Source of the DNA: Patescibacteria group bacterium
Lineage (GTDB): Bacteria > Patescibacteriota > Patescibacteriia > UBA9934 > GWF2-40-263
Assembly (NCBI GenBank): GCA_004298405.1
Contig: SCSL01000040.1
Location: 1 to 40,847 of the forward strand
DNA length: 40,847 bases
Reading direction: 5' to 3'
In this document: in pieces, positions 1-40,847 of the stretch
Numbering within the stretch: the stretch's first letter is position 1
Layout: every line of letters begins with the position of its first letter
Position numbers and translations under genes: made by a program
The notes under the pieces: generated by a model
What the model saw: only the letters and a program-made list of their open reading frames with translations
What the model was told of the DNA's origin: nothing
The model's database searches: none

Positions 1-63
1 GTCCTTGAGTTGCCCAACCGTATCGTGAGCAACCATGGACAGGGGTCTGCCTATGTTTTTCAT
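1..63 (-). CDS. 5' end of an unidentified CDS running off the left edge (MKNIGRPLSMVAHDTVGQLKD...)
   Basis: ATG at 61-63 on the minus strand, open to position 1. Co-directional with mnmA and 61 nt downstream of its stop. Only 21 codons are visible. Confidence 0.25.
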   Translation of the reverse strand, partial: MKNIGRPLSMVAHDTVGQLKD

Positions 64-124
64 GAGAATAGTATCTCATGGAATACAGTTTTAGTATAGA
101 TTAGTGAGGGATGGTATTATTTCC

Positions 125-1147
125 TCAGTCGATGATCCCGCCTCCGAGGATTTTATCCCCGTCGTAAAAGACAATGGACTGACCAGGAGTGATGGCACGT
201 TGGGGGGAATTGAATAGGACTGATACGACAGATTGATCCGATATCGTGATCGTGCAATTCTGAAATTCTTGGCGATAGCGGATACGAGCTGTACAGGTGT
301 GCGGAAAAGGAGGTTTCTCAAACCAGTTGAGTTGTGTAGCCGTGAGCTCTGAGCGATAAAGAGCAGGATGGAAATTGCTCGCGACAACGAGCTCGTTTGT
401 CTCAAGCCGTTTTTCAACGATGTAGTAGGGCGTTCCGCCACCGATCCCAAGCCCCTCGCGCTGACCGATCGTATAAAATGCAAGACCTTCGTGTGTTCCA
501 ATCAATGTCCCGTCTACCGTTACCACGTTGCCTGGATTTTTTGGAATGCGTTCTTGGAGAAAACTTCTCATGTCCACTTCTCCGACAAAACAGATTCCCG
601 TTGAATCTTTTTTGTCGGCGACGTCTAATCCGAATACTCTTGCTTTCTCTCGCACCTGCGGTTTCTTCATTTCACCGATGGGAAACAGAACACGAGAAAC
701 CACATCTGGTTTCATCGCCCAAAGAAAGTAGCTTTGATCCTTGTTTGGATCCAGGCCTGTGTACAGCTTTCCGTCAATCGACCGCGCATAATGACCCGTC
801 GCAACAAATGCACAGTCAAGTCGGTCGGCCTCACGCACAAAGCGGTCGAACTTGATGTGCTTATTGCACAGAACATCCGGATTAGGGGTACGTCCTGCTT
901 CAAATTCGCGGAACATGTCATCAATCACGGCCTCGCGGTATTCCTTTTCAAAATCAAGTGTCACGAACGCGATCCCAAGTTTGGCAGCCACACGCATCGC
1001 GTCGCGCTGATCTCGTCGCCAATCACAACTCGACCAATTCTTCATGAAAGCCCCCACGACTTCGTATCCCTGTTCAAGTAAAATCCCCGCGGACACACTT
1101 GAGTCCACGCCGCCTGACATGCCAACTAAAACTTTGGACTTGTTCAT
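125..1147 (-). CDS. mnmA: tRNA-specific 2-thiouridylase MnmA
   Basis: 340-aa ORF with PP-loop VLVGMSGGVDSSV near the N-terminus. Cys contexts NPDVLCN and STGICF are present, and the length and layout are typical of MnmA. Confidence 0.93.
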   Translation of the reverse strand: MNKSKVLVGMSGGVDSSVSAGILLEQGYEVVGAFMKNWSSCDWRRDQRDAMRVAAKLGIAFVTLDFEKEYREAVIDDMFREFEAGRTPNPDVLCNKHIKFDRFVREADRLDCAFVATGHYARSIDGKLYTGLDPNKDQSYFLWAMKPDVVSRVLFPIGEMKKPQVREKARVFGLDVADKKDSTGICFVGEVDMRSFLQERIPKNPGNVVTVDGTLIGTHEGLAFYTIGQREGLGIGGGTPYYIVEKRLETNELVVASNFHPALYRSELTATQLNWFEKPPFPHTCTARIRYRQEFQNCTITISDQSVVSVLFNSPQRAITPGQSIVFYDGDKILGGGIID

Positions 1148-1158
1148 GGGCGCGAAGA

Positions 1159-2466
1159 CTACACGAGTCCAGCAAATTTGCCAACATCCTCACGATGCAC
1201 AAAAAAATCCGTAAACTGGAGTTTCTCATTATATTTTTGCAGGAGATCCGAGTACTGGAAAACGGGCACCAACTCATACCCACTGATTTTTTTCTTTTTC
1301 ACAAAAATCTTCTGCGTCTTCTCCGGTGCTTCGCCTAAAAAGGTCAGCTCTTTTTTTATCGAGTGCGTAAACCATTTGATTCCTGCCTTGTCGCACATCG
1401 ATGTAAGTTCCGCGAGTGTTTGCCGATCCTCTTCTTTGACAACGTCATGCAATCTCAAAATGCGTTTCGCCGCCAAGCGACGCATGAGGTGAGTAGACCA
1501 GTACTGTCTCTCATCGCGCGCCGCCTCAAAGAGCTGTTCAATCACGGCCCCATCATGAAGCGCGGCATAGGCATGAGGTTGCGTTGGAATCTGTAAATTG
1601 ATTTCCCCTTGAATAATCGCCTGCTCGAGATAATGCGTAAACCCCATTTTTGTCTTGTGACAATACACTTGATCGATCATGTGGTAGCGGGCGAGTAAAA
1701 CGTCCTCAAACGCGCGAACGCCGTTTTCAGATATCGTGAAGACGAGACTCCCCTCGTGCTCTTCCACGCCCATACTCGAGATGAGCCAGTCGATATCATA
1801 TTGTCCGTACGCCACTCCGCAAAAATAACTATCACGCAAAAGATAATCCATGCGGTCACAGTCGACCTCGCCGGAGATGAGACCCTTGAGCACTTTTTGT
1901 AAACCTGGGACCCGAGACTCCAGTGCGATCAACCAAGCTGACGCGCGTACGTCTGCATGAACAAGCGAACAAATATCTTGAGCCATCTCTGACTCAAGGA
2001 CTCCATCGCGCACAAGCGTTTGGATCAAGAGAACACTGTAATCCTCATGAACGGCTTGTCGATCAGCAGGTTCACCCTTCCATGCAGACCAATCAATGGG
2101 GAGCTCTCGAAGATTTGGAAACACCACCTCGGAGGCGTGTGAAAACGGACCGTGCCCAATATCATGAAGGAGTCCCGCCAGTCTAACGCGATTTCGAAGT
2201 TCTTCTATTTCCAGCTCGCTGAGTCGGGAACAGACATCCGATGCACTCTGGATCACACGACCAAAAAGCCGACCCGCCACATGCATGGCTCCAAGCGCAT
2301 GACTGAACCGATCGTGTACAGCCCCGGGATAGACATAGGCCTGAATAAATCCAAGCTGGGAAATAAACCTCAGTCGTTGAAAAAACGGGTGATCAATAAT
2401 CCCCCGCTCAAATTCATTGAACGCAATACGTTTGTGGATTGGATCCCGGAGCTCGTAGTTGGACAT
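1159..2466 (-). CDS. HD-domain phosphohydrolase, SAMHD1/COG1078-like (putative dNTP triphosphohydrolase)
   Basis: 435-aa ORF. The N-terminus DPIHKRIAF..IIDHPFFQRLRFISQLG..YPGAVHDRFSHALG parallels the SAMHD1-type HD core, and the HD motif LLHDIGHGPFSH is present. Confidence 0.85.
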   Translation of the reverse strand: MSNYELRDPIHKRIAFNEFERGIIDHPFFQRLRFISQLGFIQAYVYPGAVHDRFSHALGAMHVAGRLFGRVIQSASDVCSRLSELEIEELRNRVRLAGLLHDIGHGPFSHASEVVFPNLRELPIDWSAWKGEPADRQAVHEDYSVLLIQTLVRDGVLESEMAQDICSLVHADVRASAWLIALESRVPGLQKVLKGLISGEVDCDRMDYLLRDSYFCGVAYGQYDIDWLISSMGVEEHEGSLVFTISENGVRAFEDVLLARYHMIDQVYCHKTKMGFTHYLEQAIIQGEINLQIPTQPHAYAALHDGAVIEQLFEAARDERQYWSTHLMRRLAAKRILRLHDVVKEEDRQTLAELTSMCDKAGIKWFTHSIKKELTFLGEAPEKTQKIFVKKKKISGYELVPVFQYSDLLQKYNEKLQFTDFFVHREDVGKFAGLV

Positions 2467-2764
2467 AAGGATGGTGAGAAGCGATGTAGTGTGGGCTCAA
2501 GGATAAGGCTCAGGAGACCTTCCGAGCGGAGGAGAGACCGAAGGAGCGAAGCGAAAAATAGCCGAACCAGTCGCGTAAGTCGAGACCTCTCTCGTTGAAG
2601 AACCCAATCTTAACTTGGTTGCCTAACGAACCGACGTCGTTGGATCGAGATGGCTTCGTTGATCTGAGACACTGTGTGGTGATATCCAAGTTCTGAATCA
2701 TCTTCCACGAGCGTTGTTGGAATTCCACGAATCGACGTTGGGGTGACATGAAGCACGACTCTTT

Positions 2765-5008
2765 TTATTTAACGTCTTGCTCGGTTTTCGTCATCTCACA
2801 CAGTGCCTCCACGTCTTTTTCCAATTTCTGGAAAGAATAGTCCACCATTCCCTTTTCCACTTGCTCTGGCGTAAAGACCTTATGGAGATCTGGTTCTGAC
2901 AAAAAGGAACCAACGGGGCTTTCACCTTCCTCAAGCGTTCCCGCAAAGGAATAATCAGAACCATCAACCGTGAACCGCGTCTTTTTTCCCACAGCAAGTT
3001 CTGGTGATACTTTTGTCCGAATCTTCTGTTCCCCTTTTCGAATATTGATTCTTCCCCCATCTTCAAGCGACACTTCGATCGTCGTGTACAGCTCCGCGGG
3101 CCTTGCATCCTCAGTTTCTGCGGCCGGTTCTGCGTCTGCTTCAGCTGGAGGCATTTCTACATGGAGTGGACGTGGGACGCGAGGTGACAAGTAGCCGATC
3201 TTTTTTGGTGTTATTGGTTTGGCTCCTTTCAAGTCTGGTGCACCGTCAAGCAAATGGAAGTAGTCGAAGATCGCCCTCACTTTGGCTCGATCTGCTTGAT
3301 CCACCTGCTTGAGATAGATGTCGATCTTTAATTTGATCCATTCGGAAAACGACTCAACCTGAAATGCCTGGTTCTGTTTTTGCAAGCGATCCTTAAATCC
3401 CTGCATCCAACTCTTAATCTCACCAAGCGTGATGGTAGAAGATGACAGTGTCAATAATTCGCCTGTACTCGCATCAAGGGTGATATTACCATCCGAGTCC
3501 TCTACAAAACGCACGGCATTTGTAGGAATACTCTCTGAAGATTGGTTTCCGTAAATAAAACTGTTCTGCAATGTCTTAACCGCATTGGCCAAACGCCAAA
3601 GCGTGCTGTGTCGTGGATCCGCTCCATCCTCGATCAATACATCCTTAGCCACAACCACACGACCATCCGGCAGCGTTACTTTTTCCGCGTCTGCGAGTTC
3701 ATGTTTGACGTAGGCCGGCGTCAACTCTTTTTCTGCAATGGGGATATGCTTGTTCTCATCCAGAAGCGCCCCGAGCATAAACTCGTATAGCTCTGGACTC
3801 TGCGCCGACTGGTCAGGATAGTCTACGATAATTTCCGCAATTTCGCGACGCATGGCTGGATCAACAGCACGACGGTCTGGGTAACGTGTGCCGACCGGAT
3901 TCGTCGTCCAAATAGCGGCTGCACCTGGGAGAACGGGATGGCCATAAAAATCGTCTCCTGGCCCCTTTTGGCGAGCTTTTTTAATGATTGTATACGCTTT
4001 TGATCCAAGACGACCTGCCTCGTCAAAACGAGCGACTCTTCCCTTGAGATGAGATGGTTTCTTCTCTCGTGAATTATTGAATCCAGTAAACGCTCTCATG
4101 AGTGGTCCATATTCTTGATAACTACCACCTGTCTCGCTATCAATAGCTGTGTCCATGATTAATTGCTTCTCACCCGTGGTCGAAACACAGTCCACTTCCG
4201 TGGGTGGACTATTTGTAAGCTCCAAAGCGGCCGCATCAGCTTGATCAGACTTCCCTGTTCCTGCTTCCCCAATCAGAACCGGCCAGCGGCCATTTTGCAG
4301 AGCCGCCACAGTATCCGTATGGATTTTTTGTCTGCTTGGGAGCCAAACGAATCCTTTTTTCAATTGATCACGATACTCAACAAGTGTCTCGAATTGAAAG
4401 GCCGCAGCAATATCTGTGTTTTCAGCTGTAGGATGAACCTTTTCAAGATTGAGCTGCTTCATGTTTTCCCGTTGGGTCTTAAGCATGAGCAATCGATTCG
4501 CCAGACGTTCTGCCTTGGACTTCGCCGCTGAAATGTTCGATTTTCCTTCGACCGTCCTTAAAAACAATGCCTGTTCTACCTTTTTGAATTCCTCTTCCAG
4601 ACCTTCAATTTGTTCATTCAGGTGCTTCCATGTTTTTCCAAGATCAGACATGCGATATGATTTGGTATCTACTCGAGCCTCTGAATATGTCTTTAAGAAA
4701 AGGTCTTTTGTTTCTCTATCCTCAAACAACACCTTAATCTCGGTAATCAAATCCGCATTTACTCCAGCCTTCTTGTCGGTCACATAAGCCATGACCTTTT
4801 CATACAAAATATCGGCCTTTTCTCGGGGAGTCCGCGATCTTGACTCAGCATTTGGAGAAGATTGATACGTTGCTCGAATCTCTGCTTCTACTTCCGGATC
4901 ACTTTCATGACCCGCGAGAATTTTGCTCTCGATATACCGTAAAATGGCCGATGCTTTCTTTTCGAGCTCAGGGTTAAATTCTCCACGCGATACTCTTTCA
5001 GGAGCCAT
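2765..5008 (-). CDS. Large AAA+ ATPase with one AAA_5 (MoxR/CbbQ/NorQ/McrB-like) module and long N- and C-terminal extensions
   Basis: 747-aa ORF with Walker A GEAGTGKS (res 247-254), Walker B VARFDEAG (325-332), sensor-1 IWTTNP (366-371) and DPAMRRE (383-389). The N-terminal ~215 aa are coiled-coil-like and the C-terminal ~350 aa are unassigned. Confidence 0.75.
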   Translation of the reverse strand: MAPERVSRGEFNPELEKKASAILRYIESKILAGHESDPEVEAEIRATYQSSPNAESRSRTPREKADILYEKVMAYVTDKKAGVNADLITEIKVLFEDRETKDLFLKTYSEARVDTKSYRMSDLGKTWKHLNEQIEGLEEEFKKVEQALFLRTVEGKSNISAAKSKAERLANRLLMLKTQRENMKQLNLEKVHPTAENTDIAAAFQFETLVEYRDQLKKGFVWLPSRQKIHTDTVAALQNGRWPVLIGEAGTGKSDQADAAALELTNSPPTEVDCVSTTGEKQLIMDTAIDSETGGSYQEYGPLMRAFTGFNNSREKKPSHLKGRVARFDEAGRLGSKAYTIIKKARQKGPGDDFYGHPVLPGAAAIWTTNPVGTRYPDRRAVDPAMRREIAEIIVDYPDQSAQSPELYEFMLGALLDENKHIPIAEKELTPAYVKHELADAEKVTLPDGRVVVAKDVLIEDGADPRHSTLWRLANAVKTLQNSFIYGNQSSESIPTNAVRFVEDSDGNITLDASTGELLTLSSSTITLGEIKSWMQGFKDRLQKQNQAFQVESFSEWIKLKIDIYLKQVDQADRAKVRAIFDYFHLLDGAPDLKGAKPITPKKIGYLSPRVPRPLHVEMPPAEADAEPAAETEDARPAELYTTIEVSLEDGGRINIRKGEQKIRTKVSPELAVGKKTRFTVDGSDYSFAGTLEEGESPVGSFLSEPDLHKVFTPEQVEKGMVDYSFQKLEKDVEALCEMTKTEQDVK

Positions 5009-5078
5009 AGGAATTAGGTTATTGAGTTTATAAGGCGAAAATTAGATGTATATGTTCTTTGTACGCACACTAAAAATA

Positions 5079-7736
5079 TCAAACCCGCCTAAATTCAGCA
5101 ATCGTGCTCTCAATCACTGCCTTGGCGCTTTCTTTCGCGCGAGCCGGAAAGAGACGGATCGCCTCGGCAACAAGATGTTTAGCAACGATCGCTGGCAGAT
5201 CGTCGATGGTCTTTGCAATATCTCCACGACTGTATGGCGTATTATAAATCACAGGCACGGTACTTGCCGTCTCCGTGAGACCAATCCCCACAACAACGGC
5301 TCCAAGTTTCCCAAGCGCCTCAGCATATTCCTGCACTTTGGATGGACTGTCCGGTCCTCCATCTGAACACGCAACGACGAGTCGCAGACGTTTTTTCATC
5401 GAAACACCCTTTTTTTCTAATGCTTGCTCATCAAGAATTTGTCCATAAATATAGTTGAGCGCCTCCACATCCCCGTTACTATAACCTTGATCCGTAAGAC
5501 TGTGCCATAGCCTCACTTTGTCCTGTGGTAAAAATTTTGGAGATAATGGCTTGTCGAGATCTATATCCTCTTCTCCTGAACCTCGAAAGGAAATCCCCTC
5601 TGTCCTGACGGATAATGATTCCTCACTGGGAATTCCCGCTCGCTCGAGCGCCCGTTGAAAGCGATGAAGGGAGGAAAAAATAAGATACTCCGCCCGTCGT
5701 TGCATCTTCCAAAGTTCCTCGCCCTCGACGGTAGAGCTCATTGAGCCGGATTTGTCGCCAATAATATAGAGATCAAACCCACCAATGGACGGCTCCACAT
5801 CTTCCTCATCCTCAATTCGCTCGCGTGAAACCGGGTCGCTGTCTCCAGATGAGATGCCAATCTTGTGTCGAACAATTTCTTCTATCCCCTCACCGCCTTC
5901 CGCTTTCCGAACCGGACTGTCATATTCTTCCACAACAACTTTTCGCGACTCAACAATAGCATTAAACAACCGCGAGAGGACGTCGACGATACGCTTTCCA
6001 TTGGGAAGACGCGTATCCTCGGCAACATCAATCTCTTTGACAATCTGACGTGCTTCCTTCAGTTCAATGCCGGTCACTCTAGAGAGCTCTCGTTCCTCCC
6101 GTGTATAGCTTAGTTGTTCTTTTTTCTCCGCCAGTTCCTTGCGCAGAGCCTCCAACTTCTCATCACTGATTCGCTTCGCCTCTTGTTTGCCATAATCGCC
6201 GGGGACTTTTTGTTGAGAACCCTTTGTTTGCTCTTCTTCAAGGTTTGGATCTCCCGCAGGAGTCGCATCGATCCGTTCCCATCGGAGCGTTGTTTCATCC
6301 CACACTTCACTCCAAGCATGTCCCGTACCGGAATGAATTTCTGAAGCACCCGTCGCATTCTTGCCCTTCACGCTATGACCGACGACTTGACGAGTGGCAA
6401 TATTTAATTGCGCGCACAATGCGGCAAAATACGTGTTGGACACATCACAGTCAGCCATTTGATGTGTGTCGATGGATCCAAAATATCCGCGAGGATCAGA
6501 ATCGTAAATCGCGTTAAGTGAGCTGTCGTTTGAATAGGTCAAGTGCTGCTGTGTATAAGCCGCAAGCGCCCATGCCTTGGCAAGCTTCGTTTTCTTGCTC
6601 GAACGGATCTTGGCAATGAACTGTTGCGTTTCTTCTGAAAACTGAACGGGCATGTTTGGCACCTTGACCTTGGCGCGATCAACCGGCCCGTGTATTTTTT
6701 GCGAAATCGGGGCAAAGACAACTTTCACCTCAACGATTCCAGTGCCCTGCACCATGATAACAACGTCTCCATTTTGATCCTGTTGTAAAACGTAAGGAAA
6801 CGCACATTCGACTTTTGAAATTCCGTGCGTGTACGGACTCGGGACGCTCACCCATTGGTTGGCGTGCAACTCCGAGTGAACTGTAAAGTTGATTCTCCCC
6901 TTTTTTTTGTCCTCGTTTTCACTCAGGGGAACCATCTGGACGTCATGATACTCATAGGAGGGCTCGACCCAGGTATTGCGTCTTGCATCCCACACGGACA
7001 ATGATTGTTCTCGAAAATATCCTCCATACGCTGGGAAGATCGTCCAAAAAGCGGGGGCACGCTCCCCTTCTTTCAGCCGATCCATTTCATCCATGCTTGG
7101 CTTGCTTTCGTTTCTGCGTGAAGGTGGATTCTTTGATTGCCCGTTCAACTTTTCCTGACGAGCTTTCCTCACATCGTCGGGCATCAGATTCCCCTCACGC
7201 TTATCCAATGCACGCCGGCCGGCGAGGTATCCTTCAAAACGCGTGTCGAGGCGGTTGAGTTTCACCTCCCATGATTCCGTTGTTGATGTGAGAACATCCA
7301 AATCGCCTGATTCGATTAAATCAGCAAGTTTTACTCTCGTTTCCTCGAACTTCGGTTCGTAGGCGTTCCCTCGCAACTCAGAAATAACCCCTCGATACAA
7401 GTCGGCTACGCGTGGAGAAAATGCCCTGCTTCTCAACTCGGCCTCATCAAGCAGTCGGCTCTTTTCCTCTTCTTTTTCGCTATCCGGAAATGGTGAACGA
7501 TTAACCGAATCGATATCTTCAAACACTTGATAAAAACTTGGAAACCGATGTGCATACAACTTGGCACGCACATCAATAAAATCCTCGACCGTTTCAAGGG
7601 CGGCGGCCGCATCTTCAAAACTCTCGCCCAAAAGAGCGGCTTCATGAGACCGTTCAAGAACACTTGCTGTGTGGAGCGTCTCGCTGACTTTGGGCGCTTC
7701 AACAGGAGGAACAAACCCTTCCGGAGTTTCTCTCAT
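5079..7736 (-). CDS. Transglutaminase-like (Cys-His-Asp) domain fused to a C-terminal von Willebrand A domain
   Basis: 885-aa ORF. The TGase core is ADC(430)DVSNTYFAALC ... GH(473)AWSEVW ... RID(490)ATP. A Glu/Lys coiled coil follows. The vWA MIDAS is D661-K-S-G-S665, with SDGG at 791-794 downstream. No signal peptide or TM segment is seen. Confidence 0.8.
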   Translation of the reverse strand: MRETPEGFVPPVEAPKVSETLHTASVLERSHEAALLGESFEDAAAALETVEDFIDVRAKLYAHRFPSFYQVFEDIDSVNRSPFPDSEKEEEKSRLLDEAELRSRAFSPRVADLYRGVISELRGNAYEPKFEETRVKLADLIESGDLDVLTSTTESWEVKLNRLDTRFEGYLAGRRALDKREGNLMPDDVRKARQEKLNGQSKNPPSRRNESKPSMDEMDRLKEGERAPAFWTIFPAYGGYFREQSLSVWDARRNTWVEPSYEYHDVQMVPLSENEDKKKGRINFTVHSELHANQWVSVPSPYTHGISKVECAFPYVLQQDQNGDVVIMVQGTGIVEVKVVFAPISQKIHGPVDRAKVKVPNMPVQFSEETQQFIAKIRSSKKTKLAKAWALAAYTQQHLTYSNDSSLNAIYDSDPRGYFGSIDTHQMADCDVSNTYFAALCAQLNIATRQVVGHSVKGKNATGASEIHSGTGHAWSEVWDETTLRWERIDATPAGDPNLEEEQTKGSQQKVPGDYGKQEAKRISDEKLEALRKELAEKKEQLSYTREERELSRVTGIELKEARQIVKEIDVAEDTRLPNGKRIVDVLSRLFNAIVESRKVVVEEYDSPVRKAEGGEGIEEIVRHKIGISSGDSDPVSRERIEDEEDVEPSIGGFDLYIIGDKSGSMSSTVEGEELWKMQRRAEYLIFSSLHRFQRALERAGIPSEESLSVRTEGISFRGSGEEDIDLDKPLSPKFLPQDKVRLWHSLTDQGYSNGDVEALNYIYGQILDEQALEKKGVSMKKRLRLVVACSDGGPDSPSKVQEYAEALGKLGAVVVGIGLTETASTVPVIYNTPYSRGDIAKTIDDLPAIVAKHLVAEAIRLFPARAKESAKAVIESTIAEFRRV

Positions 7737-7786
7737 AGATGTGAAATCCTCTGATTGTGCCTGGATGAATTGACGATACTAAGAAG

Positions 7787-7815
7787 AGTTTATCCACTTT
7801 ATTCTGGTTGTGCAA
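7787..7815 (-). promoter_or_regulatory. Candidate sigma70-type promoter for the TGase-vWA/AAA module
   Basis: Minus strand reads TTGCAC-N17-TAAACT, about 50 nt upstream of the ATG at 7736. It is a sequence match only. Confidence 0.25.
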
Positions 7816-7928
7816 CAGAGTTATTCACTTTAGCCTGGTGGTTTATCCTACTGGAGGTAATCGAGGCATCATCGCAGTGCCGCAGTTGCAATCTCATTCC
7901 GTTGGTCCTTACACGTCTCTTGTTAGAA

Positions 7929-8703
7929 TTAGGAAAATTTTCGAACGGAGGCGATACCGAGGTGTCTGAGCTGAACGCTGTCGTCCCAGTAGTAGATACT
8001 GAGACCGCCCATATCGAAGCCCCCGACGCTGATGTGGTCGCCGTCCAAGTCGACATCGCTAGTGCGGACGTCTATCGCCCCGAACAGACGCTCCCCCGTG
8101 GCGAGGAGTGTGTAGGATCATCGTGTAGATGACCTGTCTCGCTGAGGGAATCTCCTCAATCTCTGGGTCGATGAGCGATTGCTGATCGCTCCAATTCCTA
8201 GAGAAACTATCTTCAACAGCGCTTTTGTGGATGAGCCGCCAACAAGCATCTTGGGTGCGTTTGGCAAAGTCTTTACCCCTTACCTCGAGCATTGAATGTC
8301 TGTGAAACGCACCTATATACTTCTGTTCCAAGTCCAGGATCGATGTTCCGATGTCTGCGATAAGGACGTGTGTGTCGGCACACTCCCGGAGGGTTTCAAG
8401 AGAAAATGGGATGGTAGCAAGCGCTTCTTTTTGCTCGTGGGTTAGGATACCCAAATGTTCTTCAACCTGGGAGATCCCTAGGAAGTTCCTACCCATAATC
8501 TCAGGGGCAAGTGAGGTATTGACTCTTTCTTGAAGTGCTTGGGTCTTTTCTGAAAGTCCTCGTTTGAGTCCTTGAGCCTTCAAAATGTCCTCAGACTTCC
8601 CCAAGGAAATCGCCAAGTCATACGCAACACCAAACTCTTGCTTGAGGGAACGGATTTCCTCGAGCGAAGCCTGGGCACTTAGGCAGGTTGATGAGTCGGG
8701 CAT
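7929..8703 (-). pseudogene. Orphan protein, paralog of 27908-28960; the reading frame is interrupted and needs a +1 shift between 8062 and 8117
   Basis: The 214-aa ORF (8059-8703) stops at TAG. The next frame, open from 8117 to TAA 7929-7931, encodes ...DVDLDGDHISVGGFDMGGLSIYYWDDSVQLRHLGIASVRKFS. This matches the paralog C-terminus ...DSDGDPHVFSVGRDDDGSWLYSLW...FVFRLRKS. A G5 run (C5 on the plus strand, 8093-8097) lies in the switch window. Confidence 0.55.
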
Positions 8704-8720
8704 AGGGAATTCTTACGTGC

Positions 8721-9518
8721 TCACAGTAGCAGAAGAATCACGACGCCGACAAACACACGGAAAATAGCTAGCTTACTGAAACTATATCGTTTTAGAAACT
8801 GGAGAAGGAATCGCACCGTGATAAACGCCGAGATCATGGCTACGGCGAATCCCGCCGTAAGAGGAAGAAAGGCGATGGTCTCATCACCACGAACCACACT
8901 CCCAAGCCCGAAGAAGCCAGCCGCGGCGATGGTCGGAATCGAAAGCAAAAACGAAAAGCGTGCGGCGGTCTCTCGAGAAAGTCCTGTGGCGAGTCCAGCC
9001 GTCATGGTGATTCCTGAACGTGAAGTTCCTGGAATGATCGCAATCATCTGAGCGAGTCCAATCAAAATGGCACGTTTGAGGCCAACGCCTTGTGGTCGAT
9101 CTTTTGTTTCCTTCGTACGACGATCCACAAAGTAGAGAACGCTTCCCCACACGATAAATGACCACGCCACGATCTCTACGGAGCGAAACTCAATCCTAAA
9201 AACCACCTGAAAAAGGAAGCCAACTAAAAGCACCGGAATCGTCGCCAGAGCAATCCAGATTGCGAGCTGTCTCCACGCCATGGCTACCTCGTCCTTTGAC
9301 GGAATGAGCAACGCAATGGTCATTGCCCTTACTTCGCTCCACAAAATCGTAACGATCGCGACTAATGTCGCGATATGCAAGAATGCATCGAACGCCAAAC
9401 TCTGGACTTCCCATCCAAATACTTTCGGGACAAGAATCAAAAACCCTGAACTTGAAATCGGTAAAAACTCCGTAATCCCTTGAACCAGTCCAAGGATAAT
9501 CGCTTGTGTGACGGTCAT
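8721..9518 (-). CDS. uppP: Undecaprenyl-diphosphatase UppP/BacA
   Basis: 265-aa polytopic membrane ORF. It starts MTVTQAIILGLVQGITEFLPISSSGFLIL and later contains PGTSRSG; both are UppP signatures. Confidence 0.93.
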   Translation of the reverse strand: MTVTQAIILGLVQGITEFLPISSSGFLILVPKVFGWEVQSLAFDAFLHIATLVAIVTILWSEVRAMTIALLIPSKDEVAMAWRQLAIWIALATIPVLLVGFLFQVVFRIEFRSVEIVAWSFIVWGSVLYFVDRRTKETKDRPQGVGLKRAILIGLAQMIAIIPGTSRSGITMTAGLATGLSRETAARFSFLLSIPTIAAAGFFGLGSVVRGDETIAFLPLTAGFAVAMISAFITVRFLLQFLKRYSFSKLAIFRVFVGVVILLLL

Positions 9519-9521
9519 ACA

Positions 9522-11528
9522 TCAATCAAAGCGAATCGTCTGGCCTGTATGCAACGTGCCGGTCTGTTCCTGCGGAGGACGTGGTTGAGTCGGTTGTGAC
9601 AATGGAGGTACGGGCGGTGCTGGGCTCTTTTTTTTCTTGCGCTTACGTTTCTTTTTCTCTTCTTCTTGATTCTCGGTTGATACCGGTCTTGGCGCAACAG
9701 ATTTTTGACCTGTCTCTTCCCGACGCTTGGCTCGAATTTTTTCAAGACAACTCTCACAATAGAGTGGTCGAGATGGATCAAGTTTTACACCGGCAGAAAA
9801 CGCCTTCCCACAATCGGAACAGGTGTAACTGAAAGACTCGGTTCGAGGAACACTCCTGCGTGGTGGCTCAGGAAGAGGTTTTTTTTCGACCGGCTCCGTG
9901 ATTCGCGGTGGAACCGTTACTGGTTTCACAAGCGACCCAAGGCTAATCGATGGTTCATCTGGGAGCTTTTCATCCTTGTCCTCTCCCTGAGGTCTCGCGG
10001 GTCGTTCGATTCTTTCTGGAATCTTCACATCTCTTCCCCCCTTTTTTCCTTTCCGTTCCTCACGCACGATCGCAATGCAATCATCGCAATAGATCGGTCG
10101 AGAGCGATCAAGTTCGACTGGTAACACAACCTCTTTTTCGCACCGGGAACATCTGTATTCAAACCGCGGCTTCTTGCTTTCCTTTGCCGCTTTTTTCTTT
10201 TCCGCCGCTTCCTGCAGGAGCGTGTCCATATCCGCATCCTCCATTCCACTCCAAGTAAGAATCTTCGCCTCGATTTCTGCACGAGGCCTTGCGTATCGTT
10301 CACGAGAAATTTTAATCACCTTTTCTCCGGAGTGCGTTGTTTGAGAAATCGGAGGGAGCGTGATGGCCGAGAATGGTTGACTTGTAACACCATCAATAAG
10401 AAGCTTGATGTAAATATTGTATTTTGGAAGATTGATAATATCTTCAGGAGTAAATCGCGGCATGAACTCCGCCTCCATAAACATCGCATCAGGAGAACCC
10501 ACGCGGAACGTAATAATCGTCCCCACGTTCCCAAAGACCGCGTCACGGACTTCTTCTGTCAGTTGCGCGATGTATTGGTGAGCCATCGTCAGACATAAAC
10601 GATATTTCCGCGCTTCGGAAAGAATGCTTGCAAATGATTCGACCGCAAAATTTTGGAACTCATCTACATAGAGATAAAAATCTTTTCGTTCGTGTTCTGG
10701 CGTATCAACACGTTCCATGGCCGCGAGCTGCATTTTTGTGATGAGTAATCCTCCAAGAAGCCGTGAGTTGTCTTCTCCAATACGGCCTTTTGATAAATTG
10801 ATGATGAAAATCTTTTCCGTATCCATGATCTCGCGGACATTAATCGAAGACTTCACTTGCGCAACAATATTGCGAATGACGACCGCAGACAGGAATTGAC
10901 CGATCTTATTTTGAATCGGCGCCACCGCCTCCTGGGCGTATTTCTCATTGTAGGAAGCAAACTCAACCAACCAGAACTGCTTCACGACCGGATCCTTCAC
11001 ATTCCCAACGATCCGTTTGCGGAAATCCGCATCTGACAACAACCGGTTGATTCCCAGCAACGTCTGGCCGGGCGTATCCAAAAGGGCCAACAGCGTATTG
11101 TTCAAGATGTACTCCATGCGGCTGGACCACATATTCTCCCAAATCTTTTGGAAGACTCCCATCATTCCTGACACGACAAGATGCTTATGGGATTCACTCA
11201 CGGCTTCCAAGATATTGAAGCCGACAGGAAAATCCATGTCCGCGGGATTGAAATAGACCACATCATTCAGACGCCAACTTGGAATAAAATCGATGAGCTT
11301 CTCGGCGGTATCCCCGTGGGGATCCACATAGCAACACCCGTGACCCGCGTAGATGTCCGATAAAATATAATTCTCAAGCAGAACGGTTTTTCCCATCCCT
11401 GTCTTTCCAATCACATACACATGCCGGCGACGGTCGTCGGTTTTGATCCCAAACTTCGTCATCTGATTTCGGAAGTTGGTCTTAGCAAAGTAACTCACTT
11501 CGTTTTCGTGGTCGTGATTATAAGACAT
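9522..11528 (-). CDS. VirD4/TraD/TraG-like (type IV coupling protein-like) P-loop ATPase without a membrane anchor, with two C-terminal CxxC..CxxC zinc ribbons and a Lys/Pro-rich tail
   Basis: 668-aa ORF with Walker A GKTGMGKT (41-48) and Walker B FYLYVDEF (284-291), followed by RKYRLCLTMAHQYIAQL. The zinc ribbons are YRCSRCEKEVVLPVELDRSRPIYCDDC and YTCSDCGKAFSAGVKLDPSRPLYCESC. The tail contains KKKRKRKKKK. Confidence 0.8.
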   Translation of the reverse strand: MSYNHDHENEVSYFAKTNFRNQMTKFGIKTDDRRRHVYVIGKTGMGKTVLLENYILSDIYAGHGCCYVDPHGDTAEKLIDFIPSWRLNDVVYFNPADMDFPVGFNILEAVSESHKHLVVSGMMGVFQKIWENMWSSRMEYILNNTLLALLDTPGQTLLGINRLLSDADFRKRIVGNVKDPVVKQFWLVEFASYNEKYAQEAVAPIQNKIGQFLSAVVIRNIVAQVKSSINVREIMDTEKIFIINLSKGRIGEDNSRLLGGLLITKMQLAAMERVDTPEHERKDFYLYVDEFQNFAVESFASILSEARKYRLCLTMAHQYIAQLTEEVRDAVFGNVGTIITFRVGSPDAMFMEAEFMPRFTPEDIINLPKYNIYIKLLIDGVTSQPFSAITLPPISQTTHSGEKVIKISRERYARPRAEIEAKILTWSGMEDADMDTLLQEAAEKKKAAKESKKPRFEYRCSRCEKEVVLPVELDRSRPIYCDDCIAIVREERKGKKGGRDVKIPERIERPARPQGEDKDEKLPDEPSISLGSLVKPVTVPPRITEPVEKKPLPEPPRRSVPRTESFSYTCSDCGKAFSAGVKLDPSRPLYCESCLEKIRAKRREETGQKSVAPRPVSTENQEEEKKKRKRKKKKSPAPPVPPLSQPTQPRPPQEQTGTLHTGQTIRFD

Positions 11529-11536
11529 GTGTATTG

Positions 11537-13090
11537 TTAAATAGGTAGATTTGGAGGCACATACCCATCAGGCTCTTTTGTCAGTTTCTCTTTCAACGAC
11601 GGTTCATGCAACACGGGTGCGTGTGGATGTGGGAGGGTTTCAGGGAGCGGCTCGTCGCTCACCTCTGGAAAATCCATATGTGGAAGAGATAGCCCTTCCT
11701 GTTCTCTCTCGCTTTCTGGAGGGACATATCCAGGCAAAACCTCGTCTGAAAATGTGATAGGAAGTCCGGAGGGTGGTTCCGCACGCTTGGATTCGCTCTT
11801 TTTGACAAGGGGTGCCTTTATCGTCACAGGAGGAAAATGCCACAGAGTGGCTAACTCTTCAACATTCAAGACTATCGGATTTGCCCCGGCACCCCAGCTA
11901 CGTCCTTGATATCCAGACATGAGTCGATGTTGTTTTTTTGTGTACACCAAACGCATCCAAAAATAATCATCTTTAGGCACTTGTGGAATATAAAGGGTGA
12001 ACTTATTGAGATTGAGATTAGAAAACTGGTTCAGGACCCCTTTCACAATACTCGTACGTTCCACTTTGACAAACGCATTTTTGCGCGCCACATACAGCAC
12101 GCGAATTTTCACACCTAGTCCAATCTTGGAGGCCTTCCTCAGGACTGCCTCTGCTTCCTCCTTTTGGGCCAATGTTACCTTAAATGCCTTCCACTGGTCT
12201 TCTTCTTTTTTTTCCTCAGATTCTCCTAAAAGGCCGCTGACATCAAGACCAACCGCCTCCTGAATAAGACCGGCCGGCCAAGAAAGCGTTGACTCAAGGG
12301 CTCCAAGAAAAGCGCTCTTTTTTTGCTTATCTTCAACTCCATACAATTTATTCACAAATTTGATGCTCTTTTTCTGCCAGTCATTGCTCGAAGGCTGAAC
12401 CAACATCTGAATCCAAAAATGCTCTCCTGGACGCATCTTCCCCAATTGTTCAAGTGTGATGGATAACGGATCCTTAATTTCCTGTGAAATTCGGTCCTCA
12501 AAATCCAAGTGCGTCCGAATCGGGAACATATCGTCATTTTCGAGCGTCACCTCCCCACCCCACATTTCGTAATCGTCGTTCGGGTATTCGTTTGGAAATT
12601 TCTTTGCATAGTCTTCCACCTCAGAAATCTCCGCCTCCGGGTAATTGGCATAAATGCCTGCCTCAATCACATCACGGAACCGCGTCTGTGTCCTGACAAG
12701 AAACTGGATGTACCCTTCCGTTGAAATAATTTCAAATGAAAACACAGGGTGCAGTTTTCCATCAAACCATTTTTCTTTCCAGGTGATACTTGATTTTGTG
12801 GCATACAGCGACGCGAAGAGATTTTCAAATGCCTTCGGTGTCTGTTCGGTCATGCTGGGGACATCAATAGCCAAGACGGTGAATTTCAATTTTCCAACAT
12901 AGATGCCACGCCGGTAGTTGAGCCACATTTCGGTAAATCCCCATCCAAGAGTAATGACAATCGGGATCCACCCAAACCAAATCAGGAAATCATAAAGTAT
13001 GACATCAATGGGTTGATCGAAAAAAGAAGACGGGCTTTGAGCCAACCCTGTTACCTGACTGACAATGGGGATAGCTAAGAGCGCAAACAT
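11537..13090 (-). CDS. Membrane-anchored protein of unknown function, translationally coupled partner of the VirD4-like ATPase
   Basis: 517-aa ORF with N-terminal hydrophobic segments (MFALLAIPIVSQV.., ILYDFLIWFGWIPIVITLGWGF), a large soluble domain and a Pro/Glu-rich tail. Its stop is 8 nt before the next start. Confidence 0.7.
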   Translation of the reverse strand: MFALLAIPIVSQVTGLAQSPSSFFDQPIDVILYDFLIWFGWIPIVITLGWGFTEMWLNYRRGIYVGKLKFTVLAIDVPSMTEQTPKAFENLFASLYATKSSITWKEKWFDGKLHPVFSFEIISTEGYIQFLVRTQTRFRDVIEAGIYANYPEAEISEVEDYAKKFPNEYPNDDYEMWGGEVTLENDDMFPIRTHLDFEDRISQEIKDPLSITLEQLGKMRPGEHFWIQMLVQPSSNDWQKKSIKFVNKLYGVEDKQKKSAFLGALESTLSWPAGLIQEAVGLDVSGLLGESEEKKEEDQWKAFKVTLAQKEEAEAVLRKASKIGLGVKIRVLYVARKNAFVKVERTSIVKGVLNQFSNLNLNKFTLYIPQVPKDDYFWMRLVYTKKQHRLMSGYQGRSWGAGANPIVLNVEELATLWHFPPVTIKAPLVKKSESKRAEPPSGLPITFSDEVLPGYVPPESEREQEGLSLPHMDFPEVSDEPLPETLPHPHAPVLHEPSLKEKLTKEPDGYVPPNLPI

Positions 13091-13108
13091 ACGGATGAAA
13101 TGATTGTA

Positions 13109-13140
13109 CCAAAAAACTGGATATAGACCCAGTTTTTTGG
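13109..13140 (-). terminator. Perfect 12-bp palindrome (CCAAAAAACTGG-N8-CCAGTTTTTTGG) between secF and the 517-aa gene
   Basis: Inverted repeat read directly from the sequence. The stem is AT-rich with a flanking T-run inside one arm. It would mark the end of a secDF transcription unit. Confidence 0.45.
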
Positions 13141-13150
13141 TAGAAGATCC

Positions 13151-14047
13151 TTAGGACTTTCTATACAACTCCCATGTAACCAACAGCGGGCTGGCGAAAA
13201 AAATCGAGGAATAGGTTCCAACAGCAATGCCAATCATGAGCGCGAGTGCGAATGGTTGGGTTGACTCACCGCCAAAAAAGAACACGGCCGTAAGGGCAAG
13301 AAGTGTGGTGAGTGATGTGTTCACAGATCGTGTAAATGTTTCGCGAATGCTTCTCTCGACAACAACGGGAAAGTCTTCCCCTCTGTGCTGAAGAAGATTT
13401 TCTCGCGTTCGATCAAACACGACAACCGTATCTGAAATTGAGTACCCCAAGATGGTCAAAATCGCCGCCACGAATCCTGACCCGATCTCCCAATGATAGT
13501 ACTGACCCAAAAGAGCGAAGACACCCAGAGGGATAATCACATCGTGTGCCGCGCAGAGCACCGTTATCAGCCCATACTTCCACGAAGCAATGGGTTCGGA
13601 AACCTTGCGAAATGCCCATGAGATGTACAAACCGATCAAGAGCAGGGTTACAAGAACCCCGATGATCGATGAGCGACGAAGCTCAGAACCAACCGTTGGA
13701 CCAATCGAATCAAACCTCAGCTCGGTGAATTCACCAAACGTCTCCCTCAGCGTCGCAAGGGTTGCTTGATGCGTGGCTTCATCCTGCGCTTCTGAGCGAA
13801 GAATCAATTTTTGATTCTCGTCTGCTGACTGCACAGACAGACCTTTCAGAGAGGTCAGCACCTGCTTCACCTCCTGCGTGGGTGGCGCTCCTTGGGCAAA
13901 TTCAAGTTCGATGAGCGAACCCCCGGTGAAATCCGCACTGAACTTCAGTCCGAAGACGACAAGAAATCCAATACTCAAAAGGATGCTGATCGCGGATACG
14001 GCGAACCAGTATTTTCTCCACCCGACGAACGAAAAAGTTGATGTCAT
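13151..14047 (-). CDS. secF: Protein translocase subunit SecF
   Basis: 298-aa ORF with six-TM SecF topology and the motif FSADFTGGSLIELEF. It overlaps the secD stop by 4 nt. Confidence 0.92.
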   Translation of the reverse strand: MTSTFSFVGWRKYWFAVSAISILLSIGFLVVFGLKFSADFTGGSLIELEFAQGAPPTQEVKQVLTSLKGLSVQSADENQKLILRSEAQDEATHQATLATLRETFGEFTELRFDSIGPTVGSELRRSSIIGVLVTLLLIGLYISWAFRKVSEPIASWKYGLITVLCAAHDVIIPLGVFALLGQYYHWEIGSGFVAAILTILGYSISDTVVVFDRTRENLLQHRGEDFPVVVERSIRETFTRSVNTSLTTLLALTAVFFFGGESTQPFALALMIGIAVGTYSSIFFASPLLVTWELYRKS

Positions 14048-16107
14048 ACGTTTTTATTTCGAGAAAATCCGTAAAGCGTTGGGGACTGCACGGCGCGAAT
14101 CCCACGAAGACTTTTCATATAGACACGCGTGACCGTAATAGCCGTAAACAACGAAAGGAGCACGCCAACCGCGAGGGTGAGCGCAAATCCTCGGACAAAA
14201 CTTGAGGTGAAACTGTAGAGCACACACGCGGAAATAAGCGTAGTGAGATGTCCATCGCGAATAGGTGGCCAAGCTCGCTTAAATCCTTCGTCTACAGAAG
14301 AAACAAGATCTCGGCCTTTCCGGAATTCGTCTTTGATGCGTTCAAAGATCAGCACATTCGCGTCCACCGCAATCCCCAACGACAGAATCAATCCGGCAAT
14401 TCCCGAAAGCGTAACCGTCACGCCAAAGAGTCGATAGGCGGCCAGGTTCAATACCACGTAGAGACACAATGCCAGTGTTGCGAGAAGCCCTGGCAATCGA
14501 TACACAACGATCATGAAAAGCGCCACCAGAGCAAAACCAAGATAGGCGGCGGTCAAACTTTTCTCTAATGAGACGAGCCCAAGCGTTGGTCCCACGGTCT
14601 CCTGCGAAAGAAGCTCAACCGAAACCGGAAGCGCTCCCGCGTTGAGTCGCTGGGCGAGAAGCTTGGCTTCCTCAACCGTGAAGTCTCCCGTAATCACCGC
14701 CTTTCCTCCGTAAATGGCCTGTTGCACAACCGGCGTTGAGATGGCTTCCCCATCCAAGAAAATCGCCATAGGCTCACCAACATGACTTTCCGTCAAAGAC
14801 GCGAACAACTCTCCCCCTTCCGCATTAAACGTCAGGGCAACATACGGAGCCCCAGAACTCGGATCGAATTCCACGCCTGCGCGCTCAAGATGCTTTCCGG
14901 AAAGTTCGGTGTTTATCCAAGGCGACGCCTGCGGCACGACATCATAGATATCCGAGAGCGGCATGAGAATGCGTTGAATGGTGTATGCCGGCTCTGTGCG
15001 CTGATCACGTTTGTAGATGAGATGGTATCCAAATTCTGTTTCGACGACCGTAGAAATTTCACCAACTTCCAACGCCGCTGAGGCCAGGCCAAAAGAAGCC
15101 ACGTAATCCTGTGCGGTTGACCAACCTAAATCTCCAGAATTGGAAGTTGCCGATGGATCTGTTGAATACTGTTTTGCAAGATCAGCAAAATTCTCTGGGG
15201 TCGCTTGATCCTTTAGGCTATTGATTTGAACGGAGGCGTCCAAAGCAGAAACAGTACTGGTACAACCTGTTTTTCCTTCAAAACAAATCAAGATATGTGA
15301 GAGCAACATCTGAGTTTGTTCACTCGGATTGAGATACTTAAAGATGCTCACACCCTCCTCATTTTCCAACAAATTCCCGTTCACCTGTCCTGGTTGAACA
15401 CCTCGTTGCTCAATGAGCAACACATAATCCATGTAAAAAGAATCGACAGTGATATTCTCGAGGATCCCTTTGGTTGTTTCCTTGTTTCTCTCTGTGCTGA
15501 ATTCGGAAACGAGCGCATCAAAATCCTCACCGGCAAGTGCGCGATTGAGAACCACGTTCGCATCCGCACGTTCTTGCGTATTCAATGCCTCAAGCTGGGC
15601 CAGTTGCTCAGGTGTTGGATCTTCCTCCAGCTCCTCTCCTGGTTCCTTAAACTCGAGAACAGGCGTCTCTCCAATAAGCGCAATTGCCTCAGAGACATCC
15701 AAAACACCCGCCAGTTCAATAATGACCCGATACGTGCCACCCGTGGTCGTTGTTTGCACGACCGGTTCTGATACGCCAAACGCATTCACTCGTCGCTCAA
15801 TCACATCGCGGACCCCTTCCAGAGCGGTGAGACGATCCCCTTCTGGAATCTGAGACATATCTGCCTCATACACAAGGTGTGTGCCTCCTTGAAGATCCAA
15901 GCCCAATCGGAATGGTTCCTCACTCATGGTTGGTGGAAGCCAGCCGGTTTTTGCTTGTACTGTCTGGGCACCTCGATTCCAGATTCCCGGAAAATCATAC
16001 AGACCGATCACAAGTGTCGCGACGAGGGCCATGATCGCCACGAGTCTGGGTTTCCAGTTCTTTTGCTCGGTCTTCTTAATCTTTTTCTTGAGTTTCCATG
16101 TTTGCAT
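14044..16107 (-). CDS. secD: Protein translocase subunit SecD with a parvulin-type PPIase insertion in the periplasmic P1 region
   Basis: SecD motifs FRLGLDLQGGTHLVYEAD, the P1 base and a C-terminal six-TM block are present. The start is moved to ATG 16105-16107 (MQTWKLKKK.. before TM1). The insertion carries SHILI...YSTDPSATSNSGDLGW...EFGYHLIYK. Confidence 0.9.
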   Translation of the reverse strand: MQTWKLKKKIKKTEQKNWKPRLVAIMALVATLVIGLYDFPGIWNRGAQTVQAKTGWLPPTMSEEPFRLGLDLQGGTHLVYEADMSQIPEGDRLTALEGVRDVIERRVNAFGVSEPVVQTTTTGGTYRVIIELAGVLDVSEAIALIGETPVLEFKEPGEELEEDPTPEQLAQLEALNTQERADANVVLNRALAGEDFDALVSEFSTERNKETTKGILENITVDSFYMDYVLLIEQRGVQPGQVNGNLLENEEGVSIFKYLNPSEQTQMLLSHILICFEGKTGCTSTVSALDASVQINSLKDQATPENFADLAKQYSTDPSATSNSGDLGWSTAQDYVASFGLASAALEVGEISTVVETEFGYHLIYKRDQRTEPAYTIQRILMPLSDIYDVVPQASPWINTELSGKHLERAGVEFDPSSGAPYVALTFNAEGGELFASLTESHVGEPMAIFLDGEAISTPVVQQAIYGGKAVITGDFTVEEAKLLAQRLNAGALPVSVELLSQETVGPTLGLVSLEKSLTAAYLGFALVALFMIVVYRLPGLLATLALCLYVVLNLAAYRLFGVTVTLSGIAGLILSLGIAVDANVLIFERIKDEFRKGRDLVSSVDEGFKRAWPPIRDGHLTTLISACVLYSFTSSFVRGFALTLAVGVLLSLFTAITVTRVYMKSLRGIRAVQSPTLYGFSRNKNV

Positions 16108-16223
16108 AGTGGTAAAATAGTCGGGCGTAAGTGTAGGCGATGAAGCGCCCAAGAGCAAGTGGACAACCGTTGACGGGATCCACTGTGTGTGATCTGATGG
16201 GTTCTACCCAAAAGGAGGTGCGC

Positions 16224-17513
16224 GTGGAAACCTACCAGCCCGAAGCTTGGGTGTATAACCCGTTCAACGTTGAACGGGTTCTCAGTCAGCTCCCAAGGGA
16301 ACTCTTTGATCCCCCTTCCTGCATGGCGTTGGGGGAAACGCTGCGTCTTCATGGCGGCAAGACCCTTGGACTGCGTGTGTGTGAACGAGTCGCTGAGAGT
16401 TCGCCACACCTGCACATTCCGCCGTGGACAACGCTTCCTGCGGGTTTCCATCTCTCGACGGACTCGATCGAAAAATTTCAAGACTGGATCAAGGGTCGGA
16501 ATGGACCCTTTAAGGTGCGAAGTTCAAGCCGAACTGAGGACTGGCTCTCTGGGGTCAGTGGAGCTCTGCAATCGCGAACCGTTTACGATCCACAGAGAGT
16601 CCTCAACCACGCACAGGAAGTGTCGCAGTTGCGAGATCCAGTCGTTGTCCAGAAATTCGTCGACGGGATCGGTTTGGTTGTCGATATCGCCTACAGCCAG
16701 ATCATGCGTCAACCCATCGTCCGGATCTCAACCGGACGAGAACTGAAACTCTCCTCAGGAAACCGCTTCTTCTCTTCCTCAACGTGGGATCATGAGGGAC
16801 GACATGAAGTCCTGGATCCTTTGAACGGGGAACCTCTGTTGGAGCGATGTACTGGTGAACTCTTCGATGGTTCCTGCCTGGGATTTCCCCTTTCGGATCT
16901 TGCTTGCGAGCTCTGGCAGAGGATTCAGGATCTGGGAATCACCTTCGGTGTCCAACTGGAGCTCGTGATCCATCCGGACACGCCACAAGAATGGTCGTTG
17001 GTGCAAATCCGACCCTCGCCCAACCGTGTACGAGCCGATGGGCTCACCTTCTCGCGAACGGACTCAGCCATCGTGACGACCCCCGCTGTCAGTCGGTCGT
17101 TTTGCCTCCAAGCCGAGGCGAAAACCACGACAGAGGATGATATCAAATGGCTGTTCCTGGCCGCCATCGGCGGAGTCGATGAGGCAATCTCGCGTTTCAA
17201 CCGCACATATGCCGCACCCCAAATCCTCGTTTGGAGTGAACCGATGCAGGCGGATTTCAACATTCACCTGCTGGATATCGCATTCCGAACAGGAGCCCGC
17301 ATTCAGGTCACGGAAGGAGTGATCACCATCAGTACGAGCCACGCAACCATCCGAAACATCGCACCCTCAGATCAGGCGAGCCTGATGTCCATAGCTGGGA
17401 TCATCGCGGTTCCGAAAAAAGTGCACATGAATCTTCTGAAGCTCCTTCATCAGGAACCTCGAACGCTCCTCGCCCAATCCGACGGACTGGTCGGACAACT
17501 CGCCTTCCCCTGA
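16224..17513 (+). CDS. PPDK_N-type ATP-grasp protein with a possible C-terminal phosphohistidine swivel-like segment (PEP synthase / rifampin phosphotransferase-like)
   Basis: Motifs HGGKTLGL, IPPWTTLPAGF, FKVRSSSRTEDWLSGVSGALQS and VVVQKFVDGIGLVVDI are present, with a C-terminal ISTSHATIRN. The start is set to GTG 16224, preceded by AAGGAGG (16212-16218). Confidence 0.6.
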   Translation: METYQPEAWVYNPFNVERVLSQLPRELFDPPSCMALGETLRLHGGKTLGLRVCERVAESSPHLHIPPWTTLPAGFHLSTDSIEKFQDWIKGRNGPFKVRSSSRTEDWLSGVSGALQSRTVYDPQRVLNHAQEVSQLRDPVVVQKFVDGIGLVVDIAYSQIMRQPIVRISTGRELKLSSGNRFFSSSTWDHEGRHEVLDPLNGEPLLERCTGELFDGSCLGFPLSDLACELWQRIQDLGITFGVQLELVIHPDTPQEWSLVQIRPSPNRVRADGLTFSRTDSAIVTTPAVSRSFCLQAEAKTTTEDDIKWLFLAAIGGVDEAISRFNRTYAAPQILVWSEPMQADFNIHLLDIAFRTGARIQVTEGVITISTSHATIRNIAPSDQASLMSIAGIIAVPKKVHMNLLKLLHQEPRTLLAQSDGLVGQLAFP

Positions 17514-17528
17514 GTCCAACCGGCTCCA

Positions 17529-17562
17529 CCCGCCAGAGCAAAAGCAATGGCGGGATTTTTTA
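17529..17562 (+). terminator. Rho-independent terminator after the PPDK_N-like gene
   Basis: CCCGCC-N14-GGCGGG followed by ATTTTTTA. Confidence 0.65.
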
Positions 17563-17671
17563 TATTCCTGACACCTGTTTTATCATCTCGAGAGTTTCTG
17601 CTCTTGGGAGTCCCATGAGTGCCTCCCTTTCCCGGAAGTAGGATCATGCGCAAATTATACACATACCAAAG

Positions 17672-17697
17672 AAAAAAAGCGCTTTTGTCAACGCTTT
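17672..17697 (-). terminator. Weak candidate terminator after the PP2C gene
   Basis: Minus strand reads AAAGCG-N10-CGCTTT followed by TTTTTC. The stem is short. Confidence 0.35.
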
Positions 17698-17711
17698 TAG
17701 ATGAAGCCTTT

Positions 17712-18581
17712 TCAGACTTGGAAGAAGACGACCGTCGCATCATCCAGAAACGGACGAAGGATCGGTGAGAGACGTGTCACGATCGTCTGAAGACGATCCC
17801 AATCCTGGACACACTTTTCGTACGCAAGCCTTCGGAAAGCGACCTCGACCAGTCCACTTGCTCCGTCTGAGCACAAGGCAAAGATCGTGCCGTTGGGCGC
17901 TTCATCCGGTCGGATGAGGCGGACATCCGGCGTGTGGATGAACGCTGGATGGAATGGCGTGTTGCCAAATCCACGCGTCGGGATCAGACCATACGTGGAT
18001 GGCTTTCCGTCCACGATATGATGAAAGCGCTTGACCATCGTATGGCTACCAGGACGTCTGTGATCCGTTTGAGTAAAACGTCCGGTCGCATAGTGCGGAC
18101 GAAGCCGCTCTTGCTCCTGGGGCGCTGTCACATGATGATCCGCGGTGAAGAGGGTATATGGATCTCCATCGTTGTCATCAATCACCGTATACAGCCGAAC
18201 ATCCCCCGCGTGCGCGACCGTCACACCGTCATCAGAGACCACGGCACAGCCAGCAACGGCTCCGTACATCGTGTCCGGATACTGCCTCTCTACTGACTCT
18301 TGAACAGCGTCAAAGACCGTCAGCAGTTCTCCAGGGGAGAATGATCGAGTCAAGGAGTTTTCTTGGAACGGACGAGCCAACCCATTCGCCACGTGCTGGG
18401 CGAACTTTTGCACATCACGCGAAAGGGCGTTGAGCTCATCCTCCTCGGCATCCAACGGTCTCAGCACATGACCATCGGTCACGACCGCGACAAACGGCCA
18501 ACCGGACACCACGCAATACGCATCCTCAGACACAGGGCGTCGAACACCGGTTTCTTGAAAAACACACGTTGAAACGAGCAT
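17712..18581 (-). CDS. PP2C/PPM-family protein phosphatase-like protein
   Basis: 289-aa ORF with the ordered PPM motifs VSEDAY, VAVVTDGH, VAHAGDVRLY, LCSDGASG and C-terminal DDATVVFF. A strong SD (AAGGAGG) lies upstream. Confidence 0.7.
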   Translation of the reverse strand: MLVSTCVFQETGVRRPVSEDAYCVVSGWPFVAVVTDGHVLRPLDAEEDELNALSRDVQKFAQHVANGLARPFQENSLTRSFSPGELLTVFDAVQESVERQYPDTMYGAVAGCAVVSDDGVTVAHAGDVRLYTVIDDNDGDPYTLFTADHHVTAPQEQERLRPHYATGRFTQTDHRRPGSHTMVKRFHHIVDGKPSTYGLIPTRGFGNTPFHPAFIHTPDVRLIRPDEAPNGTIFALCSDGASGLVEVAFRRLAYEKCVQDWDRLQTIVTRLSPILRPFLDDATVVFFQV

Positions 18582-18699
18582 GCGTCACCTCCTTGTGACA
18601 ACACAAACTACCATTTTTTGTAAACCTGTCAACCGTCTTCGTATGAGCGGCTTTATTGCTAAGCTCCGTGACATTTTTTGAAGTGTTATTTTAATGGGA

Positions 18700-19725
18700 T
18701 TAACTTTTAGCCGTGTAGTACGTCGCTCGGCCCTTTCCGTGGCGCTCAATCAGCTTTTGATCGAGCAGATATCGGAAGTCGAGAGCACGGGTTGGCTTGG
18801 CTCTAGCAACCAACGTGGCATAGACCGTGTCATTGATGGATGGGTGCTCACGGAGGTATTCCAGAATAACACGATGGTGGTCCTTCAAACCGGATGTCGG
18901 AGACTCCACCGTTTTCTCCAGTAGCTCTTTGACCCGAAGAAGCTCATCAAGCACGCCGTCGGTGAAGTATTCAAGCCACGGGGTAAAATCGACGTTAAAA
19001 TCATAGTAACTTCCCCGTTCACCTACCGTGGCGAAATACTTAGTCACATTCCCGTTGTAATAGCGCTCAAAGCTAAAGAGGTGAAAGATGTCGATGCCGA
19101 GAGCGGCGAGCAAAAGGGTGGTCAACAATCTGACTGTGCGACCGTTCCCATCCATGAACGGGTGAATCAGGACAAATTGCTTATGGAAAATTCCAGCCAG
19201 AATCAACGGGTCGATCTTCTCTTTTTTAACATTGGAAAACTCCAACAGCTGTTCAAGTAATCGAGGGACGTCTTCGTGATCCGGCGGCCAAAAGATCGTC
19301 TGACCCAATTTTGGATCATTAACGAAGACTGGCGCTGTTCGGAGAGCTCCGGAAGAAAACTCCGGTAATAACCTATTGGTCACTGAACGTTGGGTATCGA
19401 GGATGGTCTGGATATCAATGGTGGCAGTCCCCAAATCAATCCGTTTCTTGAGCTCCAAAAGCGCTTCGTTGTAATTCAGAACTTCCCGTTCAGAGTCCCG
19501 AACCCGATCAGGTGCTTGCTTCAAAAGCCTCTTTACGTCCGTGAGAGGAAGAGGGTTGCCTTCAATGCTGGTGGAGGCGTGGGCGGAAATCTCCCGGGCC
19601 ACACGTTCCATTTCAAAGGTAACAACCTGAGGAAATCGCCGTTCGTTCAGGCTTGTTACGATCTCGGCGATTCGCTTAATGTTGGCAAGAAGGGCGGGAG
19701 TAATTGTGTATTTTGGCTCAAACAT
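18700..19725 (-). CDS. Fic-family protein (AMPylase type) with an N-terminal inhibitory motif and a C-terminal winged-helix-like region
   Basis: 341-aa ORF with the canonical Fic motif HPFMDGNGRTVR. The upstream STSIEG fits the (S/T)xxxE(G/N) inhibitory helix of class II Fic proteins. Confidence 0.9.
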   Translation of the reverse strand: MFEPKYTITPALLANIKRIAEIVTSLNERRFPQVVTFEMERVAREISAHASTSIEGNPLPLTDVKRLLKQAPDRVRDSEREVLNYNEALLELKKRIDLGTATIDIQTILDTQRSVTNRLLPEFSSGALRTAPVFVNDPKLGQTIFWPPDHEDVPRLLEQLLEFSNVKKEKIDPLILAGIFHKQFVLIHPFMDGNGRTVRLLTTLLLAALGIDIFHLFSFERYYNGNVTKYFATVGERGSYYDFNVDFTPWLEYFTDGVLDELLRVKELLEKTVESPTSGLKDHHRVILEYLREHPSINDTVYATLVARAKPTRALDFRYLLDQKLIERHGKGRATYYTAKS

Positions 19726-19738
19726 ACGCCTGTTTTAT

Positions 19739-19780
19739 AGACGTATTTTAGACGATTTTTAGACGATTGTAAACGTGTTT
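19739..19780 (-). promoter_or_regulatory. Three to four 11-bp phased direct repeats (AGACGnTTTTn) immediately upstream of fic, overlapping a TACAAT -10-like box
   Basis: Plus strand reads AGACGTATTTT AGACGATTTTT AGACGATTGTA AACGTG.., with repeat starts at 19739, 19750 and 19761. The repeats lie 14-55 nt from the fic ATG. Confidence 0.4.
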
Positions 19781-19831
19781 CTAGGGTATGGACTCAAACT
19801 TCTTCGACGGGATGCGCTGGATCTGGATTTT

Positions 19832-20395
19832 TTAGGAAACTTTTTGGATCATCTCCATCGTCTTTGCTTTTGGAAGTCCCATCAACGCTTCCCACTCTCC
19901 TTCAACATGTACGAACGGCAGAAACAACGGATGCTCAGCTGCGAGGCCGCCGGCGTACTTGAATGCCTGTTCTGTCTCAACGAATTCACGAATATTCTCT
20001 CGCGGGATCAGATCGAAGGTTACCGTGACCTCTACGACTTCACAGATCCGTTTTCCGTTGAGGGTGTTACAGACGACTGTTGCGGAGGTGGTGATCTGCG
20101 GTTTCTGATCGAACGCTGCAATGAATGCGTATGCTTCCTCCTTGCTCGTTGGTTTCTCACGAACTATACCATCGACTACCATCACTTGATCTGAACAAAT
20201 GACAATCGCATCTTCAACAACTTGTTCGAGAACAGCATCCATCTTTGCCTGCGCGATCGCGGTGACAAGTTTGCGAGGGTCATCACGTCGAATCGCCCGC
20301 TCATTGATGTCTGGGGAGATTATCGTGAAGGAATATCCCATCGCTTCAAGCACAGCCTTGCGACTTGGAGAGCTTGATCCAAGAATGATGTTCAT
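19832..20395 (-). CDS. maf: Maf-like nucleoside triphosphate pyrophosphatase
   Basis: 187-aa ORF starting MNIILGSSSPSRKAVLE, with typical Maf length and motifs. Confidence 0.88.
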   Translation of the reverse strand: MNIILGSSSPSRKAVLEAMGYSFTIISPDINERAIRRDDPRKLVTAIAQAKMDAVLEQVVEDAIVICSDQVMVVDGIVREKPTSKEEAYAFIAAFDQKPQITTSATVVCNTLNGKRICEVVEVTVTFDLIPRENIREFVETEQAFKYAGGLAAEHPLFLPFVHVEGEWEALMGLPKAKTMEMIQKVS

Positions 20396-20464
20396 AGCGG
20401 TCGGGTTAACCTCGCTCGAGGACGATTTGAGTTAACTTTTCAAGCTCATTCATAGGATGGCAGT

Positions 20465-20791
20465 TTATGAAAGCATCTTAAAACGAACAATCCTCACAAC
20501 TGTCTCGGGTGTGACCTGGTCACCGTAAAACTCTCGGAAGGACGCATACATCTGTTCTTCGTTTTCGTATTTTTCATGTCCAACGAAGTCCGCTTCCACG
20601 AGTTGTCCCAGCTCCTTGTCATATGCCTCCAAGACGATCGCTTTCCCAAATGGTTCCTTTGTTTCCCAGTTCACCAACTCAATCTCATTACCGACCTGGA
20701 GATCCTTATCGTCAAGCAGACGAAACGTTGTTGTTTTCTCTCCACGTAGAATCATGTCTGCCAACCAGGGGCGAAACTTGAGCATTTTCAT
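20465..20791 (-). CDS. ASCH (PUA-like) domain protein
   Basis: The KFRPWLADMILRGEKTTTFRL..GNEIELV..FGKAIV pattern is ASCH-like. The start is set to ATG 20789-20791, 5 nt after GGAGG and just after the secA stop. Confidence 0.6.
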   Translation of the reverse strand: MKMLKFRPWLADMILRGEKTTTFRLLDDKDLQVGNEIELVNWETKEPFGKAIVLEAYDKELGQLVEADFVGHEKYENEEQMYASFREFYGDQVTPETVVRIVRFKMLS

Positions 20792-20792
20792 A

Positions 20793-23597
20793 CTATCCTC
20801 CATGACACTTCTTATATTTTCTCCCAGACCCACAGGGACAGGGGACATTTCGGCCAACTTTCGATGAAAAGCTGGTAGCCGCCGCTCCCTCCCCCCTTAA
20901 TCCCCCCTCAGGCAGGGGGGAGACCGAAAAGGGAGGACGTTCAGAAGATCCATTACTCGTCTTTTGTGCCCCGTGCAATACCAATCCTGCTTTTTGGAAC
21001 ACCGAACGTCCCAGCTCGGCTTGCACTTTCATGTCCACAGCGTGCTTGGCGTACTTGAAAAACGTTTGCGTGATCTCACTGTTAATCGATCCGAGTAAAT
21101 GCTGAAACATGTTGTACCCCTCCTTCTTATACTCCACGAGAGGATCCCGTTGACCATACCCCTGAAGTCCGATTCCTGTACGAAGCGCCGACATCGCCGC
21201 CAAATGATCAATCCAAAGCATGTCAATGGCGCGAAGGATCACGGCACGTTCAATGCTGTAGACATTCTTTCGTTCCTCAAACACATCATAGAGCTTGTCG
21301 TATTGCGCGCGAATAATCTCCATGACGTTTCCAATCACTTCTGACCGACCCTGCGCAAGTTCTTCTTTGTTTTTTGCCTCAGATTGTCCAATCGACGTAA
21401 GCTGGGTCTTCTGCTCCTCACTGAGCGCCACGATTGTTCCAATCGATTCAATGATCTCCTTCACGTCCCACGCGTCGGCAACCCCCTGTGGTCCCCCTTG
21501 GGAAGGGGGACGGCCTGTCTGTTCCGAGGAATGAAACAACACGATCTGCTCCACTTCACCTTCGATGATGTCCAGGATGCGATCACGCAATTTCTCAGGC
21601 TCGTTTGCAAAGCTCTCAAGCACCTCATGACGTCGCGCATAAATAATCTCACGGTGCTTGTTGAGCACATCGTCGTACTCGAGGAGATGTTTGCGCGCAT
21701 CAAAGTGATGACCCTCGACGCGCACTTGCGCCTTTTCGATCGAACTCGTGATCAGTTTTGCCTCGATCGGCTGATCGTCGGGAATGCCTAGCCGATCCAT
21801 CATGCCACGAGCGCGATCGGATCCGAAAATGCGCATGAGCCCATCTTCCATCGATAAATAAAACTGTGTGTACCCGGGATCTCCTTGTCGACCAGATCGT
21901 CCACGTAGCTGGTTATCAATGCGACGAGAATCATGACGTTCCGTTCCAATGACGTGCAGTCCGCCGAGCCTCTTCACCTCCTCCTCTTCTTCCTTCGTGG
22001 CAGGATTTCCTCCAAGCTTAATGTCGACCCCGCGTCCGGCCATGTTGGTCGCAATCGTCACTGCCCCTTTACGTCCCGCTTGAGCAATAATCTCTCCTTC
22101 GCGCGCATGGTTCTTTGCATTCAACACTTCATGGCGGATTCCTGCCTTCGTGAATAGCGATGACAAAACCTCGTTTTTTTCTACGCTCACCGTACCAACC
22201 AAAACCGGCTGTCCTTTCTGCTGGTACTCCTTGATCTCTCGCGCAAGTGCCAGGTACTTCCCGGCTTCCGTTTTATAAATCCGATCCTGTGCATCCACGC
22301 GGATGACAGGCTTGTTTGTGGGAATTTCGACAACTTCCAGGTTGTAAATTTTGGCAAACTCTTCCGCTTCGGTTGCGGCCGTTCCTGTCATGCCGGAAAG
22401 TTTGTGATACATGCGGAACAAATTCTGAAACGTAATCGTTGCCATCGTACGGCTCTCATTTTGGATCGGCACACCTTCCTTGGCCTCAATCGCCTGGTGA
22501 ATCCCTTCAGAGAATCGACGACCTGGCATGAGACGTCCCGTAAATTCATCCACGATAAGAACCTCTCCCTCTTTCACAACATAGTGAACATCTCGTTGAT
22601 AGTTGGCGCGGGCGCGCAACGCCGTGTCGGCAAAACGCTGATACAGCCCCTGGTCGATGGCGTACAAATTTTCAATCCCGAGTGTTCGTTCGATCTTTTC
22701 AATGCCTGCTTCCGTTAACGTGGATGCGCGCATTTTCTCATCGATGTTGAAATCTTCCTTCTCATTGAGTGTGGTCGCAATCTGTGCAAATCGATAATAG
22801 AGGTCATTAGATTTTTCTGCGGGCGCCGAAATGATGAGTGGCGTGCGCGCTTCGTCGATCAAAATAGAATCGATTTCGTCCACGATCGCATAATGCAATT
22901 CCCGCATAACGCATTGATCCAGGGCGGGCGCCATGTTATCGCGAAGATAATCAAATCCAAATTGATTATTTGTGCCGTAGGTAATATCCGACGCATACGC
23001 CTCCTTCCTCGAACATGGTCGTAAGTAATCCTCTCTCACATGAAACGAATCCTTAGATCCTTCTAGTCCTTCTGTTCCTTCTAACCCTTTCTTATACCCC
23101 CGGTCATACATCAGTCCCCCATCTTGCTGGATACATCCAACACTCAACCCAAGAAAATCAAAAATCTGTCCCATCCAAACCGCATCGCGTTTGGCAAGGT
23201 AGTCGTTGACTGTCACGAGATGACAACCTTGACCGCGCAGAGCATTGGTATAGAGCGCAAGCGTGGAGGTGAGTGTCTTTCCCTCTCCCGTGCGCATTTC
23301 CGCGATCTGTCCACGATGAAGCACAAGCCCCCCGATGAGTTGCACATCGAAATGTCGCTGACCAAGCGTGCGGTGAGCCGCTTCTCGGACAACCGCAAAC
23401 GCTTCGTGCACAAGATCATCGATAGTAGCTCCTGCGACAAGTCTGTTCTTGAACTCCTGAGTCTTTGCCTTTAACTGGTCATCGCTTAATGCACGCAGTC
23501 CACTCTCAAGAGCGTTAATCTTCTCCACCTCGCGACCAAGCTCAGACAGAAGTTTTTTGTTTGGATCACCAAAAAGGATCTTCAAAATCTTTGACAT
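20793..23597 (-). CDS. secA: Preprotein translocase ATPase SecA
   Basis: Motifs MRTGEGKTL and VDEIDSILIDEARTPLIIS and the C-terminal zinc finger CPCGSGRKYKKCHG are present. The likely start is ATG 23595-23597 (MSKILKILFGDPNKK); the ORF track extends to TTG 23627. Confidence 0.95.
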   Translation of the reverse strand: MSKILKILFGDPNKKLLSELGREVEKINALESGLRALSDDQLKAKTQEFKNRLVAGATIDDLVHEAFAVVREAAHRTLGQRHFDVQLIGGLVLHRGQIAEMRTGEGKTLTSTLALYTNALRGQGCHLVTVNDYLAKRDAVWMGQIFDFLGLSVGCIQQDGGLMYDRGYKKGLEGTEGLEGSKDSFHVREDYLRPCSRKEAYASDITYGTNNQFGFDYLRDNMAPALDQCVMRELHYAIVDEIDSILIDEARTPLIISAPAEKSNDLYYRFAQIATTLNEKEDFNIDEKMRASTLTEAGIEKIERTLGIENLYAIDQGLYQRFADTALRARANYQRDVHYVVKEGEVLIVDEFTGRLMPGRRFSEGIHQAIEAKEGVPIQNESRTMATITFQNLFRMYHKLSGMTGTAATEAEEFAKIYNLEVVEIPTNKPVIRVDAQDRIYKTEAGKYLALAREIKEYQQKGQPVLVGTVSVEKNEVLSSLFTKAGIRHEVLNAKNHAREGEIIAQAGRKGAVTIATNMAGRGVDIKLGGNPATKEEEEEVKRLGGLHVIGTERHDSRRIDNQLRGRSGRQGDPGYTQFYLSMEDGLMRIFGSDRARGMMDRLGIPDDQPIEAKLITSSIEKAQVRVEGHHFDARKHLLEYDDVLNKHREIIYARRHEVLESFANEPEKLRDRILDIIEGEVEQIVLFHSSEQTGRPPSQGGPQGVADAWDVKEIIESIGTIVALSEEQKTQLTSIGQSEAKNKEELAQGRSEVIGNVMEIIRAQYDKLYDVFEERKNVYSIERAVILRAIDMLWIDHLAAMSALRTGIGLQGYGQRDPLVEYKKEGYNMFQHLLGSINSEITQTFFKYAKHAVDMKVQAELGRSVFQKAGLVLHGAQKTSNGSSERPPFSVSPLPEGGLRGEGAAATSFSSKVGRNVPCPCGSGRKYKKCHGG
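20885..20940. repeat. GC-rich nested palindrome lying in frame in the secA C-terminal linker
   Basis: The inner stem is TCCCCCC (20901-20907) / GGGGGGA (20915-20921). The outer stem is CCTCCC (20888-20893) / GGGAGG (20931-20936). It encodes PFSVSPLPEGGLRGEG. Confidence 0.5.
21491..21511. repeat. GC-rich 7-bp-stem palindrome lying in frame inside secA
   Basis: GTCCCCC-TTGGGAA-GGGGGAC. It encodes part of GRPPSQGGPQG, just before the WD(V/I) block. Confidence 0.45.
23058..23084. repeat. Three tandem 9-nt repeats (TCCTTCTNN) in frame in secA
   Basis: TCCTTCTAG TCCTTCTGT TCCTTCTAA on the plus strand, encoding LEGTEGLEG. Confidence 0.6.
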
Positions 23598-23625
23598 ACG
23601 CGCAAGATTATCCACTGTTTCCTCC

Positions 23626-23658
23626 AAAAAATCAATGGCGGGATCATGGAACCCCGCC
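23626..23658 (-). terminator. Candidate terminator or attenuator between hpf and secA
   Basis: Minus strand reads GGCGGG-N10-CCCGCC followed by ATTGATTTTTT. It ends at the secA translation start region. Confidence 0.5.
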
Positions 23659-23666
23659 GATTCTGA

Positions 23667-24014
23667 TTATTTCTTGTCTGGTCTTCCTCCTCGCTCATGT
23701 TTATCCTTCAGTTTTGTCTTGTAATCCTTGAGTTGGCGTCGAATCTGGTCACGAGCCACCAAAATCGCGTGGTAGAGATCCTCTTCCTGCGCGGTTGCGC
23801 GAAGTTCAGAACCAGGAACATGAAGCTGGAATTCCGCTCGATAGAATGGTCCTTTGACATGGTGCTTGGTTGATTTTCCGACTTCAACCGTCAACTCGGC
23901 TGAGGGTTCAAACCAATTTGTCAGTTTTTCAAGCACGTGGACTTGTTCTTCGACCCGGGATTTGATCGCCTGAGTGAGCGGCATGTTGACACCTTTGATA
24001 GAAATAATGCGCAT
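23667..24014 (-). CDS. hpf: Ribosome hibernation promoting factor / RaiA family (short form)
   Basis: 115-aa ORF starting MRIISIKGVNMPLTQAIKSRVEEQV. The length and pattern fit HPF, and hpf-secA synteny is common. Confidence 0.85.
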   Translation of the reverse strand: MRIISIKGVNMPLTQAIKSRVEEQVHVLEKLTNWFEPSAELTVEVGKSTKHHVKGPFYRAEFQLHVPGSELRATAQEEDLYHAILVARDQIRRQLKDYKTKLKDKHERGGRPDKK

Positions 24015-24020
24015 AGTCTA

Positions 24021-24083
24021 GTGTTAGGTTTTAGGGGGTTAGGTGGTTAGTTTATCTAACCACCTAGTGCTCTAACCACCTAA
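24021..24083 (-). promoter_or_regulatory. Repeat-rich hpf leader with alternative pairings
   Basis: On the plus strand, (TTAGGnnn)x3 ends in TAGGTGGTTAG (24040-24050). Two copies of its complement CTAACCACCTA follow, at 24056-24066 and 24072-24082. Confidence 0.4.
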
Positions 24084-25075
24084 AATCCAACATACTGAAC
24101 CTCCTCCATCAACTGTATCCCAAACTCGTTGCGTGCGCGAGACTTGATCAGAGCGATGAGTTGCACGACATCACTCGCGGTCGCTGAGCCAGTATTCAAC
24201 ACAAAATTTCCATGCACGTCGCTCACCTTTGCCCCACCGATCTGTGTTCCTTTGAGGCCGAGCTTGTCGATGAGCCAGCCCGCGCTTGCACGTCGGGCTG
24301 ACTTCATCTCTGAAGGTAAATCGATTTTTTCCTCAAGTCGTTGCAGTTCCTCATCAGATAAAATTTCGTAATTCTTGAACAGACATCCCGCTGATCCAGC
24401 ATCAAGTGGCTGAGTCATTTTTCGTTTCATGAGGGTATCGTCCAGTTCAGATTTCAATTCATGCGCATCGCCTTCCTCAAGTTCAAATGTCGCCGAGAGA
24501 ATGATGTCATCAGAATGTTTGATGTCAGACTCACGGTAACCAAAGTTCAAATCCGCCTTTGTCAACTCGATAATCTGGAACGGGGCTGAAGCCCCTTTGA
24601 AAATTTGTGGGGCACAACGCAGAACTTCCACGTGTACCAACCGATCTTTCATTTCCCCGCCAAAGCACCCAGCGTTTCCACGCACGCCGCCACCTACAGT
24701 CCCGGGAAGTGAGATGGCCCAAGTGAGACCTTTAAGCCCCGCGTTGGATGTTGCACGCGCGAGCGCGGAAGAGAGAACTCCCGCATCGGCTCGCACACGT
24801 GTCCTCTGAATGTCATAGGTCCGCATGGCAATTTTGATAACGATCCCCTCAAACCCCTGGTCACTCGCTAGCAGGTTGGATCCTCCACCAAAAACAAACG
24901 TGGCGAGTCCGTTCTCATGGGCGATAATCAAAATCTTTTGGAGTTCATCAACCGACCGCACCTCGACAAACCATTTGACCGGTCCGCCAATTCGAAAATT
25001 CGTGTGCTTACTCATGGGCTCGTCCTCAAGGCATCTTGTCCCAGCAATGTCTTGAAGTTGTTGCGTGATGGTCAT
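24080..25075 (-). CDS. murB: UDP-N-acetylenolpyruvoylglucosamine reductase MurB
   Basis: Motifs KHTNFRIGGP and FGGGSNLL and a MurB C-terminal domain are present. The start is set to ATG 25073-25075 (MTITQQ..), which avoids overlap with murC. Confidence 0.9.
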   Translation of the reverse strand: MTITQQLQDIAGTRCLEDEPMSKHTNFRIGGPVKWFVEVRSVDELQKILIIAHENGLATFVFGGGSNLLASDQGFEGIVIKIAMRTYDIQRTRVRADAGVLSSALARATSNAGLKGLTWAISLPGTVGGGVRGNAGCFGGEMKDRLVHVEVLRCAPQIFKGASAPFQIIELTKADLNFGYRESDIKHSDDIILSATFELEEGDAHELKSELDDTLMKRKMTQPLDAGSAGCLFKNYEILSDEELQRLEEKIDLPSEMKSARRASAGWLIDKLGLKGTQIGGAKVSDVHGNFVLNTGSATASDVVQLIALIKSRARNEFGIQLMEEVQYVGF

Positions 25076-25100
25076 ACATTTTGTTTTCGGCCCTCCCCCT

Positions 25101-26480
25101 TTACGATAATCTCCTCGCCACCTCATCGATGTCACCGGCACCAATGATAAGGACAACATCCCCAGGTTGAACCACCTCACGAAGTTGAGACTCTGCCTCT
25201 TTGAGATTCGACGCATAGGTCGTGTGAGATGTATTGATTGCCTTGACCAAGTCGCGAGAGCTCACGTCAGCTTCTTCCTGCCTGCCGCCTCGCCTGCCGG
25301 GAGGCAGGGCAGGCACGGCATTTCGTCCTGCGACGTCATAAATTTCGGTAAGGATCACGTGATCGGCAAGCGGGAGTGTCTCTACGAACTCCTCAAAAAG
25401 TTTCTTGGTTCGATCATGTTGATGCGGCTGGTAACACAGCACGATCCGCCGGCCGGGAAAAAACTCCCGCGCGGCCTCAATCGTCTGCTTCACAGCAGAA
25501 GGATGATGACCATAGTCGGAAATGACATCCGCGCCTTTCCACACGCCAACCCGTTCAAACCGTCGCCAGATCCCACGGAACTCTTTGAGTACGCGGCGGC
25601 ACGTCTCAAATGGCACACCAAGCTCAAGAGCCGCGGACGTCGCGGCAAGCGCGTTGTACACATTGAACTCGCCTGGAATCTGAAGCTCGAACTCGCCCAC
25701 ATTTGTACGAACCATCTGACTCCCCATGGAAGTTTTGCGCTCTTCAAACTGATACGTGGGATCGGTTCGAGTCGATCCGTACGTTATGGGTCGACTAACC
25801 TGCAAGACACGACTCCCAGCATCATCGGCATTCACGACCACCATCCCCTGCCCTTTCAGTTTGTCGACAAATATCTGGAATGTTTCCTGGATGTGAGCGA
25901 GATCACGATAATAATCAAGATGATCTTCCTCGATGTTCGTAAGCACGATCATCTCGGGAGAAAAATTCAGCATGTTGGCTCGATACTCACATCCCTCCAC
26001 TACGAAAAACCGACCCCCTCCCTGTCGGAAATTTCCGTCTTTGAATCCTGGAACAAATGAACCGACAAGAACCGTTGGGTCATACCCTGCCGCCTCGAGC
26101 ATGAGCCCAAGCATGGCAGTCGTCGTGGATTTGCCGTTAGTGCCGCTTACCACGATCGTAGAAAACGATTTTGAAATTTCTCCGAGCACTTCAAAGTTCG
26201 TCCACGACGGGATCCCACGTTCTTCACTGACAGCACGTTCAATGTTCGTCGACGGAACCGCAGGAGAGTACACAAGAAGATCGACATCTACGCTGATGTT
26301 CGTTGGGGCGTGACCAGAAAAAATATGAGCCCCGCGCGTTTCAAGATCATGGGTGATGGCACTCAGATGGACGTCTGATCCACTCACGGCAACTCCCTCA
26401 TGCAAAAACCATTTCGCAAGCGCGGACATTCCAATCCCTCCGATGCCAACAAAATGCACATGTTTGTAAGTCTGAAACAT
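25101..26480 (-). CDS. murC: UDP-N-acetylmuramate--L-alanine ligase MurC
   Basis: 459-aa ORF with VHFVGIGGIGMSALA, VSGTNGKSTT and a C-terminal GAGDI. Confidence 0.95.
   Translation of the reverse strand: MFQTYKHVHFVGIGGIGMSALAKWFLHEGVAVSGSDVHLSAITHDLETRGAHIFSGHAPTNISVDVDLLVYSPAVPSTNIERAVSEERGIPSWTNFEVLGEISKSFSTIVVSGTNGKSTTTAMLGLMLEAAGYDPTVLVGSFVPGFKDGNFRQGGGRFFVVEGCEYRANMLNFSPEMIVLTNIEEDHLDYYRDLAHIQETFQIFVDKLKGQGMVVVNADDAGSRVLQVSRPITYGSTRTDPTYQFEERKTSMGSQMVRTNVGEFELQIPGEFNVYNALAATSAALELGVPFETCRRVLKEFRGIWRRFERVGVWKGADVISDYGHHPSAVKQTIEAAREFFPGRRIVLCYQPHQHDRTKKLFEEFVETLPLADHVILTEIYDVAGRNAVPALPPGRRGGRQEEADVSSRDLVKAINTSHTTYASNLKEAESQLREVVQPGDVVLIIGAGDIDEVARRLS
25279..25315. repeat. GC-rich imperfect palindrome lying in frame inside murC
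   Basis: The inner stem is CCTGCC-GGGA-GGCAGG (25293-25308). The outer arms are TGCCTGCC (25279-25286) / GGCAGGCA (25308-25315). It encodes PALPPGRRGGRQ. Confidence 0.5.
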
Positions 26481-26497
26481 ACAACTCCCAGTCTAAC

Positions 26498-26525
26498 ATA
26501 AAAGCGCCAACCTGGAGGTTGACGC
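26498..26525 (-). terminator. Rho-independent terminator after the 411-aa orphan gene
   Basis: Minus strand reads GCGTCAACC-TCCA-GGTTGGCGC (8 of 9 bp) followed by TTTTAT. Confidence 0.6.
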
Positions 26526-26542
26526 ATGATGTAACCGGCAAC

Positions 26543-27778
26543 TCACACAATCGCCGTTCCTTGCGTCCAGGTGAGAATTCGATCTCCATGAACCGTAGTC
26601 CAGGAGATGCGTCCATCTGGCTTGCTGTGAAGGTTCCATGCGAGCGGCACAGGCGTGCCAGCCTGACTCATGATGATCGGCTGATCGTACTCTCCATCGC
26701 ACTGGATCGTTGCGACCAGCGAACCATCATCTGCGATCAGCTTCTCACGGACGTGCAGTCCGGGTGGGATTGGTTGATCAAGTCGTGACCCCACAATTCG
26801 CTCATGGGGCAGACGATCTAGATATGCTCCTTCATGAATCGTGGCCGCAAGATGGAACTCGTTGGGCGACCATACGATCGAGGATGGATCGAGGGAAAAT
26901 CGACCCTTATGAATGATCCATCCCTCGCTTAATTGAAGTCGATGGACTCCCTCGGGTTCACCGCGTGGATGGACGAGCAGGACCATGGTCATGTTCCCGG
27001 GAGAGGACCACACCCCCTGCAAGTTTCCATCGATCTGAATCCGTTCGGGGACTTCTCCCATGGCACGAGGATTCAGCTCGACAAGCCATGACTGACTGCC
27101 GCGGCTCAGGGCAAGCATGAGTCGTCCCTGCCAGGACACGATCCCGATCAGACGATCGTCGTTCTGAATCGTGAGAATCTTGAAGGGATCAATCCCCCCG
27201 CTCTGCCGGAGTTCGTAGGCGTAAAGGATGCCCGCGATCTCCTCGACCACGCACAGACCGCCCTGATGAGGTGTAACGACGGCACGTTCGTGGATAGGCC
27301 ACAGATCGCCCCAAGGGCTCAGGCAGAGGTGTTCCCTGGGACGATCAAAGCGGGTTCCACGCACGAGTCCGCCAGAAGCGCTCCCGGGTCGCATCACCGT
27401 ATCGAGCCTCGTGAGGAATGTTCCGCCACCAGTCCCATCGAGTCTCCACAGACCCGTAGGATGATCCTCGACCACGCCCCATACGAGTACTGAGCGTCCG
27501 TCCAGACCAAGAATGCGTGTTCCTTCCCGAGGCGATGTCCGTTGGAAACTAGGTTCCAACACTCCAAATTGGGAATGAACAACCCGTTCCACCTCATGAC
27601 GGCGCACCACAATATGCGCACAGTGGAGCCCATCTTGTGAAACGACAAGCTGATTTCCGAGAATCAACTGACGAAGTGTTGCCGCGTCCGCGGTTGGGTT
27701 GAGTTGCGCGACGTCGCGCATGGTCAACTCGCCCGTGGGTTCGCTCACACGCACGACGCGGTTGGAATGGTGCTCCAC
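26543..27778 (-). CDS. Orphan protein, beta-rich repeat-like (possibly beta-propeller), GC-rich
   Basis: 411-aa ORF with a GTG start at 27776-27778, 6 nt after AAGGAG, and its own terminator. I recognise no catalytic motif. Recurring W/G/D-containing beta-strand-like segments are present. Confidence 0.6.
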   Translation of the reverse strand: MEHHSNRVVRVSEPTGELTMRDVAQLNPTADAATLRQLILGNQLVVSQDGLHCAHIVVRRHEVERVVHSQFGVLEPSFQRTSPREGTRILGLDGRSVLVWGVVEDHPTGLWRLDGTGGGTFLTRLDTVMRPGSASGGLVRGTRFDRPREHLCLSPWGDLWPIHERAVVTPHQGGLCVVEEIAGILYAYELRQSGGIDPFKILTIQNDDRLIGIVSWQGRLMLALSRGSQSWLVELNPRAMGEVPERIQIDGNLQGVWSSPGNMTMVLLVHPRGEPEGVHRLQLSEGWIIHKGRFSLDPSSIVWSPNEFHLAATIHEGAYLDRLPHERIVGSRLDQPIPPGLHVREKLIADDGSLVATIQCDGEYDQPIIMSQAGTPVPLAWNLHSKPDGRISWTTVHGDRILTWTQGTAIV

Positions 27779-27907
27779 GATGATCTCCTTACTTCTGTAT
27801 CAAACAGATATGTGAATCGCATGCTGATCTCAGCCTAGCGATATTTCACTTCATTGTCAATGAGAAGTGCCTCACGTACAATGTCGATCGACGAAACAAT
27901 CGTGACT

Positions 27908-28960
27908 ATGCCCAACAACCATCTCTGCCAAGAGGCAAGGGTTTCCCTAGAACGTATTCGCGTATTAAAACAGGATTTTGATGTTTCTTTTGAGAAAGCA
28001 TTAACTTCTGGTGATGAGACGGACAAGCAACGCGCACAACAAAATAAACAAGCGCTAGACCAAGAGATGATGAAGTTACGCATTGAGATGTATCAATGGG
28101 AAAAAAGAGCCATTGAGGCTCGAGAACTAACATTGTTGGAATCTCTCTCAAGAAAAAAAGAAACAAGCGTTCCATTGAGTAAATACGAACTTTTTGTTTT
28201 GTACGAGATCTACACCAGTAACCCTCTATCAAGCGATCTGCTCGACTGGCGCGATACACGAGACACCCAAGAAGATCTCCTCACCATGTTTGATGCCTCT
28301 CCACACAGACTGGCCCGCTCGTTAGAAGAAATCACTCCAGAGACTCAAATCTATATCGGGAAACTCGAAGACGGTTTCTTCCAACACATTCCAGACACCC
28401 TCGAACTCATCTACACCTCATTCCCTGAAGAACGCATTCGCCGTTACAACATTGAGATAGGGGGTAAAGACGAGCACGAGCTCAAGAAGCACCTCGAACA
28501 CAACGGATATAGAATTGGTGACTACACCAAATCAATGATGAAGCACGACGACTTCAGACGCTCCCTTCGCGAACCAGATCTCACGCAACCAGACTGGAAG
28601 AAGTGGAAGATTAAATCCCCAGAAGAAATAACCCTTATTCGTCTTCGTGTAGAAGACCTTGGATTCCCAGACGGTGCCACAACACAGGAAATCTTCGACC
28701 GCGCCATCCTATTAGGTTTGGAACTTTGTCCTCCAGAAGTTGGTCCTCAGTTTCGTCTGCAATATGTGAATCAGCCAATGAACGAATACATCCGCGTCGG
28801 CATGAGACAAATCACCGACTCGGACGGCGACCCGCACGTCTTCAGCGTGGGGCGCGATGACGATGGGTCGTGGCTCTACAGCCTTTGGGCGGAGCCGGCG
28901 GGCAGGTGGAATGCGGACAGCGAGTTCGTGTTCCGTCTTCGCAAGTCTGCCCGTCCGTAG
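27908..28960 (+). CDS. Orphan protein, paralog of 7929-8703
   Basis: The ORF track starts at TTG 27854. ATG 27908 (MPNNHLCQEARVSLERIRVLKQDF..) aligns with the start of the paralog (MPDSSTCLSAQASLEEIRSLKQEF..). Confidence 0.65.
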   Translation: MPNNHLCQEARVSLERIRVLKQDFDVSFEKALTSGDETDKQRAQQNKQALDQEMMKLRIEMYQWEKRAIEARELTLLESLSRKKETSVPLSKYELFVLYEIYTSNPLSSDLLDWRDTRDTQEDLLTMFDASPHRLARSLEEITPETQIYIGKLEDGFFQHIPDTLELIYTSFPEERIRRYNIEIGGKDEHELKKHLEHNGYRIGDYTKSMMKHDDFRRSLREPDLTQPDWKKWKIKSPEEITLIRLRVEDLGFPDGATTQEIFDRAILLGLELCPPEVGPQFRLQYVNQPMNEYIRVGMRQITDSDGDPHVFSVGRDDDGSWLYSLWAEPAGRWNADSEFVFRLRKSARP

Positions 28961-29023
28961 CCCGTAGGGCGAAGGCGGGAAACCCTTTGATTCTTTCCGT
29001 GGCCTACCTACTGGCGGGTAGGC
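28950..29023 (+). repeat. Two GC-rich hairpins between the orphan gene and glyA (possible terminator or repeat element)
   Basis: Hairpin 1 is CCCG(T)CC..[GCCC-GTA-GGGC]..GGCGGG at 28950-28979. Hairpin 2 is GCCTACC-N8-GGTAGGC at 29002-29023. GGCAGGCGAAGC resembles the murC element GGCAGGCGAGGC. Confidence 0.45.
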
Positions 29024-29058
29024 AGGCGAAGCTAATAATTTTTGGAACAGCAAGACCT

Positions 29059-30342
29059 ATGTCCATTTCCACCTTTGATCCAGAACTCTCCCACGCACTC
29101 AACCAAGAACTCACACGTGAACAGTCAGGTCTTGAAATGATCCCGAGTGAAAACTTTGTCTCAAACGAAGTTCTTGAGGCGCTTGGGTCAATCGGCACGA
29201 ATAAGTATTCCGAAGGATACCCTGGGGCGCGCTATTATTCTGGCTGTGAATGGGTTGATGTCATAGAGAATCTCGCGCGCGACCGCGCCAAGCAACTCTT
29301 TGGTGTCACACACGCCAATGTTCAACCTGCCTCAGGATGCGCCGCCAACATCGCCACCATGTTCGCGCTCTTGCATCCTGGCGACACGCTCATGGGCATG
29401 AACCTCTTTTATGGAGGACACATGACACATGGCTTGCCCGTAAACTTTTCAGGTCGCTACTACAAATCTGTTCAGTACACGTCGACCAAGGAAGGGTATC
29501 TTGATTTTGAACAAATGATGTCGCTTGCCCTTGAACACAAACCCAAGTTGATTATCGTGGGCGCAACAGCCTACCCACGTCTCATCGACTGGCAGAAGGC
29601 GCGCGAGGTTGCCGATACGATCGGCGCGTTTCTTATGGCGGACGTGTCGCACATCGCCGGGCTTATTGTTTCGGGAGATCACCCAACACCGGTTGGCATT
29701 GCAGACGTGATCACCACAACGACACACAAGACCCTCCGAGGACCGCGTGGAGCCATGATTCTGTGCAATGGGAATCCATCAACACCGCTCAAGAGCGTCG
29801 ATGTTACAAAAGAAAACATCCCGACGCTCGTCGACCGCGCGATTATTCCAGGGATTCAAGGCGGCCCACATAACCATCAAACCGCCGCGATCGCTGTCGC
29901 TCTCAAAGAAGCCCTCCAGCCAGACTTCCAAGAATACGGCCACCAGATTGTGAAAAACGCAAAAGCGCTTGCGGCCGAGCTGATGACTCGCGGGTTTGAC
30001 CTCGTGACGGGTGGCACGGACAATCACCTCATGGTCGCTGATCTCACAAACAAAGGCATCTCAGGCAAGCAAGCCGCTCTTGCACTCGACCGCGCGGGAA
30101 TCACCGTAAACAAAAACACGGTTCCTTTTGAACCGCGATCTCCGTTTGATCCTTCAGGTATTCGACTCGGCACACCCGCGCTCACCACGCGCGGCATGAA
30201 AGAAGAGGAGATGAAACAGATCGGCGCATGGATTGAGGCGGCGATTGAGCATTATGCGGATGAACAGAAGCTCGAGGGAATCCGACAAGAAGTAAAAATC
30301 ATGACTGATCGATTCCCGCTGTATCCCTTACTGAGTTACTAA
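29059..30342 (+). CDS. glyA: Serine hydroxymethyltransferase
   Basis: Motifs LEMIPSENF and the PLP-lysine motif TTTTHKTLRGPRG are present. The start is ATG 29059 (MSISTFDPEL..) rather than the upstream extension in the ORF track. Confidence 0.95.
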   Translation: MSISTFDPELSHALNQELTREQSGLEMIPSENFVSNEVLEALGSIGTNKYSEGYPGARYYSGCEWVDVIENLARDRAKQLFGVTHANVQPASGCAANIATMFALLHPGDTLMGMNLFYGGHMTHGLPVNFSGRYYKSVQYTSTKEGYLDFEQMMSLALEHKPKLIIVGATAYPRLIDWQKAREVADTIGAFLMADVSHIAGLIVSGDHPTPVGIADVITTTTHKTLRGPRGAMILCNGNPSTPLKSVDVTKENIPTLVDRAIIPGIQGGPHNHQTAAIAVALKEALQPDFQEYGHQIVKNAKALAAELMTRGFDLVTGGTDNHLMVADLTNKGISGKQAALALDRAGITVNKNTVPFEPRSPFDPSGIRLGTPALTTRGMKEEEMKQIGAWIEAAIEHYADEQKLEGIRQEVKIMTDRFPLYPLLSY

Positions 30343-30363
30343 AAACTTGCTTATTGCTCGTTT

Positions 30364-31206
30364 ATGGCCCATATCCTCGACGGTCGTGCACTCGCTGAAC
30401 GTATCCGAGAAAAAATTAAAACGCGCGTCGCGGCACTTCCATCCAAACCGGGATTGGCCGTTCTTTTGGTTGGCGATGATTCCGCCTCTCACTTGTACGT
30501 GAGTCTTAAGCGGCAAGCCTGTGAGGAATCCGGGATTGCATTTAAACTTTTTTTGTATACGACTACTACTTCCGAGAATGAGCTCGTCGAAAAAATCCAA
30601 GATCTCAACCAACGCGACGATATCCACGGCATTCTTGTGCAACTTCCTCTCCCGACTCAAAACGCCGACCATGTGATAGCCGCCATTGATCCACGCAAGG
30701 ATGTCGATGGATTTCACCCAGAAAATCTCAAACGTTTGCGTGAAGGAAAGCCAGCGATTGCCTCAGCGGTCGCGCTTGGGGTGATGAAATTACTTGACGA
30801 AGCAAAAGCTCACGGTAACGCGTGCATCGTTTCTTCTTCTCTGTTTGCCGCGCCTCTTCAGATTCTCCTGAAAGAACAGGTGATTGATTCCGTGGTCGTT
30901 CAGGCAGAAAGCCAAGAGCTTGCACAGAGCGTCCGCGCCGCGGATATCTTGATTGTTGCAGAAGGAATTCCCGGACTCATTACCGGCCCGATGGTGAAAC
31001 CTGGCGCAACGGTCATCGATGTTGGCACAACACGGACAGACGAAGGTCTCAGGGGGGATGTGGATTTCGAGTCGGTCGAAAAAATTGCTGGAGCCATCAC
31101 GCCTGTTCCTGGCGGCGTCGGTCCCATGACGGTCGCGATGCTTCTCGTGAACATTCTCAAGGCATACAGTCTTCTCTCTCCGCCGCTCTCTTCACAGCCG
31201 CTTTAG
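30364..31206 (+). CDS. folD: Bifunctional methylenetetrahydrofolate dehydrogenase/cyclohydrolase
   Basis: 280-aa ORF with YVSLKRQACEESGI, GILVQLPLP and PGGVGPMTVAML. Confidence 0.93.
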   Translation: MAHILDGRALAERIREKIKTRVAALPSKPGLAVLLVGDDSASHLYVSLKRQACEESGIAFKLFLYTTTTSENELVEKIQDLNQRDDIHGILVQLPLPTQNADHVIAAIDPRKDVDGFHPENLKRLREGKPAIASAVALGVMKLLDEAKAHGNACIVSSSLFAAPLQILLKEQVIDSVVVQAESQELAQSVRAADILIVAEGIPGLITGPMVKPGATVIDVGTTRTDEGLRGDVDFESVEKIAGAITPVPGGVGPMTVAMLLVNILKAYSLLSPPLSSQPL

Positions 31207-31607
31207 CGGCGTTCCGTCGCCAGACCCGTTTTGTGCGCCGCGACTCCTCCGACAAGGATCGCGATAAAATTTACCCAGTTGGCGTTGATCACATTCCACG
31301 TAAAGAGCGTAGTCCAGGGATAACCGTATACGGGTTGAAGCAAAATCGCAGAGAAAAGAAAAAGCAAAAGCATCCATCCAATCGCTGTCACAAACCGTGC
31401 GGTCCAGTCATCGCAAGCTTTGCGAAAGTACAAAAAACTCACGAGCAAAATCCACAAGGGCGTAAAGACATTCCCAACAAAAAGAAAGATGGGGTGCTGA
31501 AGGATGTTGTACATGGTCACGATAAGAAACGACACCGGATACCAGACAATAAACAGCAACGCAAAGTAGCCGAACCATCGTTTTGTCAAAATCGTTTTGA
31601 GCTCCAT
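31203..31607 (-). CDS. Small integral membrane protein, unknown function
   Basis: About four hydrophobic helices. The start is ATG 31605-31607, just after the upstream stop. Its 3' end overlaps the folD stop by 4 nt in a convergent arrangement. Confidence 0.55.
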   Translation of the reverse strand: MELKTILTKRWFGYFALLFIVWYPVSFLIVTMYNILQHPIFLFVGNVFTPLWILLVSFLYFRKACDDWTARFVTAIGWMLLLFLFSAILLQPVYGYPWTTLFTWNVINANWVNFIAILVGGVAAHKTGLATERR

Positions 31608-31612
31608 ATTGT

Positions 31613-32776
31613 TTATTTTACGAAGACGGTGCTGACCTCCCAAATGATGCCAGCGCTAAAAATAAGGATAATGAGCCAGGTGAGCGGCGCAGGAAAATTG
31701 ATGCAGTGATGGGTCTGACAGATCCCCTGGCGACGCATGAACCAGTAGCTGAGCGCGACTAAAATTCCCAGCACACCAACAAACACAGAGCCTACGAATC
31801 CAATGATGTCGATAAACTCGCGCATACCCACGGCAAACAAGACGATCGGCACAATGGATACAAGAACCCATGCCGTCCAATGACCCAAGTCAAAGTCGAA
31901 CTTGAATGTGTTGAGAAGTTCGATCCCAAGTACCATATAAATGGAAAGAATCGAGAGCGAACCAAGAAGAGCGCCAACCACGCGAAATGTCCCATCCAGC
32001 ATCGGAACAAGACCATCAAACGCCATGGGGGTTGTTGCGGTTCCTGTAACACCCACAACCGCGAGAGCAAACAACGCATAAAGCAAAACGATCACGAACA
32101 TCGCTAAACAAATGACCGAGTTAATGTGCCTTTTGTGCTTTTTTCCCAGAACGTCTTTTAGTTCTGGAACGATCCCCAACCCGGCTAACGAGAAGAGAAT
32201 AACTCCATAGGGAATAAAAAATTCTCTCAGATCGAACGTGGCAAAATTTGCGATCTCCATCGATGGGACACTCGCGAGAATGATAAAGGTAAACAAAAAG
32301 AGCAGTGCCCCTACAACGAGATATTCGATACGAGCCGCCATGGCCAAGCCACCAAAGATAAGCACGCAGGCGATGCCAGCCAAAAGATACGAGTAGACGG
32401 CTGGTTCACCGCCAAAAAAGGGCGCCAGGAGAAGATGGAGAAGAGCTCCGCCTACCACCATGTAGGCAAGCATGGCTCCCCAAATTCCAAAGCTCAGAAT
32501 CACCAGCGTCACCCATTTCCACAGCTTCCCTACATAGATTCCTACATAGTTTACGAGGCGATGATGGCCGGGAGTTTGAACAACAATTTCCCCCATCATG
32601 AGTTGAAGCACGGTGAGCATTCCAGATAGAAAAAGAAGTTCAAGCAGTCCCAACCCAAATCCACTCTGCGCAAAGGCATACGGCAAACCAAAAACGCCTA
32701 CACCGACGATCGCACCGATCATCATGCCAACAGACCGCAAAAAAGGACGATTGGGATGAACCATAGAAGAGTCCAC
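31613..32776 (-). CDS. Amino-acid-permease-like polytopic transporter
   Basis: 387-aa highly hydrophobic ORF. The N-terminal GMMIGAIVGVGVFGLPYAFAQSG resembles Aa_trans / Trp-Tyr permease families. Confidence 0.6.
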   Translation of the reverse strand: MDSSMVHPNRPFLRSVGMMIGAIVGVGVFGLPYAFAQSGFGLGLLELLFLSGMLTVLQLMMGEIVVQTPGHHRLVNYVGIYVGKLWKWVTLVILSFGIWGAMLAYMVVGGALLHLLLAPFFGGEPAVYSYLLAGIACVLIFGGLAMAARIEYLVVGALLFLFTFIILASVPSMEIANFATFDLREFFIPYGVILFSLAGLGIVPELKDVLGKKHKRHINSVICLAMFVIVLLYALFALAVVGVTGTATTPMAFDGLVPMLDGTFRVVGALLGSLSILSIYMVLGIELLNTFKFDFDLGHWTAWVLVSIVPIVLFAVGMREFIDIIGFVGSVFVGVLGILVALSYWFMRRQGICQTHHCINFPAPLTWLIILIFSAGIIWEVSTVFVK

Positions 32777-32846
32777 AAGATACGCTCAGTATAGCATATT
32801 TGAGGCTTGCACCTGGCGCTTCGCGTGTTACTATGCACCCGCATCT

Positions 32847-34316
32847 ATGGCGGTACACGAACGAATCCCTCCACAAAATCTCGAGGCGGAGCAGTCCTTG
32901 CTCGGATCCTTATTGATCGACAAGGATGCCATGACGAAAATTGCCGATCGGACCAAAGCAGATGATTTTTATCGTGAATCGCACCAACATATTTTTGAGG
33001 CGATGCTTCAGTTGTATGAACGCCATGAACCGATTGATATTCTCTCCTTGGGAAACCGACTTGAAGAACAATCGCTCTTACAGCGAAGTGGGGGTCGAGC
33101 CTACTTGGTGGAACTCTCCAATGCCGTTCCAACCGCCGCCAACGTCGCACACTATGCGGATATCGTGCAGAAGAAGGCGACACTCCGACGCATCATCACC
33201 GCCGCCACAGAAATTACCCAAATCGGCTATGAGGAGGACGAGGATGTTGAGGCGAGCCTGGATCGCGCGGAGCGGGCGCTTTTTGGTGTCTCGGAAAAAT
33301 TTAACAAGAACACATTTGTTTCGATCCGCTCTGTCTTGCATGATGCGTTTGATCGCATTGATGAACTCCACCGTGATCGAGGCAAACTTCGCGGCGTGCC
33401 CACGGGCTTTCGTGAGCTCGATGCATTTTTGGCAGGACTTCAAAAATCCGATCTCGTGATTCTCGCGGCTCGTCCGTCTGTAGGAAAGACATCGCTCGCT
33501 CTGGATATTGCCCGCCAAATCGGCGTTCATTCGAAACTCCCTGTTGGATTCTTCTCGTTGGAAATGAGTAAGGAACAGCTCGTCGACCGTATGATCTGCG
33601 CCCAGGCGAACGTCGATTTGTGGAAACTGCGAACAGGTCGGCTCTCAGACCGTGACGACGATTTCCCACGGATCGGCAACGCGCTTGGAGAACTCTCAGA
33701 AGCGCCTATCTTCATTGACGACGCGGCGGGACTCAACGTCATGCAACTTCGCACCAAGGCGCGCCGTCTAAAAAATGAACATGGTCTTGGCGTCATCGTG
33801 GTTGATTATCTCCAGCTCATGGAGGGACGCGGCAGTAAAAGTTCCGATAATCGCGTCCAGGAGGTTTCAGAAATTTCTCGAGGTCTGAAGATGATCGCGA
33901 AAGAGTTAAATGTTCCTGTGCTCGCTCTCGCCCAGCTCTCGCGCGCGGTGGAGATGACGAAGCCTGCCATCCCTCGTCTTTCCCACTTACGCGACTCTGG
34001 ATCGATCGAACAAGACGCAGACGTTGTGATGTTCATCTATCGCAAAACCGCCGATCATGGCTACCGTCCAGAAGACATCCCACCGGAAGAACAAAACATC
34101 GCGGAAATTCACATTGCGAAACATCGGAATGGTCCCACGGGGATGGTCCGACTCTTCTTCGACAAAAAGCGTGCGTCGTTTATGAATCTGGAAACACGCC
34201 CGGGTGGAGGAGTTCCTCCTCCTGCAGAAGATTCCACAAGCGGGTTTGCCCCGCTCGCACGGCCGCACGCCCCGATCGCTCCTCCCCCGATTGATCCTCA
34301 ACTCGCAGAAATATAA
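32847..34316 (+). CDS. dnaB: Replicative DNA helicase DnaB
   Basis: IPPQNLEAEQSLLGSLL at the N-terminus, Walker A ARPSVGKTSLAL, and IVVDYLQLM. The C-terminal tail is Pro-rich. Confidence 0.95.
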   Translation: MAVHERIPPQNLEAEQSLLGSLLIDKDAMTKIADRTKADDFYRESHQHIFEAMLQLYERHEPIDILSLGNRLEEQSLLQRSGGRAYLVELSNAVPTAANVAHYADIVQKKATLRRIITAATEITQIGYEEDEDVEASLDRAERALFGVSEKFNKNTFVSIRSVLHDAFDRIDELHRDRGKLRGVPTGFRELDAFLAGLQKSDLVILAARPSVGKTSLALDIARQIGVHSKLPVGFFSLEMSKEQLVDRMICAQANVDLWKLRTGRLSDRDDDFPRIGNALGELSEAPIFIDDAAGLNVMQLRTKARRLKNEHGLGVIVVDYLQLMEGRGSKSSDNRVQEVSEISRGLKMIAKELNVPVLALAQLSRAVEMTKPAIPRLSHLRDSGSIEQDADVVMFIYRKTADHGYRPEDIPPEEQNIAEIHIAKHRNGPTGMVRLFFDKKRASFMNLETRPGGGVPPPAEDSTSGFAPLARPHAPIAPPPIDPQLAEI

Positions 34317-34328
34317 TAACGCATTCCT

Positions 34329-34640
34329 ATGTTCAACAAACTCAAACACATCAAGGATCTCAAGAAACAAGGAAAGATTATGCAGAACGAACTTGCGACC
34401 GTCGTGCAGGAAGGGTCATCTGCGTGGGGAAAGGTGAAACTGACCGTCAATGGGAATCGTGACTTGATCAGTGTAGCCATTGACGAGACGATGCTTACAG
34501 ACAAAACCAAACTCGAGGAGGCTATTAAAGAGGCGTGGAAAGATGCGACCGGAATGAAGTTTCAAATGAAGCTCGCCAAGAAGATGCAGGACATGGGCGG
34601 CATGGATATGCTGAAAAACTTTGGGGGAGGTGGCGAATAA
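34329..34640 (+). CDS. ybaB: YbaB/EbfC nucleoid-associated protein
   Basis: 103-aa ORF with the typical YbaB pattern and the conserved ybaB-recR adjacency. Confidence 0.85.
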   Translation: MFNKLKHIKDLKKQGKIMQNELATVVQEGSSAWGKVKLTVNGNRDLISVAIDETMLTDKTKLEEAIKEAWKDATGMKFQMKLAKKMQDMGGMDMLKNFGGGGE

Positions 34641-34643
34641 ATT

Positions 34644-35246
34644 GTGCGACGCTTCCCTGAACCCATTTCAAACCTCGTCGCGGCGTTTGCGCGGCTGCCA
34701 GGCGTGGGGCCCAAGACGGCCCTACGTTATGTTTTTTATCTTCTCACCCAACCAATCGTCGATCTTGAGGTGATGGCACGAGCGCTCACCCAACTGGGTG
34801 AACGAATCAAAATCTGCCCGCGCTGTTTCACCTACACCGAGCGGGATCTTTGTGAGATCTGTCAGGATCCAAAACGTGATGCACGTCTGTTGTGTGTGGT
34901 GGAAGAAGCACGCGACATTTCGACCATCGAGTCGACCGGTATGTACAACGGCTTCTACCATGTCCTGGGCGGAACACTCAATCCGATCGAGGGCATGACA
35001 CCTGACACGATCCGTTATCGACAATTACGTGAACGACTTGAGTCCGATCCCGGAGTACAGGAAGTCATTCTCGCGCTCTCCCCGACGACCTACGGCGAGG
35101 CAACTATCCTTTTCATTCAAAAATCTTTGGCTCCCTTGGGTCGCTCCCTCACTCGCCTTGCCCGCGGCCTTCCCCTTGGTGCCACGTTGGAGTTCGCTGA
35201 TGAAGTGACGCTGGGGGATGCTCTCAAAGGACGTAAACAAATCTAA
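34644..35246 (+). CDS. recR: Recombination protein RecR
   Basis: GTG start. LPGVGPKTA helix-hairpin-helix, zinc finger CPRCFTYTERDLCEIC and a Toprim segment VVEEARDISTIE are present. Confidence 0.93.
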   Translation: MRRFPEPISNLVAAFARLPGVGPKTALRYVFYLLTQPIVDLEVMARALTQLGERIKICPRCFTYTERDLCEICQDPKRDARLLCVVEEARDISTIESTGMYNGFYHVLGGTLNPIEGMTPDTIRYRQLRERLESDPGVQEVILALSPTTYGEATILFIQKSLAPLGRSLTRLARGLPLGATLEFADEVTLGDALKGRKQI

Positions 35247-35365
35247 ATTCCCTATGCTTCTCAACGGTCTTCTCAAAACCTGGTCGAGCTTTGTCTAACC
35301 CTTCCCTTCAAGAGGATAGGTCTTGTATCTGTCTTTTTAATTTCTTCCACACCGAAGGAGGTGAC

Positions 35366-36064
35366 GTGTACACGAATATCATCCAGGGTCGGGGTCCGTT
35401 GGTGCTCAGCGTCCCCCACGACGGGGCGACTATTCTTCCTGGAATCACACGGCGCACTTCAACCAAGCCACGCGACCTGGGAACGCTTCCGCTGGCCATG
35501 TCGCTTCGACACGAGCTTGGTTGTCTGGGAGAGGACTCAACGCTTGTCTGGTTCGATCTCCATCGCTCACAGGTCGATCCCAACGAGACAGACCGAGCAC
35601 GAGCATGTGTCCCCGGGCTCGAACGCGAGTTCGACGCATACCACGAGAGTCTCGACTACGCAGTGGAGACCGCGCTTACGTACTTCGGGAGATGCTTGCT
35701 GCTGGACATCCATCGATGCTCCCTTCCTGAAGGACCTGACATGATCTTGGGATCAGATCAGCATCGCGCATCGCCGCGGTCCCTCGACCTCGCACTCGCA
35801 CAGAATCTTCGTCAGAACTTCTCCGTCGCATTCTCGCCAGACCCCGCACGGGGAATCGACCGACGCTACCGCGGAGGCTGGATCGTCCGTCGCGCGGCCA
35901 AGCAGTTTGGGACGCGTGGACTTGACGCGGTCCAGCTTGAGCTCAACGATGCACTTTGGCGCCTTCCCCAACGCCCCCTCGCCCACCACCTCGCAACCGC
36001 CCTTGTACAGACCATCTCTCCCCGATCGACCACAACGCACAACGAAAAACAGGCGCCCCTCTGA
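35366..36064 (+). CDS. N-formylglutamate amidohydrolase (FGase, HutG-like) family protein
   Basis: The blocks PLVLSVPHDG, HRSQVDPNE, YHESL...LLLDIHRC and YRGGWIVRR...DAVQLELN parallel HutG. The start is set to GTG 35366, after AAGGAGG (35355-35361). Confidence 0.7.
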   Translation: MYTNIIQGRGPLVLSVPHDGATILPGITRRTSTKPRDLGTLPLAMSLRHELGCLGEDSTLVWFDLHRSQVDPNETDRARACVPGLEREFDAYHESLDYAVETALTYFGRCLLLDIHRCSLPEGPDMILGSDQHRASPRSLDLALAQNLRQNFSVAFSPDPARGIDRRYRGGWIVRRAAKQFGTRGLDAVQLELNDALWRLPQRPLAHHLATALVQTISPRSTTTHNEKQAPL

Positions 36065-36077
36065 CGCCTGTCTTTTT
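36045..36077. terminator. Bidirectional terminator shared by the convergent FGase-like and ABC transporter genes
   Basis: AAAAA-CAGGCG-N9-CGCCTG-TCTTTTT. The hairpin overlaps both stop codons. Confidence 0.6.
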
Positions 36078-37845
36078 ACTGAATGAATCCTCCTGCCTGG
36101 ATTTCCCAGAGCTTCTTGTAGATGTTCTCCTTTTTCTTGAGGAGTTGTTTATGCGTTCCGGAATCGACCACTTGGCCGTTGTCGATGACCAATATGCGAT
36201 CCATTTTCATGATCGTCGACAACCGGTGAGCGATAACGATGGTTGTTTTCCCACGCATCAACTCCTCGAGCGCTTCTTGGATGAGGGCCTCTGACTCGGA
36301 ATCCAAACTTGATGTGGCTTCATCGAGTACAAGAATCGGCGCGTTCTTGAGGATCGCTCGGGCGATGGCGATCCGCTGGCGCTCCCCACCAGACAATTTC
36401 ACTCCACGCTCACCGACGAAGGTCCCATAACCATCCTGCAACCCTTCAATGAACTCATGCGCGTGTGCCTTCTTTGCCGCTTCGATGATTTCCTCATCTG
36501 TCGCGTCGCGACGTCCGTAACGGATGTTGTCCATGATCGAGCGATGAAACAGGATTGGTTCTTGTGGAACCAGCGCGATGTTTGCTCGCAAGCTCTCCTG
36601 CGTTACTTTAGCGATGTTCTGATTCCCAACAATGATCTTTCCGCGCTCCACGTCATAAAATCGGAATAGGAGCTTTGTGATCGTCGACTTCCCTGCTCCA
36701 GAGGGTCCGACCAGCGCTACTTTCTCTCCAGGTTCAATGACAAGATTCATGTCGCGCAACACTCGACGCGTCTGGTTGAAGCTGAAGTAGACGTGTTGGA
36801 ACTCAATGCGACCAGACTGAATCTGGAGCTCCTTGGCGTTGTCGACATCCTGCACCTCATACGGCGTATTCATGATCTCAACAATCTCATCCGCATCCGC
36901 CAGTGCCTCGTAGGTTCGACGAACGGAACGGCCGATATCCCACAAAACCATGAAGAAGCCAATAAGATATCCCTGGATGAGCGCAAAATCTCCGATCGTC
37001 AATTGACCTTCCTGCCAGAGACCGATGGCAAAATACATGATCAAGAACTCGATGGCGATCATCAGAATAGCTTGGCCGGCATCCATAATTTCTCCGAGGT
37101 TCCAAGTAAATGTATTTACCCGACGCCAACGCTCAAGCACTTCATGGAAGAGACTCTGTTCGTGGTTGAGTCCGTTGAAAAGTTTAATTGTGATTGCGTT
37201 CGACGCTGAATCAGCAAGAACTCCTGTTGCCTCTGAGTCCAGCTGCGAACGGCGATAATCGAACTTCGTCTTCCATCGCGAGAACAAGAAATTGAACAAT
37301 AGGTAAAAGAAAACCCATGCGAACAAAACGGTTCCCAACAGGACGCTTCGACCACACAGAACGAAGAGATTTCCGATAATAATCACCGTCACAGGAACAA
37401 ATGTAAAAAGAATCTGATCCATGAGCTTCTCGAAGGCATTTCCGATGCGATTCACTTTTCGGACGAGTGAACCAGCAAAATTGTTTGTGAAAAACCTATA
37501 GCTATGACCATGAAGATACTCATGGGCGCTTGCGTTGAGATCCGTCATCACGCGAGGCTGGAACCAATTATTGATGAGCGCCATAGCGCGCCAGCACACC
37601 CAAGCGCCAAGGTGGAAACAGAGGATGATAAACACGGTACCGACCAACGCTGTACGTAAATTGGTTGTAGCTATGACATCACCTGCGAGCAGGTCGAAGA
37701 ACCGTTTATAGAAAACCGGTATGATGACGTCGACGGTTTTCGCAAGTACGATCAAGGACAATAACAACATGGCTCGGCCAGAATATGGTCGGATATGCTC
37801 CCAAAAAAGTTTCAGTATCGCTTTTGTGTTGATGTGTTCTCGCAT
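36076..37845 (-). CDS. ABC exporter, fused permease/ATPase (MsbA/MdlB-like)
   Basis: 589-aa ORF with a six-TM N-terminal half, Walker A GPSGAGKST, signature LSGGERQR and Walker B ILVLDEATS. Confidence 0.9.
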   Translation of the reverse strand: MREHINTKAILKLFWEHIRPYSGRAMLLLSLIVLAKTVDVIIPVFYKRFFDLLAGDVIATTNLRTALVGTVFIILCFHLGAWVCWRAMALINNWFQPRVMTDLNASAHEYLHGHSYRFFTNNFAGSLVRKVNRIGNAFEKLMDQILFTFVPVTVIIIGNLFVLCGRSVLLGTVLFAWVFFYLLFNFLFSRWKTKFDYRRSQLDSEATGVLADSASNAITIKLFNGLNHEQSLFHEVLERWRRVNTFTWNLGEIMDAGQAILMIAIEFLIMYFAIGLWQEGQLTIGDFALIQGYLIGFFMVLWDIGRSVRRTYEALADADEIVEIMNTPYEVQDVDNAKELQIQSGRIEFQHVYFSFNQTRRVLRDMNLVIEPGEKVALVGPSGAGKSTITKLLFRFYDVERGKIIVGNQNIAKVTQESLRANIALVPQEPILFHRSIMDNIRYGRRDATDEEIIEAAKKAHAHEFIEGLQDGYGTFVGERGVKLSGGERQRIAIARAILKNAPILVLDEATSSLDSESEALIQEALEELMRGKTTIVIAHRLSTIMKMDRILVIDNGQVVDSGTHKQLLKKKENIYKKLWEIQAGGFIQ

Positions 37846-37877
37846 AAAAGAAAATCGCCGTTTTAGGCGGCGATTTT
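37846..37877 (-). terminator. Strong hairpin overlapping the rplU stop and abutting the ABC transporter ATG
   Basis: A 10-bp perfect stem pairs AAAATCGCCG (37851-37860) with CGGCGATTTT (37868-37877). On the minus strand it is followed by CTTTT, then ATG. Confidence 0.5.
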
Positions 37878-38183
37878 TTCAATCTTGATTCGAGTGTACG
37901 GCTGTCTGTGCCCGACGTTTCGTCGGTACCGAGACTTTGACTTGTACTTGATGACCGAGACTTTTGTAGCCCGACCTTGTTCAAGCACCGTTGCCGACAC
38001 TTTCGCGCCGCTAAGAGTGGGTGTTCCCACCTGTGTAGCTGTTCCTTCCTCGTCAGACACGAGCAGAACATCAAAACTGAGGTTTGCTCCGACGTCTGAG
38101 TCGAGTTTCTCAATCTTAAGTTCCTGTCCTTCTCGGACGAGGTACTGTTTCCCTCCTGTCTGGATTACGGCGAGTGTTGCCAT
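37863..38183 (-). CDS. rplU: 50S ribosomal protein L21
   Basis: 106-aa ORF starting MATLAVIQTGGKQYLVREGQELKIEKL. Confidence 0.93.
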   Translation of the reverse strand: MATLAVIQTGGKQYLVREGQELKIEKLDSDVGANLSFDVLLVSDEEGTATQVGTPTLSGAKVSATVLEQGRATKVSVIKYKSKSRYRRNVGHRQPYTRIKIEKIAA

Positions 38184-38313
38184 AGCAGTATTTCCGCGGT
38201 TCCTCTGTTCCTGTGGGACGCCACTAAAGTGACTATGAAGAATTCATAGGGGCTTTAGCCCCGTCACAGTAACCAGTATACCAGCGTCGTTAATAAGTAA
38301 TAACGCCGGTAGA

Positions 38314-38739
38314 TTACTCATCCGCGAGTCGAATGTCAAGAATATCGCCTATTTTCAATCCATTCTGAGAGACAAACCCTGCAGAAACCTCCAAAACCTT
38401 ATCCACAGGGGCGGGCGACGTATAAATCGTCTCAGCAGGATCCTCTGGTTGAGCGTCCTGCACAAAGCCAACGACACGTTCCCCATCGATCCAGAGAATG
38501 TCAATTGGGATGAACATGTCCTTCATCCAGTAGCGCTGATATTCCAATCCATCGTGCAAAAACAAAAGACCCTCGTCGGCCTCAAGCGACTCGCGACCCG
38601 AAAATCCCTTCTCGCGCTCAAAAATATCGTCGGCGATGTCTACATGGACAACGGTCTCGTTGGGAAAAACGACGACAGGTTCGACAGGCGAACATCCTGC
38701 GCCGAGAAACAAAAGTGAAAGAACAAACCATCTACGCAT
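38314..38739 (-). CDS. DUF192-family protein, probable lipoprotein
   Basis: The start MRRWFVLSLLFLGAGCSP contains a lipobox-like LGAGC. The DUF192-like core is GLLFLH...YWMKDMFIPIDILWID. Confidence 0.72.
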   Translation of the reverse strand: MRRWFVLSLLFLGAGCSPVEPVVVFPNETVVHVDIADDIFEREKGFSGRESLEADEGLLFLHDGLEYQRYWMKDMFIPIDILWIDGERVVGFVQDAQPEDPAETIYTSPAPVDKVLEVSAGFVSQNGLKIGDILDIRLADE

Positions 38740-39769
38740 GTCGATCTTTTTGAACAAGAAGAAGCGCGCCCAGCACCATAATGATTCCAAGAATCAACAG
38801 AGCCACAAGCTTCTCACGACTCTGAAGAAATAACGCACTGACACCAAAGGCAGAGGCGATCACGATATAGAGAAGCACGATGTGCGTCTGTCCCCAGCCG
38901 AGTTTAAGAAGTCGGTGATGGAGATGCTTTTTATCGCCCTGAAAAATCCGCGAAAATCCACCCTCGCGCCATCGTCGACTCACAACCCAGACCACATCCA
39001 ACAAAGGAATGCCTAAAACAAGGAGCGCGGTCGCGAGTTTCCCTCCAGAGATGACCGCAAGAATTCCGAGCATGTATCCGACAAACGTGCTTCCTCCTTC
39101 TCCTAAAAAAATGGACGCTGGGTGGATATTCCAAAATAGGAACCCAACGAACGCGCCCAATGCAACAGCGGATAGAAGGGCAACATCCGGCTGGAAGTAG
39201 GCGACCGTAAGCGAGAGAAGCATGACCATGAGAGCCCCCACGCTCGTGACGGACGTTGCCAAACCATCAAGGCCGTCGAGGAATTTCGTCGTATACATAA
39301 CCACCAAGAGCCAGACAAACACGAGCAGATCCGATTGCCAACCCGCAAGAAAAATCTGACCACCAAGCGGGTTGGAAAGTTTTTCTACCTCAATGCCAAA
39401 CCAGATGGCTGTAAGGACGGCGAGGATCGGGGCGATGATCGCCAGGCGCGGTGGAAGCGTAAACCGATCGTCAATGATCCCGCCAACCATCAGTATCAGT
39501 CCTCCCAAAAGCACGCCGACATATTGCCGTGTGGCGATTTCACCAGAAGTCAACCAATCACTCGAAATCAGGATCCCAATCGTCGCGGCGGTGATTGAGA
39601 CAAAGATCGCGATCCCCCCCAACATAGCCACGGGACGCGAATGAATTTTTCGCCAAGACCCTGGCTGGTCAATGATGCCGAAATGAATCGCGACTCGCCG
39701 AACAAACAGCGTCAAAAAAAACGATAGGACAAACGCCAGCGTCCCCCAAAGGATGAGTGTAGTCATCAT
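38732..39769 (-). CDS. Glycosyltransferase family 4 polyprenyl-phosphate sugar-1-phosphate transferase (WecA/MraY family)
   Basis: 345-aa polytopic ORF with IDQPGSWRKIHSRPVAMLGG and DGLDGLA motifs. It overlaps the clp stop by 4 nt. Confidence 0.8.
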   Translation of the reverse strand: MMTTLILWGTLAFVLSFFLTLFVRRVAIHFGIIDQPGSWRKIHSRPVAMLGGIAIFVSITAATIGILISSDWLTSGEIATRQYVGVLLGGLILMVGGIIDDRFTLPPRLAIIAPILAVLTAIWFGIEVEKLSNPLGGQIFLAGWQSDLLVFVWLLVVMYTTKFLDGLDGLATSVTSVGALMVMLLSLTVAYFQPDVALLSAVALGAFVGFLFWNIHPASIFLGEGGSTFVGYMLGILAVISGGKLATALLVLGIPLLDVVWVVSRRWREGGFSRIFQGDKKHLHHRLLKLGWGQTHIVLLYIVIASAFGVSALFLQSREKLVALLILGIIMVLGALLLVQKDRHA

Positions 39770-40847
39770 AGATCCTCTCCCTTTTCAATTCGAATCTTGC
39801 CTCCTTCCGTGAGCACGATGGTATCACGACGACGAACCTCACCTTGCAAAAGGGCATTCGCTATCGCGTTGTCGACTTCTTCTTGAACCAGACGTCGCAA
39901 GGGACGTGCGCCAAACTTTGGATCAAACCCACGCTGTGCCAGGTCCTGCACGGCGGCGTCCTCCGCACGGAACCCAATTCCCTTTGGATCGAGTCGTGAA
40001 GCTACTGCCTTCATGAACAGCTTGGTGATCTCTACAACATCCTCTTGTGCAAGCGGCTTGAAGACAACAATCCCATCAAAACGGTTTAAAAACTCTGGCC
40101 GATAAATCCCTCGCAATTCTTCTTCGACCAAGTGTGTCTTGATAACCTCGAGGTCCTCCGCACGACCGACCGCGTCTTGGATGTACTGCGTGCCCGCGTT
40201 GCTTGTGCAGATGATGATCGTATTGGTGAAATCGATCGTACGACCAACGGAATCCGTGAGGCGACCATCGTCAAACACCTGAAGAAAAATGTTCAGAATA
40301 TCTGGGTGAGCTTTCTCGAGCTCGTCGAGCAAAACAATCGCAAACGGTTGCTTGCGCACCGCCTCCGTAAGAAGTCCCCCGCTTTGAGAACCTGGAGTGC
40401 CCAGCATCCGATTGATGCTGGTGGCGTCCTGATACTCGGACATGTCGAGTCGTACCATCATGTCCTCACTTCCGAAATATGTTTCTGCCACGGTCTTGGC
40501 GAGTTCCGTTTTACCGACACCGGTTGGACCAAGGAACAGGAATGTCGCAATCGGACGCGCTTGTGAACGCAATTCCGTACGAGCTCGACGCAAGGCCGAG
40601 GACACCGCGCTCACCGCTTCATCCTGTCCGATCACACGGCCATGCATTTTTTCTTCGAGTCCCAAGAGCTTTTCTTTTTCATCTTCTGCCACAGACATCG
40701 TGGGGATCCCTGTTTTTGAACTTACAATCTGTGCCACATCCTCACCTGTCACGAGCGCATCTTTTCCACGAGATTGAGAAACCTGCAACGCCGTCTCACG
40801 TGCAACCTCGATCGCCTTCTTGGGCAAGTATGTTTCGTGCATGTACC
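39766..40847 (-). CDS. ClpB/ClpC-family AAA+ chaperone, C-terminal (D2) part; the 5' end lies outside the window
   Basis: RVIGQDEAV, Walker A GPTGVGKTE, Walker B IVLLDELEKAH and sensor-2 GARPLRR are present. The frame is open to the window edge. Confidence 0.85.
   Translation of the reverse strand, partial: YMHETYLPKKAIEVARETALQVSQSRGKDALVTGEDVAQIVSSKTGIPTMSVAEDEKEKLLGLEEKMHGRVIGQDEAVSAVSSALRRARTELRSQARPIATFLFLGPTGVGKTELAKTVAETYFGSEDMMVRLDMSEYQDATSINRMLGTPGSQSGGLLTEAVRKQPFAIVLLDELEKAHPDILNIFLQVFDDGRLTDSVGRTIDFTNTIIICTSNAGTQYIQDAVGRAEDLEVIKTHLVEEELRGIYRPEFLNRFDGIVVFKPLAQEDVVEITKLFMKAVASRLDPKGIGFRAEDAAVQDLAQRGFDPKFGARPLRRLVQEEVDNAIANALLQGEVRRRDTIVLTEGGKIRIEKGEDL

What the first reader, a model, noticed from the sequence alone, without database searches (positions are those of the whole stretch)
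2765..7736. Two-gene module: cytoplasmic transglutaminase-vWA fusion plus a 747-aa single-module AAA_5 ATPase
Two co-directional large ORFs are separated by 70 nt. The upstream 885-aa protein starts with a COG1305-like region (YFREQSLSVWDARRNTW). A transglutaminase-type Cys430/His473/Asp490 core, a Glu/Lys coiled coil and a vWA domain with an intact MIDAS (DKSGS) follow. No signal peptide or TM segment is visible. The downstream protein has one AAA_5-style core (GEAGTGKS, FDEAG, WTTNP, DPAMRRE). This core sits between a ~215-aa coiled-coil N-terminus and a ~350-aa unassigned C-terminus. MoxR-class AAA plus vWA proteins are established functional pairs. Examples are CbbQ/CbbO, NorQ/NorD, MoxR-DUF58-TgpA operons and the MoxR-vWA ternary conflict systems described by Aravind and co-workers. 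I do not know of a described system in which the vWA adaptor is itself fused to a TGase-fold thiol peptidase or crosslinker and paired with such an extended AAA_5. It could be an NTP-gated protease or crosslinking system, acting in remodelling, quality control or conflict.
Basis: partly seen in the sequence, partly recalled or inferred. Interest (0 to 1): 0.78.

Follow-up and report, generated by a model that had tools for sequence, protein, structure and literature searches.

The report
Three-part MoxR–vWA–transglutaminase sensor system
The two genes are real and always travel together in ultra-small (CPR/Patescibacteria) bacteria, but they are two parts of a three-part system whose third part, a binding domain that relatives hypermutate with a retroelement, is here a separate, apparently frameshifted gene just upstream.

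Summary
Two co-directional minus-strand ORFs lie 70 nt apart: 5079-7736 (885 aa) and 2765-5008 (747 aa). All quoted motifs sit at the stated residues. Profile and fold evidence supports every domain call: a TgpA-like transglutaminase core with invariant Cys430/His473/Asp490, a vWA domain with an intact MIDAS, and a NorQ/CbbQ-like AAA_5 ATPase.

The contig is from a Patescibacteria genome assembled from a metagenome. The AAA gene sits directly downstream of the TGase-vWA gene in 36 of 36 related loci that have room for it.

In relatives the AAA protein carries, or is encoded next to, a ~300-aa C-terminal domain. That domain is the target of a diversity-generating retroelement (DGR: bAvd plus reverse transcriptase). 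I found 22 template/variable repeat pairs in 19 loci, with adenine-specific mismatches.

The window has the short AAA form and a stand-alone homologue of that target domain at 7929-8703, apparently frameshifted. It has no reverse transcriptase, bAvd or template repeat.

AAA-fused DGR targets in CPR bacteria are already in the literature. I found no description of their obligate TGase-vWA partner. The most likely function is a cytoplasmic, ATP-gated sensor-effector (conflict) system. That function is inferred, not shown.

The parts
5079..7736 (-). TGase-vWA protein, 885 aa (upstream gene of the pair)
   Evidence: ORF. Pfam Transglut_core. More than 120 full-length CPR homologues at 46-74% identity. 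AlphaFold model with pLDDT 83.8.
7143..7682 (-). N-terminal all-helical domain (aa 19-198), family-specific, no known relative
   Evidence: Secondary structure of the model. No Pfam or PDB match.
6708..7052 (-). Beta-sandwich preceding the TGase core (aa 229-343); contains the GGYFREQSLSVWDARRNTW motif
   Evidence: Model strands 229-343. Foldseek alignment of about 305-315 columns to the TgpA periplasmic domain 6g49/6g4h, E 1.6e-8, TM-score on target 0.67-0.74. W256 is invariant; G239, Y240 and W249 are conserved in at least 90%.
6267..6635 (-). Transglutaminase/papain-like core (aa 368-490) with Cys430-His473-Asp490
   Evidence: Pfam PF01841, E 3.7e-8, 34.1 bits against a cut-off of 23. C430, H473 and D490 are invariant in 43 sequences, and in the 13-sequence alignment that includes distant clades.
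5937..6164 (-). Charged helical linker (aa 525-600), followed by a low-confidence acidic loop (aa 600-650)
   Evidence: Helices 525-600 and pLDDT below 50 at 602-646 in the model.
5151..5780 (-). vWA domain (aa 653-862) with MIDAS: D661-x-S663-x-S665 plus D792
   Evidence: Foldseek matches Rea1-MIDAS 6qt8, ANTXR vWA and NorD vWA 9qh8_G/9qhd_G. D661, S665 and D792 are invariant; S663 is conserved in at least 90%. PF00092/PF13519 hits in relatives.
5009..5078 (-). 70-nt spacer between the two genes
   Evidence: No terminator-like site inside it. In relatives the median spacer is about 9-12 nt.
2765..5008 (-). MoxR-class (AAA_5) ATPase, 747 aa, 'short form'
   Evidence: ORF. Pfam AAA_5. 120 homologues listed at 40-76% identity, in short (~750-790 aa) and long (~960-1100 aa) forms. 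Model pLDDT 91, pTM 0.80.
4295..4972 (-). N-terminal helical bundle of the ATPase (aa 13-238)
   Evidence: Model helices 13-238. No known relative.
3551..4291 (-). AAA+ module (aa 240-486): Walker A 247-254, beta-hairpin insert 285-300, Walker B D329/E330, sensor-1 N370, R375, sensor-2 R388
   Evidence: Foldseek top hits are NorQ (9qh7/9qh8/9qh4) and CbbQ2 (6l1q), E 7e-9 to 2e-8, TM-score on target about 0.7. Most of these motif residues are invariant; D329 is conserved in at least 90%.
3167..3196 (-). Near-invariant GYLSPRVPRP motif (aa 605-614); in the sister clade it marks where the separate target proteins begin
   Evidence: G605, Y606, L607 and S608 are invariant; P609-P614 are conserved in at least 90%. 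The same motif sits at the N-terminus of the stand-alone target L045_6.
2771..3082 (-). Small beta-domain (aa 643-711) plus terminal helix (aa 714-746). This is where long-form relatives continue into the hypervariable domain.
   Evidence: Model. Long forms extend about 300 aa beyond this point, and that extension is homologous to stand-alone targets.
7929..8703 (-). Third component: a stand-alone homologue (~258 aa if read through) of the class II DGR-target domain, with an N-terminal adaptor helix. There is an apparent +1/-1 frameshift at about 8107-8114; as called, the ORF is 8059-8703.
   Evidence: tblastn of L010_3: residues 51-248 map to 8703..8110, and residues 249-288 map to 8108..7989 in another frame at 52% identity. 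Coordinates. Alignment with the variable-region-bearing C-domains of long AAA proteins L002, L023, L027 and L040. The N-terminal helix is 63% identical to that of target L059.
9522..13090 (-). Possible accessory: a VirD4/TraG/HerA-like ATPase with zinc ribbons, split here into 517-aa and 668-aa ORFs
   Evidence: Pfam TrwB_AAD_bind and TraG-D_C. PADLOC mad8, E 7e-18. The same cluster (C5) recurs near the pair in 8 loci and is a single 1241-aa protein in L004 and L030.

Best explanation
The pair is the constant chassis of a three-component cytoplasmic system confined to CPR/Patescibacteria.

Component 1 is a MoxR-class AAA+ ATPase, presumably a hexamer like NorQ or CbbQ. Its C-terminal arm carries a ligand-binding domain. 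Component 2 is that domain: fused to the ATPase in 'long-form' relatives, and a separate small protein with an N-terminal docking helix in the window. Component 3 is the vWA co-factor. Its MIDAS engages a partner peptide, and it is fused through a charged helical linker to a TgpA-like transglutaminase-fold Cys-His-Asp enzyme.

In many relatives a diversity-generating retroelement placed beside the pair rewrites the last ~110 nt of the binding domain, which makes it a programmable receptor.

Proposed working cycle (inferred): the variable domain binds a cytoplasmic ligand, most plausibly a protein of an invading phage or mobile element. The AAA ring converts binding into ATP-driven remodelling of the vWA-linked protein. 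This exposes or positions the TGase-fold active site, which then cleaves or cross-links a target.

The window copy is a DGR-less, split version. Its sensor gene appears frameshifted, so it may be fixed or decaying.

Shown: the domain identities, absolute synteny, the fusion/fission relationship, genuine DGR targeting in relatives, and the absence of export signals. Inferred: ring formation, the vWA-ATPase contact, the direction of signalling, the chemistry of the TGase domain, and the defensive role.
For: Domains. The two proteins best match the two chains of the same solved NorQ-NorD(vWA) complexes: 9qh8_A/C/F for the ATPase and 9qh8_G/9qhd_G for the vWA.

Synteny: the AAA gene is directly downstream on the same strand in 36 of 36 main-clade loci with at least 1.5 kb of room.

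Third component: the C-terminal ~300 aa of long-form ATPases are homologous to stand-alone 300-390-aa proteins beside short-form ATPases. The window gene 7929-8703 aligns with the class II version. In the nearest relatives (71-74% identical TGase) a target gene occupies the same position immediately upstream.

DGR: cluster C2 is RVT_1 and C3 is bAvd. There are 22 template/variable repeat pairs in 19 loci, with 80-100% of mismatches at template adenines. The variable repeat lies at the 3' end of the long AAA gene or a stand-alone target wherever the gene could be identified, and at contig edges in four cases. Three target paralogues in L005 are identical except in the last ~170 nt and the first ~60 nt. 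A DGR gene is present in 25 of 59 loci, and in 10 of the 15 loci with long flanks.

Location: no signal peptide or TM in any of the three components.

Precedent: MoxR-vWA ternary conflict systems with effectors fused to the vWA protein and DGR-diversified lectin-fold domains (PMC7159879). [quoted passage not shown]

Some neighbours are typical of mobile or defence islands: serine recombinases, Replic_Relax, AbiEii, and mad8/HerA-like ATPases.
Against: No experiment exists for any member, so function is inferred from architecture and context only.

The window itself has no reverse transcriptase, bAvd or template repeat in 40.8 kb. Its sensor gene is frameshifted. It is flanked by housekeeping genes: mnmA, an HD hydrolase, uppP and secDF.

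The neighbourhood survey shows no dominant defence theme. Sugar epimerases, glycosyltransferases and ribosomal genes are as frequent as mobile or defence genes.

The defining extras of the published VMAP ternary systems are absent: no VMAP hit among the neighbours, and no WxhapG/PsWRxa motifs in the ATPase.

The lectin fold of the variable domain was not verified.

The GYLSPRVPRP segment is modelled with high confidence. It is therefore probably structural rather than a free recognition or cleavage peptide.
Confidence: 0.55

Rival explanations
1. Host-interaction device. CPR bacteria live attached to host cells. The DGR-diversified domain would recognise changing host molecules, as originally proposed for CPR DGR targets. 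The ATPase/vWA/TGase would help to deliver or anchor it, possibly with the neighbouring VirD4-like ATPase, or would act on host proteins.
For: Reviews attribute an attachment or host-adaptation role to CPR DGR targets (PMC10221324; PMC10907252 for clade 5F). A VirD4/TraG-like ATPase recurs near the pair in 8 loci, including the window. TGase-fold enzymes can cross-link proteins, which is established chemistry for this superfamily.
Against: None of the three components has a signal peptide or membrane segment. An AAA+ ring fused to the variable domain needs cytoplasmic ATP. The VirD4-like gene is present in only 8 of 59 loci, and no other secretion genes were seen in the neighbourhood survey.
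Confidence: 0.15
2. Housekeeping maturation chaperone. Like NorQ-NorD, CbbQ-CbbO or the MoxR-DUF58-transglutaminase operons, the pair would remodel or process one specific cellular client. The TGase domain would act as a maturation protease.
For: The closest solved structures are NorQ-NorD and CbbQ. A MoxR-DUF58-transglutaminase gene triad is widespread in other bacteria (PMC6803598, PMC12067865). The window copy sits among housekeeping genes and lacks a DGR. Sequence conservation is high, at 46-74% across CPR classes.
Against: A fixed client does not need a hypermutated binding domain, yet the DGR targets exactly this system in at least 19 loci. Distribution is patchy: 53 loci in a scan of one genome from each of 185,579 species, although the exact-pattern scan undercounts, and about 120 strong clusters among 1.84 billion representatives. 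Flanking genes differ in almost every locus.
Confidence: 0.12
3. Cargo of a mobile island. The module would serve the element rather than the cell, for example in exclusion, addiction or transfer, and would move horizontally among CPR lineages.
For: Large serine recombinases, Replic_Relax, HTH regulators, AbiEii and VirD4/HerA-like ATPases lie nearby in several loci. Contexts are highly variable despite about 50% identity across classes. In L059, L060 and L007 the pair is bracketed by inverted target-gene copies.
Against: No relative was found in 2.9 million IMG/VR viral contigs. The viral fold library returns only generic vWA domains. Recombinases occur in only 8 of 59 loci. No recombinase, repeat boundary or compositional break is seen around the window copy.
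Confidence: 0.1

Closest known systems
AAA-ATPase-fused DGR variable proteins of CPR bacteria (Paul et al. 2017 as summarised in PMC10907252; 'UVR4 / Midasin-like' targets in PMC5758913)
   Same: Long-form relatives of the window ATPase are this kind of protein: an AAA_5 (midasin/dynein-type) ATPase whose C-terminal ~110 nt is a DGR variable repeat. The bAvd-template repeat-reverse transcriptase cassette lies next to them.
   Different: The window protein is the short form without the variable domain, and there is no DGR in the window. I found no mention in the papers I could read of the obligate upstream TGase-vWA partner or of the fusion/fission with stand-alone targets. Paul et al. 2017 itself was not available to me. 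I could not check identity with the published 'UVR4' set because no supplements are held.
MoxR-vWA 'ternary' conflict systems (Kaur, Burroughs, Iyer & Aravind 2020, PMC7159879) and their DGR-diversified versions (PMC10907252)
   Same: Shared features are a MoxR-class ATPase plus a vWA protein plus a third component, an effector domain fused to the vWA protein, and frequent coupling to a DGR that diversifies a lectin-type sensor. A transglutaminase-like peptidase is recorded as a rare effector. Cytoplasmic location is predicted.
   Different: Here the variable domain is fused to, or docks on, the ATPase rather than the vWA or VMAP protein. There is no VMAP, iSTAND, FtsH or beta-propeller third component, and the ATPase lacks the VMAP-type N-terminal motifs. 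The host range is CPR bacteria, which those surveys left out of their statistics. The published TGase effectors sit on VMAP, not on the vWA protein.
NorQ-NorD and CbbQ-CbbO (MoxR-class AAA_5 ATPase plus vWA adaptor)
   Same: These are the best structural matches for both halves. They share a single AAA_5 module with a helix-2 hairpin insert and a MIDAS-bearing vWA partner encoded next to it.
   Different: Sequence identity is only 11-19%. The window proteins add a 238-aa helical N-terminus and a 260-aa C-terminal arm to the ATPase, and about 650 aa (helical domain, beta-sandwich, TGase core, linker) to the vWA protein. No nitric-oxide reductase or Rubisco genes are nearby.
MoxR(MRP)-DUF58-transglutaminase operons, including Pseudomonas TgpA and the bifidobacterial PFNA cluster (PMC6803598, PMC12067865; TgpA structure 6g49)
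   Same: A MoxR-family ATPase, a vWA-related protein and a TgpA-like transglutaminase are genetically linked. The TgpA periplasmic domain is the top structural hit for the TGase region.
   Different: Those transglutaminases are polytopic membrane proteins with an extracytoplasmic catalytic domain. Their ATPase is of the MRP subfamily (per PMC6803598); the window ATPase instead matches Pfam AAA_5. The vWA-like protein in those operons (DUF58) is separate. Here the enzyme is soluble, fused to the vWA domain and paired with an AAA_5-type ATPase.

Membership tests
Transglutaminase-like superfamily (Pfam PF01841, papain-like fold) | Profile match above the curated threshold | tested here: met
   34.1 bits against a cut-off of 23, E 3.7e-8, aa 372-490.
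Transglutaminase-like superfamily (Pfam PF01841, papain-like fold) | Cys-His-Asp catalytic triad conserved | tested here: met
   C430, H473 and D490 are invariant in 43 homologues and in the 13-sequence alignment spanning distant clades.
Transglutaminase-like superfamily (Pfam PF01841, papain-like fold) | Catalytic activity (protease versus transamidase) | not testable with these tools
   Needs biochemistry.
vWA domain with MIDAS | Rossmann-like vWA fold | tested here: met
   Foldseek probability 1.0 to Rea1-MIDAS, ANTXR1/2, NorD vWA, C2a and TRAP. There is no Pfam hit in the window protein itself, but relatives carry PF00092/PF13519.
vWA domain with MIDAS | DxSxS motif plus a downstream Asp | tested here: met
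   D661, K662 and S665 are invariant, S663 and G664 are conserved in at least 90%, and S791-D792-G793 are invariant. The MIDAS Thr was not assigned.
MoxR-class AAA+ ATPase (AAA_5; NorQ/CbbQ-like) | Walker A, Walker B, sensor 1, Arg finger and sensor 2 present and conserved | tested here: met
   GEAGTGKS 247-254, D329/E330, N370, R375 and R388 are conserved: invariant, or at least 90% for D329. Pfam AAA_5 scores 31.9 bits against a cut-off of 22.
MoxR-class AAA+ ATPase (AAA_5; NorQ/CbbQ-like) | Fold with a beta-hairpin insert in helix 2; closest to known MoxR-class members | tested here: met
   Hairpin E285-289/E296-300 in the model. The top 14 Foldseek hits are NorQ or CbbQ2.
MoxR-class AAA+ ATPase (AAA_5; NorQ/CbbQ-like) | Hexameric ring and physical contact with the vWA partner | not testable with these tools
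   No multimer prediction was available. Inferred from NorQ-NorD.
VMAP-type MoxR-vWA ternary conflict system (PMC7159879) | A third gene encoding a VMAP (or iSTAND, FtsH or beta-propeller) component | tested here: not met
   No such family among the window neighbours or the 150 neighbour proteins of related loci.
VMAP-type MoxR-vWA ternary conflict system (PMC7159879) | MoxR N-terminal WxhapG and PsWRxa motifs | tested here: not met
   Regular-expression search of the window ATPase found neither.
MoxR(MRP)-DUF58-TgpA triad | Polytopic membrane transglutaminase, a separate DUF58 protein and an MRP-type (non-AAA_5) ATPase | tested here: not met
   No TM segment. The vWA is fused, with no DUF58 hit. 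The ATPase matches AAA_5 only.
Diversity-generating retroelement locus | Reverse transcriptase plus accessory bAvd next to the target | tested here: not met
   Not met in the window: tblastn with all RT and bAvd cluster members found nothing. Met in relatives: RVT_1 E 9e-15, bAvd E 5e-6, and 25 of 59 loci.
Diversity-generating retroelement locus | Template/variable repeat pair with adenine-specific mismatches | tested here: not met
   Not met in the window: an A-tolerant scan of both strands found only the self match. Met in 19 related loci with 22 pairs, for example L024 with 19 of 19 and L004 with 20 of 21 mismatches at template A.
C-type-lectin-fold DGR variable protein | Variable region at the C-terminal end of the target | tested here: met
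   Every variable repeat that could be assigned to a gene lies at that gene's 3' end. The window homologue aligns through this segment.
C-type-lectin-fold DGR variable protein | CLec fold | not tested
   No Pfam or PDB sequence match.

The most novel reading that the evidence does not exclude
Ultra-small CPR bacteria carry a cytoplasmic, retroelement-programmed 'antigen receptor' system. A hypervariable lectin-type domain is mounted on a MoxR-class AAA+ ring and is wired through a vWA/MIDAS adaptor to a transglutaminase-fold executioner. If so, the commonest class of DGR targets in these organisms would be intracellular immune sensors rather than host-attachment proteins. The window shows the same chassis running on a fixed, non-diversified (or decaying) sensor.
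Probability: 0.35. Interest if true: 0.85.

Novelty: new variant of a known kind. Interest (0 to 1): 0.62.

Why it matters
DGRs are unusually abundant in CPR and DPANN organisms, and what they diversify there has remained largely uninterpreted. Their targets have mostly been discussed as host-attachment factors.

This analysis shows that the AAA-fused targets are always encoded with a vWA protein carrying a conserved Cys-His-Asp enzyme, and that all parts lack export signals. That turns an orphan 'variable protein' into a complete, testable sensor-motor-effector machine. It also links CPR biology to the MoxR-vWA conflict systems described in multicellular bacteria.

The family further offers a natural fusion/fission series: sensor fused, sensor split at two different points, with and without a DGR. 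Such a series is useful for dissecting how MoxR-vWA pairs transmit force.

For this particular window the practical message is more modest. It holds a DGR-less member whose sensor gene looks broken.

Tried and rejected
1. Sequence searches of both proteins and of family profiles against all PDB chains found nothing significant. Only fold comparison was informative.
2. NCBIfam gave no family for either protein. PADLOC gave only weak coiled-coil-type hits. The pair is therefore not a catalogued defence system.
3. Viral origin: no relative in IMG/VR, and the BFVD fold search returned only generic vWA proteins.
4. Looked for a DGR in the window by tblastn with all RT, bAvd and target sequences, and by a template-repeat scan that tolerates adenine mismatches. 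Both were negative.
5. Tried to find intact close relatives of the window's third gene in metagenome contigs. There were no hits, and the alignment was too divergent to give search patterns.
6. Tested whether the 368-aa protein at 27.9 kb is another class II sensor. Only the N-terminal helix is shared.
7. Profile of the class II target domain against PDB gave no lectin-fold hit, so the fold is unverified.
8. Surveyed 150 neighbour proteins for a fourth conserved partner or a defence-island signature. Nothing was dominant.
9. Paul et al. 2017 and the supplements of Wu et al. 2018 could not be read. Prior description of the TGase-vWA partner cannot be excluded.
10. tRNA and Rfam scans of the window were empty. 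The promoter/terminator scan was uninformative.


Full report
**1. What is in the window**

Two minus-strand ORFs occupy exactly the stated interval. The upstream ORF is 5079-7736 (885 aa) and the downstream ORF is 2765-5008 (747 aa), with 70 nt between them.

Pfam supports Transglut_core (aa 372-490, E 3.7e-8) and AAA_5 (aa 244-338, E 1.6e-7), both above the curated thresholds. NCBIfam, PADLOC and sequence searches of the PDB give nothing meaningful.

The database copy of both proteins comes from a 40,847-nt contig of a 'Patescibacteria group bacterium' (EPN81_02175 and EPN81_02170). The rest of the window is ordinary CPR chromosome: mnmA, an HD hydrolase, uppP, secDF, secA, murB/murC, glyA, folD, dnaB, recR and clpB. 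There are no tRNA or Rfam hits.

**2. Domain anatomy**

*The TGase-vWA protein.* An alignment-based AlphaFold model (pLDDT 83.8) shows five regions:
- a helical N-domain (aa 19-198);
- a beta-sandwich (aa 229-343);
- the TGase core (aa 368-490);
- a charged helical linker (aa 525-600) followed by a disordered acidic loop;
- a vWA domain (aa 653-862).

Foldseek against the PDB returns the periplasmic domain of Pseudomonas TgpA first (6g4h/6g49, E 1.6e-8). It then returns Rea1-MIDAS, anthrax-toxin-receptor vWA domains and the NorD vWA domain in NorQ-NorD complexes. Across 43 homologues, C430, H473, D490, D661, K662, S665 and S791-D792-G793 are invariant.

*The ATPase.* The model is very confident (pLDDT 91, pTM 0.80). 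Its AAA+ module best matches NorQ and CbbQ2. Walker A, Walker B, sensor 1, R375 and sensor 2 are conserved. The ATPase also has:
- a 238-aa helical N-terminus;
- a C-terminal arm with a near-invariant GYLSPRVPRP segment (aa 605-614);
- a small beta-domain (aa 643-711);
- a terminal helix (aa 714-746).

No component has a signal peptide or a TM-like segment.

**3. Distribution and synteny**

Each protein has more than 120 full-length homologues at 40-76% identity. Nearly all named ones are from CPR lineages: Uhr-, Falkow-, Kaiser-, Doudna-, Pace-, Magasanik-, Moran-, Berkel-, Gracili- and Levyibacteria. A few records carry other automated labels.

A profile search of 1.84 billion cluster representatives finds only 629, 326 and 120 proteins at E up to 1e-3, 1e-10 and 1e-30 respectively. 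A scan of one genome from each of 185,579 species gives 53 loci, and IMG/VR gives none.

I called ORFs in the window and 58 fetched loci and clustered them. In 36 of 36 main-clade loci with at least 1.5 kb downstream, the ATPase gene follows the TGase-vWA gene on the same strand. The median spacer is about 9-12 nt.

**4. The missing third part and the retroelement**

The ATPases come in a short form (~750-790 aa, as here) and a long form (~960-1100 aa). The extra ~300 aa of the long form are homologous to stand-alone proteins of 300-390 aa encoded next to short-form loci.

Two further gene clusters recur immediately beside the pair. One is a ~125-aa bAvd and the other is a ~330-aa reverse transcriptase.

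Between them lie template repeats. Their variable copies sit at the 3' end of the long ATPase gene or of the stand-alone protein. I found 22 pairs in 19 loci, with 80-100% of mismatches at template adenines. This is the signature of a diversity-generating retroelement.

In L005, three target paralogues are identical apart from the last ~170 nt and the first ~60 nt. A DGR gene is present in 25 of 59 loci, and in 10 of the 15 loci with long flanks.

A sister clade has TGase-vWA proteins ~32% identical to the window protein, and these carry Pfam vWA hits. Its gene order is ATPase, targets, bAvd, reverse transcriptase, TGase-vWA. The split between ATPase and target falls right at the GYLSPRVPRP-like motif.

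**5. The window's version**

The window has no reverse transcriptase, bAvd or template repeat. The ORF just upstream of the TGase gene (8059-8703, 214 aa) continues after a frameshift at about 8107-8114 to a stop at 7929.

Read through, it is a 258-aa protein that aligns along its length with the class II variable domain of long ATPases L002, L023, L027 and L040. The alignment includes the segment that is the variable repeat there.

Its N-terminal helix is 63% identical to that of a class I target in L059. In the closest relatives (L059 and L060, 71-74% identical TGase), a class I target ending in ...GVRSAVRV occupies this same upstream position. A second, inverted copy follows the ATPase gene.

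The window therefore encodes all three components. The sensor is of a different class, is not locally diversified and is apparently broken. Whether the frameshift is real or an assembly error cannot be decided here.

**6. How it most likely works**

Solved NorQ-NorD and CbbQ-CbbO systems pair an AAA_5 hexamer with a MIDAS-bearing vWA adaptor that grips a client. Kaur et al. (PMC7159879) described MoxR-vWA 'ternary' conflict systems in which effectors are fused to the vWA protein and lectin-type domains are diversified by DGRs. Doré et al. (PMC10907252) read such systems as sensor, then ATPase, then effector. [quoted passage not shown]

My results add three points. This CPR ATPase is strictly coupled to a vWA protein. 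That vWA protein carries a conserved Cys-His-Asp TGase-fold enzyme. All parts appear cytoplasmic.

The best-supported model is a ligand-gated, ATP-driven switch. The variable domain binds a cytoplasmic ligand. The ring remodels the vWA-tethered protein. The TGase-fold site then cleaves or cross-links a target. A conflict (anti-phage or anti-element) role is the most economical reading.

Only the architecture is shown; the steps are inferred. Context gives modest support. Recombinases, Replic_Relax, AbiEii and mad8/HerA-like ATPases occur nearby in some loci, but housekeeping and sugar-metabolism genes are equally common.

**7. Rivals**

- *Host attachment or effector delivery.* This is the traditional view of CPR DGR targets and is helped by the recurrent VirD4-like neighbour. 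The lack of export signals and the ATP-dependent fusion argue against it.
- *Housekeeping maturation chaperone.* This fits the structural relatives and the window's DGR-less context. It does not fit hypermutation of the binding domain, the patchy distribution or the variable neighbourhoods.
- *Mobile-island cargo.* This is possible for some loci, but nothing around the window copy or in the viral collections supports it.

**8. Comparison with known systems and novelty**

The system works like a MoxR-vWA ternary or DGR-sensor system. It fails the membership tests for the VMAP, iSTAND, FtsH and beta-propeller classes: no such third gene and no VMAP-type ATPase motifs.

It also fails the test for the MoxR(MRP)-DUF58-TgpA triad. 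The enzyme is soluble, the vWA is fused and the ATPase is AAA_5-type (PMC6803598).

The ATPase half belongs to a class already reported as CPR DGR targets (PMC10907252, PMC5758913). In the literature I could search I found no description of the TGase-vWA partner, of the fusion/fission series, or of DGR-less members such as this one. I could not read Paul et al. 2017.

I therefore rate it a new variant of a known kind. Interest is moderately high for the family and lower for this particular, possibly degenerate, copy.

Noticed in passing
window 8107-8114 (within 7929-8703, minus strand): Apparent single-base frameshift in the sensor-like gene. Homology to L010_3 continues in another frame at 52% identity over 40 aa. 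It could be a genuine pseudogene, population heterogeneity or an assembly error. The 125-aa plus-strand ORF at 7755-8132 is antisense to this gene and is probably spurious.
   Followed up: partly
window 27908-28960 (+): A ~350-aa protein of unknown function starts with the same adaptor helix (MP..C...SLE.IR.LKQ.F...) as the sensor gene at 8703 and as the targets in L007 and L059. Its C-terminal domain is different, ending ...DSDGDPHVFSVGRDDDGSW...FVFRLRK. It may be a second docking partner for the ATPase, encoded 20 kb away.
   Followed up: partly
window 9522-11528 and 11537-13090 (minus strand): A VirD4/TraG/HerA-like ATPase with treble-clef zinc ribbons (PADLOC mad8, E 7e-18) appears split into two ORFs of 517 and 668 aa. 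In L004 and L030 it is a single 1241-aa protein. The cluster recurs near the TGase-AAA pair in 8 loci from three clades. A functional link is unknown.
   Followed up: partly
L059:1-467 / 5752-6218; L060:461-793 / 6032-6364; L007:8808-9917 / 15121-16227: In the window's closest relatives the TGase-AAA pair is bracketed by two inverted copies of the target gene. Over the repeat arms the copies are 91-92% complementary in L059 and L060 and 78-89% in L007, with about 5.2-6.9 kb between the arms. No reverse transcriptase or template repeat was found in the stretches searched.
   Followed up: partly
L005: 7353-8435, 14238-15323, 15327-16409 (plus a partial copy at 1-276): Three to four target paralogues are identical over ~840 nt. 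They differ only in the last ~170 nt (the expected variable region) and the first ~60 nt. No reverse transcriptase lies within the 21.8-kb stretch fetched (contig 84 kb). The N-terminal variation is unexplained and may reflect my choice of ORF starts.
   Followed up: no
L045-L054 (sister clade) and L055-L058 (Peregrinibacteria): The sister clade places the ATPase and targets upstream of bAvd, reverse transcriptase and TGase-vWA, and splits the ATPase from the target at the GYLSPRVPRP-like motif. In the Peregrinibacteria proteins (about 1,120 aa in L055, L056 and L058), and in L057, the match ends before the vWA region. My ORF clustering found no ATPase-cluster gene in those four loci, so they lie outside the module.
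   Followed up: partly
window 14044-16158 (minus strand): SecD carries an inserted PPIC-type peptidyl-prolyl isomerase (rotamase) domain (aa 272-385) between its P1 subdomains. This is an unusual SecD architecture.
   Followed up: no
window 17712-19725 (minus strand): A PP2C phosphatase (17712-18581) lies next to a Fic/DOC-domain protein (18700-19725). Several sizeable ORFs have no family hit: 16140-17513 and 26543-27778.
   Followed up: no

What the first reader, a model, noticed from the sequence alone, without database searches (positions are those of the whole stretch)
9522..13090. Orphan split coupling-protein pair: membrane protein plus soluble VirD4/TraD-like ATPase, in an operon with uppP
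The 668-aa ATPase has the VirD4/TraG layout: a P-loop, an all-alpha insertion, then FYLYVDEFQNF...RKYRLCLTMAHQ. It lacks the N-terminal TM helices that canonical coupling proteins use as a membrane anchor. The gene immediately upstream encodes a 517-aa protein with N-terminal hydrophobic segments and a large soluble domain of unknown fold, and its stop is 8 nt before the ATPase start. The ATPase is followed after 3 nt by uppP, and 17 nt later by the frameshifted orphan. A perfect 12-bp palindrome (13109-13140) separates this unit from secDF. No VirB4, VirB6, relaxase, pilin or conjugation gene is visible in the 40 kb. This suggests a minimal two-component translocation or anchoring machine that is not part of a mobile element. 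It may be linked to envelope lipid-carrier recycling.
Basis: partly seen in the sequence, partly recalled or inferred. Interest (0 to 1): 0.65.

Follow-up and report, generated by a model that had tools for sequence, protein, structure and literature searches.

The report
Two-gene coupling ATPase of Patescibacteria
Two adjacent genes in a Candidatus Uhrbacteria chromosome together encode a type IV secretion "coupling protein" that other microbes make as a single chain (membrane-anchored DUF8128 half plus soluble motor ATPase); it is a strongly conserved core gene pair, not part of a plasmid, and its cargo is unknown.

Summary
On the minus strand lie a 517-aa membrane protein (13090-11537), a 668-aa TM-less VirD4/TrwB-type ATPase 8 nt later (11528-9522), then uppP. 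A hairpin separates this unit from secDF.

The 517-aa protein belongs to Pfam DUF8128. Profile-profile comparison shows the two genes are colinear with single-chain coupling proteins (T4CPs) of actinobacterial conjugative elements. DUF8128 aligns to their residues 58-381 (prob 97.5%). The ATPase aligns to 396-788 (prob 100%). Split versions also occur on a haloarchaeal plasmid and on Bacillota megaplasmids. So "split coupling protein" is correct.

In Patescibacteria the pair is chromosomal and vertically inherited. The genes are adjacent in 50 of 68 species-level loci, often next to secDF. The ATPase is more conserved than SecD/SecF (median 63.5% vs about 48%). Most copies carry a C-terminal zinc ribbon.

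The uppP link is lineage-specific (7 of 68 loci). "Orphan/minimal machine" cannot be judged from 40 kb: 80% of Patescibacteria genomes encode a T4SS elsewhere, and T4CP genes lying far from virB4 were already reported in 2025.

I file it as a new variant of a known kind, of moderate interest. The open question is whether it serves the chromosomal T4SS or has been exapted as an independent translocase.

The parts
13107..13142 (-). 16-bp stem-loop in the secF/DUF8128 spacer, with a U-run in its 3' arm. It probably acts as the terminator of secDF.
   Evidence: RNA fold dG -21.6 kcal/mol, z -6.96, 0 of 200 shuffles as stable. Hairpin plus T-run at the same place in 9 of the 10 related spacers folded; L001 has a hairpin but no T-run.
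13103..13111 (-). Extended -10 promoter-like element TGGTACAAT. Its last base lies 12 nt upstream of the ATG at 13090, so the leader is very short.
   Evidence: Read directly from the sequence. TGnTAnnnT was found near the DUF8128 start in 60 of 81 loci, against 33.7 expected from shuffles. Function is inferred.
11537..13090 (-). Gene for the 517-aa DUF8128 (PF26449) membrane protein, the N-terminal half of the split T4CP.
   Evidence: ORF. Precomputed PF26449 annotation and more than 1,200 homologues. 1,864 clusters at 50% identity. hhalign against fused actinobacterial T4CPs gives prob 97.5%, E 8.6e-12.
12932..13009 (-). Transmembrane helix (aa 28-53). Inferred topology is N-out/C-in, which places the DUF8128 domain in the cytoplasm.
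   Evidence: Hydropathy. AF2 helix 28-67. In the family, net charge is -1 before and +2 after the TM segment.
11816..12889 (-). Globular alpha/beta DUF8128 domain (aa 68-425), including the nearly invariant EELATLWHFP motif (aa 411-420, coordinates 11831-11860).
   Evidence: AF2 pLDDT about 80-90 over most of aa 68-425; two stretches, about aa 250-300 and aa 371-380, fall below 70. Invariant columns. Foldseek's top 7 hits are TrwK/VirB4 of R388, best E 2.9e-4 with TMq 0.32.
11756..11803 (-). KKSESKRAEPPSGLPI segment (aa 430-445). It corresponds to the DUF8128-to-ATPase junction of the fused T4CPs.
   Evidence: Aligned to RAGARsVvPPxxIP just before the ATPase domain in actinobacterial proteins.
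11540..11560 (-). C-terminal VPPNLPI peptide at the end of a disordered tail (aa 425-517). Candidate docking motif.
   Evidence: A motif of the PPxNLP type (first Pro often replaced) ends about 48 of 50 orthologues despite variable linkers. Tail pLDDT is below 50. Any docking role is inferred.
9522..11528 (-). Gene for the 668-aa soluble VirD4/TrwB-type T4CP ATPase.
   Evidence: Pfam and NCBIfam hits. PDB sequence hits to TrwB and DotL. Foldseek hits to DotL, TrwB and Cag-beta. hhalign against the C-terminal half of fused T4CPs gives prob 100%, E 3e-52.
11385..11408 (-). Walker A motif GKTGMGKT (aa 41-48).
   Evidence: Invariant in alignment A3.
10575..10679 (-). Walker B region FYLYVDEFQNF (aa 284-294) through RKYRLCLTMAHQ (aa 307-318).
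   Evidence: The core residues D289, E290, R307, K308, H317 and Q318 are invariant in A3. The region is covered by the TraG-D_C hit at aa 285-346.
10077..10151 (-). Zinc ribbon 1, CSRC-x17-CDDC (aa 460-484).
   Evidence: Pfam zf_Tbcl_2 at 2.1e-8 and TIGR04272. Nearly invariant in A3. 45 of 51 adjacent ATPases have at least one such ribbon.
9747..9821 (-). Zinc ribbon 2, CSDC-x17-CESC (aa 570-594).
   Evidence: A second copy is uncommon: 3 of 51 orthologues have two.
9525..9656 (-). Basic stretch KKKRKRKKKK (aa 625-634, coordinates 9627-9656) and conserved C-terminal GQxIxFD (aa 662-668, coordinates 9525-9545).
8721..9518 (-). uppP (undecaprenyl-diphosphate phosphatase), co-oriented and 3 nt downstream. 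This is a lineage-specific neighbour, not a conserved part of the system.
   Evidence: Pfam BacA 2.9e-70. Present in only 7 of 68 related loci. Separated from the ATPase by a hydrolase gene in L001 and L003.

Best explanation
The two genes encode one type IV coupling protein (T4CP) made as two polypeptides.

The 517-aa DUF8128 protein is inserted in the membrane by an N-terminal helix. It exposes a roughly 360-aa alpha/beta domain and a flexible tail ending in PPNLP to the cytoplasm. The 668-aa protein is the VirD4/TrwB-type motor: a RecA-like nucleotide-binding domain, an all-alpha domain, and a tail with two zinc ribbons and a basic patch.

The genes are transcribed together from their own extended -10 promoter just after the secDF terminator hairpin. 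Inferred: the ATPase is recruited to the membrane by the DUF8128 subunit, just as the same two modules are covalently joined in actinobacterial conjugative T4CPs. Inferred: it assembles as a ring and uses ATP to receive and push a macromolecular substrate (DNA or protein) at the membrane.

In Patescibacteria the pair is a vertically inherited core chromosomal module. Most likely it serves the domesticated monoderm-type T4SS that most of these bacteria encode elsewhere in the genome.

Shown: homology, colinearity with fused T4CPs, conserved adjacency, strong purifying selection, intact catalytic motifs. Inferred: physical interaction, topology, oligomeric state, substrate, and partnership with the T4SS.
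For: T4CP identity of the ATPase:
- Pfam TrwB_AAD_bind, TraG-D_C and T4SS-DNA_transf all score above gathering thresholds.
- PDB sequence hits are TrwB and DotL.
- Foldseek's top 22 hits are DotL (3.4e-9), TrwB and Cag-beta.

Split-gene homology:
- Homologues of the N-terminal 412 aa of an Embleya plasmid T4CP carry PF26449 (DUF8128), fused in the same chain to PF10412, PF01935, PF12696 or PF02534.
- That Embleya T4CP sits in a PrgI / VirB4-like / T4CP / Replic_Relax / NlpC-P60 cluster.
- hhalign of DUF8128 against the fused proteins gives prob 97.5%, E 8.6e-12, at template positions 58-381. The ATPase gives prob 100%, E 3e-52, at positions 396-788.
- The same split arrangement occurs on Haloterrigena plasmid pHTS138 (prob 93.1%). 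It also occurs on the Pontibacillus (prob 98.9%, E 1.4e-17) and Priestia megaplasmids.

Conserved adjacency and operon structure:
- The ATPase lies directly downstream in 50 of 68 species-level loci.
- The median spacer is about 15 nt, and the genes often overlap.
- A terminator-like hairpin and an extended -10 box lie upstream.

Selection:
- The ATPase core has median 63.5% identity, against 47.7% for SecD and 48.7% for SecF in the same loci.
- Catalytic motifs are invariant.

Precedent and context:
- pIP501 TraI+TraJ is a published two-protein T4CP (PMC4981023, PMC7434980).
- T4SS genes are present in 80% of Patescibacteria, and T4CP genes usually lie far from virB4 (PMC12102498).
Against: - No T4SS, relaxase or pilin gene is in the window. 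TrwK found no tblastn match within 8 kb of the pair in any of 84 related loci, though this is a weak test.
- T4CP homologues occur in more Patescibacteria genomes (2,918) than VirB4 does (2,417).
- The T4CP homologue of S. epibionticum was reported non-essential while the T4SS was essential (PMC12102498).
- This degree of ATPase conservation is unusual for plasmid T4CPs.
- In 18 of 68 loci the ATPase is not adjacent.
- No interaction between the two proteins has been computed or measured.
- The ATPase model has low confidence (pLDDT 58).
Confidence: 0.55

Rival explanations
1. An exapted, T4SS-independent housekeeping translocase. The DUF8128-anchored hexamer would act on its own or with another channel such as ComEC. 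It would move DNA, or another polymer, across or along the membrane, for example during DNA uptake and nucleotide scavenging. The zinc-ribbon and basic tail would bind nucleic acid.
For: - T4CP homologues are found in 2,918 of 3,035 genomes against VirB4 in 2,417. Only 148 of 5,713 lie near virB4, and the authors state that exaptation cannot be ruled out (PMC12102498).
- The ATPase is more conserved than SecD/SecF.
- The zinc ribbon is retained in 45 of 51 orthologues, and this copy also has a basic patch.
- The synteny is with housekeeping genes, and no T4SS gene is nearby.
- A Sigma70_r4 + HARE-HTH DNA-binding protein is encoded directly upstream of DUF8128 in 34 of 80 loci.
Against: - No direct evidence exists for any substrate.
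- Genomes that lack VirB4 may simply be incomplete MAGs.
- Every characterised member of this protein family works with a T4SS.
- The closest homologous one-chain versions sit inside conjugative T4SS clusters.
- A comEC mutant already abolishes transformation in S. epibionticum without implicating a T4CP (PMC12857230).
Confidence: 0.3
2. An accessory of the Sec protein-export pathway. The pair would be functionally tied to SecDF, for example as an ATP-driven delivery or quality-control step for exported proteins.
For: secF lies within 2.5 kb upstream in 41 of 67 loci, across lineages in which DUF8128 identity falls to about 33%. secA is also nearby in several loci and in the window.
Against: - A terminator-like hairpin and a separate promoter lie between secF and the pair.
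- In 34 of 80 loci an unrelated gene is inserted between them.
- Outside Patescibacteria the homologous modules sit in conjugation clusters, not next to sec genes.
- The synteny can be explained by inherited gene order.
Confidence: 0.05
3. One reading: an anchoring or translocation machine linked to undecaprenyl-phosphate (lipid-carrier) recycling through uppP.
For: uppP starts 3 nt after the ATPase stop in the window. Uhrbacteria relatives keep uppP close by.
Against: uppP is in only 7 of 68 loci. In L001 and L003 a hydrolase gene intervenes. No such link exists in Falkow-, Buchanan-, Magasanik- or Kerfeld-bacteria or outside the phylum.
Confidence: 0.03
4. A decaying remnant of an integrated conjugative element, with no current function.
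For: The ancestry of the module is conjugative. Degraded copies exist, such as the Pontibacillus ATPase fragments.
Against: - Both ORFs are intact with invariant catalytic motifs.
- The pair is very strongly conserved over hundreds of species.
- Base composition matches the surrounding DNA.
- There is no integrase, relaxase or repeat boundary.
Confidence: 0.02

Closest known systems
One-chain DUF8128-T4CP proteins of actinobacterial conjugative elements. The Embleya sp. NBC_00896 plasmid protein WP_331738717 (812 aa) is one example. Streptomyces, Frankia and Nonomuraea homologues are others.
   Same: Both modules are homologous and in the same order: TM region, DUF8128 domain, then the VirD4-type ATPase. 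The ELAxxxHxP motif and the [KR]-rich PPxx[IL]P junction are conserved.
   Different: There the protein is a single polypeptide inside a T4SS cluster with PrgI, a VirB4-like ATPase, a Replic_Relax protein and a cell-wall hydrolase. Here it is two genes in a housekeeping region with no T4SS gene in view, plus a zinc-ribbon tail. ATPase identity is about 32%.
The two-protein coupling protein TraI/TraJ of plasmid pIP501 (and pRE25). This is the 'T4CP lacking TMD' subfamily in the review's T4CP classification (PMC7434980).
   Same: It works the same way: a soluble VirD4-like ATPase is encoded immediately after a membrane protein that is thought to recruit it to the membrane (PMC4981023, PMC7434980).
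   Different: TraI has only 143 aa and is not homologous to DUF8128 (hhalign prob 0.2%). TraI/TraJ are plasmid tra-operon genes with a relaxase.
VirD4-type T4CP homologues of Patescibacteria catalogued by Quinonero-Coronel et al. 2025 (PMC12102498).
   Same: These are probably the same genes: chromosomal T4CP homologues in about 96% of genomes, almost always far from virB4, with possible exaptation noted.
   Different: That survey, in the passages retrieved for its T4CP terms, does not describe a DUF8128 partner gene, split/fused colinearity, secDF synteny, a zinc-ribbon tail or the level of conservation. 'DUF8128' occurs in none of the papers searched.
Canonical T4CPs TrwB (R388), DotL and Cag-beta.
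   Same: The nucleotide-binding domain, all-alpha domain and motifs match. These are the top structural and sequence matches.
   Different: Canonical proteins carry their own two-helix N-terminal membrane anchor and no DUF8128 domain. Sequence identity is only 14-18%.
N-terminal domain of VirB4 (TrwK of R388).
   Same: The seven best Foldseek matches of the DUF8128 model are TrwK chains (best E 2.9e-4, prob 1.0). In VirB4 this region contacts the membrane-anchoring subunit VirB3 (PMC12102498).
   Different: TM-score is only about 0.3, and there is no profile-level similarity to TrwK or to an actinobacterial VirB4-like protein (prob 0.3% or less). The matched residue range was not reported. This is a lead only.

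Membership tests
Type IV coupling protein (VirD4/TraD/TraG/TrwB family) | P-loop nucleotide-binding domain with Walker A and Walker B motifs | tested here: met
   GKTGMGKT (aa 41-48) and YVDEF (aa 287-291). The P-loop residues (G41, K42, T43, G44, G46, K47) and the VDEF core are invariant among 32 orthologues.
Type IV coupling protein (VirD4/TraD/TraG/TrwB family) | All-alpha domain inserted in the NBD, with overall fold like TrwB | tested here: met
   Pfam TrwB_AAD_bind covers aa 27-343. The AF2 model has a helical block at aa 112-223. Foldseek's top 22 hits are DotL, TrwB and Cag-beta; HerA ranks 23, the VirB4 C-terminal domain ranks 27, and no FtsK appears in the 50 hits listed. The model has low confidence (pLDDT 58).
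Type IV coupling protein (VirD4/TraD/TraG/TrwB family) | Match to curated family models above threshold | tested here: met
   PF10412 scores 40.2 bits (cut-off 20.5), PF12696 scores 25.9 (22) and PF02534 scores 20.9 (20.1). NCBIfam equivalogs (TraD, CD1115, TrbC) are hit only around the P-loop and far below their cut-offs. So it belongs to the superfamily but to no curated equivalog.
Type IV coupling protein (VirD4/TraD/TraG/TrwB family) | N-terminal transmembrane anchor in the same polypeptide | tested here: not met
   No hydrophobic segment in the 668-aa protein. The anchor is supplied by the upstream DUF8128 gene, as in the recognised 'T4CP lacking TMD' subfamily.
Type IV coupling protein (VirD4/TraD/TraG/TrwB family) | Encoded with, or functionally coupled to, a T4SS (VirB4) and a relaxase or substrate | tested here: not met
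   There are none in the 40.8-kb window, and TrwK finds no tblastn hit in the flanks of 84 related loci. The rest of the genome could not be examined.
Type IV coupling protein (VirD4/TraD/TraG/TrwB family) | Hexamerisation, ATPase activity and DNA or substrate binding | not testable with these tools
   These need biochemistry.
DUF8128 (Pfam PF26449) | Match to the family model | tested here: met
   The database's precomputed annotation lists PF26449.1 for the window protein and nearly all homologues. The local Pfam copy returned no match for any DUF8128 protein, presumably because it lacks this model.
DUF8128 (Pfam PF26449) | Homology to the N-terminal domain of fused T4CPs that carry the same Pfam domain | tested here: met
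   hhalign of A2 against A4 gives prob 97.5%, E 8.6e-12 over 318 columns. The Pontibacillus protein gives 98.9% and the Haloterrigena protein 93.1%.
Two-protein T4CP of pIP501 (TraI + TraJ) | Soluble T4CP ATPase encoded directly after a membrane-protein gene | tested here: met
   8-nt spacer, same strand. Adjacent in 50 of 68 loci.
Two-protein T4CP of pIP501 (TraI + TraJ) | Membrane partner homologous to TraI | tested here: not met
   hhalign of A2 against pRE25 TraI (143 aa) gives prob 0.2%. The arrangement works alike but is not the same family.
   No FtsK_SpoIIIE or DUF87 Pfam hit at E 0.01 or below. In Foldseek, HerA appears only from rank 23 (E 2e-4) and no FtsK in the 50 hits listed.
VirB4 (as the origin of the DUF8128 domain) | DUF8128 domain homologous to the VirB4 N-terminal domain | tested here: inconclusive
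   Foldseek's top 7 hits are TrwK (best E 2.9e-4, TMq 0.32). hhalign against TrwK, an Embleya VirB4-like protein and the Haloterrigena 1,099-aa 'conjugal transfer protein' gives prob 0.3% or less. A PDB profile search finds nothing.

The most novel reading that the evidence does not exclude
The DUF8128 + ATPase pair would be a T4SS-independent core motor of Patescibacteria. It would be a coupling protein captured from a monoderm conjugative element and exapted as a housekeeping translocase. One candidate role is the ATP-driven step of DNA uptake and nucleotide scavenging, using its zinc-ribbon and basic tail to grip nucleic acid. This would explain two things: it is kept more conserved than SecDF, and T4CP homologues are found in more genomes than VirB4.

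A second, compatible novelty concerns evolution. If the DUF8128 domain really is a VirB4-type N-terminal domain, this T4CP class would preserve the ancestral VirB4-like two-domain layout and link the VirB4 and VirD4 families.
Probability: 0.25. Interest if true: 0.75.

Novelty: new variant of a known kind. Interest (0 to 1): 0.45.

Why it matters
Patescibacteria make up a large share of bacterial diversity and depend on host cells, and their envelope machines are central to that lifestyle. A published survey noted that nearly all of them keep a coupling-protein gene away from the T4SS, and left its role open.

This analysis adds four things:
- A defined partner gene (DUF8128).
- A clear evolutionary origin: the one-chain DUF8128-T4CPs of monoderm and archaeal conjugative elements.
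- Evidence of very strong purifying selection.
- Conserved accessory features: a zinc ribbon, a C-terminal PPxNLP peptide and the pair's own promoter.

Together these turn an 'orphan ATPase' into a concrete two-subunit machine that can be tested genetically in the cultivable Saccharibacteria systems. They also assign a first functional context to a large domain of unknown function: 1,864 clusters at 50% identity.

Tried and rejected
1. Sequence-level tests of the VirB4 N-terminal-domain likeness all failed, so it stays a fold-level lead. hhalign of the DUF8128 profile against TrwK, an Embleya VirB4-like protein and a haloarchaeal conjugal-transfer protein gave prob 0.3% or less. A profile search of PDB sequences found nothing. 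Pfam scans of 33 family members at E up to 10 found nothing relevant.

2. Homology of the membrane partner to pIP501/pRE25 TraI is rejected.

3. A fused-chain AlphaFold prediction of the pair was prepared with paired sequences but not submitted. The second structure job went to the ATPase instead, and that model had low confidence because the alignment was too shallow (pLDDT 58).

4. The taxonomic breadth of distant DUF8128 relatives could not be established. The cluster look-up returned no names, and the searches list only the best hits.

5. The uppP functional link is rejected on phyletic grounds.

6. FtsK replacement was considered and set aside. The ATPase does not group with FtsK. Two papers on the Saccharibacteria strain TM7x mention FtsK, but they were not opened, so whether Saccharibacteria have their own FtsK was not checked.

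7. The generic promoter scan found no -35/-10 promoter for the pair. The extended -10 element was found only by reading the spacers of related loci.

8. The C. botulinum plasmid 839-aa candidate fusion had no Pfam hits in the local copy and was not pursued.

Full report
**What is there**

The window is a chromosomal contig of a Candidatus Uhrbacteria (Patescibacteria/CPR) bacterium. The best homologues of both proteins come from Uhrbacteria MAGs. The surrounding genes are housekeeping: secD with a PPIase insert, secF, secA, murB, murC, glyA, folD, dnaB, recR, mnmA and a mraY-like gene.

On the minus strand the gene order is as follows:
- secF, then a 60-nt spacer.
- A 517-aa ORF (13090-11537), then 8 nt.
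- A 668-aa ORF (11528-9522), then 3 nt.
- uppP (9518-8721), then 17 nt.
- A 214-aa orphan ORF.

Base composition is uniform across the region.

**The ATPase**

It has no hydrophobic segment. It passes the Pfam gathering thresholds for TrwB_AAD_bind, TraG-D_C and T4SS-DNA_transf. NCBIfam conjugative TraD, CD1115 and TrbC models hit only the P-loop region and score far below their cut-offs.

The only solved structures found by sequence are TrwB and DotL. An AlphaFold model was of low confidence (pLDDT 58). Its 22 best Foldseek matches were nevertheless all coupling proteins: DotL at 3.4e-9, then TrwB and Cag-beta. HerA appears at rank 23, the VirB4 C-terminal domain at rank 27, and no FtsK appears in the 50 hits listed.

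- Two CxxC-x17-CxxC zinc ribbons (aa 460-484 and 570-594).
- A KKKRKRKKKK stretch.
- A conserved GQxIxFD C-terminus.

**The 517-aa protein**

It belongs to Pfam DUF8128 (PF26449), according to the database's precomputed annotation. The local Pfam copy returned no match, presumably because it lacks that model.

The family is large: 1,864 clusters at 50% identity with E of 1e-3 or better.

An AlphaFold model is confident for most of residues 22-425. It shows one long N-terminal helix whose hydrophobic part is aa 28-53. Then comes an alpha/beta domain built of ferredoxin-like beta-alpha-beta units, followed by a disordered tail.

Across orthologues there is usually one N-terminal TM segment, with net charge -1 before it and +2 after it. 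By the positive-inside rule this places the globular domain in the cytoplasm. This topology is an inference.

The extreme C-terminus carries a conserved motif of the PPxNLP type in about 48 of 50 orthologues, despite highly variable linkers.

**The two genes are one coupling protein**

A tblastn search of the ATPase against plasmids found relatives in Actinobacteria, Bacillota, haloarchaea and Sulfolobus.

On an Embleya plasmid the homologue is an 812-aa protein. Its ATPase domain starts at residue 413. It sits in a typical monoderm conjugation cluster: PrgI/VirB3-like, VirB4-like ATPase, T4CP, Replic_Relax, NlpC/P60.

Searching with its first 412 residues returned 99 proteins. Most are annotated PF26449, and many carry PF10412, PF01935, PF12696 or PF02534 in the same chain.

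Independent profile-profile comparison confirms colinearity:
- The Patescibacteria DUF8128 alignment matches positions 58-381 of the fused proteins (prob 97.5%, E 8.6e-12).
- The Patescibacteria ATPase alignment matches positions 396-788 (prob 100%, E 3e-52).

The split form also exists elsewhere:
- On Haloterrigena plasmid pHTS138, a 399-aa protein directly upstream of a 1,034-aa T4CP matches DUF8128 (prob 93.1%).
- On a Pontibacillus megaplasmid, a 426-aa DUF8128 protein (prob 98.9%, E 1.4e-17) precedes fragments of a T4CP gene.
- Priestia megaterium has the same pair.

The 'large soluble domain of unknown fold' is the regular N-terminal module of this T4CP class.

**Conservation in Patescibacteria**

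A scan of one genome per species found at least 564 loci. The best 80 are all Patescibacteria: Uhr-, Falkow-, Buchanan-, Magasanik- and Kerfeld-bacteria and 'Parcubacteria group'. Some of these MAGs are mislabelled Gammaproteobacteria.

- The ATPase lies directly downstream on the same strand in 50 of the 68 loci with enough sequence.
- The median spacer is about 15 nt, and many pairs overlap.
- The ATPase core is strikingly conserved: median 63.5% identity (range 58-92%). In the same loci DUF8128 has 36%, SecF 48.7% and SecD 47.7%.
- 45 of 51 orthologues keep at least one zinc ribbon.
- secF lies within 2.5 kb upstream in 41 of 67 loci.
- uppP is present in only 7 of 68 loci. In close relatives a hydrolase gene separates it from the ATPase.
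- In 18 loci the ATPase is not adjacent. Those neighbours include guaA/guaB or glycosyltransferases.

**Transcription unit**

The palindrome folds into a 16-bp stem at 13107-13142 (dG -21.6 kcal/mol, z -6.96). TGGTACAAT, an extended -10 element, begins in the 3' arm of this stem and ends 12 nt before the ATG.

The same layout, hairpin then T-run then TGnTAnnnT, recurs in related spacers. The motif occurs near the DUF8128 start in 60 of 81 loci, against 33.7 expected.

This suggests secDF terminates here and the pair has its own promoter with a very short leader. This is inferred. The generic promoter scan found nothing.

**Comparison with what is known**

- T4CPs that lack a TM domain and depend on a membrane protein encoded just upstream are a recognised subfamily. 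Its example is pIP501 TraI/TraJ (PMC4981023, PMC7434980). TraI is a 143-aa protein unrelated to DUF8128, so the resemblance is functional rather than familial.
- Quinonero-Coronel et al. 2025 (PMC12102498) reported 5,713 VirD4-type homologues in 2,918 of 3,035 Patescibacteria genomes, with only 148 near virB4.
- The same survey found VirB4 in 2,417 genomes.
- It also noted that the S. epibionticum homologue was not essential, so 'exaptation cannot be ruled out'.
- Wang et al. 2023 found no recognisable coupling protein inside the essential T4SS cluster.
- The term DUF8128 occurs in no paper in the library.

What is new here is the partner gene, its origin, the degree of conservation, and the accessory motifs.

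**The VirB4 lead**

The seven best Foldseek matches of the DUF8128 model are TrwK/VirB4 chains of R388 (best E 2.9e-4, prob 1.0). The TM-score is only about 0.3, and the tool does not report which residues match. No sequence-profile test supports the relationship. It remains an interesting lead that this T4CP class may retain a VirB4-like N-terminal domain.

**Mechanism and rivals**

The best-supported explanation (confidence about 0.55) has three parts:
- The DUF8128 subunit anchors the ATPase at the membrane and docks it.
- The ATPase ring receives and drives a macromolecular substrate.
- The most likely partner is the domesticated monoderm-type T4SS that most Patescibacteria encode elsewhere.

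The main rival (about 0.3) is a T4SS-independent exapted translocase, for instance for DNA uptake. Four observations favour it:
- The excess of genomes with a T4CP homologue over genomes with VirB4.
- The very high conservation.
- The zinc-ribbon and basic tail.
- A Sigma70_r4 + HARE-HTH gene directly upstream of DUF8128 in 34 of 80 loci.

Links to Sec export (0.05), to uppP (0.03) or to a decaying mobile element (0.02) are poorly supported.

**Verdict**

This is a new variant of a known kind: a split, domesticated DUF8128-type coupling protein. It is of moderate interest because its existence in Patescibacteria has been reported at survey level. The architecture is also visible in domain databases, but the partner gene, the conservation and the open question of function are worth following up.

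Noticed in passing
L015:6446-7672 and 33 other related loci; absent from the window: A roughly 400-aa protein with Sigma70 region 4 and a HARE-HTH domain is encoded directly upstream of the DUF8128 gene. It is on the same strand and often lies between secF and DUF8128. It occurs in 34 of 80 loci, including loci where the ATPase is not adjacent. It may be a DNA-binding partner or regulator of the module.
   Followed up: partly
window 14044-16158 (-): SecD carries a PpiC-type peptidyl-prolyl isomerase (Rotamase) domain inserted between SecD_1st and the P1 head. The same fusion is present in Uhrbacteria relatives (L001, L003).
   Followed up: no
window 2765-8703 (-): In relatives, uppP is directly followed by the HD-domain gene (L005 8849-9667, then 9677-10981). 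In this genome about 6 kb is inserted between them. The insert holds the 214-aa orphan ORF, an abutting 85-aa ORF in another frame (a possible frameshift), an 885-aa transglutaminase-core protein and a 747-aa AAA_5 (MoxR-like) ATPase.
   Followed up: partly
window 13103-13111; spacers of L001, L003, L005-L009, L032, L034, L037: Extended -10 boxes (TGnTAnnnT) lie only 7-22 nt upstream of the start codon. Most have no obvious Shine-Dalgarno sequence. This suggests near-leaderless mRNAs in these Patescibacteria.
   Followed up: partly
L010 8448-8807, L011 9416-9793, L068 805-1020, L074 15998-17335 (-), L077 14265-15548 (-): Some genomes carry a second T4CP-like paralogue close to the pair, about 42% identical to the window's ATPase where identity was measured (L074, L077). 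This fits the roughly two T4CP homologues per genome reported in the literature.
   Followed up: no
L088 6001-8382 (Priestia megaterium pFDU301A); L086 7060-9127 (Pontibacillus): The Priestia ATPase gene is interrupted by about 900 nt between the Walker B region and the C-terminal part, which could be an intein or an insertion. The Pontibacillus copy is broken into several frames and looks like a pseudogene, while its DUF8128 gene is intact.
   Followed up: no
L087 5953-7140 (Sulfitobacter mediterraneus plasmid): The closest plasmid relative of the ATPase (41.7% identity) is a 395-aa T4CP-like protein in an alphaproteobacterium. It has no upstream DUF8128 gene and is flanked by a recombinase and transposases.
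   Followed up: partly
L009, L026-L028, L033, L035, L041, L042, L045, L050, L054, L058, L061, L062, L065, L078: Many MAGs titled 'uncultured Gammaproteobacteria bacterium' (SRP and binchicken co-assemblies), plus one 'Candidatus Binatia' (L014), carry typical Patescibacteria loci. Their taxonomic labels look wrong.
   Followed up: no
window 24080-25216 and 25101-26480 (-): The murC and murB ORFs as listed overlap by 116 nt. The murB start is probably further downstream than the first in-frame start codon.
   Followed up: no
window 9525-9545 (-): The ATPase ends in a conserved GQxIxFD peptide after a long low-complexity Pro/Lys-rich tail. Together with the PPxNLP end of the DUF8128 protein, both subunits end in short conserved peptides that may be docking motifs.
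   Followed up: no
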